Virus record (IMG/VR): IMGVR_UViG_3300025949_000007
Length of the DNA stretch: 41,750 nucleotides
Direction: 5' to 3' (one strand)
Source: a virus
A program made the translations under genes and the position numbers. Of the stretch, positions 1-41,750 are shown piece by piece. Within the stretch, counting starts at the first letter, position 1; each line of letters begins with the position of its first letter. Below the pieces are notes generated by a model. It made no database searches and was not told where the DNA came from. It was given only the letters and a program-made list of their open reading frames with translations.

Positions 1-127
1 CCGCGGCGGCCCCTGTCTGCTCCTTCACCAACTGCGCCGCCTGGTCCAGGATGGACTGTCGGATCTCGTCGGACAGCACGAACGGCGGCGCATCCACCTG
101 GCGCACCTGCATGTTCTTGAAATCCGG
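1..127. repeat. End overlap copy A: bases 1-127 are identical to 41624-41750
   Basis: Compared both ends base by base and found an exact 127-mer. This fits a circular contig opened at an arbitrary point. Confidence 0.95.
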
Positions 128-322
128 GTTGTGGATCGTCAGCGCCGTAGCACCCGTGCCGATCACGCCGTACGGCACATGAGCGGCGGCAAGGTAGAGC
201 TCTGCCAGGTCACCGAGTTCCGCGGCCACCACACTGTCCGGCAGTGCACCGACGCGGCCGATGCGCACGGCGGCCGACAACACGGTCATCAGCCGTTGCT
301 TGCGCTGCTCCTCGTAGTTCAT
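1..322 (-). CDS. Hypothetical protein, N-terminal part of a junction-spanning gene (continues at 41623 down to 41451)
   Basis: ATG at 322 is preceded by GAGGGGA. The frame (MNYEEQRKQRLMTVLSAAVRIG...) stays open to base 1 and is in phase with ORF 41451..41735. It is missing from the ORF track only because it runs off the window edge. Confidence 0.65.
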   Translation of the reverse strand, partial: MNYEEQRKQRLMTVLSAAVRIGRVGALPDSVVAAELGDLAELYLAAAHVPYGVIGTGATALTIHNPDFKNMQVRQVDAPPFVLSDEIRQSILDQAAQLVKEQTGAAA

Positions 323-334
323 GAGTTCCCCTCA

Positions 335-892
335 TCAGTCCAATTTGGACGGATCAACGCCGACCACCTCATAGGTGACGTGCGTTTTGTTCGTCGCCTC
401 CACGCGCACCGGCTTGTTCAGGCCGAGAAGCTTCGCCCGCTCCGCATCGTGCGCTCGGATCTCCTTGCGCGCCTGAACGTTGACGGCATCGTCCAGCAGC
501 GGCTCACCGATGAGAAGGAGCAGCAGTTCGCGTGTCACCTCGCCGCCGTTGCGTTCGATGAGCTCTTCGATCTCCTTGCGCTGGCGAGGTGACACGCCGG
601 CGCGCACTACGTGGCCGTTGTCCACCAACGGATGGTCGGCTTCGGCAATCTCGGTCAGTTGGGCGATGGCGGCATCGTGGCGTTGCACGATGGCTTCCAC
701 TTCCGCCTTTGCATCCATGACGATCTCGTTCTGGATGCGTTCCACTTCTTCGTGGATGTCCTGCCAGCAGTTGCCGTAATTGCCGTTGTAGTATTTGTTC
801 GCAACGGCAGACCAGGGCAAGCCTTTCAGCTTCATGGCGATAGCGGCTGCCTGACGATCCTTGCTTTCCTGCGTCCGACGTCGCCCCGGCAT
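335..892 (-). CDS. Hypothetical DNA-binding protein; possible small terminase subunit
   Basis: 185-aa ORF. It has a basic N-terminus plus an HTH-like segment (AAIAMKLKGLPWSAVANKY), a central coiled-coil-like region, and C-terminal AERAKLLGLNKPVRVE reminiscent of TerS proteins. Function is a guess from memory of the family. Confidence 0.45.
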   Translation of the reverse strand: MPGRRRTQESKDRQAAAIAMKLKGLPWSAVANKYYNGNYGNCWQDIHEEVERIQNEIVMDAKAEVEAIVQRHDAAIAQLTEIAEADHPLVDNGHVVRAGVSPRQRKEIEELIERNGGEVTRELLLLLIGEPLLDDAVNVQARKEIRAHDAERAKLLGLNKPVRVEATNKTHVTYEVVGVDPSKLD

Positions 893-898
893 GGTAAA

Positions 899-1477
899 TC
901 AGCCCCGGTTCTTGAGAGCAGATGCTTGCGCCTCCGACGGCGTTTCCATCGGCACGCCGGCCGCCTTCACCAGCGCGAGGAATTCGCGCACGTTCATACG
1001 CGCCAACCGATCGCCATGTCCGCGGAAGTAGTCCGGCATGATGTCGTCCCATCGTGCCGCGGTTCCCGTCGGCAAATTGACGTGGTGAGCGCAGATAGCC
1101 AACGACGCCACCAGCCGCACTGGCAGCCAAGCGAACCAGCCGTCCACCTCCGCGCATCCGATGCGCTTCTCGATGATGACGGCGAACGGCAGTCCGGCTG
1201 CCAGTGCCTGGTCGTTGGCCGCTTCCCAGATGTCGGCCAGCTTCTTCCCGGGCACGAACTGGTCAGCCCCGCGCTGGTGCCCCTTGGCCTGCACCAGGAA
1301 CGGCACGCCGGCGAAGTCCCCCTCGTCGCCGGACTCCGTGTGCCTGTTGCGCCAGCCAGTGCGCACGAGCCGTTTGGATGCCGGCCAGTACTGGCGCAGG
1401 AAGCGGGCAACGCGCTGCTCCGTCTCGCGACCGGAGTACCGGTTGCTCGCTCCCTGGCTCTTCACCCGCGCCGTCAC
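899..1477 (-). CDS. Putative PD-(D/E)XK-type endonuclease / Holliday-junction-resolvase-like protein
   Basis: 192-aa ORF whose GTG start overlaps the upstream stop (GTGA). GRETEQRVARFL ... GDEGDFAGVPFLVQAKG fits a D-x(n)-(E/Q)-x-K nuclease core. Confidence 0.45.
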   Translation of the reverse strand: MTARVKSQGASNRYSGRETEQRVARFLRQYWPASKRLVRTGWRNRHTESGDEGDFAGVPFLVQAKGHQRGADQFVPGKKLADIWEAANDQALAAGLPFAVIIEKRIGCAEVDGWFAWLPVRLVASLAICAHHVNLPTGTAARWDDIMPDYFRGHGDRLARMNVREFLALVKAAGVPMETPSEAQASALKNRG

Positions 1478-2337
1478 AGTCCCTCGATCGCGAACGGGTT
1501 GACCTCGTCGACGACGGCCGGCGCCGCGTCCAGCGCGTCGAACACGTCGGCGATGGCGTCCGCCTGCTGCGCCGGCACATCGTCGGCCGGCGTAACCGCC
1601 TGCACGGCGCTGCCCTTCGGTGCGGCCTTGCGGCGACGCTTGGGCGCGGCCACGACGGCGTCAGCAGTCTTGGCCACCGCGGCCACGTTCTCCTCGCGAG
1701 TCGGCAGTGCCACCTCCGCGGCGGCCAGCGCCGACAGCTCAGCGTTGCCGGCCGTGCCGTTGTCGGCCGCTTCCTGCGCCGCCCGGCGCCCCTGCTCCTG
1801 GGCGGGCGAGAGTCCTATTGCGGCGTCCGGGTCGGCGGCGATCGCATCGTTGACGGCCGCCTCCGTCGCGAGCTGCGCCGCGGCGACCGACTCCGGCGTC
1901 AGCGTGACGGCGTCTCGTGCCAACAACTCCGCGCGCTGCGCCCGCAGCATCGGCAGCGCCAGGTTGAACCGCGCGCCCGGCGTGAAACCGAACGACGCCA
2001 TGAAGGTCAACTCCTCGTCGACCGCCTCGCCGTAGCGCACGCCGTCGGTGTAGGCGTAGACGCCGTCGCGGGCGACCAGCCATCCCTCCGTCGCCGCGGG
2101 CGCCCACAGACCCAGCTCCGCCAGCACGGACGACGCCAGCGCCGTCGACCACTCCGGCAGCACGGCCAGCACGCACGGTGGCGTGAAGTCGGTGCCGACG
2201 GTCAGCTTGGCCGACCCGTCGGTGGAGTCCACTCGCAGACTGGCCGTGTAGCTCATGCCGGCGTCGGGCCGCCCGTCGTTCTTGTTCGCCGGATTGAACG
2301 CGACGTCGATCACGGCACCGCGGATGGTCAGCTTCAT
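1474..2337 (-). CDS. Hypothetical protein with SSB-like architecture (folded N-domain, Ala/Pro-rich linker, acidic NPF tip)
   Basis: 287-aa ORF with high GC3. The N-terminal ~130 aa look beta-rich, followed by a long low-complexity A/P/E linker. The C-terminus is DALDAAPAVVDEVNPFAIEGL. Confidence 0.6.
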   Translation of the reverse strand: MKLTIRGAVIDVAFNPANKNDGRPDAGMSYTASLRVDSTDGSAKLTVGTDFTPPCVLAVLPEWSTALASSVLAELGLWAPAATEGWLVARDGVYAYTDGVRYGEAVDEELTFMASFGFTPGARFNLALPMLRAQRAELLARDAVTLTPESVAAAQLATEAAVNDAIAADPDAAIGLSPAQEQGRRAAQEAADNGTAGNAELSALAAAEVALPTREENVAAVAKTADAVVAAPKRRRKAAPKGSAVQAVTPADDVPAQQADAIADVFDALDAAPAVVDEVNPFAIEGL

Positions 2338-2341
2338 CGGT

Positions 2342-2881
2342 TCAGTTCCCCTCGTCCCATGAGATCCACTTCTTCACGTCGGCAGCGCCACACCGCACCA
2401 CCGTACGGTTACGATTCGACCACGTCCAGCCCTGGTCAAACGACCATTTGGGAAACGTTACTAACTCGCCGTCAGGGTAGCTCATCGGAGGATGCCACAA
2501 CCACGTACGCCCCTCGGTCGTCTTGCGCCCCTCCGTGCGATCGCTGTCCGCCTCGCGGGCGCCGACTCGGCCCAGCGTCGGCCAGGTGGTGCGCGTCCAC
2601 AGCGCGGTGGCCCGCCGAATGACCCCCGACCGCTCCAGATGGAAACGAAGGCTCAGAGCGTCTGTGAGCCCTCCGACACCCCCGGCAGCGGTCAGGGTAT
2701 TCCCCCGACTGAAAAGTCCCTCCACGCGCCAGCCAGACCGCAGTGCGGCCCGATGTAGCACCCGCCAGGGACCCTCGCCGTACATCGGGTCGTCGTCGTC
2801 CAGCCAGACCGACACCAACGGCCACGCGATCGGAGAGCCCTTGACCAGGTCCGGCCCGGCGTCGCTCACGTAGGCCGTCAC
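2342..2881 (-). CDS. Hypothetical protein (Trp-rich, about 179 aa)
   Basis: Shortened from track ORF 2342..3181. The GTG at 2881 overlaps the stop of the upstream gene (GTGA). The region upstream in this frame is R/P-rich junk, and the other frame carries the GC3 signal there. Confidence 0.6.
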   Translation of the reverse strand: MTAYVSDAGPDLVKGSPIAWPLVSVWLDDDDPMYGEGPWRVLHRAALRSGWRVEGLFSRGNTLTAAGGVGGLTDALSLRFHLERSGVIRRATALWTRTTWPTLGRVGAREADSDRTEGRKTTEGRTWLWHPPMSYPDGELVTFPKWSFDQGWTWSNRNRTVVRCGAADVKKWISWDEGN

Positions 2882-3210
2882 CGGTGCAACCCTGCCCACA
2901 TCGTCCGGTACACGAACGGCGACCAGACCCGACGCCGCGGCGGCAAGGCGGCGAGGTGGGTCCCGAAGCCCCGGCGTCGGACGCGTGGGGCGGCCGGCGC
3001 TGGCGACGTCTCGGCAATCCACCGGCTGACCAGGTCGGCGAAGACGGCCGGGTCCGCCTCCGACTGCGGCATTTCGAGGATGCCCTTTGGCGTCACGGCG
3101 CGGTGTTTCGGCGCCGGCACCGCCGGTCGCCGGCTGGCGCGACCGATCGCCATCCAGGCGGCGACGATGCCGCACCCGCACAGTCCCATCAGCACTCCGA
3201 CCAGGTCCAT
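2878..3210 (-). CDS. Hypothetical membrane-anchored protein
   Basis: 110-aa ORF with an N-terminal hydrophobic helix (MDLVGVLMGLCGCGIVAAWMAIG) and high GC3 to the stop. The ATG lies 6 nt after a -10-like hexamer, so the transcript may be leaderless. Confidence 0.6.
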   Translation of the reverse strand: MDLVGVLMGLCGCGIVAAWMAIGRASRRPAVPAPKHRAVTPKGILEMPQSEADPAVFADLVSRWIAETSPAPAAPRVRRRGFGTHLAALPPRRRVWSPFVYRTMWAGLHR

Positions 3211-3245
3211 ACCGCCATGCTCCCTGTCGTTAATAACCCTGTCAA
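3211..3245 (-). promoter_or_regulatory. Promoter P1 with conserved box: TTGACA-GGGTTATTAACGACAGG-GAGCAT, then 6 nt to the ATG at 3210
   Basis: The minus strand reads TTGACAGGGTTATTAACGACAGGGAGCATGGCGGTATG. It matches the sequence at 39019..39054 in 17 of its first 18 nt. It contains the palindrome GTTA-T-TAAC. Confidence 0.5.
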
Positions 3246-3463
3246 GCCCGTGTGCGCCAATCGTGGTTCGAGCCGCCCTTGCTGGTCAGGTCCTGGCCGG
3301 GCGGATGGTTCAGCAACAGCCGGGCCGCGGCGAGGTGGAACGCCGCCCTGGACGTCAGCCACGCATCCGTGACCGCATCGTCTCCAGCGTTGGCCGCCTG
3401 GCCGCCGAGGGCCATGCCCTCGTTCCAATGCTTGCCGGCCGTCCAGCCTTCGTAACTGCTCAT
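3242..3463 (-). CDS. Hypothetical protein (73 aa)
   Basis: ATG start and high GC3 throughout (MSSYEGWTAGKHWNEGMALGG...). It follows the hairpin downstream of the primase gene. Confidence 0.55.
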   Translation of the reverse strand: MSSYEGWTAGKHWNEGMALGGQAANAGDDAVTDAWLTSRAAFHLAAARLLLNHPPGQDLTSKGGSNHDWRTRA

Positions 3464-3517
3464 GAGGTAAGCCTTACCTTCGTCGTCGTTCCGTCGTTCT
3501 CACACTCGCCCGCCCCG

Positions 3518-3542
3518 CCCCGCCCCTTATAAAGGGGCGGGG
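3518..3542 (-). terminator. GC-rich hairpin (11-bp stem CCCCGCCCCTT / AAGGGGCGGGG, 3-nt loop) downstream of the primase-helicase gene
   Basis: Perfect inverted repeat read directly. There is no U-tract on the minus strand. It could be a terminator or part of an origin. Confidence 0.5.
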
Positions 3543-3700
3543 GCAGCGGGGCACTAGGGTCTGCCCCAGACTGCCCCACGATCTTGGGGGCAGTCATTTT
3601 CCCAGCTCAAAGGGGTTAAGACGATCGGTCTGCCCTCCGACTGCCCCCCTGCCCCCATGATCATCTGGGGCACCCCCTTTTTCATGATCAACTGGGGCAG
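3540..3700. repeat. Cluster of CTGCCCC / GGGGCAG heptamers (candidate iterons)
   Basis: Perfect copies lie at 3540-3546(rc), 3561-3567, 3571-3577, 3587-3593(rc), 3641-3647, 3649-3655 and 3694-3700(rc). One-mismatch copies lie at 3548-3554, 3630-3636 and 3667-3673. There is also a near-direct repeat CATGATCA(T/A)CTGGGGCA at 3656 and 3683. Confidence 0.6.
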
Positions 3701-5726
3701 TACTCTTCATACCTCTATTCCGACTTTCGGACGAATCATCGTGTCCACCATTAGGACTAGCATCTATGTACTCAGAGTGAACGGCCATACACTCTTTGAC
3801 GTGTTTCTGGAGATCTGCCAACCAGCGCTTGCTGCGCACCCGGAACGCGATCTCCGGATGCCGTTCCGCCAGCCAGCCGCCCAGCGCACGCTGCGACAGG
3901 CCACGCGCCTCCACGTCGACGCTCACCAGGTGGCAGGCGTGCGCCACGCTGGCCCAGACCACCTCGCCCGGCGTCTCCTTGACTTCCGACAGGGTCAAAG
4001 ACGTCTCCGGCTCCCCGTCGGCATCCACGGTGCCGGTCAACGTCACAGCGGCGGCCAGCACGATCTCCGGATGCAGCTCACTGTCCTTCGACTTCGCGTG
4101 CCGCAGGATGCGGTCACAGTCCAGCCCGGGTGACTGCTCGGTCGGCTCCCGCCAGATGGTCCATGCTTCGTCCGCGTCGTCGGTCAGCGACGACGACCCA
4201 CGCGCCCGCAGACCCTCGTGTCCCGTGTGGTGCACCAGCAGCACCGTGGCGCCGCCGCTGGTCAGCCTGCGGGCCGCGGCCATCACCACGGACATGTCAC
4301 CGGAGTCGTTCTCATTGAGCCCTGACGCCGACTGGTGCACGGTGTCGATGACCACCTGCACCACACCCAGCGTTCCCGCCAGCTCCGCCAGCTCCGCCTG
4401 ACCAGCCGAGTCGCGGAACTGCACGGCCCTGGGCAGCAGGAGGAAGTCCTCCGGCACGTCGTCCAGTCCCCGCGCCCGCGTCCAGGCCAGCGCCCGCTTC
4501 CGCACGCCGTTGGCGCCTTCGGCGGCCACGTACAGCACCGGACCGGACCGCTTGACCGCGTGCCCCATCCAGTCCAGTCCGGTGGCCACCGACAGCGCCC
4601 AGTCCAGCGCGACGAACGATTTGTACGATTGGTTCATACCGGTCAAGAGGGCCAGACTGCCCTGCCCCAGCACGCCCGCGATCAACGGCCGGGGCGCGGC
4701 CATGCCCCGAAGCTGGCTACCGCGAAGTAGCTGGTCGGCCAGTGTCTGCCCCGTTGCCCCAGTCTGCCCCGGGGCATCCGGGGCGGCGTCGAACGGGTTG
4801 GCGTGCGCGTCCAGGATCCGCGCCCGGTCGCCCGCCTTGACCGCATTCGCCCAGGAGTCGTCGAAGCCCCGCCGGGCGTGCGCCCAGTCCTTGACCGGCA
4901 CCGCCGAGGTGTGAAGCGCCTCGCGGCAGCGTTCCCAGAGCCACTCTTTGACGCCCAGCGCCTCGAACTTGCCCAGCGACCGGGCCGCCGCGATCAGCGC
5001 CGTGTACTTGCCGTCGGGGGCGCACGCGGCCAGCCGAGCGATGACGTGCCGGCAGTAGGTCAGCGCCTGGTCGGGCGTGAACACGCCGCTGTGCTCCGTC
5101 GGCGCGGCGAACGGATCGTCCGGCATGACCGCCGACGCTGGCGCCCCCGCGGGGGCGCCCACTGCGGCCACCACGACGTCGGGCACCGGCGAGAGGCGGT
5201 CGGCCGCCACGATGGCCCCGACTGCGGTGTAGGCCTGCTCCGGCGCGTTGACCAGCCACGCCCCCGGCGCGAAGGCCAGGTCGTTGACCGCCCCGCGCGT
5301 GTCCACCTTGGGCAGCCGCCCCGCGGAGTTGCCCAGCGCCACGCCGTTGGGTCTGCGCCGGAAGTAGAACTGCCAGCCGCCTGACCGGGTGCGCACCTGC
5401 AAAGCTCCGCGCGGCAGGTCGCCCCAACTGCGCTCGCCCACAGGGTCGCCGTCGAGGCCGACGTCCAGGTCCACCACCTCGACGCCGCTGGCGTGCACGT
5501 CCACGGCGAACGAGCGACGCGGGTCGTCCACCCACCATGCCCGGATCTGGTCCGGATCGGTGCTGGAGCGCAGCCGCGCGCCGGCGCGGTCGTACGGAAA
5601 GGTGCACTGCTTGTCGCCGTCGGGCTTGAGCTCCAGCACCACCGGCAACAGCGCGTATCCAGCCGCTGCCAGCTCCAGCGCCACCGACAGGCAGCGGCTG
5701 GCCGGCGTCACCTCAAGCGCCGTCAC
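3594..5726 (-). CDS. Bifunctional DNA primase-polymerase (prim-pol N-domain) fused to a RepA/DnaB-like RecA-fold NTPase (AAA_25-like)
   Basis: GTG at 5726 overlaps the upstream stop (GTGA). The N-domain (LLPV...VVDLD...VRTRSGGWQFYF...VDTRG) is typical of prim-pol. The central part has a Walker-A-like LLTGMNQSYKS, and VVIDTV...LLVHHTG has a RecA-like fold. Confidence 0.75.
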   Translation of the reverse strand: MTALEVTPASRCLSVALELAAAGYALLPVVLELKPDGDKQCTFPYDRAGARLRSSTDPDQIRAWWVDDPRRSFAVDVHASGVEVVDLDVGLDGDPVGERSWGDLPRGALQVRTRSGGWQFYFRRRPNGVALGNSAGRLPKVDTRGAVNDLAFAPGAWLVNAPEQAYTAVGAIVAADRLSPVPDVVVAAVGAPAGAPASAVMPDDPFAAPTEHSGVFTPDQALTYCRHVIARLAACAPDGKYTALIAAARSLGKFEALGVKEWLWERCREALHTSAVPVKDWAHARRGFDDSWANAVKAGDRARILDAHANPFDAAPDAPGQTGATGQTLADQLLRGSQLRGMAAPRPLIAGVLGQGSLALLTGMNQSYKSFVALDWALSVATGLDWMGHAVKRSGPVLYVAAEGANGVRKRALAWTRARGLDDVPEDFLLLPRAVQFRDSAGQAELAELAGTLGVVQVVIDTVHQSASGLNENDSGDMSVVMAAARRLTSGGATVLLVHHTGHEGLRARGSSSLTDDADEAWTIWREPTEQSPGLDCDRILRHAKSKDSELHPEIVLAAAVTLTGTVDADGEPETSLTLSEVKETPGEVVWASVAHACHLVSVDVEARGLSQRALGGWLAERHPEIAFRVRSKRWLADLQKHVKECMAVHSEYIDASPNGGHDDSSESRNRGMKSTAPVDHEKGGAPDDHGGRGAVGGQTDRLNPFELGK

Positions 5727-6097
5727 GCGACAGCCGTCCGGCGGTAGTCGACGATGCGCGCCAGCTGGCCGAAGGGTTGCTGGAGCACCCGAAAGGCGAT
5801 CACGTCGCCCACCCGCACGGTGTGCTGCCACCCGTCGTCGACGTGCACCAGGGCGTGCGCCCGCTTCTCGTCGACCACCAGCAGGAGCACGCCCCAGGGA
5901 TCGTCGACGTGGTCCAGCGCGTACACCTGGGCGACGAACAGGCCGTTGCTCCAGGTCGTCTCGATCTCCGCCAGGTCACAGCCGCGCGTGCGCAACAACG
6001 ACAGGTGACCAAGCAGGGCGACCGCGGGCAGCGGATCCGGTTGTGCGGCCGGCGTCGGCCCGTTAGCCTGGGTCACGTTCAGGTCACATCCTCTCAT
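5723..6097 (-). CDS. Hypothetical protein (start uncertain: ATG 6097 has no SD; GTG 6073 has GAGGA upstream)
   Basis: 124-aa ORF whose stop overlaps the primase start. GC3 is high in the C-terminal two-thirds. Confidence 0.55.
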   Translation of the reverse strand: MRGCDLNVTQANGPTPAAQPDPLPAVALLGHLSLLRTRGCDLAEIETTWSNGLFVAQVYALDHVDDPWGVLLLVVDEKRAHALVHVDDGWQHTVRVGDVIAFRVLQQPFGQLARIVDYRRTAVA

Positions 6098-6132
6098 TGA
6101 CGTGCGTAGATGTGATCATCGTTCGCTCTGCT

Positions 6133-6177
6133 GACTACGCCCCGGCCACGTCCCCCGACAGTGACCGGGGCGTAGTC
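6133..6177 (-). terminator. Hairpin (13-bp perfect stem GACTACGCCCCGG / CCGGGGCGTAGTC, 19-nt loop) just downstream of the RHH gene
   Basis: Inverted repeat read directly. It lies in the 119-nt gap between the RHH gene stop (6217) and the next gene. Confidence 0.5.
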
Positions 6178-6216
6178 GTGTCCGGACCGTCATCCTGCGC
6201 CACTGGCGCGGATGTG

Positions 6217-6645
6217 TCACTCACCCCGCTCCTGGGCGATCAGCTCCGCGCGCGACATCGGGCGGCCGGCGAGCTGGTTGCCGACCCGCGTCATGCCGAC
6301 GGGCGTCGCGCGCATCTCGTCGGCCACGAACTCCTCCGCCTTCACCACGTCGGCGTGCTCCTGCGGCGTCAGCGAACGCGGTCCGCGCACCAGGGCGGCC
6401 CCGGCGGATGTCGTCACCACCTCGCAGACCTGCGCCCCCTCGTCGGTCTTCGCGTACTCCTCGGTTGCCTTCTCGATGTCCTTGCGCACGTCCAACGCCT
6501 CCATGATCAGTGTGCGGATGCAGTCGCCCAGCGACTCGAACTCTTCCGTGGCCGCCAGTGTCCGCAGGGCGGCTTCTTGCTCCGGCGAGGTGGCGTAGCT
6601 GAGCCGAACGGGGAACTTCGGTTCGCCGTACTGGGATGCCGGCAT
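6217..6645 (-). CDS. Ribbon-helix-helix (CopG/Arc-like) DNA-binding regulator with a C-terminal extension
   Basis: 142 aa. FPVRLSYATSPEQEAALRTLAATEEFESLGDCIRTLIMEAL fits a beta-strand/helix/helix RHH layout. A strong GGAGG RBS is present. It is the first gene of the leftward arm, next to the switch. Confidence 0.6.
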   Translation of the reverse strand: MPASQYGEPKFPVRLSYATSPEQEAALRTLAATEEFESLGDCIRTLIMEALDVRKDIEKATEEYAKTDEGAQVCEVVTTSAGAALVRGPRSLTPQEHADVVKAEEFVADEMRATPVGMTRVGNQLAGRPMSRAELIAQERGE

Positions 6646-6678
6646 GTAAACCTCCTGGTCACGACGGGTGTCGGAGAT

Positions 6679-6707
6679 ACCCTACGGACTGGGTATTGAC
6701 CCGTCAA
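6679..6707 (-). promoter_or_regulatory. Leftward promoter: TTGACG (rc of 6702-6707), 17 nt, TAGGGT (rc of 6679-6684)
   Basis: Sigma-70-like hexamers with 17-nt spacing, about 30 nt upstream of the GGAGG RBS of the RHH gene. Confidence 0.55.
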
Positions 6708-6725
6708 TAACCGTGTGCCTACGCT
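6696..6725 (+). promoter_or_regulatory. Rightward promoter: TTGACC (6696-6701), 18 nt, TACGCT (6720-6725)
   Basis: Sigma-70-like hexamers upstream of the GAGGGGGA RBS and GTG 6762. Its -35 abuts the -35 of the leftward promoter inside a 22-bp near-palindrome (6691-6712). Confidence 0.55.
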
Positions 6726-6761
6726 GACCCCTCACCCACCCTACGAGCGAGGGGGACCACC

Positions 6762-7187
6762 GTGAAGGTGTTCGCCTTCCGGCCGCCCGGATTCAGCACG
6801 AATCCGCTGGTCGGAATCACCGTGCCGGAGCTGTCCGACCTGGACGAGAGAACTCTGGGTCGGCTGGTCGACGAGATGCGCCATCGCCTGATGATCCGGG
6901 ACACCCTGGTCACGATCGAGCGGCTGTACTGGTCGGCGTCGGTCAGTCAGGCGTGCTGGTCGACCATCCACGGCGCCGTGCTTGAGGAACTGCACCGCCG
7001 GGCGCTGGTGGAGCACGTGGAGAGGCGGGCGCAGCGGCTGGCCGGACGGGAAGCGCTGTCGGCGGAAGCGGGTCGCGCGCTGGCCGCCTATCGGGCGGCG
7101 AAGTCCGTCCCGGGCGTGCGGCCGACCGATCGGCGCTGGTGGCCGACCCCCAAGGGTGTGGCCGCAGCGAAGGAGACCGAACAGTGA
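6762..7187 (+). CDS. Hypothetical protein (141 aa), first gene of the rightward arm
   Basis: GTG start with GAGGGGGA RBS and high GC3. Confidence 0.65.
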   Translation: MKVFAFRPPGFSTNPLVGITVPELSDLDERTLGRLVDEMRHRLMIRDTLVTIERLYWSASVSQACWSTIHGAVLEELHRRALVEHVERRAQRLAGREALSAEAGRALAAYRAAKSVPGVRPTDRRWWPTPKGVAAAKETEQ

Positions 7188-7564
7188 GCGAGTCCGCGCG
7201 GGCACTGTGCCAGATCATCGAACGCCGGCCGTTCCTCACGCTGACCGACCGCGAGGTGGAGTTGCTCGCCACGGCGTTGAGCGAACAGGCGGTCAGTTCG
7301 AACCTCCCGTCACGGTCGCTGGGTCAGGAGTTCGCCGAACTGGCACACAAGGCCTGGGGTGAGCTGAAGGCGCGACGGCTGGACCTGGCGTCGAAGATGA
7401 CGGCGGAGCGCGCGCTCCGCGAAGGCACCTGGCCGTCGCCGGAGCGCTGCGACAGCTTCACCATCTCTCGGCTGATGAACACGCCGATTCAGTGCCAGGA
7501 CAAACAGGGACACGACGGGAAGCACTACAACGGACCGAAGTACGCACGGCAGGAGTGGGAGTAA
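7184..7564 (+). CDS. Hypothetical protein (126 aa)
   Basis: GTG 7184 overlaps the upstream stop (GTGA) and AGGAGA lies upstream. Trimmed from track ORF 7139..7564. Confidence 0.6.
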   Translation: MSESARALCQIIERRPFLTLTDREVELLATALSEQAVSSNLPSRSLGQEFAELAHKAWGELKARRLDLASKMTAERALREGTWPSPERCDSFTISRLMNTPIQCQDKQGHDGKHYNGPKYARQEWE

Positions 7565-8499
7565 TGACGCATCCGACGCTGGGCTACACCAACTTCCGCT
7601 TCGCCGACAACGACGCCGTGCACATGCCGGCGTTCAACGGCGCCGGCCACGTCATCGCCTGTAATGCCGAGGGGCCGACAGAGCACGACCTGTGGCCCTA
7701 CGGCGTCGACGCGCCGGTGGACTGCCCCAACTGCCTTCACGCCCGCGAGTCGGACTGGTGGATGGCACAGACCGAGGAACTCAGACGCAATGGTGCACAG
7801 GCCGACTGGCCGGAGCCGACCATGGACGACGTCAAGGCGGTCATCGCACGTGGACTGTCTCAGGTGGACGCTCGCATGGAGGTGGCCATCCTGGGCACCG
7901 GCGAGAATCCGACGGAGTTCACCGGCATCCTGAGCGACAACACGCAACGGCTCGTCCAGATCTCAACCAGTCGTGACTACGACGCCAGCGCCATGCAGTC
8001 GTTGACGGAGCGAATGAAGCCAGTCGTCCAGTCGCAGTTCATGGGCGAGGTGATCGACCGCAACGACCGGGACGCCCAGCTGGCGCGCTACCTGGCGCGG
8101 TCGCCCCTGTCTTACCTCGCCAGCGAGGCGGGCAAGACCGGCCGTCGGCTCGGTCTGTCGCCCGAAGAGCAGGCGGACGGCGTCGCTGACGAACCGTTTC
8201 CGGTCGACATGGACCCTGAAGACTTCGTGGCCGTGCCGCAGTCGGAAACGAACGAACCGGTGAACGTCATCGTCCACCCGGACGGCACGCAGTCGGAGAT
8301 CTTCGACGACGGACCCGCGCACGACATCGGCGAGGTGGAGTTCACGCCGGGCGGCGAGGTGGTCACCAGCGGCGGCGAGAACGACTACCCGGACGTCAAC
8401 TGGTGCCACGTCCACAATCGACAGGCACAGCCCGGTCGCGAGGAATGCTCGGAGTGCGACGGGGAGCGCGGCGAAGACCAGAAGGCGGGGGAGTCATGA
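7564..8499 (+). CDS. Hypothetical protein (311 aa) with an acidic C-terminal half and CxxC pairs
   Basis: ATG 7564 overlaps the upstream TAA by 1 nt and GGAGTGGGAG lies upstream. Trimmed from track ORF 7492..8499. Confidence 0.65.
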   Translation: MTHPTLGYTNFRFADNDAVHMPAFNGAGHVIACNAEGPTEHDLWPYGVDAPVDCPNCLHARESDWWMAQTEELRRNGAQADWPEPTMDDVKAVIARGLSQVDARMEVAILGTGENPTEFTGILSDNTQRLVQISTSRDYDASAMQSLTERMKPVVQSQFMGEVIDRNDRDAQLARYLARSPLSYLASEAGKTGRRLGLSPEEQADGVADEPFPVDMDPEDFVAVPQSETNEPVNVIVHPDGTQSEIFDDGPAHDIGEVEFTPGGEVVTSGGENDYPDVNWCHVHNRQAQPGREECSECDGERGEDQKAGES

Positions 8500-8735
8500 G
8501 CGATCCGGAAATCGGCTACCAGTCCGATACGTTGTGGGACTTCGCCTCCGTGCTGGCGCAGAACGCCATGGACAACGCTCCCGTGAACGAAGTGTTGAAC
8601 CTGCACACGATGTCCACCACCTTCACCGGTTGCTGCAACCATTGCGTCAGCAGTCAGGGCGGCCATGACGTGGAATGGCCGTGCCCTACAGTGCGCACCA
8701 TCGCCAACCATTACGGCATCGGGGAGCCGAAGTGA
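8496..8735 (+). CDS. Hypothetical protein (79 aa, CCNHC...C motif)
   Basis: ATGA overlap with the upstream stop, with GGGGGAG upstream. Confidence 0.6.
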   Translation: MSDPEIGYQSDTLWDFASVLAQNAMDNAPVNEVLNLHTMSTTFTGCCNHCVSSQGGHDVEWPCPTVRTIANHYGIGEPK

Positions 8736-9118
8736 CCGTGCGCCTGACCATCCAGTATTCTAGTAACAACCACGAAGTGGTGGAGTACGAGAACCTAGAC
8801 CAACTCATGCGCTACTTGGTCGGTCCGCTGCAATATCCCGGCCATCCGAACCTGATCGTCATCCAGGAGCTGGACGCGCCGGAGGAAACCACGTGGGGTC
8901 ACGTGAGCGAGGGTGACGAGATCATCGCGCCAGACGGCTCGTGCTGGATGCTGGAGAAGTCCAGTGGCGACGGACGCGTCTACCTTGCCGCCATCGATGA
9001 CGGCCGTCCGCTGACGTTTCCGGTCACGCCGAATATGCCGATCCGGCGCCGTCCAGGCGTACTCACCGCGGCAACCCAGCTTCTGCGTGATGTCGGCCTG
9101 TACGGCGGCCCGATGTGA
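8732..9118 (+). CDS. Hypothetical protein (128 aa)
   Basis: GTGA overlap with the upstream stop. The 5' end is locally less GC-rich. Confidence 0.6.
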   Translation: MTVRLTIQYSSNNHEVVEYENLDQLMRYLVGPLQYPGHPNLIVIQELDAPEETTWGHVSEGDEIIAPDGSCWMLEKSSGDGRVYLAAIDDGRPLTFPVTPNMPIRRRPGVLTAATQLLRDVGLYGGPM

Positions 9119-9405
9119 CCAGTCATCGACGCAGAGGCAGCGCCAGGGCCAGACAGCGACGCAAGCGCGCGGAGGTACACCAGGCGTGGCAGCGCGACAC
9201 GGGGCCATTGGTGATGTGCACGGTCTGTCGACGGCCAGCGTGGCACACTCGCGCGGAGGCACGCTCGGTCATGAAACGCATCGTGGCGCAGCCGGACTTC
9301 GTGCCGCTGGACAACCACGAGCCGCGAACCGTGCAGTGTGAAGGGTCGACTGTCTGGCACTGGCGCATGGTGCCCAACTGGATTGATGAACAGGAGTCGG
9401 CGTGA
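9115..9405 (+). CDS. Hypothetical basic protein (96 aa) with a CxxC motif
   Basis: GTGA overlap with the upstream stop. Arg-rich N-terminus, then MCTVCRRPAWH. Confidence 0.55.
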   Translation: MTSHRRRGSARARQRRKRAEVHQAWQRDTGPLVMCTVCRRPAWHTRAEARSVMKRIVAQPDFVPLDNHEPRTVQCEGSTVWHWRMVPNWIDEQESA

Positions 9406-11090
9406 CCGAGGAGTCGCAAGTGCTGCCACTGCGGGACTATCAGGTCTCCGGCATCACGACGTTGTACGGCCGTTGGGACTCCGGCGTGCGTCGTCCGGCG
9501 CTGGTGCTGCCCACCGGTGGCGGTAAAACGGTCATGTTCGGCCACATCACCGCCGGGTTCCTCGACGACAACCCGCGCCGGCGCGCGCTCATCCTGGCTC
9601 ATCGTGACGAACTGGTGACACAGGCGGCAAAGAAGGTCAAGTCGATCGCCCCACACCTACCGGTGGGCATCGTCAAGGCGGAGCGAAACGACACCTGGGC
9701 CAAGGTGGTGGTGGCCTCGGTGCAGAGCCTGCGTTCTCCGGCCCGGTTGGCCGCCCTACGGGACGTAGGCCTCATCGTGGTGGATGAGTGTCACCATGCC
9801 ACCGCACAGACGTACCGGACGATCCTGGAGCACTACGGCGCCTTCGACGACGGCAGCGACACTCGCGCGGTAGGCGTGACGGCAACACTGGCCCGATCCG
9901 ACCGGCAGCAGCTGGGCACGGTGTGGGAGTCCGCCGATGTCGTGGAAACCATCCTCGGCCTGGTGCGCCGCGGCTACCTGCTCGATCCGATCGGCAAGCG
10001 CATAGAGGTGCCGGACCTCCGCTTGGGCGACGTGCGCCGGAGTCGAGGCGATTACCAGGACGGCGACCTGGGCCGCGCCATGGTGGCCAGCCTGGCGCCG
10101 GAGATCGTGGCGAAGGCCTACGCGGAGCACGGAGGCGACGATTGCGGCGTGGCGTTCTGGCCGACGGTCGAAGCGGCCATGGTCGGCGCGGAGGCCATGA
10201 ACGACTACGGCATTCGCGCGGAGGTCATTCACGGCAAGACGCCGTTGGACCAGCGCCGTGACATCCTGCGCAGGGCCGACGAGGGCAAAGTGCAAGTCCT
10301 GTCCAACTGCATGGTGCTGACCGAGGGATTCGACTGGCCGCGCGCCCGGGTGTGCGTCATCGCCCGTCCGACCGAGTCCGCCTCGCTCTATCAACAGATG
10401 GTTGGCCGTGTGCTGCGGCCGTTCCCGGGGCAGAAGCAAGCACTAATCCTGGACGTGGTGGGCGCGTCGTATCAGCACAGCCTGGCCAGTCTGGTTGACC
10501 TGTCCGACAAGCCGGTGAAGATCAAAGACGGCGAGTCGCTGAAGGAGGCGGCCGAACGGACCGCGCGGGAGCTGAACGACCGCGAGGAGATAGAGCTCTA
10601 TCGCGGCGAGACCGTGGCGGCCATCTTCGACCCGCTGGGCCGCAGCGTAAACCGCGTATGGGCCACCAGTCGGGGCGGTACACGATTCCTGGCCGTGTCG
10701 GATCGGTACATCTTCCTGGTGCCCAGCACTGCGTCGGACGCGCTCCCCGGTACCTGGGATGTCGCGTGGTGCGCCGAAGATCGTCCTATCGACGGCAAGT
10801 ATGGTGCATTCCTGGAGCGGGGGATTGACCTCGGCTACGCCGTCGCCTGGGCGGAGTCGCACGTAGACGAGTTGACCGCAGGAACTCGCGAAGGCAACGC
10901 CCGCTCGTTCACTTCGAAGAAGTCGGCATGGCGCAAGGGTGCGCCGTCGTCGGCACAGATCAGGCTGGCCGCCCGCTTCGGCATCGCACCGGCCGACGGC
11001 ATGACCGCCGGTGATCTCTCGACACTGATCGACAGTGCGAAGGCATCGCTGACGATCGACACGTTCGTCAACCGCATCATGGGAAGGTAA
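9402..11090 (+). CDS. SF2 DEXH-box DNA helicase (type III restriction Res-subunit-like fold) with an uncharacterised ~190-aa C-terminal domain
   Basis: Motif I LPTGGGKT, motif II VVDECHHA, motif III TATL, motif VI QQMVGRVLR. GTGA overlap with the upstream gene. Confidence 0.85.
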   Translation: MTEESQVLPLRDYQVSGITTLYGRWDSGVRRPALVLPTGGGKTVMFGHITAGFLDDNPRRRALILAHRDELVTQAAKKVKSIAPHLPVGIVKAERNDTWAKVVVASVQSLRSPARLAALRDVGLIVVDECHHATAQTYRTILEHYGAFDDGSDTRAVGVTATLARSDRQQLGTVWESADVVETILGLVRRGYLLDPIGKRIEVPDLRLGDVRRSRGDYQDGDLGRAMVASLAPEIVAKAYAEHGGDDCGVAFWPTVEAAMVGAEAMNDYGIRAEVIHGKTPLDQRRDILRRADEGKVQVLSNCMVLTEGFDWPRARVCVIARPTESASLYQQMVGRVLRPFPGQKQALILDVVGASYQHSLASLVDLSDKPVKIKDGESLKEAAERTARELNDREEIELYRGETVAAIFDPLGRSVNRVWATSRGGTRFLAVSDRYIFLVPSTASDALPGTWDVAWCAEDRPIDGKYGAFLERGIDLGYAVAWAESHVDELTAGTREGNARSFTSKKSAWRKGAPSSAQIRLAARFGIAPADGMTAGDLSTLIDSAKASLTIDTFVNRIMGR

Positions 11091-11095
11091 GGGGA

Positions 11096-11494
11096 ATGTC
11101 CACAGTGGAACTGAAGATCACGAAGAGCAAGCCGAAGAAGGGCGAATACACACCGACATCGTTGGAGGTGAACGGAACCGACATCGCCAGTGTGGTTACC
11201 GGCTACACCCTGACGCACGACGTCGGCGGAGCGGTGACGTGCACGGTCAAGCTCATCCCCGGATCGGTGGCGGCCGCCGTCGGCGCGGCGAACGTGCGCG
11301 TGGACGATGCGACGGCAGAGGCCCTGACGGCGCTGGGCTACGTACACAAGGACGATGTCCTTAGTGTGCTACGTACGGTGTTGCGAGAATTGGAGAACGT
11401 CACCAACGAAGCGGATGGCCGCCTGAACTTCAGTACGGCACAGGCCGTCGTGTCCGATGCGCTAGCCGACGCAATGAACGGGTGGACGTTGTGA
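11096..11494 (+). CDS. Hypothetical protein (132 aa)
   Basis: ATG with AAGGGGA RBS and high GC3. Confidence 0.65.
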   Translation: MSTVELKITKSKPKKGEYTPTSLEVNGTDIASVVTGYTLTHDVGGAVTCTVKLIPGSVAAAVGAANVRVDDATAEALTALGYVHKDDVLSVLRTVLRELENVTNEADGRLNFSTAQAVVSDALADAMNGWTL

Positions 11495-11736
11495 CCGAGC
11501 CGAAGACGCACTGGCCGAATAACCTGTGGCGCAACAGGAAGCTGACGGACGCGTCGCTGGCCGACCTGCGCAACGCCATCATCGCCGCCCTGCTGTGCGT
11601 GACGCTGCTGGCGGCCGGTATCTACGTCGTGGTTCTGCTCATCGCCGCGGCGTCGCAGTCGAAGACCGTGCCGGGACCGAACACGACGTGCCCGCCCGGT
11701 CAGACCTACGCGTACACCTTGGGAGAGTGCACATGA
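11491..11736 (+). CDS. Hypothetical membrane protein (one TM helix)
   Basis: GTGA overlap with the upstream stop. Hydrophobic segment IIAALLCVTLLAAGIYVVVLLIAAA. Confidence 0.55.
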   Translation: MTEPKTHWPNNLWRNRKLTDASLADLRNAIIAALLCVTLLAAGIYVVVLLIAAASQSKTVPGPNTTCPPGQTYAYTLGECT

Positions 11737-12185
11737 TAGAGATCCGGCTTCCCGCACTACCCATGATCGCGAAGAAGACCATGGGTACACAGCTTCCGCC
11801 GGCACCGGACGGCGCGCAGTTGCACTTCATGATCATGGTGACAGGCGCCGGCGTGACCAGTCAGCAGATGGTGGCCATGGTGCTACCGAAGGGCGCAGAA
11901 TATCCCATGGCCGTCACCGTGGAGTGCGTGCAGCAGAACTTTCCGCCACCGCCTCCGCCGGTGACGGACCAACAGCGCCGACGCCGCCTCATCGCCCAGG
12001 TACTCAACCGCGCCCGCGACGCCGGCCGCCTGGGACTCACCACGGACAACCAGGAGAACACCGTACAGGCGCTCATGGAGGCGCTGGACGGCGAGTTCGC
12101 CGATGGGGACGTGTCCGACGTCAACTCCAACGAATACGACCCACGCGATGACGACTGGTCCACCGACAGCCAGAAGGAAGACTGA
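11733..12185 (+). CDS. Hypothetical protein (150 aa) with a poly-Pro run and an acidic tail
   Basis: ATGA overlap with the upstream stop. Trimmed from track ORF 11526..12185, whose N-terminal part is R-rich junk. Confidence 0.6.
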   Translation: MIEIRLPALPMIAKKTMGTQLPPAPDGAQLHFMIMVTGAGVTSQQMVAMVLPKGAEYPMAVTVECVQQNFPPPPPPVTDQQRRRRLIAQVLNRARDAGRLGLTTDNQENTVQALMEALDGEFADGDVSDVNSNEYDPRDDDWSTDSQKED

Positions 12186-13240
12186 TGACCAAGGACCTGC
12201 TGACGGATCCGTTCGCCGCGCCGGCCGAACCAACGCCGGACATCATCAAAAACGGGCGTTACTGGTTGCCGCCGATCAACGACCCGACGGCGAAGCGCGT
12301 CGGCTGGACTAGGGCCACCACGTTGGTGAAGACCGTCTCCGACATGTTCCTGATCGACCGCTATCACCAGCGAGAGATCATGATCGGCCTGGCCAAGCGT
12401 GAAGACCTCTACGACCTGTTGTGCACCACGGACTTCGACGACAAGGACAAGCTGAACAAGCTGGCCCTGGATGTGTTGGAGGCGGCGAAGTCCGACCGCG
12501 GCTACGCCGGCAGCGAGGTGGGGACGGCGTTCCACTCGGCCACGGAGCGACTGGACCGTGGCGAGGCGTCCGGCCTACGGTCGAAGTGGGACGCGAAGCT
12601 CCGCAACTACGAAGAAGCCATGGGGCGTCGAGGTTTCGTCATGATCCCGGAACTGATGGAGCGCCGTGTGGTGTGCGAGCGCTACCAGGTGGCGGGCACC
12701 TTCGATCGCATCGCCCAGAAGGGGCCGGCGCGCGTCAGTATCGGCAACTCTCCGTTGCACATCACCGACCTGAAGACACAGAAGACGTTCTACACCTGGT
12801 GGGAGATCGCCGCACAGCTGGCCATCTACGCCAACGCCGACGCCATGTGGGACGAAGATCAGCACCGGTACGTGTCGATGCCGAAGGTGGACAAGGACGT
12901 CGCCTACGTCACGTGGATGCCCGTGCAGCATCCGGGCGACGATCCGGACGCCGTCGACGTCTACGCCGTCGACATCGCCAAGGGATGGCGTGCGGTGGAC
13001 CTGATCCACCTCGTCCGGAGTTTGCGCAAGGAAGGCGAGAAGTGGGGGACCCTGGTCCCACTTGAGACTCCAGTCTCCGACGAGGAACGGTTCGCCCAGC
13101 GGCTCGCCGACGCCGGCGCGCGGTCGGACCTGACGAAGATCATGCAGGAGATGACGAAGCTCTGGGGCGTCACTGCCGTACCGGTGCAGCTACTCAAGCT
13201 GGGTAAGCAGCGCTGGCAGGAACTGGCGGCGAACGGCTGA
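12185..13240 (+). CDS. RecB/Cas4-like PD-(D/E)XK exonuclease (no Cys cluster)
   Basis: GTFDRI ... ITDLKTQK gives the D ... D-x-K core and AAQLAIYANA gives the QxxxY motif of RecB-family nucleases. The ATG shares one base with the upstream TGA. Confidence 0.7.
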   Translation: MTKDLLTDPFAAPAEPTPDIIKNGRYWLPPINDPTAKRVGWTRATTLVKTVSDMFLIDRYHQREIMIGLAKREDLYDLLCTTDFDDKDKLNKLALDVLEAAKSDRGYAGSEVGTAFHSATERLDRGEASGLRSKWDAKLRNYEEAMGRRGFVMIPELMERRVVCERYQVAGTFDRIAQKGPARVSIGNSPLHITDLKTQKTFYTWWEIAAQLAIYANADAMWDEDQHRYVSMPKVDKDVAYVTWMPVQHPGDDPDAVDVYAVDIAKGWRAVDLIHLVRSLRKEGEKWGTLVPLETPVSDEERFAQRLADAGARSDLTKIMQEMTKLWGVTAVPVQLLKLGKQRWQELAANG

Positions 13241-13455
13241 TGTGCGAACACTGGTTCTGCCGGTCGCCGTGGTGGCGGAGCTGGGCGCGCTTCGGCAAGT
13301 GCCCATACTGCGCCGCGGCGCCGGCGTGGCCGTGCAGGGACCAGCGCTGGACGTCCCGCTCACCGCTCCACGGTCGATGGATGAGACGGCCCCATCCGGA
13401 ACGCAAACATGCCCGCCTGCCTGCGGCGATGGACAGTTCTTGCGTCCACTCATAA
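13240..13455 (+). CDS. Possible small Cys/Trp-rich protein (C-x4-C ... C-x2-C)
   Basis: The ATG shares its first base with the exonuclease stop (TGATG, 1-nt overlap) and GC3 is high. The antisense ORF 13194..13541 shares the same third-codon positions, so GC3 cannot decide between them. The W/R-rich composition is a warning sign. Confidence 0.4.
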   Translation: MCEHWFCRSPWWRSWARFGKCPYCAAAPAWPCRDQRWTSRSPLHGRWMRRPHPERKHARLPAAMDSSCVHS

Positions 13456-13503
13456 CGTGTGATTAACTGTCTCCACCACAGCAGCACGGCCGCCACGGAG
13501 GAC

Positions 13504-13889
13504 ATGATGACCATCCGCACCGCTCCCCGCATCACCGGCAACGGCTTCCTGGTGCAGGGCTACGACGTGCACACGTCGCTGGTCGCCCGCGTGGACAACG
13601 ACGGGGAGCCGTGCGAGGTGTGCCAGACCGAGGGGCGCACCATCGACTGCACCGTCTACGGGCTGGCCGGTGACAGGCCAGCAAGTACTACGTGGACGAC
13701 TCCGACTCTGCGGACGTGGTCGTGCGTCACCTCGACGAATGGGACTTCGACAGCGCGCCGCCAGAGGGCATGACCCTGGCCGCGGCGAAGGCGGAGGTCA
13801 TCGAGCACTACCAGCGTCAGATCGACTACGCCCGCGCGCTCATCCGTCGAACGCGGCAGGTCCGCGCGTCAGATTTCGTCAAGCACTGA
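13504..13889 (+). pseudogene. Hypothetical gene whose coding signal changes frame (-1) near 13672-13692
   Basis: ATG 13504 with GGAGGA RBS. GC3 is high in frame 1 up to about 13674, then high in the -1 frame to the TGA at 13889. Frame 1 continues with poor GC3 to 13773. There is no start or SD for a separate second gene. Confidence 0.5.
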
Positions 13890-13974
13890 CCACCCGGCCG
13901 GCCGCCTCGTTCTCCCGCCGGGGCGGCCACCCAACTTCTCGCTACCGCCAAACAGGCCCCGGAAGGGGAGATCA

Positions 13975-14310
13975 GTGACCACCACCGAGTCGATTGGACC
14001 CGTCTTCAAGAACGTCGCGATGAGTGCCGAGGCCAAGTTGGTCGACACCGTCCCGATGGCGACCGAGGACTACCCCGACCGGGAGTTCCTGCCGGAGAGG
14101 ATCCTCGTCCACTACCACCCCAGCCCGGCGGGCTGGCAGCTGTCCAGCGTGTACATCACGGGCCACGCCGTGCTGAAGTCCGGTGAACTCGGCAAGAGCC
14201 GCCGCTCCGCGTACTTCCGTGTCGCCCTCGGCGGCAGGGTGGACAACCTCGGCGACTGCCCGGTCTGGGCCCGCGAGTTCGCCAACCTGCACTGCCCGAC
14301 GGGAGAGTGA
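13975..14310 (+). CDS. Hypothetical protein (111 aa)
   Basis: GTG start with AAGGGGAG RBS and high GC3. Confidence 0.65.
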   Translation: MTTTESIGPVFKNVAMSAEAKLVDTVPMATEDYPDREFLPERILVHYHPSPAGWQLSSVYITGHAVLKSGELGKSRRSAYFRVALGGRVDNLGDCPVWAREFANLHCPTGE

Positions 14311-14718
14311 TGAGGATGTTCACCACCAAGCACGAGATCACGATCGTGGTCGACGAGGCCGAACTCAGCAGGTACAGCGACGCGCACTTGGCGGCGCTGT
14401 GGCACGTGGCGCAGGCCAACCCGGCCGACGGGTTCGAGAACAAGTGGCCGGGCGAGCTGGCCGCGAAGATCGGCTGGGAGATCATCAGCCGCTGGCTCCG
14501 CAAGACGCCTCCCGAGCTGTACCACCACCAGGCGCACCACTACTGGGCGAAGAACCTCGGGCGCTTCGCGAAGTACGAGCCGGGCGGCCCGTCCGGGACA
14601 GCGGAGTGGGAGGCCGGCACCTGGGTGCTCAAGCCCGAAGTTCTCGCCGCCGCGGCCGAGGGCGGCGGCCAGGACGGCGAGCGCGCCGCGAACACGAAGG
14701 AGACAACCTTTCGGCCCG
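14310..14718 (+). CDS. Hypothetical protein, 5' coding segment (no in-frame stop until 15077)
   Basis: ATGA overlap with the upstream stop. GC3 is high up to about 14705 and then collapses in this frame. See the finding on the composite ORF. Confidence 0.5.
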
Positions 14719-14898
14719 ATGACGGCGCTGTTCGTGACGGTCGACTGCTGCGCCGTCTGCGTGCCGGCCGTCGTCGCCACCATGGACACCAGCGAGATGA
14801 TCACGGTGGAGCTGTCGCTGTCGTCGTGGAACGACGCCGAGGACAACGGCCTGATGGCCCACCAGGACGACGACCGGCCGCACCCGGACGCGCTGTGA
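14719..14898 (+). CDS. Small protein (59 aa, MTALFVTVDCCAVCVPAVVA...) in the +1 frame relative to 14310
   Basis: Near-100% GC3 over 59 codons, with a stop in a TGATG overlap with the next start. It is below the ORF-track length cutoff. The SD (AAGGAG) lies about 17 nt upstream, which is unusually far. Confidence 0.55.
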   Translation: MTALFVTVDCCAVCVPAVVATMDTSEMITVELSLSSWNDAEDNGLMAHQDDDRPHPDAL

Positions 14899-15077
14899 TG
14901 GAGAAGCTGATCGAGACACCGGGTTGGATCATCGCCAACCCGGCCACCTTCCGGCGACTGGCCGCCCGGGTGGCCTCCTTCGAGTTCATCCGGTCCGGCG
15001 TCGCGGTTCCTCGCTGCGCCCACCGTTACAACCCGTTCACCGACAGCTGTCCGAACTGCGAGATGGAAGAAGCCTGA
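14898..15077 (+). CDS. Small protein (59 aa) with C ... CPNC and an NPF motif
   Basis: The ATG shares one base with the upstream TGA, and GC3 recovers in this frame (MEKLIETPGWIIANPATF...). Confidence 0.55.
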   Translation: MEKLIETPGWIIANPATFRRLAARVASFEFIRSGVAVPRCAHRYNPFTDSCPNCEMEEA

Positions 15078-15217
15078 TGGCGAAAAAACCGGCCGAACCG
15101 GCGCCGACACCGCCAACGTGTCCGGCGTGCGGCGAACCGAGGTCCTCACACAAGTGCGCCACGTGCGGCGGCTGCTGGGTCAACTGCGGCTGTCCGATCG
15201 GAAACGGAGAATACTGA
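15077..15217 (+). CDS. Cys-rich mini-protein (46 aa, 8 Cys: CPAC-x8-C-x2-C-x2-C-x3-C-x-C)
   Basis: The ATG shares one base with the upstream TGA. Trimmed from track ORF 14924..15217. Confidence 0.55.
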   Translation: MAKKPAEPAPTPPTCPACGEPRSSHKCATCGGCWVNCGCPIGNGEY

Positions 15218-15384
15218 TGGCACAACGAAACCGCGACAGCGCCGACATGACGGCTGGCGACGGCGAGAACCACCGTGGCGACCGCTGGCCGTGCGTCATC
15301 CAGCTGGGCGTCGGCGTGCTGGCGGTCGCCATCTTGGCCGTCGTCATCGTCGGTGCCGTGCTCAATACGACCGAGGGAATCTGA
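15217..15384 (+). CDS. Small membrane protein (55 aa, one TM helix)
   Basis: The ATG shares one base with the upstream TGA. Hydrophobic segment VIQLGVGVLAVAILAVVIVGAVL. Confidence 0.55.
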   Translation: MAQRNRDSADMTAGDGENHRGDRWPCVIQLGVGVLAVAILAVVIVGAVLNTTEGI

Positions 15385-15402
15385 CCGCCTTGTCATCGCC
15401 TC

Positions 15403-15431
15403 TTGACAAGGTTACTCACGACCCGAAGACT
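15403..15431 (+). promoter_or_regulatory. Promoter P3 with conserved box: TTGACA-AGGTTACTCACGACCCG-AAGACT
   Basis: 17/20 identical to P1 over TTGACAnGGTTAnTnACGAC. The -35 is embedded in the 8-bp inverted repeat CCTTGTCA/TGACAAGG (15388-15411). Confidence 0.45.
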
Positions 15432-15496
15432 GAACCTCTCACGACGCCACAGGGTCGCGATGATGCGGCCAGGCAAGAGAAAGCGAGCAACATCCG

Positions 15497-16150
15497 ATGA
15501 GTGACAACCCGTTCGACACCGCGGCCCCCGGCCAGTCCGTGCCGGTCGCCGGCCCCTCCGTCGACTCCGGCAACCCCTTCGGCGCGCCGGGCGGCGACCT
15601 GGCCGACCCCTTCGCCGCGCCGGCGCAGGTCGGCGGTGGCGCGTTCTGCCGCCCGCAGGACCTGGTGGGCCGCGTGGTGGCGCTGCGCAAGCTGTCGGAG
15701 AAGATGGAGGAGAACCCCTTCTCCGACAAGACGCCCAAGGACCTACAGAAGGTCTTCTACTGCCACCTGGTCGTGTTCACCGGCGGCATGATCACCACCT
15801 CCGACCGGCGCGAAGACGCGCCGCTGGACGCGCCGCCCGTCGAGGTGGGAGAGCCTATCCTGCTGGTGAAGGACTGGCGGGTGTACAACGTCGGCCTGAT
15901 GAACAAGTTCGGCCGCAACGCCATCATCCGCGGCCGGATCGTCCGCGAGCCGATGGGCAAGCAGGCGAAGGAGACGCTGAACACCTGGCAGAAGGTGGAG
16001 GCGTTCATGAACACGAATCCCTCGCGCGATGTGGTGGACAAGGCGAAGCTGTTCTGGACGCTCATTGACGACCTGACCGACGGGGAGCGTCAGCTGACGC
16101 TGGACTGGTTCCGCGGCGACTCGGTGGACGCCAAGGAATTCCGGGCCTGA
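15497..16150 (+). CDS. Hypothetical protein (217 aa): disordered N-terminus with four (D/N)PF motifs plus a folded C-domain
   Basis: ATG start and high GC3. NPF/DPF lie at aa 4-6, 26-28, 37-39 and 73-75. Confidence 0.7.
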   Translation: MSDNPFDTAAPGQSVPVAGPSVDSGNPFGAPGGDLADPFAAPAQVGGGAFCRPQDLVGRVVALRKLSEKMEENPFSDKTPKDLQKVFYCHLVVFTGGMITTSDRREDAPLDAPPVEVGEPILLVKDWRVYNVGLMNKFGRNAIIRGRIVREPMGKQAKETLNTWQKVEAFMNTNPSRDVVDKAKLFWTLIDDLTDGERQLTLDWFRGDSVDAKEFRA

Positions 16151-16222
16151 TCGGCGATGGGAGCAGGGCGAAACCGGAGGGCCTGCACCGGACGGTAGAG
16201 GGCTGAGTCCGTCCACCAAGCC

Positions 16223-16269
16223 GCCGGAGTGTGAAGAGGGACCACGACAAGCACCCTTCACACTCCGGC
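16223..16269 (+). terminator. Hairpin (14-bp stem GCCGGAGTGTGAAG / CTTCACACTCCGGC, 19-nt loop) downstream of 15497..16150
   Basis: Inverted repeat read directly in the 290-nt non-coding stretch. Confidence 0.5.
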
Positions 16270-16365
16270 ACCCATTCCCCCCGTTCCCGCGGGGGACGAC
16301 GATCGGCTGGTGACGCATCCGACGTCGAGTAGTCGCCCTGTCTGCCGCGAGGCGGGGCGACGTAA

Positions 16366-16441
16366 GGCCCAGACCTGATCAGTCGCATGGTGAAGTTCGG
16401 GGCGACTCCCGAACGAGGTGGTTCAAATCCACCGTGGGCCA
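16366..16441 (+). ncRNA. tRNA-like element with a non-canonical anticodon arm (isotype not assignable)
   Basis: Canonical T-arm GGTGG-TTCAAAT-CCACC (16417-16433). The acceptor pairs 6 of 7 bp (GGCCCAG / GTGGGCC). The D-loop is like TCAGTCG..GG. The anticodon helix is 7 bp with a 6-nt loop GCGACT and no U33. No CCA is encoded. Confidence 0.35.
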
Positions 16442-16442
16442 C

Positions 16443-16634
16443 ATGGCACAGCCGAAGCACGTACTCATCAGAACGGACGCGCTTGGACGCGTCACCACCC
16501 GTCGCGCGGACGCCGTCGCGCGCATCGCCACCGGACACGGCAACCGCAATCGGTTCGAGGCGACCGAAGCGGAAGCGTTGCGCCGGGCGGACGAAACGTT
16601 CGGCCGCACACGGACGATACGCAATCAGCACTGA
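16443..16634 (+). CDS. Possible small basic protein (63 aa)
   Basis: The ATG lies 2 nt after the tRNA-like element. No SD is present and GC3 is moderately high. Confidence 0.4.
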   Translation: MAQPKHVLIRTDALGRVTTRRADAVARIATGHGNRNRFEATEAEALRRADETFGRTRTIRNQH

Positions 16635-16660
16635 CGAATCCGATCGAGGGGAACGCGATC

Positions 16661-16807
16661 ATGGGCAACAAGAGCAAACCGAGCGGACCGCAGCAGCCGG
16701 AGCGTAAGGGCGGTAGCGGCACCCGCGACGGCGGCAAGCTGAACAAGTGTCCGGAGTGTCAGGAAGTCCAGGGGCGTCACGCGCCTGGCTGCTCCCGGCG
16801 CGGATGA
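16661..16807 (+). CDS. Small zinc-knuckle-like protein (48 aa, CPEC ... C)
   Basis: ATG with GAGGGGA RBS. Trimmed from track ORF 16418..16807. Confidence 0.55.
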   Translation: MGNKSKPSGPQQPERKGGSGTRDGGKLNKCPECQEVQGRHAPGCSRRG

Positions 16808-17133
16808 TGCCCACCGCGTACGCGAACCGGCGCACCCGAGAACAGTTGCTGGGCCAGCCGTTGACCGCCAAGGAACTGGAGTGCCTGCGCTGGCTGGCGA
16901 CCGGCTTCTCCATGGCGGAGATAGCGAAGGCGGTCAACCTGCGCAGCGAGCACACGGCGAAGTCCCGTCTCAAGCAGGCGTACGCCAAGCTGGGCGCCGA
17001 CAACGCCGCCCACGCCGTCATGCTGGCCGTGCAGGGTGGGTGGCTCAACCCGACCGACGGCAAGCCGATGTTGCCGCCCTATCCGCCGCAGTGGTATTTC
17101 CCGGAAAAGCGGGAGAAGGAGAACGCGCCATGA
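16804..17133 (+). CDS. LuxR/GerE-type helix-turn-helix transcriptional regulator
   Basis: LTAKELECLRWLATGFSMAEIAKAVNLRSEHTAKSRLKQAYAKLG is a typical GerE HTH. ATGA overlap with the upstream stop. Confidence 0.7.
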   Translation: MMPTAYANRRTREQLLGQPLTAKELECLRWLATGFSMAEIAKAVNLRSEHTAKSRLKQAYAKLGADNAAHAVMLAVQGGWLNPTDGKPMLPPYPPQWYFPEKREKENAP

Positions 17134-17309
17134 CCGAGGTCAACGACGACCCGAAGCCGGTGGACTACCTGTTCGCCGCGCTGGCCGTCATCCTGTTCGT
17201 GCTGGGCGTCGTGCTGATGGTGGCTGGCAGCGTGCCGGAGCAGGCACCGCGGCTGCCGGTCGTGCCGCCCGGCCAGCTCATCAGCTACAGCGTCACCAGG
17301 GAGGGCTGA
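17130..17309 (+). CDS. Small membrane protein (59 aa)
   Basis: ATGA overlap with the upstream stop. TM helix YLFAALAVILFVLGVVLMVAG. Confidence 0.55.
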   Translation: MTEVNDDPKPVDYLFAALAVILFVLGVVLMVAGSVPEQAPRLPVVPPGQLISYSVTREG

Positions 17310-17312
17310 ACG

Positions 17313-17552
17313 ATGACCGCCCAGCCGTGCATCCTGCCGACCACGGTCGTGCTCATCACCGACGACGCCACTGGCGGCTTCGTGCAGCTGACCGATCTTG
17401 ACCAGGTGGATACCCACGTCGCCATGCTGACGGCCCAGGGGCGCGACTGCACGGTCTGGGTGCGCCGTCAGCCGCTGTCGGCGCAGACGGCCGACACGCT
17501 GGCCGAGGTGGAGTTGGACGAGGCCGTTCGCGACGCGTGGAGGCAACGGTGA
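17313..17552 (+). CDS. Hypothetical protein (79 aa)
   Basis: ATG with GGGAGGG RBS and high GC3. Confidence 0.6.
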   Translation: MTAQPCILPTTVVLITDDATGGFVQLTDLDQVDTHVAMLTAQGRDCTVWVRRQPLSAQTADTLAEVELDEAVRDAWRQR

Positions 17553-17911
17553 GCGAGTTCGACATCACCGGCCCGGACGAGACGCCAGCCCAGCGGGTCA
17601 CCTTCGGTGAAGCACTGCGTCAAGCGCGGGCGGTGAAATGGACCGAACCGCCCGCCCAGCCGCTCTCTCCGCTCACGACGGTGGCCGCGGCGCACGAGAT
17701 GGTGGCCGTAGTCGAACGGAAGCACAGGGCGGCGCTGAAGGCCAGCAGGCAGCGCGGCAACACGCTGGAGTGGTCGCTGCTGGGCCTGGGGTCCGTCAGC
17801 GGCATCCTGTCACTGGTCACGCCGAACGCCGGCGCGCACGCCGTACTGGGCCTTGCCGCGATCATGTGCGCGGCCGTCGCGGTCGGCTCCATAATCCGGG
17901 GCTGGCTGTGA
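17549..17911 (+). CDS. Hypothetical membrane protein (two C-terminal TM helices)
   Basis: GTGA overlap with the upstream stop and GGAGG upstream. Confidence 0.55.
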   Translation: MSEFDITGPDETPAQRVTFGEALRQARAVKWTEPPAQPLSPLTTVAAAHEMVAVVERKHRAALKASRQRGNTLEWSLLGLGSVSGILSLVTPNAGAHAVLGLAAIMCAAVAVGSIIRGWL

Positions 17912-18036
17912 CCACCCGGCGGCATCGTGCGCCGGAACGGGTATGGACGCCGTCGTTCGTGCTCTGGTGCGTGGCCATGATGGCCGTGTCCGCGGCGGCC
18001 GGCGTGACGCTGGTGCTGGCCCTGTCCGGCACGTGA
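17908..18036 (+). CDS. Small membrane protein (42 aa), last gene of the rightward arm
   Basis: GTGA overlap with the upstream stop. TM helix FVLWCVAMMAVSAAAGVTLVLAL. Confidence 0.45.
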   Translation: MTTRRHRAPERVWTPSFVLWCVAMMAVSAAAGVTLVLALSGT

Positions 18037-18067
18037 TACGTTGCCACCGCGTCGCGAGATACGCCCA

Positions 18068-18099
18068 GAATGCCGCCGGACTGGACTCCGGCGGCATTC
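18068..18099. terminator. Bidirectional terminator hairpin at the convergence of the two arms (12-bp stem GAATGCCGCCGG / CCGGCGGCATTC, 8-nt loop)
   Basis: Perfect inverted repeat between the last + gene (ends 18036) and the last - gene (ends 18105). Confidence 0.7.
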
Positions 18100-18104
18100 T
18101 CATG

Positions 18105-18551
18105 TCACGGGCCAAAGATCAGGCCGTGCAGCTTCGTGTGGGTGGGGAAGGTCGCCGTGTTCGCGCCGGTGCCCTGGAGCTTCATGGTGTGCGACCCGGC
18201 AGAGGTCACGGTGAAGACCCAGATCTGCATGATGGTCGCCCGGGTGCTCGCCGCTGACTCGCCGACCAGGTGGGCCTCACCGGTGGTCAGCCGCGTTCCG
18301 TCCACGTTCAGGTAACCGATGAACGTCGCGACGCCCGTGTTGATCGTCGCGTCGAACACGCCCCAGGCCATGACGACCGTGTTGGGGTAGGTCGTGGTGA
18401 AGGTGATGTTGGCAGTGGCGTCGGTGACGCCGGCGCCGTAGTTGATCGCGCCACCACCGGTCTGGGCGACGAAGACCGTCTGGAGTTCGGCGTTGGCCAG
18501 TGTGGCCAGCATCTGCGCGGTGGCCGGGGCGCCTGCCTGGGGTAGTGCCAT
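18105..18551 (-). CDS. Hypothetical structural protein (148 aa), last gene of the tail module
   Basis: ATG with GGGAGCG RBS. The composition is beta-rich and T/G/A-rich, like small tail or receptor-binding proteins. Confidence 0.6.
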   Translation of the reverse strand: MALPQAGAPATAQMLATLANAELQTVFVAQTGGGAINYGAGVTDATANITFTTTYPNTVVMAWGVFDATINTGVATFIGYLNVDGTRLTTGEAHLVGESAASTRATIMQIWVFTVTSAGSHTMKLQGTGANTATFPTHTKLHGLIFGP

Positions 18552-18567
18552 GGTGTTCGCTCCCTGC

Positions 18568-21336
18568 CTAGATCTGGATGTACCGCTGGTCGAACAGCAC
18601 CACGGACTCGCCGACGCCGTGCGTCTTCACCACGCCGTTGACCGACCTCGTCACGGTGAAGGTCTGCGGCGAGCTGGCGCCGGTGATGTTGGTGACGGTC
18701 ATGCGCTCGCCGCCCACCAGGACGTCGAAAGGGAAGTGCGCGGCGTTGGTGGTCCACAGCACGGCCGGCCCGGACGTGGTGGCAACCGACATCGACGTGG
18801 TACCGGTGGTCATGGTGGCGGCCGTGGTGGACGAGTCGGAGTCCAACCGGCTGTCGGAGGCGTCCAGCACGAGCGTGTGGTAGATCCGCTCCGGCACCGT
18901 GACGATGACGATGCGGTGCTTGAACCGGTTGATCGTCTCGGTTACCTGATTGACGGTCTGGTTGGCCGTGTCGTACAACCCAAGCTTGGTTAGATTGGTG
19001 TACTGCACGCGACTGCCGGGTGCGAGGTTGAGTACACCGATCGACAACGCAGCGTTGGCCACCACGGCGCGCGATTCGCGGGCGAACTGGACTGCCGGGT
19101 ATCGCTCTGCGTCCACGGTCCCCTTGGCCAACAGCCATCCGGCGACCCAGGCAAGCTGATAGTCGTACTGTGGATTGACCGTCTTTGACTGGGAATAGGT
19201 GCCGGCCCCGCCGTTCGCCGGTGACGCCGTGGAGAGTGGTCCCGTTGTCTGCATTAGGCGGATGACCCCTCCACCTTGGCGAGTGACCGTGATGTCGTTG
19301 TGCAGCCGTTGGTCATCGGAGACCGGTTGGAACGGCGGTTGAAACTCGTGTGCGGCGTAGCTGGCCGTCACGATGACGTCCGCATTGCGCAGTGCGGAGG
19401 AACGGACGAACAGCAACCCCACACAGTTGCGAGCCCCCGTCAACATTCCCATGTCCACATCGGCGCACTGGCTCAGCAGGTTGACCAGAGTGTCGACGGC
19501 CTGTGGTCCCATCGGTTGCGCGGTGGACGCGAACTTGCCGATCATCAGACTGAGGTCGACACCTTCTTCGCCGCACAGCCGCTGGATGCGCGCAACGGCA
19601 TCCTCGCCAACGTAGGCGTTAAGCTGGTTGGACTGGGCGAATAGATCCATGATCGTGGTGTTGAACATGACGTGCCCGAAGGTGGACGCGCTCATCACGC
19701 CATCGCCGTTGAGAATGATGTACGTGGCGACGCCCAACGTGTAGCCGGTCGCCGTGCCGGTGAGGTACGAACCCGTGGTAGCGCCGACCTGAAGCGCGCT
19801 GTACTTCCAGTTGATGTTGCCACCGGACTGAGTGAAGTTCATATCCACACGGACAAGCTTGTCGTCGATGCCGAAGACGCCGTCGTTGACCACCACGGCG
19901 GATCCGAACTGGTCGTAGCCGACCAGGCGGAGATCACCGCCGGTCAGATATACCAACTGCCACGTCAGGATGGAGCCGGTCATACTCCATTCCATGATCG
20001 GGTCGCCGTTGGACATGTCCCCGGCGGGAATGTGCAGCAGGAAACGCACCTGAAGCGAACCCGTGTCGGCATATCCCGGAAGTGACGTGGCCCAGATGGA
20101 TTTATTCATCGTCGGCAACGGAGCAGAGCAGGCGAAGTCGCTGAAACTCGCCCACTTCGGCGTGGTGCTGTACGGAATGAGCGGCGCGGTCGGCACGATG
20201 ACATTGCTGGCACTGACCGAGTTCGAGCCATCCTCGCACGGCCAGTAGTACACCGGCGCGGGCGTCGCCGCCATCGTGCCACGGTAGAGCGGGGAACGTA
20301 GCGGAGGCGCGCCGGAGCTCAACCGCCGCAAGGGATCGCTGGCGGTGATCTCGATGTAGCGATCACTGGTGGTGACATCCTGCGACGCTGGCCACTCCGG
20401 AATCTCACCGCTGAACCGAACCGAGCGAACCTCGAAGTTGTCATAAGTGAACACGATCGGCAGCGTGTTGGTGTTGCCGGTTTGCACCGCCGACCGTACG
20501 CCGACCACGCCGGTGGCGTTGACGTTCGCGTGGATCGTCGTGTCTGTGCCGACCACCAGCCACGCATACGGTTCCACGCCGGACACCGCCCACATCTTCA
20601 TCCGCATGGTATTGCCTTCCATGCGAGCTCTGACGCGGTACTGAGTGTTGGCGGCATAGGTGATGCCGCTCGCCGTCGGGCCGGCGATGACCGTTCCGTC
20701 CACGTGCACCACCGACAGCGAGATCGACCCGCCGACGGCCACGGACACCTTGGCTATCCAGTACTGCCCGGTCGCCGGATCGGCCCGAAAGATCAGGTTG
20801 CACGGTTCGACCGGTGCGCCGGTGATCGAGGCCAGTGCCATCGACCAGGTGCACTGAATGTCGACGTCGGCATAGCTTCCCGCGCCGTCGATCGTGGTCT
20901 GTCGGTAGGCCGTGGTTGCCGGCACGGAGTGCAGGCCGGCGCTCCCGTTGACCGTGACGTCGGTGGCCGCCACCGTGCCACCCTGGCCGAACCACGACCA
21001 TGCCGCGCCGGAGTCCGACGTCGTCCACGTCGAGGAACTGGCGCGAGTGAAGGTGTCGTAGGCGGTCCGCAAGGTGAGTTGGAAGGGCGTGTTGCGGCCC
21101 AGCTGGCCGTAGTAGGCGCCGACGGGATTGCGGCTGGAGTAGTTGCCGGAGCGGTTGTCCAGCTGGAAAGAGCACTGCGACGTCTGCGCCACGGAGCTGG
21201 ACGACTCGTCAGCCTGACCGCGGGTGATCGTGGTGTCCTCCCGCTGGTAGACGTCGCCGGTCACGTCCGTCCATGTGCCACCCAACGCCAGCTCGTACTT
21301 GACGTCCAGGCCGATGGTCGGGAATGTGGCCACCAC
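18568..21336 (-). CDS. Large minor tail protein, distal-tail-protein (Sipho_tail/Dit)-like with inserted domains
   Basis: 922 aa with GAGAGGGGA RBS. The N-terminus ITRGQADESS...CSFQLDNRSGNYSSRNPVGAYYGQLGRNTPFQLTL matches the pattern recalled for siphovirus Dit-type proteins. The C-terminal part has ERYPAVQF. Confidence 0.55.
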   Translation of the reverse strand: MVATFPTIGLDVKYELALGGTWTDVTGDVYQREDTTITRGQADESSSSVAQTSQCSFQLDNRSGNYSSRNPVGAYYGQLGRNTPFQLTLRTAYDTFTRASSSTWTTSDSGAAWSWFGQGGTVAATDVTVNGSAGLHSVPATTAYRQTTIDGAGSYADVDIQCTWSMALASITGAPVEPCNLIFRADPATGQYWIAKVSVAVGGSISLSVVHVDGTVIAGPTASGITYAANTQYRVRARMEGNTMRMKMWAVSGVEPYAWLVVGTDTTIHANVNATGVVGVRSAVQTGNTNTLPIVFTYDNFEVRSVRFSGEIPEWPASQDVTTSDRYIEITASDPLRRLSSGAPPLRSPLYRGTMAATPAPVYYWPCEDGSNSVSASNVIVPTAPLIPYSTTPKWASFSDFACSAPLPTMNKSIWATSLPGYADTGSLQVRFLLHIPAGDMSNGDPIMEWSMTGSILTWQLVYLTGGDLRLVGYDQFGSAVVVNDGVFGIDDKLVRVDMNFTQSGGNINWKYSALQVGATTGSYLTGTATGYTLGVATYIILNGDGVMSASTFGHVMFNTTIMDLFAQSNQLNAYVGEDAVARIQRLCGEEGVDLSLMIGKFASTAQPMGPQAVDTLVNLLSQCADVDMGMLTGARNCVGLLFVRSSALRNADVIVTASYAAHEFQPPFQPVSDDQRLHNDITVTRQGGGVIRLMQTTGPLSTASPANGGAGTYSQSKTVNPQYDYQLAWVAGWLLAKGTVDAERYPAVQFARESRAVVANAALSIGVLNLAPGSRVQYTNLTKLGLYDTANQTVNQVTETINRFKHRIVIVTVPERIYHTLVLDASDSRLDSDSSTTAATMTTGTTSMSVATTSGPAVLWTTNAAHFPFDVLVGGERMTVTNITGASSPQTFTVTRSVNGVVKTHGVGESVVLFDQRYIQI

Positions 21337-21373
21337 CTCGATGTTCCCCTCTCTTCAGCAGCTTCAGGTGTCG

Positions 21374-21661
21374 TCAGCTGATGGCCGGAGGTGGCCCCTG
21401 TGGCGGGATGCCGGCCGAGAGCGGCGACGGGTCGGCCGGCGCGGCACTGGGCGGCGTGGTGGCTACGACGGTCGTCACGGTCGCCAGCGACGTGAGCACG
21501 GACAGCACCGTGGCGCCGGCGGCTACGTCCAGCGCCGTCGTCCAGTCGACGTGCAGCAGGCCCGTACCGACCGACAGGGCGGCCACCAGGGACTGAGCGA
21601 AGGTCTTCAGGGCGCGCTCCAGCGCGCCGGCCCAGAACGCTTTCGTGAACATGATCGTCAT
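21374..21661 (-). CDS. Holin, phage r1t holin-like family
   Basis: 95 aa, MTIMFTKAFWAGALERALKTFAQSLVAAL...VDWTTAL...VLSVLTSLA. This closely follows the family signature (ERAxKTFAQ, VDW, LTSL). GAGAGG RBS. Trimmed from track ORF 21374..21838. Confidence 0.8.
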   Translation of the reverse strand: MTIMFTKAFWAGALERALKTFAQSLVAALSVGTGLLHVDWTTALDVAAGATVLSVLTSLATVTTVVATTPPSAAPADPSPLSAGIPPQGPPPAIS

Positions 21662-21665
21662 CCTC

Positions 21666-22841
21666 TCATCCGATGAGCACCGGTGGGACGAAGCCGGACA
21701 CGCCGGCCAGGTCGGACGCCGGCGTGATGCTGGCCGGCCACGAGCTGTACGCCGCCGCGCGGTAGCGGCACCGGTAGTTGCCGGCGTCGGTGACCACGCT
21801 AGAGCCAGAGCCGTTCGCGAAGGGGAAGTTGGGGGCAACCGAGTAGCCGCGGCCCGCCGAGATCCCCACCCGAAAGAAGGTGTCCACGGCCGGCGTGCGG
21901 CTGGTCAGTCCCGCCAGCGCGCCCGTGACGGTTTTTGACACCTCGCCGGCCACTGTCCACATGGTGTCGTCGCTCACGGAGTTCCACAGCAGCGTGGAGA
22001 AGTCGTCCGAGTACAGCGCGAAGCCGTTCAAACCGCTGGTCGACAGGGTGCCCGCGACGCGCACGATCGTCTTCACCGTGTTGATCTGCCGCCCGGCCCG
22101 CACCAGGATCCGCATGAACCACTGCTCCGCGATGGTGGCAGCCTGTGGCGTCAGCAGCGGATCCACGTTGCACGTGTGACAGGAATACGCCAGCGCCGCC
22201 GGATCGGCCGGCGCCAGCTGGAGCGAGGTGTCCGCCAGCGACAGCGAGCTCTGCACGGCGCTGGCCATCTGCGTCTTGAGCAGTCCGGCGTTGCTGGCCA
22301 CCGCCACAGTGGGGTCGGTCGCTGTGCCACCGATGTGGATCGTGGCGTCGCCGGCCGTCACCGACGACACGGCGGTCCCGCCGGAGCTGGCCGGCAACTG
22401 GCTGCTGGGCACCTTGCCGTCGCCGCCGAGGGTCGGCACGCCGCCGGGGGCGCCCTTCTGCGCCAGTGGCACGTAGAGGTTGGGTGATCCGACCACCACA
22501 CCGGTGGGTACCAGCGCGTCGAAGGTGGTCGGATCGGGCGAGCTGGGCACCTGGACGGTGACCGGGTCCGACATCACGCCGGCGTCGTTCACCGTGAAGG
22601 TGTAGGCCCAGTTCAGCGGACTGATCTGGGCCTGGTCGGTGGCGATCACTGTTGCCGACCAGGCACCAGAGGAGTCCGCCGTCGCCGTGAACACGCGCGG
22701 GATGATCGCGGCGTGCGAGGTGGTGTCAGTCAGCCACAGCGGCATCGAGAAGGCCACCACGGCGCCGACGGCCGCAGAGCCGTCGGCGCGTACGGCAGTG
22801 CCGGTGACTGTGGTGGTGACGACGTCGCCAGGCAGTCCCAT
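21666..22841 (-). CDS. Tail fibre / receptor-binding protein
   Basis: 391 aa. It contains LAQKGAPGGVPTLGGDGKVPSSQLP, a motif common in phage tail fibre proteins, and an Ig-like N-terminal segment. Confidence 0.6.
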   Translation of the reverse strand: MGLPGDVVTTTVTGTAVRADGSAAVGAVVAFSMPLWLTDTTSHAAIIPRVFTATADSSGAWSATVIATDQAQISPLNWAYTFTVNDAGVMSDPVTVQVPSSPDPTTFDALVPTGVVVGSPNLYVPLAQKGAPGGVPTLGGDGKVPSSQLPASSGGTAVSSVTAGDATIHIGGTATDPTVAVASNAGLLKTQMASAVQSSLSLADTSLQLAPADPAALAYSCHTCNVDPLLTPQAATIAEQWFMRILVRAGRQINTVKTIVRVAGTLSTSGLNGFALYSDDFSTLLWNSVSDDTMWTVAGEVSKTVTGALAGLTSRTPAVDTFFRVGISAGRGYSVAPNFPFANGSGSSVVTDAGNYRCRYRAAAYSSWPASITPASDLAGVSGFVPPVLIG

Positions 22842-22844
22842 GGG

Positions 22845-23723
22845 TCAGCTACCCGCCGGAGGCGTGACGGCTTCGATGGTGGTCACGCCGGCGCCGCTGT
22901 CGGTGGCCGTCCACTTGGTCGGGAACGGCGGGACGTCGAAGGTGGCGGTGTCGATGGTGACCGACGTGCCGGCCGCCAGCTTGTTCTGAATGGCGTCCCA
23001 GCGGTTGTTCATCGCACGGAGCGCCTGCTCACGGTCGCCGGTCAGCTTGCCCAGCGGCAGGCCGTTGTACGTCGCGGAGTCGGTCAGCTGGCGCTGGGTG
23101 TCCTCGATGCGGCCGGAGGCCAGGTCCACCCACACCAACCAGTTGCCCTGTGTCAGAAACGGAACGCTCATGTCGTCGCTCTCCCTGCTCGTGATGTTCA
23201 ACGGGGTACTGCCCATCCAGCCGTCGACGACGACCGACAGGTCGTAGTGGCCGCCGGAGCCGACGCCGCCCGGTCCGTAGGTCGGGTCGGCGTACTGGTG
23301 GAATACGCTCGTGATGCCGTTCAGCGTCTGCTGGACGGCCCCGGCGCCCGGATAGGCGGCCACCCCGTAGTCGGGGTGTGCCACGCCGGCAGCGTTGAAT
23401 GCAGCCTGCAATGCGCCCCACTCGGCCAGTCCGACGTAGACGCAGACGGTTCGGTCGCCACGCGCCCGCTTCGCCTGCACCCACTGGACGGCCTGTGTCG
23501 CGGTGGCGTCGCCGCTCTCCCGGTCCAGCACATCGGCGTCCAGCGTGCTCGAACGAACGGCGCAGCGAACGTGGATGGAGTTGGGGAACCGCGCCCACCC
23601 GGCGGCGCTCCAGGTGAACGCGCCGTCCACGTAGCCCAGCACGTAGTCCCACGGGCGGCCGGTGGCCGGATCGTTGACGGGGATGTCGGTCGGCGTGATC
23701 GAGTCGACCATGCGCTTGCTCAT
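22845..23723 (-). CDS. Putative cell-wall hydrolase (endolysin), glycoside-hydrolase-like TIM-barrel type (GH25 / Rv2525c-like) with an uncharacterised C-domain
   Basis: 292 aa. DADVLDRESGDATATQAVQWVQ ... VCVYVG ... HQYA resembles the DxxDxE catalytic region of that family (from memory, not searched). ATGA-coupled to the holin-like gene upstream. Confidence 0.45.
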   Translation of the reverse strand: MSKRMVDSITPTDIPVNDPATGRPWDYVLGYVDGAFTWSAAGWARFPNSIHVRCAVRSSTLDADVLDRESGDATATQAVQWVQAKRARGDRTVCVYVGLAEWGALQAAFNAAGVAHPDYGVAAYPGAGAVQQTLNGITSVFHQYADPTYGPGGVGSGGHYDLSVVVDGWMGSTPLNITSRESDDMSVPFLTQGNWLVWVDLASGRIEDTQRQLTDSATYNGLPLGKLTGDREQALRAMNNRWDAIQNKLAAGTSVTIDTATFDVPPFPTKWTATDSGAGVTTIEAVTPPAGS

Positions 23724-24064
23724 CGGGTCTCATCCTCCTTCTGTGCCTCGCGCCGTTCCTGGATGAGCAGCCAGAGCAGCCAGAGTTGGACGACGACCGA
23801 GAGCACGCCGCCCAGGAACGCCGGCGGCGAGTCGGCCGGGTGACCGCTGGTGGCGACCAGGTTGAACACGCCAGTCACGTAGCGCAGCAGCAGCGCGAAC
23901 GTCAGCGTCAGGATGAACCGGCGCGCTCGCACGGTGGCCGGCTCCTCAAGCGGCGGCCGGCGTCGCCAGAAGCGGATGCCGACGAGGTAGACGGCCAGGA
24001 ACGCCACTGCGGAGACGATGCCCAGCAAGTAGGTAGCCCAGGCCACGGTGCCGAGGTTGCTCAT
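23720..24064 (-). CDS. Three-TM membrane protein with a charged C-tail (class I holin-like)
   Basis: 114 aa with three hydrophobic helices and C-terminal QERREAQKEDETR. ATGA overlaps on both sides. Confidence 0.55.
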   Translation of the reverse strand: MSNLGTVAWATYLLGIVSAVAFLAVYLVGIRFWRRRPPLEEPATVRARRFILTLTFALLLRYVTGVFNLVATSGHPADSPPAFLGGVLSVVVQLWLLWLLIQERREAQKEDETR

Positions 24065-24276
24065 GGCCTCGCTCCTCGTAGTGCGTCCGCCCAGCTCTGG
24101 GCGAAACCGTTGCGCCGGCCGATCGCCTCCGCACGCCGGCCCACTTCTTCGGCCCGCACGGCGCGCACGTTCTCCACGCGCAAGGCGTCAGTGGCGTTGC
24201 GTACCGCCTGCACGGCGTCCGGGTCCGGCGTGCGTGGCCGGTGGAGCAGCCAATCCAACACCTTGCCCATGATCAT
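24061..24276 (-). CDS. Hypothetical small helical protein (71 aa)
   Basis: ATGA overlaps on both sides and high GC3. Confidence 0.55.
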   Translation of the reverse strand: MIMGKVLDWLLHRPRTPDPDAVQAVRNATDALRVENVRAVRAEEVGRRAEAIGRRNGFAQSWADALRGARP

Positions 24277-24578
24277 TCCCCTCGCTCGATCGGAACCCGA
24301 CCGGACGACTCGGCCAGTTGGGTGAAGCTCTCCACCACCTTGACCGCCTGCTCCGCCGCGGGCAACATCCGGGTGACGCTGGCCGATGCCCGATCGGAGC
24401 GTTCCCGCTCCAGCTCCGCAGCCCGTCTCCAGTAGTCTCGGTCCTTCTCCATCGACCGGAGTCGGCCGCGGGTCGCCAGTCGATCGGTGGCCATGAAGTA
24501 GATCAGGCCCAGGACCAGGACTATGGCGACGGCCCAGCCGTTACCCACCAGCACGGGCAGTACCTGCGCCCAGTCCAT
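24273..24578 (-). CDS. Membrane-anchored coiled-coil protein (101 aa)
   Basis: N-terminal TM helix WAVAIVLVLGLIYFMA, then an R/E-rich helix. The ATG shares one base with the tape measure stop. Confidence 0.55.
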   Translation of the reverse strand: MDWAQVLPVLVGNGWAVAIVLVLGLIYFMATDRLATRGRLRSMEKDRDYWRRAAELERERSDRASASVTRMLPAAEQAVKVVESFTQLAESSGRVPIERGE

Positions 24579-27364
24579 CAGTTCCTCCCCAGCACGGCCT
24601 GCACGTTGCCGCCCTGCGTTCGGACGGCCTTGCGCAGCAAGTACAGCATGGCCTGACTGGCGGGATCGGCCGCGGCGTCGATGATCAGCCGCACCTCCGC
24701 CACGCTGCCGGCCTGCCCGTTCATGGCGTTACTGAGTTGGCGGGCGGAGTCGGCGGCCGAGGAGACGCGCGTACCCACCGGCGCCTGCACGAGCGACGGC
24801 GCGGCCACCACGGAGGTGCGCCCCATATAGCTGATGGCCTCCGGTCCGCGCTCGCCCATCCAGGTGCCGGAGTTGCCGATGGTGTGCCCGGCCGCGGCGG
24901 AGCCGACCACCTTGCCGGACTCGCCGCGGCCCGCCGATGCCAGACCGCCTACTGCGCCATTGGCATAGACCATGATGCCGATCTGCCGACCATTGTTCAT
25001 CTGGATGAACGAATTGATGGCCCCCTGAGCCTGGCTGGTGTCGGCATGCAGATAGGTGGTGATGTCGTTCGGCATGGCCTGGTAGGTGGTCAACAGGCCG
25101 TCGGCCGCCTGCTTGCTGCCGACAGCCGGCGCGATCGTCGCGGACAGCTGTCCGGCCATCTGACCCAGCTTGGCGTTGATCTGGTCCTGTGGCACGCCGG
25201 CGTCGGCAGCCGCCTGGGCGTAGGCGGCCATCGAGTCACGGCCGTCTTCGATGGCCTGACGCACCGTGCGGCCGGCGTCGCTCATGGAGTTCAAACCGCC
25301 GGTGGCGTCGAAGACTGCGCCCTTCATCTGGGCGGCACCCTGCGTGAAGGTGTCCAGGTTCGCCCCGAACTGATCCATGGCGTCATCGGCCTTCTGGAGC
25401 CCCTGGTCGGACATGAGCGCCAGAGTGTCCTGAAGCGCCTTGACCTTCTGGTCGGCACCGGCCGTGTTGTCCTTGAGTACCAACATGTCCGCGGCCAACT
25501 GGGCGGTATTGGACGTGGCGTTCTGAGCGCTGGAGTCGTACGTCTTGACCGTACCGATGAACTGGTCCGTGGTCATGCCGGACAGGCCGACCGCCGCGGC
25601 GTACTTGTTGTAGGAAGCCAGCGCCGTATTGATCGAAGTGTTGGCGTCGTCGATCGCCTGACTCTGCTGCTGCTGTCCCAGACCACTGGCCGATAGGCCG
25701 GTCGCGCCGGCTTCCAGGATGTCGTTGTAGTCGTTCTGGCTGTGCGACAGCTCATCCAGCTTCTGCCTGCCGTCGATCACCTGCTGTTGCCACGTGGCGA
25801 TCTTGTTGCGCGCGTCGGCCGCCGCGCCGCCTCCGGTCTCCAGTCCCTTGGCGACGTCTTCGCCTGCCGACACGGCATCCCGCTCGTGTTGGGTGAAGGC
25901 CTCCATGAGCAGGCTGACGCCGGTCAGAGCCACGCCGACGAACGGCAACGCCTTGCCGAACTTGTCGACCCATCCGGCCGCCTTCGAGGTGGCAGCGGCG
26001 TACGCCGTTCCCTCGTCACCCGCTTCCCGCAACGACTTCGCGACGCTGCTGACCGGACCGGACATCATGCCGAACAACTTGGCGTTGGTGGCCGCGGAAA
26101 GTAGCCCACCGGCGAGTGCGCCCAGTGGAGCGCCACCCATACCAACCAAATCGAAGAAGCCCTGAATGATCTTCAGGTCGCCACCGATGGCGTTGCCCAG
26201 TGTCGGAAACGCGCCGTTGCCCAGCGACAGCACGGCGCCACTGATCGAGTTGACCGCTCCAGTCAGCTCGCCGCCGTGCTGGGCGAAGTCGGTTGCGAGC
26301 TGGCCGACCAGTCCGCCTACCAACGTGACGACACCCTGTACCACGCCGCCGATGTGCTGGAAGTCGGCGCCAATCGCCGCGGAGTGATCGGCCGCGGTGG
26401 AGGCCAGACTGCCGATGTCGGTACCGACGCTGCCCATCAGCTGTTTGATGCCCAGCCAGACCGGACCCATGGAGTGCGCGGCCGAGTTGACCCCAGGGAT
26501 GGCGTTGAACGCCAGGTCTGACAGGCCGGTGGTCAAGATCTTGATACCAGGTCCGGTCGCCTTCAGGTCGTCTTCGATGTCGGGAGCAAGGTGGCCGAAC
26601 TGCTGGCGCATGTAGTCGATCGAGGCGGAGACGGGTGCCTGAAGATCGTGACCCCAGGTGGCAAAATCCGCCTTCGTAGTGTTGGTCAGGTTGGCGAAGG
26701 TCGACTTGACCTTGTCAGTCTGCGCCGCGGCGAAGATACCCAGCCCGGCCAGACCAAGGGCGAAGCCGCCAGCGATGGCCGCGCCCGCCACCGCGCCGGC
26801 GGGCGCGAGTCCCGCTTCGATGCCCAGGGCGATCAGCGCGCCCTTGCCGGAGGTCTCCTTCTTCGCGGAGTCGACGACGTTCTTGCCGACGTTCTCACCG
26901 GTCTTCTTTCCGGCGTTGGTCGTCTTGCCGTCGAAGCTGTCGGCGAACTCGCGGCCCAGTTCCTCGCCAGCCGGACGTAGGCCAGCGCGAGCGTTCAGGT
27001 AGACGCGTTCGGCGAAGCCCTTGCCAGCACCCTTGGCGCCCTGGTTGAACGCGACGGCGAACTCCTCGCCCAGCCGTAGGCCGGTTTCCTTGACGTCGCC
27101 TTTGATTCCGTCCTGAAGCGATGTGGCGAAGTCCTTACCGACGTCCTTCGCGCCACCCTTCGATGACCGCGTCAGGCCCTTGTTGAACTCCTGTCCGGCC
27201 CGGTCGCCAACCTGGGCCGCCTTCGCCTTGACGGATGTCTCCAGGTTGCGACTGAAGTCATTGCCGGCCTGAAGGCCCATGGAGGCGAAGTCACGGCGGA
27301 CCGCATCGCGCGTCGTCTTCGTGTCGTTCGTGGACGTCACGCGAATACGAACGTCGTTGCCCAC
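24578..27364 (-). CDS. Tail tape measure protein
   Basis: 928 aa with GTG start and GGAGG RBS. It has a G/A-rich, helical low-complexity composition with central hydrophobic stretches. It sits directly after the G/GT chaperone pair. Confidence 0.85.
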   Translation of the reverse strand: MGNDVRIRVTSTNDTKTTRDAVRRDFASMGLQAGNDFSRNLETSVKAKAAQVGDRAGQEFNKGLTRSSKGGAKDVGKDFATSLQDGIKGDVKETGLRLGEEFAVAFNQGAKGAGKGFAERVYLNARAGLRPAGEELGREFADSFDGKTTNAGKKTGENVGKNVVDSAKKETSGKGALIALGIEAGLAPAGAVAGAAIAGGFALGLAGLGIFAAAQTDKVKSTFANLTNTTKADFATWGHDLQAPVSASIDYMRQQFGHLAPDIEDDLKATGPGIKILTTGLSDLAFNAIPGVNSAAHSMGPVWLGIKQLMGSVGTDIGSLASTAADHSAAIGADFQHIGGVVQGVVTLVGGLVGQLATDFAQHGGELTGAVNSISGAVLSLGNGAFPTLGNAIGGDLKIIQGFFDLVGMGGAPLGALAGGLLSAATNAKLFGMMSGPVSSVAKSLREAGDEGTAYAAATSKAAGWVDKFGKALPFVGVALTGVSLLMEAFTQHERDAVSAGEDVAKGLETGGGAAADARNKIATWQQQVIDGRQKLDELSHSQNDYNDILEAGATGLSASGLGQQQQSQAIDDANTSINTALASYNKYAAAVGLSGMTTDQFIGTVKTYDSSAQNATSNTAQLAADMLVLKDNTAGADQKVKALQDTLALMSDQGLQKADDAMDQFGANLDTFTQGAAQMKGAVFDATGGLNSMSDAGRTVRQAIEDGRDSMAAYAQAAADAGVPQDQINAKLGQMAGQLSATIAPAVGSKQAADGLLTTYQAMPNDITTYLHADTSQAQGAINSFIQMNNGRQIGIMVYANGAVGGLASAGRGESGKVVGSAAAGHTIGNSGTWMGERGPEAISYMGRTSVVAAPSLVQAPVGTRVSSAADSARQLSNAMNGQAGSVAEVRLIIDAAADPASQAMLYLLRKAVRTQGGNVQAVLGRN

Positions 27365-27377
27365 CGGGACTCACCTC

Positions 27378-27943
27378 CTACACTTCGCCCGCCTCGATCA
27401 GCGTCAACACGGGACGCATAACGCTGGTCGGGTACGTCTTCAGTTCACCGTACGAGCAGTTGAGCACCTCGCACGCCGTGCGGATCAGCCTGGCGCGTGT
27501 CAGCTCGCCAGGGGTTGCGACTGGTTCATGATCTCCATCGGGATCGAACTCTCGTCGAAGTCGGAAGTCCCGATACCGGTGGAGCGCTGCTCTAAAGGGG
27601 CATTCAGGCCGAACACTCCTCGCAACCACGCCGTCGCCGCCAGCTTGGCGAACTCCCTGTCCAGCGACAGCAATCCCTTAGCGGTGATGGGCACCGGTTC
27701 GCCCTTGCGCGTCAGGTTCCACGACTGGATGTGGTCGGCGAAGATGGCGAACAGTCTCCTGAGTTCCCTGTCGGCTTCATCGTCGTTGTGGATGCGGTTG
27801 GCGAAGGCCTGGGGTGTGAGAACCCAGTCCAGCGTCAGCGCTTCCAGATGCTGTTCCATCGACCCGGCGCGGCACACGATCTCCGCGCCGGGGCGGTCGT
27901 CGAACTCCAGCGTGTACGTGGTGTCTTCCACCTCGTAGCCCAT
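27378..27943 (-). CDS. Tail assembly chaperone GT-type fusion product (-1 frameshift)
   Basis: The -1 frame is open from 27629 to 27378 and overlaps the 3' end of 27500..27943. The slippery C_CCT_TTA lies in the zero frame at 27599-27593. GC3 is high in the -1 frame after the G stop. Confidence 0.6.
27500..27943 (-). CDS. Tail assembly chaperone (G-type)
   Basis: 147 aa and acidic, with GAGAGGGGA RBS. It lies between the tail tube gene and the tape measure. Confidence 0.7.
   Translation of the reverse strand: MGYEVEDTTYTLEFDDRPGAEIVCRAGSMEQHLEALTLDWVLTPQAFANRIHNDDEADRELRRLFAIFADHIQSWNLTRKGEPVPITAKGLLSLDREFAKLAATAWLRGVFGLNAPLEQRSTGIGTSDFDESSIPMEIMNQSQPLAS
27593..27599 (-). other. Slippery heptamer CCCTTTA (X_XXY_YYZ) for the G/GT -1 frameshift
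   Basis: The plus strand reads TAAAGGG. On the minus strand, codons CCT (27598-27596) and TTA (27595-27593) are in the G frame. Confidence 0.55.
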
Positions 27944-27967
27944 TGTTGCGTTCCCCTCTCTGTCCGC

Positions 27968-28369
27968 TTACGACCAAGTAGGAACGGTGCCGTCAGCCAG
28001 CACCAGCGGACAGGCGAAGGTGAACTCGCCCGACGCCGCGCGCTTGAGCGGGTAGTCGGTGAGCAGCGTTTCGCAGCCGAGTGTCTTGGCCTGGATGACG
28101 GAGCTGAACGTCCGCACCTGGTTGGAGCTGGACGCCGTTGACAGGACGGGGTGCGACTTCGCCGGGTTGAACACGCCATTGAGCGTGGCGGAGAAGTCGG
28201 CCAGGAGAAGGATGCGCTCGAAGGCGCTCTTGTCCACGCCGGTAACGTCCTGCACGGCGCGCGGCGTCGCCATGTCCAGGTCGGTGATGTCGTTCTTGAT
28301 GTCGGTCAGCGTGCCCGTGCCATCGTCCAGGGACAAGGTGGTCCACCCGAGACCGGAGACCTTCGCCAT
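27968..28369 (-). CDS. Tail tube-like protein, short paralogue (133 aa)
   Basis: AAGGAAG RBS. It shares MxKxSGLG, TG(V/I)DKSA(F/M)ERI, FNP and RAxSGEFTF with 28894..29658. It occupies the usual major-tail position before the chaperones. Confidence 0.5.
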   Translation of the reverse strand: MAKVSGLGWTTLSLDDGTGTLTDIKNDITDLDMATPRAVQDVTGVDKSAFERILLLADFSATLNGVFNPAKSHPVLSTASSSNQVRTFSSVIQAKTLGCETLLTDYPLKRAASGEFTFACPLVLADGTVPTWS

Positions 28370-28399
28370 GGTCGTTCACTTCCTTTCGGTCTGCCGGCC

Positions 28400-28876
28400 C
28401 TATTCGGCCGCTCGTGCCAGCTTCTCCTGATGGCTGGCGAAGTCGTCGATAAAGCTACTGCCACCGCTGTGCACCAGCACCGGCTTCACGTTGCCCGTGC
28501 TGGGATCCCGATCGCCGATGTAGTGCCGGTGGTCGCCCGCCAGGATGAGGTACTGCGGCTCCTGTTGACGATCCACAATGGTGTGCGGCGAGGTGAAGCA
28601 CCGCTGGCCGGGCGTGAAGGTGTAGATCCACAGCCCGTCCGGCGTCGACTCCTTCGTGAAGTGGCGGCCGGAGTCGCCCGAGTCGAAGTAGTACATGGCC
28701 GCCGCGTGCTTGGCGTCGGTCGGGTTGAGCACCGTACGCCAGCCGTGCCAGAACGCGGGGCACACCTGGTTGCCGTCCACGACTTCGTGGCACGACGCCT
28801 CGCGGGTGGCGTGGTGCACGCCGTAGGTCTTGCGCAGATGGGGCGGCAACTGCGGACCGAGATCGGTAACGGACAT
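28400..28876 (-). CDS. Hypothetical protein (158 aa, His/Cys-containing) inserted between the two tube paralogues
   Basis: GAGGGGA RBS and high GC3. I recognise no structural-protein features. Confidence 0.6.
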   Translation of the reverse strand: MSVTDLGPQLPPHLRKTYGVHHATREASCHEVVDGNQVCPAFWHGWRTVLNPTDAKHAAAMYYFDSGDSGRHFTKESTPDGLWIYTFTPGQRCFTSPHTIVDRQQEPQYLILAGDHRHYIGDRDPSTGNVKPVLVHSGGSSFIDDFASHQEKLARAAE

Positions 28877-28893
28877 GATTTCCCCTCATGTTC

Positions 28894-29658
28894 CTAGAAT
28901 GCGACAGCGGATGCGTTACGCACGAAGACGACGGCGAACACCAGGTTGGTGAAGCCGCCCGACGTGGTGGTGGTGACCTTGACGTACCGGCGCACCGTGG
29001 CAGTGCCCGATGCGGACTGGAGCCGCTGCGTCCCGGGTGTCGTCGAGGTGATGGCGGCGAACGCCGCGCCGGTCAGGTCGGCGAAGGTGGAGTTGTCGGC
29101 GGAATCCTGGATTTTCACCGTAGCGTCGGTGCCCGCGAAGGCGAACACCTGAAGGTAGGCCTGCCAGCCGAACGACGTCGACACCGTGGTCTGGTCGTAG
29201 CTCGTGCCGGCCGTCGCGCCGGAGTCGGTGCGCTTGCCCGCCGTGAGCAGCTTGCCCCACTCGCCGCCGTAGCCGTTGGCCTGAGCCGACACGCCGAAGG
29301 TGAACTCGCCGGAGTTCGCTCGCTTCGGGTCGTAGTTGACCTGCTTGCCGACCAGGCAGTAGGTCTCAGCCCCGATCGTCACCGGCGATGCCACGAAACA
29401 GTTCAGGACGTCGATGGTCGGCAAGGTGGAATAAACCGCGTGCTCCTGAATGCTGCTCACGTTCTCGGGGTTGAACCACGCCGTCACCTCCAATGCGCCG
29501 TCCTTCTCGCCCTGGATGCGCTCCATGGCGCTCTTGTCGATGCCGGTCGTGTCCAGCGTGGCCACTGGACTGCCGATCGTGCCCAGTTCGATGATGTCGC
29601 CGGAGATGTCGTAACCGGCGACGTAGAGGCGCTGGCCCAGTCCGCTCTGTTTACCCAT
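28894..29658 (-). CDS. Major tail (tube) protein, long paralogue (254 aa) with a C-terminal extension
   Basis: Position after the head-tail joining genes. The N-terminal 140 aa are paralogous to 27968..28369. The C-terminal ~110 aa are Ig-like and T/S/A-rich. Confidence 0.55.
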   Translation of the reverse strand: MGKQSGLGQRLYVAGYDISGDIIELGTIGSPVATLDTTGIDKSAMERIQGEKDGALEVTAWFNPENVSSIQEHAVYSTLPTIDVLNCFVASPVTIGAETYCLVGKQVNYDPKRANSGEFTFGVSAQANGYGGEWGKLLTAGKRTDSGATAGTSYDQTTVSTSFGWQAYLQVFAFAGTDATVKIQDSADNSTFADLTGAAFAAITSTTPGTQRLQSASGTATVRRYVKVTTTTSGGFTNLVFAVVFVRNASAVAF

Positions 29659-29854
29659 TGCTCCAGCCCTCGATCGTCAGCACGGCCGCCGCGGCTTCGC
29701 GCCACGCCTCCGCGATGTGGGGGGACCGCTCCGTCTGCTCCTGCCACGTCGGCAAGTCGTCGCCGTTGAACGACTTGCCCCCGACCGAGCGGCAGTAGGC
29801 GTCGTACGCCGTCTGTCCGGCCCGGTCGCGGTTGATCTCCTGGACGCCCATCAC
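29651..29854 (-). CDS. Hypothetical protein (67 aa)
   Basis: ATGA overlap with the upstream stop and high GC3. Confidence 0.55.
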   Translation of the reverse strand: MMGVQEINRDRAGQTAYDAYCRSVGGKSFNGDDLPTWQEQTERSPHIAEAWREAAAAVLTIEGWSNG

Positions 29855-30345
29855 TCCACCTCGTCGTATTCGTCATTCAGCACCAGCGGCAGGTTGATCA
29901 CGCCCACTCGGAACAAAGTGCCGTCGCTGTTCAGGTAGCCGGGCGTCATGGTCAGCGCGCCGGCGCCGTACGCGCCGAAGACGTCGACACAGCGCACCAG
30001 GCCGGTTCCCGTGTGGTCGATCAGCCGGAAGTTGCTGACATAGGCATCGAACAGCAAGCCAGTGGCGCGCAAGAGCTTCCGGTCGATGTCGTTGTTGCTC
30101 TGCCCCTTGGGCGCGATGGCCAGCAACTGGATGCGGACGTTGAAATTGATCACGTAGGCGGCCGAGGCCAGCCCGGACGCGTTGGCCGCCGGGCGCACCG
30201 GCCCCGCGTAGCTGAAACAGTGCACGCCGCGACCGGGCGCGTTCAGCGGCTCGTGGCCGTCCACGATGTCGAAGGCGCCCAGCTTCTTCGGGATGCCGCG
30301 CACCATCGGCAGCACCTTGTCCATAGCCATCATCGCGTCAGGCAC
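29851..30345 (-). CDS. Possible tail terminator / head-tail joining protein (start uncertain: GTG 30345 or ATG 30333)
   Basis: About 160 aa, positioned between the gp10-like gene and the major tail gene. Confidence 0.45.
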   Translation of the reverse strand: MPDAMMAMDKVLPMVRGIPKKLGAFDIVDGHEPLNAPGRGVHCFSYAGPVRPAANASGLASAAYVINFNVRIQLLAIAPKGQSNNDIDRKLLRATGLLFDAYVSNFRLIDHTGTGLVRCVDVFGAYGAGALTMTPGYLNSDGTLFRVGVINLPLVLNDEYDEVE

Positions 30346-30727
30346 CGTCGTTCACCTTCTCCACGAAGCGGCCGACGGAGCGTTGCGCCAGATCGTTGGC
30401 GCGCGCCTGCACCTGGGCGGTGGCACGACGGGCCGACCAGTAACCAGGGAAGCGGGTACGCGGAGAGTTGCGGCTGCCGTCACCTTCCAGCCAATGCCCG
30501 TAGATGACGCCCAGGTCGGTCACGAACGCCTCACTGGCCGAGATGCGCATGGTGATGTGCGACTCGTAGAAGCCGGTGGGGTGGCGCAGGGAGGTGTCGA
30601 GGTTCCGGTGCCACTCGGCCATGGCCTGCTGGGCGACGTCGTGCTCTATGCCGCGATCCATCTCGTCGGCGTAGGCGTCCAGCCGTCCGTCGAAGTACGG
30701 GCCGGAGAACTCCACTGTGGCCGCCAT
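30338..30727 (-). CDS. HK97 gp10-like head-tail joining / tail completion protein
   Basis: 129 aa. LGVIYGHWLEGDGSRNSPRTRFPGYW matches the gp10-family signature (GxxYGxWLExGxxRN ... RFxGY). Confidence 0.65.
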   Translation of the reverse strand: MAATVEFSGPYFDGRLDAYADEMDRGIEHDVAQQAMAEWHRNLDTSLRHPTGFYESHITMRISASEAFVTDLGVIYGHWLEGDGSRNSPRTRFPGYWSARRATAQVQARANDLAQRSVGRFVEKVNDGA

Positions 30728-31776
30728 CAGATGGCCCTGGCCCGACCGTAGCGCCCGTGGGCGCTCATCGCCTGGTCCCGGATGTCGGTCGGGCCGGTCT
30801 CGGCCACCGCGACGCCTCGGGCGCCCGAGGCGGCCGGTCGCGTCCGGGCGTAGCTGGACGCCTGAAGCTGAAGTTCGATGAGCGCTTCGGCGATGGCGTA
30901 CTGACGGATGAGCGCCGGGTAGACGTGCAGCGCCATCGCCGCGCCGTCGCTGTGACTGGTCGCGCTGGTGCCCAGTTCGCCGCGAGAGACTGTGGCCAGC
31001 CGGGGCGCGTAGATGACACTACCGGCGTGCGTGGAGAGCAGAGAGCCCTCCACGGCCCGCTTCAGCACCAGCGTGTTGCCCAGGATGTCGTCGATCCAAC
31101 ACCGTTCAGCGTCCAGGACGATCGTCTCGCCAACGGCGAACCGCGTCCCATCCGGAACGGGCATGAGGCGGTCGGACTCCTCGTCAGCCAGACTGCCGGC
31201 CATCACCTGGCCGGTGGTCACGCTGGACTTGTCGGTGACGATCATGCGTTCGTTGTCGATGTGCAGCAGCGAGCCGACGCCCACCGTGACGGAGTTGGGC
31301 AGCGTGAACTGTGTGGCGCCGGAGCTCAGCGTCCCGGCCAGCGTCCCGGCCGCCTTCTCGTTCAGGTCGTATCCCCATACGCCGGTAGCGCCGACGGAGC
31401 GCTGGAAGGTCATGCCCTGCACGAACGAGCCGACCGTGTCCCGGTTCACCTCGATGGTGTCGTACGGCGGCCCGGACAGGCTGGGTTCAAGGTAAACCTG
31501 GGTTATGTCGATGGACTGACCGCCGGTCATCAGCGCCGTCAGGCTGATGACCTGGGAATCGGAGTCGACGTACACCCGGAAGACCGTGGTGTCGAACGTC
31601 GGCCAGTCGAAGTACCGGGTGCCGGTCCAGGGCGCGAAGTCGCGCTTGAGCGCGCCATTGATCTTCAGGGTGGCCGCGGCAAGGGCACGATCGATTTCCG
31701 CGTTGTCGCGCGTCGTGCCAGCCGCGTCAACGGCGTGTCGCACGTCTTCGCGGGTGGCGTAGAAGATGTCACCCAT
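30727..31776 (-). CDS. Putative head-tail connector/adaptor with a large C-terminal extension (349 aa)
   Basis: The N-terminus FYATREDVRHAVDAAGTTRDNAEIDRAL resembles gp6-like connector proteins. ATG 31776 is preferred over GTG 31806 (AAGGGAC upstream). Confidence 0.45.
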   Translation of the reverse strand: MGDIFYATREDVRHAVDAAGTTRDNAEIDRALAAATLKINGALKRDFAPWTGTRYFDWPTFDTTVFRVYVDSDSQVISLTALMTGGQSIDITQVYLEPSLSGPPYDTIEVNRDTVGSFVQGMTFQRSVGATGVWGYDLNEKAAGTLAGTLSSGATQFTLPNSVTVGVGSLLHIDNERMIVTDKSSVTTGQVMAGSLADEESDRLMPVPDGTRFAVGETIVLDAERCWIDDILGNTLVLKRAVEGSLLSTHAGSVIYAPRLATVSRGELGTSATSHSDGAAMALHVYPALIRQYAIAEALIELQLQASSYARTRPAASGARGVAVAETGPTDIRDQAMSAHGRYGRARAI

Positions 31777-31875
31777 GATCGTCCCTTGCTTTCCCAGGAC
31801 AGGCACCGTATGTGGTTGTGGGGACCGGGCCGACCGGAGGGGAACAACGGCCGGCCCGGCAGCATTCAGGCTACG

Positions 31876-32241
31876 TCACGACTCGTCGTCATCGTGAGCG
31901 GCCGGATCCGAATCGTCATCCGGGGATGTCTCGTCGGACCCCGTCGTAGACGTACTCGTCGAACCGACACCGAAGGTGTCCGTCTGCGTCTGCGGTGAGG
32001 GGCTCTCCGTCGTTGGGGCAGTCGGGGGGAGGGGTTCGCCGCTCGTAGTCGAGTTCGTCACGGGCTTGTCGGTAGATTCCGATGAGCTGTTGCCAGCTGA
32101 TGACTGCTCACCACCTTCCACGTAGTCCCCCTCGACCACCGGCGGTTCGTCGCCGCCGTGCTGGACGTCGAGGGGTTCGAAGGTGCGACAGACGCCGTCC
32201 GCGTCGGCGATCGACGCACCGGCCACAGTGGCCTTCGGCAT
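31876..32241 (-). CDS. Highly acidic, S/T/P/D/E-rich, probably disordered protein (121 aa)
   Basis: Strong AAGGAG RBS. The composition was read from the translation. Confidence 0.6.
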   Translation of the reverse strand: MPKATVAGASIADADGVCRTFEPLDVQHGGDEPPVVEGDYVEGGEQSSAGNSSSESTDKPVTNSTTSGEPLPPTAPTTESPSPQTQTDTFGVGSTSTSTTGSDETSPDDDSDPAAHDDDES

Positions 32242-32259
32242 GGTCTGCTCCTTTCGGTT

Positions 32260-32300
32260 GAGAGACGTCCGGAGCTGGCGGATGACCCCGGACGTCTCTC
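32260..32300 (-). terminator. Hairpin (13-bp perfect stem GAGAGACGTCCGG / CCGGACGTCTCTC, 15-nt loop)
   Basis: Located in the 64-nt gap after 32306..32767 and immediately before the RBS of 31876..32241. Confidence 0.5.
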
Positions 32301-32305
32301 AAGTG

Positions 32306-32767
32306 TCACACCGCGGCAACCGCCGCGCCCAAGTCGTACGCGATGTAGGTCAGCGTCCACTTGATTTGGCCGGTGGAGCTGGCCGCCGTGTTCAGGCCGA
32401 TGTTGCCGACCGCGACCAGGATCGGGTTGCGCAGCATCGACACGGCGCCGCCGGTGGACAGCACCAGCGCGTCACCGGCCAGGCCCGTGGCGGCCAGCAG
32501 GGAGCCGACGGCGGCACCGTTGATGTCGACCGTGCCGGACATGTCGTTCACGGAGCCCGTAGTCGGCGTGGCGCGGAGCTTGACCGCGTTGGCCTGGGCC
32601 TGGATGACCGTGGTGACCTGGCCGACGATCGAGGTGACCAGTACCCGTCCGCCGGACACGGCGAACAAGCTGCCGGTGGCGGTCTGCGGCAGGTTCGCCG
32701 CGGCGCGCTGGACGGTCCGGCCCAGACCGATCAGCAGGAGATCCGTGTCCTTGACGTAGTTGCTCAT
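32306..32767 (-). CDS. Hypothetical head-module protein (153 aa)
   Basis: ATG start and high GC3, with a G/A/V/T-rich beta-like composition. Confidence 0.6.
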   Translation of the reverse strand: MSNYVKDTDLLLIGLGRTVQRAAANLPQTATGSLFAVSGGRVLVTSIVGQVTTVIQAQANAVKLRATPTTGSVNDMSGTVDINGAAVGSLLAATGLAGDALVLSTGGAVSMLRNPILVAVGNIGLNTAASSTGQIKWTLTYIAYDLGAAVAAV

Positions 32768-32783
32768 GGTGTCGGCGCTCCGC

Positions 32784-33194
32784 TCAGCTCGCCACGGCCG
32801 GCAGGTTCGCCGGACCGCGCTTGCTCTTGAGGTCGTGCAGGACGGCCGTCACCAGGCCGGAGCCGCCCGCCGTGCACTTCACCGTGGTCTGGCCGTCGGC
32901 GAGGCTGGAGCCGTTGACCGTGAACACCACGGCGCCGGACGCGATCGTGACGGCGTTGCTGGCCGCCTGGCTGGCCCGGACCCACGCGGCGGCGCCGGCC
33001 GTGGAGGTGTTGGTGTACTTGTTGGTGATGATGTTGCCCGGCGACGTGTAGCTCCCGCCGATCGCCGGCGCCGCGGTCACCGTGAAGGTGTCGTTGCCGG
33101 TGCACACGAAGTCGACGGAGTCCACCTCGCGCATGTTGATCTCGACGCCGGCCGCGATCGGCACGACGTTGTAGACCCTGCCAAGACCTTCCAT
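32784..33194 (-). CDS. Hypothetical head-module protein (136 aa), possible decoration protein
   Basis: GGGAGTGAGAGG RBS. It is the first gene after the capsid gene hairpin. Confidence 0.55.
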   Translation of the reverse strand: MEGLGRVYNVVPIAAGVEINMREVDSVDFVCTGNDTFTVTAAPAIGGSYTSPGNIITNKYTNTSTAGAAAWVRASQAASNAVTIASGAVVFTVNGSSLADGQTTVKCTAGGSGLVTAVLHDLKSKRGPANLPAVAS

Positions 33195-33249
33195 GGCCTC
33201 TCACTCCCTGCTCAGGCTGGCCCCGGGGTGTGACTGCCGGGGAGGTGGT

Positions 33250-33278
33250 GCCGAACGCCGGGGCTGCCGGCGTTCGGC
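33250..33278 (-). terminator. Strong hairpin after the major capsid gene (12-bp stem GCCGAACGCCGG / CCGGCGTTCGGC, 5-nt loop)
   Basis: Perfect inverted repeat in the 127-nt gap downstream of the capsid stop (33322). Confidence 0.6.
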
Positions 33279-33321
33279 CGGGTACTGCGTCAGTAGCTGA
33301 TCGGTCGCCACTGCTGGCCGC

Positions 33322-34839
33322 TCACGGCCGGGTCGCCAGCTGGACGTAGGGCGACAGCGCCGGGCCGCCGTTCTTGGGCGTGATGGAACTCTTGAGCCAC
33401 GGGCGGCCGTCCACGCGCTCCAGCACGCGGTAGGCGGTGACGTCGTTGGCGAACTTGTAGTGCGCCGACGAGGTGGCCGACATGGCCTGCCGGTCGCCCA
33501 ACAGGTACATCCCGAAGTCCACGAAGCTGATGTCGCCCTGGTTGCCCAGGGTGGACGTCTTCTCCGTGAACAGCACCGGCCGCCCCAGGATCGTCATCGG
33601 CGGCCCCTCCACGCCGTTGTTGATCCAGATCGCCGAACCGCCGGTGCCGACCGAGAGCGACATCGTGGCCAGTTCGGGGAAGGTGTCGATGGAGGCCACC
33701 CACACCGCGCGCGACAGCGACGCCGGCAACATCCGGGCGTACATCCGGACGATGTTCTGCCAGATGATCGTCGCGGTGGCCTGGCCGGTCTCCGCGGAGG
33801 CGGCCACGATCGCCTTGTTGCCGGTGTTGAGCACGCCCAGCGGCTCGCCGACGCCGGAACCCAGCAGGAACGCATAGTCCTCGTAGAAGCTCAGCGCCTC
33901 GGGAAAGATCTCGTCCATGAGCGCCTGGAAGGAGCCGATGGAGTCCGCGATCAGCTCGTTGGGCACCTCGCAGTACGCCGTGAGCTTCTTCGCGTCCAGG
34001 GTGACGTTGGAGAAGCTGGCCGCCGTGGTGTTGAGCGACGCGCCTTCCTCGGTCCAGTACGCCTGGATGCCGCCGTAGACGCTGGTGGTGTTCGAGGTGG
34101 AATCGATCGCGGGGAACGGGACCCGCAGGGTTTCCATGGGGATGACCCGCGCGCGGGAGCGGACGATGGAGGTCTCCAGCGCCACCCGCAAGATCTCCGA
34201 ACGCAGCGTCTCGGGGATGAGGAAACCACCCTCGGAGGGGACGTTGCTGGAGAAGGCGTTGCGCAGGCGGGACAGCTTCTCCTGCCGGTCGGCGGTGTTG
34301 GACTGCTGGTGCCAGATGGTCGTCCAGAAGTCCAGCGCGTTGCCGAAGTCCTTGTCCAGCTTGGCGCCCATGGCCTTGCTGTTGTACAGCCGGGCGCGGG
34401 CGTCGGCCTTGCCGGACTTCGCGAAGCCGAACGCCGCCTTGGCCGCGTCGTCGCCGGTCAGGTCCAGGACGCTGGACGGCTTGAGGCCCTCCAGCTTGGC
34501 GTCCTTCAGCATGTCCTGGATGGCGACCTGGGCCAGCTCGTTGACCTGCCGACGCATGTCCAGGTCGGCGTTGATCGACTTGCGGGCGTAGGCGGCCAGC
34601 ACGTTCTTGAGCTTGCCGGCCTTAGCCAGCTGGTGCAGCTTATCGACGTCGCCCAGCATCTCCTCCAGCCCCGCCGTGGTGTCGGGGATGGCGATGGTGC
34701 TGATGTCGTCGTCCTGCACGGTGGCGCGGTTGAACACCTTGCCGACCGCCGACGGGTCGATGCCCGCCGTGGCCAGCATGGCGAACTGCCCCTTGGCGCG
34801 CGCCACGTCCCGGGCGCGCTGCGTTGCCGTCCTGCTCAT
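33322..34839 (-). CDS. Major capsid protein, HK97-fold, with a long N-terminal delta/scaffold-like domain
   Basis: 505 aa, directly after the protease gene. The N-terminus is coiled-coil. The core contains LLGSGVGEPLGVLN and similar HK97-family stretches. Confidence 0.8.
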   Translation of the reverse strand: MSRTATQRARDVARAKGQFAMLATAGIDPSAVGKVFNRATVQDDDISTIAIPDTTAGLEEMLGDVDKLHQLAKAGKLKNVLAAYARKSINADLDMRRQVNELAQVAIQDMLKDAKLEGLKPSSVLDLTGDDAAKAAFGFAKSGKADARARLYNSKAMGAKLDKDFGNALDFWTTIWHQQSNTADRQEKLSRLRNAFSSNVPSEGGFLIPETLRSEILRVALETSIVRSRARVIPMETLRVPFPAIDSTSNTTSVYGGIQAYWTEEGASLNTTAASFSNVTLDAKKLTAYCEVPNELIADSIGSFQALMDEIFPEALSFYEDYAFLLGSGVGEPLGVLNTGNKAIVAASAETGQATATIIWQNIVRMYARMLPASLSRAVWVASIDTFPELATMSLSVGTGGSAIWINNGVEGPPMTILGRPVLFTEKTSTLGNQGDISFVDFGMYLLGDRQAMSATSSAHYKFANDVTAYRVLERVDGRPWLKSSITPKNGGPALSPYVQLATRP

Positions 34840-34840
34840 G

Positions 34841-36148
34841 TCACTCTCCCTGCACCGCGCGCCGGATGTCGGCGAGGTGGTCTTGTGTCAGCCCCGGAAG
34901 ACTGTCGTCCACCGGAGTCGTCTGCGGTTCGGCCACGTTGGTGGCCGCCCAGGCGACGGCCGCCCGAATGTCGTCGCCCAGACTGGTCAGCGTCGGCTCC
35001 TGTGGCGCCGACGCGAACTCGTCACGCAACTCGTCGGTGAGTCCGGCCAGGAAGCCGGTCAGGCTGGCGTCTTCGTTCGAGTCGTTCTGGCCGTCGTCGC
35101 TGGTCACGGCGTCGTTCAAGGCCTGCGCCACGGCGGCCGGTCGCCGTCGGTCGCGCGCCACCAGCGTGATGGCCGAGGAGTCCACGCTGACGCGCTCCTT
35201 CGGCGGCGCCACCTTGTCGGCCAGTCCGGCATCCACCGCCTCTTGCGCGTTGTACCACTTCTCCGCGCGCATGATCTCCCGCCACTCCTTCGGCGTGCCA
35301 CCGGCGCGTTCGGCGTAGAACGTGGCAATGTTGTCGGAGGTACGATCGAGGATTTCGGCCATCTTGGCCATGTCCGCGGCGTTGCCGATCTGGACGGCGT
35401 GCGCGTCGTGGATCATCACTTCGGAACCCCGCCCCATGATGATCTCGTCGCCAGCCATCATGATCACCGATGCGATGGAGGCGGCCAGTCCGGTCACGGT
35501 CATCACGATGCGGCCCGGATGGTTGGCCAGTCCGTTGTAAATTCCGATGCCGTCGAAGACGTCGCCGCCGATGGAGTTCAGCGAGACGTTCAGCGTCTTG
35601 GCGTTCGCGACGTCGGGCGCAGCCAATGCACGGGCGAACACGCCGGAGTCTACGTCCCAACCGATTTCGCCGGTGATCATGACGTCCACGACGTCAGGCT
35701 CCGACGCGCGCGCCTGGATGGAGTACCACGGACGGCTGCCGGTCGTCGCCTTCGCGGTGGCCTTCAGTTGCTCACGGCGACGCGCCAGGAACTGCTGAAC
35801 GGCGTTGTCCGCGCTGTCGCCCGACTTCTTGTTGTGGTCGGCGATGTGGGCCTGGAGATGGGCACGGACGCCCGCCTTGTCTCCGTCCGGAATGGACGAA
35901 TTCTCCAGCCGCGACAATCCGTTGTGGCACGCGGGAATGTTGGCCGGGCCGCCCTTGGTCCGGTGGTGCGGGAATTTGTAGTCTTCCTTGACGTCCGAGC
36001 CTGCCTCATCTTCCCAGGCAAAGCAGTAGTGCAGCGTCGCGGCGTTGTTCGGCATGGCCGCTTCGGCGGCCGGACCGTCCCAGGCGGAATCCTCCGTGGC
36101 CGTGTGGTGCACGCCGATCGCGGCGGCGCGGATGAGGGTACTTCCCAC
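34841..36148 (-). CDS. ClpP-like (S14) prohead maturation protease with N- and C-terminal extra domains
   Basis: INSIGGDV...TGLAASIASVIMMAGD...MIHDAH gives ClpP-type Ser/His motifs. GTG 36148 lies 9 nt after GGAAGG. The alternative GTG 36157 overlaps the upstream stop. Confidence 0.8.
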   Translation of the reverse strand: MGSTLIRAAAIGVHHTATEDSAWDGPAAEAAMPNNAATLHYCFAWEDEAGSDVKEDYKFPHHRTKGGPANIPACHNGLSRLENSSIPDGDKAGVRAHLQAHIADHNKKSGDSADNAVQQFLARRREQLKATAKATTGSRPWYSIQARASEPDVVDVMITGEIGWDVDSGVFARALAAPDVANAKTLNVSLNSIGGDVFDGIGIYNGLANHPGRIVMTVTGLAASIASVIMMAGDEIIMGRGSEVMIHDAHAVQIGNAADMAKMAEILDRTSDNIATFYAERAGGTPKEWREIMRAEKWYNAQEAVDAGLADKVAPPKERVSVDSSAITLVARDRRRPAAVAQALNDAVTSDDGQNDSNEDASLTGFLAGLTDELRDEFASAPQEPTLTSLGDDIRAAVAWAATNVAEPQTTPVDDSLPGLTQDHLADIRRAVQGE

Positions 36149-36149
36149 C

Positions 36150-36911
36150 TCACTCACCTTCCTTCGGCCACACGCCGATAACGGTCCCTCGACAGTTGAT
36201 CCCGCCCAGGCAGCCGACATAGCCGCCGTTGGGGTACAGCGCGTACAGCTTGGCCATGTCGCCGCCGGTGACGCCCAGCAGCGTCCCGTCCACCTCGCGG
36301 CACGGCACGCACAGGTGATCGTCCATCAGCTCCGCGGAGTACAGCCGCACGCCGTCGGTGTAGATCAGGGTGGCCAGCCGCGCGCCTAGCTCCGCCGTGT
36401 GCAGCGCGTAGCCCAGCTGAGCCTTCGGCACGGCGTCGGTCAGGCCGTCGAGGTGCTTGCTGACGTCGGCCGCCGTGTCGGCGCCCGGTCGGCCACGCCG
36501 GTGCACGCGCTGCGCCTCATTGCCGGCCGACAGCGCCAGGGCCAGCGCCAGCAACTCCGCGGTCACCAGCGCCTGCTGCGCCATGACGGAGCTGTCGGGG
36601 ACCTGCGGAGGCACGGTGACGCCCTGGGCCTTCGCTTCGTCCACGACGTGCTGAGCGGCCGTCGGGGCGTAGGCGGTCATGGCGTCGGCCAGCACGGCGG
36701 CGCCCTGCGTCGGATCCACGCCCAGCTCCGCGAAGGCGCGCACGTCGTCATCCTGCGCGGCCCGGGCGACCTGGGCGGCCAGCTGAGCGACCCAGGCGGC
36801 CTTCACGGCACCCCATCGCAGCAGCAGCGCCGCCAGTGCCGCGGCGAATGCCGCCTTGACCGGAGTGAGGTCCGGCTGCTGGTCGGCTGGCAGCGTCGCA
36901 GGGGCGGTCAC
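36150..36911 (-). CDS. MuF-like (SPP1 gp7-like) minor head / head morphogenesis protein
   Basis: GTGA overlap with the portal stop. The C-terminal LCVPCREVDG ... GGYVGCLGGINCRGTV resembles the Cys-containing MuF C-terminal motif. It sits in the usual position after the portal. Confidence 0.5.
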   Translation of the reverse strand: MTAPATLPADQQPDLTPVKAAFAAALAALLLRWGAVKAAWVAQLAAQVARAAQDDDVRAFAELGVDPTQGAAVLADAMTAYAPTAAQHVVDEAKAQGVTVPPQVPDSSVMAQQALVTAELLALALALSAGNEAQRVHRRGRPGADTAADVSKHLDGLTDAVPKAQLGYALHTAELGARLATLIYTDGVRLYSAELMDDHLCVPCREVDGTLLGVTGGDMAKLYALYPNGGYVGCLGGINCRGTVIGVWPKEGE

Positions 36912-38257
36912 AGCGCACCCCAACTGTCTAGTGCGTGGCCGTTGGTCATCGGCTTGCGGAAACCGGCGGCCGGCACCGGCGCACCCGGCTGCGGCTGGTC
37001 CTGGTCGTCGCCGGTCGGCGGCTGGCCGGGCGGCATGACCACCGGCCCGGCTGGCGCTTCCCATTGCATATCCGGCAGACCCAGCCAGTTGAGCACGTCG
37101 TTGCCGTCGAAGCCGGACGAGATCGCGGCGGCCATCGCCGTGCCCAGCGCCGCGTTGACCTGGGCGTCCAACAGCTTGTCCGCGGGGACCGGGTTGACGT
37201 AGTCGAACTCCAGGCCCTGAGCGGTGTTGCCGAACATCGGCAGGTAGTTGTGGTTGAGCATGTCGCGCCAGGCGTCCAGGCGGGGCACGACCAGGTTCTC
37301 CGCGAAGGAGGCGCGGTTGGCTTCCGCGATGGCCCGATTGACGTCGTTGGACGCGCCCAGCATGGACTTCGGGAAGGCCCAGCCTTCGGTGATCTCGTCG
37401 CGCTGGTCCTGCCGGTTCTCGACGAACTGGTTGTCCCGATTGGACGGATCAATCGTCTTCCAGGTCATGCCGTTTTCCAGCATGGCGATGCGGTGGGCCT
37501 TGTCGACGCCCTTGTGGGTGTCGGCCCAGCGCTTCTGGAATGAGGTCCACTGGCCGTCGTCCAGCTTGGTCGGCACCTCGATGATGCCGCCGGGCGTGGC
37601 GTCGTTCAGGTAAAAGTTCCGGGCGTACATCTGAGCGAAGCGGGCGGCATCCAGAGTGGGCAGTAGCGCCTGCACCGGCGAGATACCGCCGTAGGGATCC
37701 ATCGGGTCGGGCGTGACGATCTCCAGCACCTCGTCCACGTCCAACGGCACTTGCTCACCGTTGGGGCCGCGGTAGATCCACCCCTGAAGGTAGGTCGTCG
37801 AGTCGCCGGGGATGGGGAACACCCGGTCCGGCCGCATCGGCCACAGGCCGATGGGAATGGACCGCATCACCTTGCTACGCTGGACGACGAAGTAGGTCAG
37901 GCCGGTCAGTTCCTGGTGCTGCTCACCGGCGCGCACCAGCCGGTTGCGTGACCACCAACCGTTCGGGTTGTTCAGCAGGTTCAGCGCCGCGTGATTGCCG
38001 TTGATGATCTCTTCGCGGTCTTCGTCGTCGCCGGTCGGACTGGAGCGGTACAGCTTCCAGTCGGCCTTCGCCACCGCCATCGACAAGGTGTTGACGACGG
38101 CGAACACAGTGCCGTTGCGCGCCATCTGCTCAAGCTGGGTCCGCCGGGCGAAGGTGGACACCAGCTGAGTGGAGAACGGGCCGCCGGTGGCATAGCTGAC
38201 GGGAGGCTTCTGGCTGGAGTTGACGGCGCCGGCGACGGCGGCGAACAGGTTCCTCAT
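36908..38257 (-). CDS. Portal protein
   Basis: 449 aa from ATG 38257 (GGTGGAG RBS). The track's N-terminal extension is R/P-rich junk. Size and position between the terminase and the MuF/protease genes support the call. Confidence 0.75.
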   Translation of the reverse strand: MRNLFAAVAGAVNSSQKPPVSYATGGPFSTQLVSTFARRTQLEQMARNGTVFAVVNTLSMAVAKADWKLYRSSPTGDDEDREEIINGNHAALNLLNNPNGWWSRNRLVRAGEQHQELTGLTYFVVQRSKVMRSIPIGLWPMRPDRVFPIPGDSTTYLQGWIYRGPNGEQVPLDVDEVLEIVTPDPMDPYGGISPVQALLPTLDAARFAQMYARNFYLNDATPGGIIEVPTKLDDGQWTSFQKRWADTHKGVDKAHRIAMLENGMTWKTIDPSNRDNQFVENRQDQRDEITEGWAFPKSMLGASNDVNRAIAEANRASFAENLVVPRLDAWRDMLNHNYLPMFGNTAQGLEFDYVNPVPADKLLDAQVNAALGTAMAAAISSGFDGNDVLNWLGLPDMQWEAPAGPVVMPPGQPPTGDDQDQPQPGAPVPAAGFRKPMTNGHALDSWGAL

Positions 38258-38526
38258 GCTCCACCGCCCGGCGGCTGGAGCAGCCAGGCGAGGGTGAAGG
38301 CGGACAGGCCGGTCACGAGCCAGCCCAGCGGCGAGGCGACCTCGAAGGCGCTCACATCGAAACACCCCAGGCCTGCGACCTGGAGTGCGGAGTGGGTGAG
38401 CGACTGTCGGCGCGCCCTGACGGAGGAGACGACGACGACCAACGACCGAGCTACGCGAGAAGCCGCGCCGGTCACCCGTTGGCCGACCGGACGGGACCCG
38501 GGCATCGCGGGGTTGATCGCCGTCAC
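38254..38526 (-). CDS. Small membrane protein (90 aa) translationally coupled to the portal gene
   Basis: Its stop overlaps the portal ATG (ATGA). GC3 is high throughout. TM segment PLGWLVTGLSAFTLAWLL. Confidence 0.55.
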   Translation of the reverse strand: MTAINPAMPGSRPVGQRVTGAASRVARSLVVVVSSVRARRQSLTHSALQVAGLGCFDVSAFEVASPLGWLVTGLSAFTLAWLLQPPGGGA

Positions 38527-38559
38527 AACCGCGACGGTAGCACGGGTGATGCACAGATT

Positions 38560-38611
38560 GTGAGACCCGAGTCCCGGCAGCCGCCACAGCGTTATGGAAC
38601 TCGGGTCTCAC
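38560..38611 (-). other. Long-loop hairpin (13-bp perfect stem GTGAGACCCGAGT / ACTCGGGTCTCAC, 26-nt loop) in a 129-nt non-coding gap
   Basis: Inverted repeat read directly. It lies between the SWIM gene stop (38656) and the next start (38526). Confidence 0.5.
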
Positions 38612-38655
38612 TTTCACCAACGCGGGCTTCCCCTCCGCGCGCCGGTGAGCCTACG

Positions 38656-39018
38656 TCACGCCGCCAGCAGACTGACGGCGACTTCGTGGTAGCAGCGCCG
38701 GCCGCGCACGCCCGCCGGACAGGTGCACGCCATGGGTGCCGTGCGGTAGCGGTCGACGCCGTTGGACGCCACGACCAGCCACACGCGGCCCGGGCGCAAC
38801 GTCTCCACCGCGCCGTCGGCCAGCAGCTCCAGCGCCTTCGCCACCTGCTCCGGCTTGGCCTGCACGGTCGCCGCGGCCAGCCGCGCCTTGCGGTCGCAGA
38901 CCGGACCACGGCCAAGGGCGACGGAGCGGGCGCTGGTGAGCGCCCGTCCGCATCGGGTACAGGTCCGGCGGATCATCGGATGGCCAGGCGGATTGGTCGG
39001 TATCGCTGTGGCGGTCAT
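38656..39018 (-). CDS. Zinc-finger protein: N-terminal CxxCG...GxGPxC (DUF6011-like) plus C-terminal SWIM finger (CxCx(n)CxH)
   Basis: 120 aa from ATG 39018. It has CTRCGRALTSARSVALGRGPVC and MACTCPAGVRGRRCYH. The track start at 39054 is a TTG that is actually the -35 box. Confidence 0.65.
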   Translation of the reverse strand: MTATAIPTNPPGHPMIRRTCTRCGRALTSARSVALGRGPVCDRKARLAAATVQAKPEQVAKALELLADGAVETLRPGRVWLVVASNGVDRYRTAPMACTCPAGVRGRRCYHEVAVSLLAA

Positions 39019-39054
39019 GAGAGAAGCATCCCACACCGTTAATAACCATGTCAA
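39019..39054 (-). promoter_or_regulatory. Promoter P2 with conserved box: TTGACA-TGGTTATTAACGGTGTGG-GATGCT, then 6 nt to the ATG at 39018
   Basis: The minus strand reads TTGACATGGTTATTAACGGTGTGGGATGCTTCTCTCATG. It lies in the 48-nt gap after the terminase gene and has the same geometry as P1. Confidence 0.5.
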
Positions 39055-39066
39055 GCACGGCTTGTT

Positions 39067-40506
39067 TTACCAGGTCAGGACGCGGAGCTGATACGTCGCA
39101 CCCTGGTCGATGTGCATCACGAAGTACCGTCCGGCGTCCATGCCGTGATCGTCCACCTTCAGCGGTTCGTCAGGCTCCGGCCGCGGCTGGCTGGTCACCA
39201 GCGGCGGACGCTTCCAGACGTAGCCGCCCCACTCCTCGGCCGTGCACGTCGGCTTCGCGGCGTCCACCAGCGCCTGATCCCGCTCGGTACGGGCGTCGCG
39301 GACGATGAACAACCGTGCCCTGCCGTCACCGGCACGAGATAACCTGGATTTGACCGCCTGGATGCCGGTGTCCACGTCCTTGACGGCCGGCGTCGTCACC
39401 AGCCCCGTGTGTTCCTCGAAGGTGGCTCTGCCCTCTGCGTCGTGGTCGCAGATGACCGCCACCGGCACGGGCTCGCGCCAGGAGCGCCGGCCGCCCTGGA
39501 GCGCCTTCAGCGGGTTGTCCTTGTCTCCGTCTTCCTGGCGGGCGCACGTCTTGGTCACCTCGCGGAGGATGTTGCGTGCGTGCTCTTCCACCAGGCGGCC
39601 CGTGTGGTAGGTCTCGGCATAGAGGTAAGCGCGGCCGTCCGGATCGACGGCCCAGCGCTGGCACACGAACGGGTTGCGATAACCGAAGTCGACCGCCCAG
39701 TACCGAGGCCACTCCTTCGGAATGCGGAACGGCTTGAGCAGGTGGTGGGCGTCGTCCCATTCCTCGTAGATCTGACCTTCGGCGGCCACCCACTGACCGA
39801 GCCGTAGACGCTTGTACCGAGGACCGGTCAGCTTGTCGAGCTTGCCTTCGATGTAGGCGTGCCCTGCCGGCGTCATGACGAACGAGCCGTCCGGCAACTG
39901 GTCGAAGTAGACGGGGTTGTCCTCATGCCGCGACTCCAGCATGACGATGTGGCCGTCCTGCGCCCGCTTTTTGATCCAATGAAATGGTGTCGACGGGTTG
40001 CAGTCGGCAATGACCTGGCTGTAGGTCAGGTTGCCGGCGCGAAGTCGAGTGATGATCGCTTCCCAGTCGGCAGGCTCCAACTCTGTGGCCTCCTGGGCGA
40101 AGACGATGTCGTACTCCGTCGACATGATCTTTGACGGCTTGTCCATGCCGCCCACTGCGATGAACGCGCCGTTGGAGTACATCCAGCCAGGCGGTTTGTC
40201 CAGCGAGCCGCCAAAGAACTTGACGTGTCCGCACTCAATAGCCTCCGCGGCCACCTTCTCGCGATAGGTCACCAGGCCAGACTCCGTCAGCGACTTCATC
40301 GTCTTGCGCACCATAAGGCCCTTGAACGCACCATTGCGTAGCGCGACAAGGTGGAGCTTCTCCAGGGCGGCGCGGCTCTTGCCGGTGCCCGCCGGGCCGG
40401 ACAGGATCAACTCATCACCGCGGTAGTGCAGCAGCTCCAGGGCGGCGCCACGCGGCCGGTACGTGTGCACCAGCCGCGTGACTTCAGGTTCGAGAGTGGC
40501 GGTCAT
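39067..40506 (-). CDS. terL: Terminase large subunit
   Basis: 479 aa from ATG 40506. Walker A is SGPAGTGKS, with a Walker-B-like region and a C-terminal nuclease region (FGYRNPFVCQ...). The track's 23-aa N-terminal extension has poor GC3. Confidence 0.85.
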   Translation of the reverse strand: MTATLEPEVTRLVHTYRPRGAALELLHYRGDELILSGPAGTGKSRAALEKLHLVALRNGAFKGLMVRKTMKSLTESGLVTYREKVAAEAIECGHVKFFGGSLDKPPGWMYSNGAFIAVGGMDKPSKIMSTEYDIVFAQEATELEPADWEAIITRLRAGNLTYSQVIADCNPSTPFHWIKKRAQDGHIVMLESRHEDNPVYFDQLPDGSFVMTPAGHAYIEGKLDKLTGPRYKRLRLGQWVAAEGQIYEEWDDAHHLLKPFRIPKEWPRYWAVDFGYRNPFVCQRWAVDPDGRAYLYAETYHTGRLVEEHARNILREVTKTCARQEDGDKDNPLKALQGGRRSWREPVPVAVICDHDAEGRATFEEHTGLVTTPAVKDVDTGIQAVKSRLSRAGDGRARLFIVRDARTERDQALVDAAKPTCTAEEWGGYVWKRPPLVTSQPRPEPDEPLKVDDHGMDAGRYFVMHIDQGATYQLRVLTW

Positions 40507-40583
40507 AGCCCATCCCTGCGTACGTAGTAGCCCAGCAGGAAGAATCCCACGATCAGAATAAGCACGTGCCACCATGCGATCAT
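40503..40583 (-). CDS. Micro-ORF: 26-aa membrane peptide MIAWWHVLILIVGFFLLGYYVRRDGL
   Basis: ATGA overlaps at both ends, with the upstream stop and with the terL ATG. GC3 is higher than in the terL-extension frame. It is a paralogue of 40789..40875. Confidence 0.5.
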   Translation of the reverse strand: MIAWWHVLILIVGFFLLGYYVRRDGL

Positions 40584-40792
40584 GGCTTGTCCGCTCCGAT
40601 CAACTCGACACCTCGCGGCATGAGCGACTCGTCATCCAGCGCGTTGATTAGCCACCAGCCGATACAGCTGGCGCACAGCGCCCACGAACAGCCGTTGGAC
40701 TCCGGACCGCCGTGCCAGATGAACTCGGCTTCCGGTGGCGGCCACTCGCCCCGTCCACGATGAACGGAGTAAGCCGATGAGCACGGGCTCAC
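40580..40792 (-). CDS. Small Cys/Trp-rich protein (70 aa)
   Basis: GTG 40792 overlaps the stop of the upstream micro-ORF (GTGA). GC3 becomes high only from here. It contains CSWALCASCIGWW. Confidence 0.55.
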   Translation of the reverse strand: MSPCSSAYSVHRGRGEWPPPEAEFIWHGGPESNGCSWALCASCIGWWLINALDDESLMPRGVELIGADKP

Positions 40793-40875
40793 GACTTCAC
40801 CAGCAGCATGGCGTCCACCACCAGAATGGCGGCGATGAGCACCGTGTCCAACCATGCGTGCCAGCGCGACATCAT
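40789..40875 (-). CDS. Micro-ORF: 28-aa membrane peptide MMSRWHAWLDTVLIAAILVVDAMLLVKS
   Basis: ATGA overlap with the upstream stop and TGA inside GTGA of the next gene. 26 of 28 codons end in G/C, whereas the overlapping track frame has poor GC3. Confidence 0.55.
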   Translation of the reverse strand: MMSRWHAWLDTVLIAAILVVDAMLLVKS

Positions 40876-41198
40876 GACCACCAGTACCCGACGTCGTCAT
40901 AGGTTCCGTGGTGCTGACTGCCATGCTCCGCGCCCAGTTCGCAATCTATGACGACATTGTTGCCCACCAACTTGCGACCATTGCACGGCAAACTGGCGAT
41001 GGTCATACGAGCGAGGTTCAGCCGCCCCACCACGGCGTCACCGTACTTCGCGCGAAAGAGCACGCCAACGTAGTACCTCGTCCCGTCTTCGTCGATGACG
41101 TACAGGTTGTTGTTCTCCCGACCGACCGTCCATCTGCCCGTGACCAGCACGCGATCCGAACACTCGACATCGGCCGTGTTCAGCCACTGCTCAGTCAT
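40872..41198 (-). CDS. Hypothetical protein (108 aa)
   Basis: ATG 41198 with GGGAG RBS. Trimmed from track ORF 40872..41288. Confidence 0.6.
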   Translation of the reverse strand: MTEQWLNTADVECSDRVLVTGRWTVGRENNNLYVIDEDGTRYYVGVLFRAKYGDAVVGRLNLARMTIASLPCNGRKLVGNNVVIDCELGAEHGSQHHGTYDDVGYWWS

Positions 41199-41454
41199 TG
41201 CGCTCCCACGTTCTGCCGTCTTCGTTGACGTGATTACCGACATGCCCCAACGTGCGAACGCACCGCGAGGGGAAACGCGAGTCGCCACAGATGAGCGGCT
41301 GCATCACCTCGTCACTATCACCCATCGCCGCGATCACCGGCGCAGCCAGCGCGTCCACGATAGAATCGAGCCGCGCCGAGTCGTGCCCGTGCTCCGTGTG
41401 CACGCCGACGTAGAACCCCATGCGGATGAGGCCACGCACCAGGTCGGCGTTCAC
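41191..41454 (-). CDS. Hypothetical protein (87 aa)
   Basis: GTG 41454 overlaps the upstream stop (GTGA). Trimmed from track ORF 41191..41523. Confidence 0.55.
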   Translation of the reverse strand: MNADLVRGLIRMGFYVGVHTEHGHDSARLDSIVDALAAPVIAAMGDSDEVMQPLICGDSRFPSRCVRTLGHVGNHVNEDGRTWERND

Positions 41455-41750
41455 AGGTCGATCGCCTCGCCTTCGGCCATCCCGTCGGTCACCCGCGGGA
41501 ACAGAGCGCCGCACACGTCGCACTGATGGTCGCTGCCGCCAGGGCCGTCAGCGTGCCCTGGCGTCTTGTTGCAGATGTGGGCGTGACCGCCGACGGGATC
41601 AACCAACTCCACGCCGCACGTCTCCGCGGCGGCCCCTGTCTGCTCCTTCACCAACTGCGCCGCCTGGTCCAGGATGGACTGTCGGATCTCGTCGGACAGC
41701 ACGAACGGCGGCGCATCCACCTGGCGCACCTGCATGTTCTTGAAATCCGG
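41451..41750 (-). CDS. C-terminal part of the junction-spanning gene (same gene as 1..322)
   Basis: The frame of ORF 41451..41735 stays open to the window end. Bases 41624-41750 duplicate 1-127. The C-terminus has HAHICNKTPGH ... HQCDVC. Confidence 0.65.
   Translation of the reverse strand, partial: PDFKNMQVRQVDAPPFVLSDEIRQSILDQAAQLVKEQTGAAAETCGVELVDPVGGHAHICNKTPGHADGPGGSDHQCDVCGALFPRVTDGMAEGEAIDL
41624..41750. repeat. End overlap copy B (identical to 1-127)
   Basis: Exact match read base by base. Confidence 0.95.

Follow-up and report, generated by a model that had tools for sequence, protein, structure and literature searches.

Motif-bearing genes of the window

The window, i.e. the whole analysed stretch of 41,750 nucleotides (IMG/VR record IMGVR_UViG_3300025949_000007), comes from a metagenomic actinobacterial phage. 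Megablast found no near-identical phages, and no prophage relatives were found in 185,579 representative genomes. No gene for a DNA polymerase (beyond a PrimPol domain), a clamp or a canonical SSB was detected in the window; the related phages Puppers and Phlyer encode Pol I. A short motif with the consensus (D/N)-P-(F/W)-(A/G/S)-x(0-1)-(A/T)-P recurs in the proteins of the early arm. The genes and peptides concerned are:

1474..2337, minus strand: 287-aa protein with a conserved N-domain (1-136), a hypervariable linker, an RRRR patch, an acidic stretch and a C-terminal NPF tail
1477..1500, minus strand: NPFAIEGL, C-terminus of the 287-aa protein
3594..5726, minus strand: PrimPol + AAA_25 primase-helicase, 710 aa (PF09250 1.7e-17, PF13481 1.9e-32)
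3597..3617, minus strand: NPFELGK, C-terminus of the primase-helicase
4779..4799, minus strand: NPFDAAP, linker before the AAA_25 helicase domain
5100..5117, minus strand: DPFAAP, linker after the PrimPol domain
12185..13240, plus strand: RecB/Cas4-type exonuclease, 351 aa (phrog_466, E 7e-51, residues 12-327)
12206..12223, plus strand: DPFAAP, N-terminal tail of the exonuclease, aa 8-13
15030..15038, plus strand: NPF codons of RYNPFTD, in the 59-aa Cys-rich ORF 14898..15077
15497..16150, plus strand: 217-aa protein with three motif copies in a disordered N-terminal tail (aa 1-48), followed by a globular, beta-rich core
15506..15529, plus strand: NPFDTAAP, extreme N-terminal copy of the 217-aa protein, aa 4-11
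15572..15589, plus strand: NPFGAP, middle copy of the 217-aa protein, aa 26-31
15605..15622, plus strand: DPFAAP, core-proximal copy of the 217-aa protein, aa 37-42
15713..15721, plus strand: NPF (aa 73-75) of ENPFS, in a loop of the folded core of the 217-aa protein

DPFAAP, common to the primase-helicase, the exonuclease and the 217-aa protein, is the only hexapeptide found in three proteins; in shuffled proteomes, any hexapeptide common to three proteins turned up in 12 of 2,000. When residues were shuffled inside each protein, the early-arm proteins (5,164 aa) were expected to contain a mean of 0.67 [DN]PF, compared to the 10 present, a number reached in 0 of 20,000 shuffles; for the longer pattern [DN]PF.{0,2}AP, 5 copies compare with 0.014 expected. 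The early proteins of the cultured Gordonia phage Puppers, four of which start with M(A/T)(T)NPF, contain 8 copies against 1.47 expected, which was reached in 1 of 5,000 shuffles. Chance or composition as the source of the motif was ruled out by these shuffles, both for the window and for Puppers. A repeat of the DNA itself was also ruled out: synonymous codons vary between the copies (GAC/GAT, CCC/CCG) and their flanking DNA is unrelated, and thus the repeat is at the level of the peptide. In the late arm (7,208 aa) the single [DN]PF is that of RNPFV, buried in TerL, which is kept in relatives as a component of the fold. ADEPFPVDMDP of the 335-aa protein, QQPFGQ and DDPWG of ORF 5723..6097 and DEFASAP of the head protease were considered as further copies and dropped, as they are not kept in relatives.

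The peptides listed in the original prediction were all found in place, although NPFDAAP, given there as 4791-4799, spans 4779-4799, the shorter interval covering the NPF codons alone. Enrichment over shuffled sequence, for which a test was suggested there, was found, and the statement that structural proteins lack the motif apart from the TerL copy was borne out. The start of the primase-helicase is most likely at 5726 and not at 5831, judging from the gene call P0022, which is identical and likewise 710 aa long.

Conservation of the motif copies

In the AF2 model of the 217-aa protein the pLDDT is below 50 at residues 9-48 and 85-92 in the core. Foldseek found no PDB fold match (best E 0.39), including no OB-fold, and a profile search against PDB sequences found no match either; hmmscan gave no Pfam or PHROG match, including no SSB Pfam, and tblastn against 50,697 phage records gave no match. 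The BFVD matches are uncharacterised actinophage proteins; very weak hints of DUF669 and Xp10 37L (probability ~0.1) also appeared there and were not relied on. When aligned with four phrog_870 members by hhalign, the protein gave a probability of 77 % and an E of 2e-5 over 56 columns that include the motif, and the two are alike in architecture and genome position. Judged by this profile alignment, the 217-aa protein is probably a distant relative of phrog_870. That its core has an SSB-like character is inferred from architecture and genome position.

The motif is present in 47 of 47 relatives of the 217-aa protein (21/21 close, 26/26 remote), with 2-5 copies in each, and in 40 of the 47 family members it occurs within the first 12 residues. 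In the extreme N-terminal copy N4, P5, F6, A10, P11 and G12 are invariant among 22 sequences. The middle copy is less conserved, homologues reading DPFGGP or SEFASP, and only F28 is invariant. In the core-proximal copy P38, F39, A40 and P42 are invariant in the alignment; this copy aligns with DPFSAP of phrog_870 and is found across the family at a fixed 14-20 aa ahead of the conserved DLxGR core start. Some members of the 217-aa/phrog_870 family have W for F, namely P0070, P0072 and P0080, which start with DPW or NPW, and others end as SSB does: DS6A gp72 with ...GDPWGGSNEAPPF, P0081 with ...DPPF and P0083 with ...SPF.

phrog_870 is encoded by ~200 sequenced actinophages and always adjoins the exonuclease. 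The module of PrimPol-helicase, SF2 helicase, exonuclease and phrog_870 is common to cluster B mycobacteriophages, TPA2, Sour, Puppers and the lineage of the window. In cluster B the motif is found only on the phrog_870 protein, and in Streptomyces phage YDN12 the primase and the phrog_870 protein (gp42) both end with DPFAV...

In the primase-helicase, the copy after the PrimPol domain reads D-x-P-F-(A/G/S)-x-P in all 10 homologues, the most distant at 36 % identity; its F and final P are invariant, with one DEVFARP variant, and the rest of the linker is unalignable. This first copy is located 6-8 residues ahead of a conserved segment. The site before the AAA_25 domain has [DN]PF in 7/10 homologues, and the C-terminal [DN]-x-F-(A/G)-x-P is present in 6/10, as DPFG, DPFARPAS, NPFAPPAR, NSFAPPAF or DGFAPPAP. 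The exonuclease, the tblastn matches of which are actinophage Cas4-family exonucleases, has KDLLTDPFAAPAEPTPD in its N-terminal tail, identical in L001, L003 and L004 and with DPFAVP in L012; the homologue in Puppers begins MTNPFMTP. The layout of the 287-aa protein was derived from an alignment of 29 sequences, in all of which the C-terminal NPF (N280, P281, F282) is invariant, and the consensus of the family tail is (D/E)(D/E)xNPF(A/M)I(E/G)G(L/V)-COOH. Its N-domain has an AF2 pLDDT of 85-94, no PDB fold match (best E 0.13) and no Pfam or PHROG match were found for the protein.

Two peptides differ in kind from these. RYNPFTD is flanked by Cys pairs (CAHRYNPFTDSCPNC) and is therefore likely part of a zinc ribbon, and probably a structural rather than a docking copy; L004 has the counterpart CVHGCNPFTDSCAGC, and none was seen in L001 or L003. 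ENPFS forms a beta-hairpin loop between strands 60-72 and 83-93 in a block with a pLDDT of 78 (AF2), and it is gone from P0020 and P0021, the two most distant of the close homologues. Also this copy is probably structural and doubtful for docking. Of the six carriers originally proposed, the 217-aa protein, the primase-helicase, the exonuclease and the 287-aa protein can, on the pattern of conservation, be regarded as well supported, and two are doubtful. Conservation in homologues, on which the original prediction depended, was found for all four of these carriers, including the N-terminus of the exonuclease. The motif copies sit in predicted disorder or between Pfam domains and are kept while the surrounding linkers drift, as predicted for termini and low-complexity segments, apart from ENPFS in its folded-core loop and RYNPFTD between its Cys pairs.

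Likeness to SSB tails and a putative docking role

The original prediction compared the motif to the acidic tip of the bacterial SSB tail (SSB-Ct; DDDIPF, DDEPPF, DDDLPF). The two have in common one or more acidic residues ahead of Pro and an aromatic, located where a disordered tail ends; the tip is a common docking peptide in replication, recombination and repair, and some homologues of the 217-aa protein end ...PPF or ...SPF. The D/N-P-F of the window often follows D or E (DDPF, DEVNPF), usually just one or two acidic residues. However, the copies in the window are N-terminal, internal or followed by 4-5 further residues (ELGK or AIEGL), so that none presents a Phe with a free carboxylate, an end found only among homologues, in DS6A gp72, P0081 and P0083. 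Use of the known SSB-tip pockets can thus not be assumed. The arrangement is also reversed: several phage enzymes bear the peptide, whereas in the SSB system it is the pocket that the enzymes provide.

A better match was found 12-25 residues upstream of the ...PPF or ...LPF tip. In all Gram-positive SSB tails examined, an internal element of the form D/N-P-W/F-(G/A/S) matches the phage motif; in Actinomycetota it reads DDPW(G/A)(S/A)xP. DPWGSAP is invariant in the SSB of 80 of 80 Mycobacteriaceae species despite variable Gly linkers, and the tails of Mtb, M. leprae and M. smegmatis read DDPWGSAP. Elements of the DDPW(G/A)xxP type occur also in Nocardia, Gordonia, Rhodococcus, Arthrobacter, Streptomyces and Miniimonas, the SSBs of Bacillus and Listeria have NPF or DPF at this place, and canonical SSBs of actinophages retain DDPWG(S/A)AP. 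In phage proteins and SSBs the pattern lies in low-complexity disorder and is kept while its flanks vary. Examples of the motif peptides are MSDNPFDTAAPGQ, GDLADPFAAPAQV and DEVNPFAIEGL and, from SSB, GDDPWGSAPASG. At the level of sequence, the closest match of the phage motif is the internal element of Gram-positive SSB tails and not the SSB tip; the relation to SSB tails that was originally proposed is supported, more strongly than could be seen from the window alone, by homologues that have SSB-type ends and by this internal element. Whether partners read more of the SSB tail than its last residues is debated, an example being the PxxP motifs of the E. coli linker. PriA of S. aureus binds full-length SsbA and not a 15-mer tip peptide that starts right after the DPFA element (PMC5531588). 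A literature search, with most subscription journals outside its scope, found no description of the internal SSB-tail element and no DPF, NPF or DPW motif described in phage replication proteins.

We consider it probable, at roughly 0.55, that the motif copies are a docking peptide mimicking the SSB tail, a putative shared address tag for the DNA-copying machinery. The peptide would let each carrier, in particular the 217-aa protein but also the primase-helicase, the exonuclease and the 287-aa protein, occupy a binding site otherwise taken by the SSB tail. The phage replication and recombination enzymes would in this way be gathered at SSB-coated ssDNA or on host replisome and repair proteins, and the 217-aa protein, encoded next to the exonuclease, would likely act as a multivalent organiser or as an SSB substitute. 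As to the receptor, our best guess is something host-encoded that reads SSB tails: an SSB-interacting protein, or SSB in complex with ssDNA. Besides the missing carboxylate and the lack of an OB-fold match, observations that count against SSB-tail mimicry are the restriction of the motif to phrog_870 in cluster B, which self-interaction fits equally well, and the fixed spacing of the core-proximal copy, which could mean a structural role.

A more tentative extension, possible but clearly less certain, is that D/N-P-(F/W) is a second, hitherto unrecognised docking element of Gram-positive SSB tails, separate from the tip. The phages may then have built the 217-aa/phrog_870 family on multivalent copies of it to replace canonical SSB, and may tag the primase-helicase, the exonuclease and others with it, thus tapping or taking over the host SSB network; co-condensation with SSB on ssDNA would be possible. 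Bacterial genome maintenance is organised around SSB tails, and a short aromatic element invariant in the SSB tails of two phyla and copied by phages onto several replication and recombination enzymes provides a concrete, mutable target for the question whether more than the tip is read. The relevant hosts and phages can be cultured (M. smegmatis or Gordonia with Phlyer and Puppers). The motif gives a first functional handle on the widespread phrog_870 family and suggests how phages without a polymerase recruit host machinery, and in mycobacteria the element could matter to recombineering design and to phage-derived replication inhibitors.

The same docking motif could also have a phage-encoded receptor, in which case the peptide would assemble the phage's own replication-recombination machine. 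In one form of this explanation neighbouring copies of the 217-aa/phrog_870 protein interact, the N-tail of one with the core of the next, so that coating would be cooperative, as it is for T4 gp32; in another, the tail binds one of the helicases (SF2 or hexameric) or the exonuclease. The other enzymes would then have gained the tag in this lineage. Phage T7, in which gp2.5 and gp4 have a common tail that binds gp5, offers a precedent. The conserved gene module, the constant adjacency of phrog_870 and exonuclease, the distribution in cluster B, the fixed 14-20 aa between last motif and core and the common ends of the two YDN12 proteins all fit a phage receptor. However, AF2 does not place the tail on its own core with confidence (pLDDT below 50 at residues 9-48), some family members end exactly as the host SSB, and the motif matches the host SSB-tail element across two phyla, a match which a purely phage-internal code does not need. 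We regard a phage receptor as rather unlikely, though still of appreciable probability.

The remaining explanations carry far less weight. The constant spacing in the 217-aa family and the position of the first primase-helicase copy 6-8 residues before a conserved segment would suit a structural boundary or hinge, D-P-F-x-x-P capping or anchoring the next domain or stiffening linkers. Such a role is improbable given that the extreme N- and C-terminal copies lie far from any fold, with linkers of 10-170 aa, that the copy number ranges from 2 to 5, that the pLDDT at the motif is low and that the same element is found in SSB tails, which are disordered. A tag for a Clp-type protease or adaptor, timing the lifetime of early proteins, is less probable still. 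The terminal copies are placed like degrons, and the LPF of the SSB tip is a ClpXP-dependent degron in some Streptococcus mutans strains, but in that system GFP-DPF is a substitution variant of LPF, and replacing any of the three residues abolished recognition by ClpX (PMC5143411). Moreover, internal linker copies and multicopy arrays are atypical of degrons, and there is no evidence from Actinobacteria. Binding to the beta-sliding clamp (DnaN) was rejected and is the least probable reading. Like the motif, clamp-binding peptides of the QL(S/D)LF type are short and spread over the termini and linkers of many replication and repair proteins, but the sequences are unrelated: the phage motif does not fit Q-L-x-L-(F/L) and contains just one hydrophobic residue, and when the copies were compared with Q-(L/aliphatic)-x-(L/M)-(F/L) or its hexapeptide variant, none had a Q or paired hydrophobics. 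The published mycobacterial motif differs from it as well, as the mycobacterial clamp uses canonical motifs, e.g. QLSLLDD of PolI in a crystal structure (bioRxiv 10.64898/2026.09.19.751633).

Comparison with known systems

The proposed SSB-tail mimicry by several proteins of one phage can be set beside other peptide-based systems. The core tripeptides of eukaryotic NPF/DPF peptides, which bind EH domains and the AP2 appendage, are identical to those of the phage, and they likewise form multivalent disordered arrays. Their flanks differ, the phage copies being followed by A/G-x-P, and there is no evidence of homologous receptors in bacteria or phages; the likeness is at most convergence. NPF can serve in the docking of replication factors, as POLE2 is an NPF reader (PMC12808100).

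The internal SSB element shares with the phage motif the form (D/N)-P-(W/F)-(G/A/S)-x(1-2)-P, the acidic residue ahead of it, the low-complexity disorder and the invariance amid a varying linker. In SSB, one or two copies are located near the tip of an OB-fold protein, whereas the phage places up to 3-5, most of them N-terminal, on proteins that are unrelated.

In phage T7 both the SSB, gp2.5, and the primase-helicase, gp4, have an acidic, Phe-ended C-terminal tail that binds the gp5 polymerase. The window resembles T7 in that one motif with a key Phe, here DPFAAP, is found on both the primase-helicase and a putatively SSB-like protein, as do the primase and gp42 of YDN12 with their DPFAV ends. 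It differs from T7 in having no detected polymerase gene of its own, the product of which could be the receptor, in having motifs beyond the C-termini and in placing the motif also on the exonuclease and on a fourth protein.

A conserved short motif common to four early proteins

The G+C content of the window (41,750 bases) is 67 %, and its first 127 bases (1-127) are an exact copy of its last 127 (41624-41750). As its ends are identical over this length, the window is a phage genome, either circular or terminally redundant, whose unit length is 41,623 bp; gene 2..322 is the continuation of 41451..41735 across the ends. The closest sequenced relatives are actinobacteriophages, with less than 33 % protein identity, and syntenic metagenomic relatives encode Rv2525c-like lysins, from which we infer an actinobacterial host. 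Searches of the window found neither a DNA polymerase nor a clamp nor a canonical SSB (the DNA-coating protein), and the core of M. tuberculosis SSB, used as a tblastn query, gave no match to it, with the positive control detected. The early arm contains many further ORFs without a family in addition to those listed here.

Main features of the window
~18.1-41.3 kb, minus strand: late arm, with TerL, portal, head protease, major capsid, adaptor, major tail and tail proteins
1474..2337, minus strand: 287-aa protein, adjoining the resolvase gene
3594..5726, minus strand: PrimPol + AAA_25 primase-helicase, early arm
9402..11090: SF2 (ResIII/Helicase_C) helicase, early arm
12185..13240: RecB/Cas4-type exonuclease of family phrog_466, early arm
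15497..16150, plus strand: 217-aa protein
Early arm: RusA-like resolvase
Early arm: LuxR/GerE-type regulator

Some annotations can be refined. The long ORF listed mechanically at 14307-15077 (plus strand) probably comprises three genes (14307..14722, 14719..14898 and 14898..15077), of which the third encodes a 59-aa Cys-rich protein that appears zinc-ribbon-like. The 922-aa protein of 18568-21336 (minus strand) matches phrog_5313 (E 4e-158), has one phosphodiesterase-family-like region and is probably a tail-associated enzyme. The proteins of 335-892 (minus strand) and 16747-17133 (plus strand) both match phrog_645 (labelled 'RNase E'), the latter also GerE/LuxR and a phage sigma-factor family, and the two are possibly related regulators.

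The original prediction, a (D/N)PF(A)AP motif in six early-arm proteins, listed peptides that are all present in the window. The enrichment it called for was found: [DN]PF occurs 10 times in the early proteins compared to 0.67 expected from within-protein shuffles (reached in 0/20,000), and [DN]PF.{0,2}AP five times compared to 0.014. The late arm holds a single copy, RNPFV of TerL, conserved there as part of the fold. DPFAAP is the sole hexapeptide common to three proteins, while any such hexapeptide appeared in 12 of 2,000 shuffled proteomes. The copies differ in synonymous codons and have unrelated flanks, and selection therefore acts on the peptide. Four of the six carriers stood; RYNPFTD, between cysteine pairs of the small Cys-rich ORF, and ENPFS, in a hairpin loop in the folded core of the 217-aa protein, are probably not docking sites. 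Four early proteins share, in disordered segments, a short linear motif that is both enriched and conserved. Motif-like strings outside these carriers are DEFASAP (35003-35023, minus strand), which lies in the head protease/scaffold protein close to its C-terminus, and DDPWG (5894-5902, minus strand) in ORF 5723..6097; neighbouring homologues have no obvious copy of either.

Conservation in homologues and in cultured phages

Loss of the motif from homologues would have spoken against the prediction, and the opposite was observed. Among 21 close homologues of the 217-aa protein (identity down to 47 %), N4-P5-F6...A10-P11-G12 and P38-F39-A40-x-P42 are invariant, in a tail whose other parts differ in both sequence and length. 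Searching 1.84 billion representatives with a profile gave 26 more distant members, nearly all starting MT(D/N)PF and carrying 2-5 (D/N)PF(A/G/S)xP repeats. In 40 of the 47 proteins a copy lies inside the first 12 residues; linkers between copies range from about 10 to 170 residues, and the last copy precedes the conserved DLxGR core by a fixed 14-20 residues (median 15). AlphaFold2 predicts a disordered tail (residues 9-48, pLDDT <50) and a confident beta-rich core with C-terminal helices. Nothing in the PDB matches this core; its matches are uncharacterised proteins from phages of Arthrobacter, Mycobacterium and Corynebacterium.

The other carriers behave similarly. The primase-helicase copy in the post-PrimPol linker is kept in 10/10 homologues, that before the helicase domain in 7/10 and the C-terminal one in 6/10. 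Three divergent relatives have exactly the N-terminus of the exonuclease, KDLLTDPFAAPAEPTPD, and a fourth has DPFAVP. In the 287-aa protein (1474-2337) NPF is invariant in 29/29 sequences and ends a hypervariable linker, with the C-terminal consensus (D/E)(D/E)xNPF(A/M)I(E/G)G(L/V)-COOH. Its N-domain is modelled with confidence and matches nothing in the PDB; it also has a linker that is helical and disordered, an RRRR patch that does not vary in the family, and a DVFDxLD block ahead of the NPF tail.

In a profile-profile comparison (probability 77 %, E 2e-5) the 217-aa protein is linked to phrog_870, and DPFAAP falls opposite DPFSAP in the alignment. This family occurs in about 200 sequenced actinophages, always adjoining the phrog_466 exonuclease in a conserved block of (Pol I), PrimPol-helicase, SF2 helicase, exonuclease and phrog_870. 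All the members examined carry (N/S)PF among their first eight residues, and GDPF(S/A/G)xP just ahead of the core (Puppers gp29, Phlyer gp48, Cooper gp46, Hedgerow gp49, TPA2 gp56 and Sour gp48). The tail is C-terminal instead in DS6A gp72, ending ...AGGDPWGGSNEAPPF, and in YDN12 gp42, ending ...EDPFAVKA, alongside a YDN12 primase that ends ...PDPFAVEDLGYD. F and W interchange at homologous positions within the family (DS6A and the homologues P0070, P0072 and P0080).

The pattern recurs independently in Puppers, a Gordonia phage in culture, where the start M(A/T)(T)NPF is common to four early proteins: gp29 (phrog_870), gp31 (phrog_466 exonuclease), gp48 (phrog_636) and gp57, in which a second NPF follows 11 residues downstream of the first. 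Its early proteins hold eight [DN]P[FW] compared to 1.47 expected (reached in 1/5,000 shuffles), and this phage likewise has no canonical SSB. Puppers is thus a tractable system for tests of the motif, and culturable relatives permit these to be direct.

Relation to SSB tails

SSB tails were compared because the DS6A tail resembles that of M. tuberculosis SSB. In PDB sequences the M. tuberculosis, M. leprae and M. smegmatis SSBs end ...(D/E)DPWGSAP(A/T)SGSF..D(D/E)EPPF. DPWGSAP is invariant in 80/80 Mycobacteriaceae species and the preceding Gly-rich linker varies in length and sequence; SGSF is a third conserved block of these tails. Among the SSB genes compared (loci L018-L108, from Actinomycetota, Bacillota and phages), DDPW(G/A)(S/A)xP precedes the (S/D)EPPF tip by 12-25 residues in Nocardia, Gordonia, Rhodococcus, Arthrobacter, Streptomyces and Miniimonas, and this type of element is kept in the canonical SSBs of one Rhodococcus and one Streptomyces phage. 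Firmicute SSBs (Listeria, Bacillus) have the F version, NPF/DPF, as in ...SSNPFGQ... of Bacillus; overall the element is invariant amid variable linker. Since actinobacterial and Firmicute tails carry this DPW/DPF/NPF element, the phage motif has the pattern of an element that lies inside SSB tails and spans phyla. The predicted likeness to SSB is hence partly supported: it holds for the tail, though for this internal element more than for the acidic ...PF tip, and the single docking hub is putative.

The literature searched held no paper on this internal element or on the phage motif. S. aureus PriA binds full-length SsbA and not its 15-mer tip peptide (PMC5531588). That peptide begins directly after the DPFA element, so the report, which does not discuss DPF, is consistent with a determinant upstream of the tip.

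Candidate receptors and known systems

The motif is probably a docking peptide giving its carriers access to whatever reads SSB tails. Our preferred reader is one encoded by the host, whether an SSB-interacting protein or the SSB-ssDNA complex, because the phage lacks its own polymerase, clamp and SSB, its motif reproduces a feature of the host, and the ends of some family members are exactly those of host SSB. In the main rival reading the receptor is encoded by the phage: the 217-aa/phrog_870 protein would associate with itself, or the motif would dock on the SF2 helicase, the exonuclease or the helicase hexamer. In its favour are the conservation of the gene block, the constant distance between core and core-proximal copy, and the restriction of the motif to phrog_870 in cluster B phages; AlphaFold2 left the tail undocked from the protein's own core, which, from a monomer model, is weak evidence against self-association. 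Three further readings rank below this one. Roles as a structural hinge or as a degron are unlikely, the latter having a parallel in S. mutans, where in some strains the SSB LPF tip serves as a ClpXP tag (PMC5143411). Clamp binding is disfavoured, as the sequence does not suit it and the mycobacterial clamp binds QLSLLDD.

As a docking peptide the motif would work like the SSB-Ct tip, but it does not share the C-terminal carboxylate feature that defines the tip. It would likewise resemble the tail shared by T7 gp2.5 and gp4, for which the receptor is the polymerase, whereas this phage has no polymerase to act in that way. The core tripeptide is identical to eukaryotic NPF/DPF motifs, most likely by convergence; of note, human POLE2 recognises NPF in replication factors (PMC12808100).
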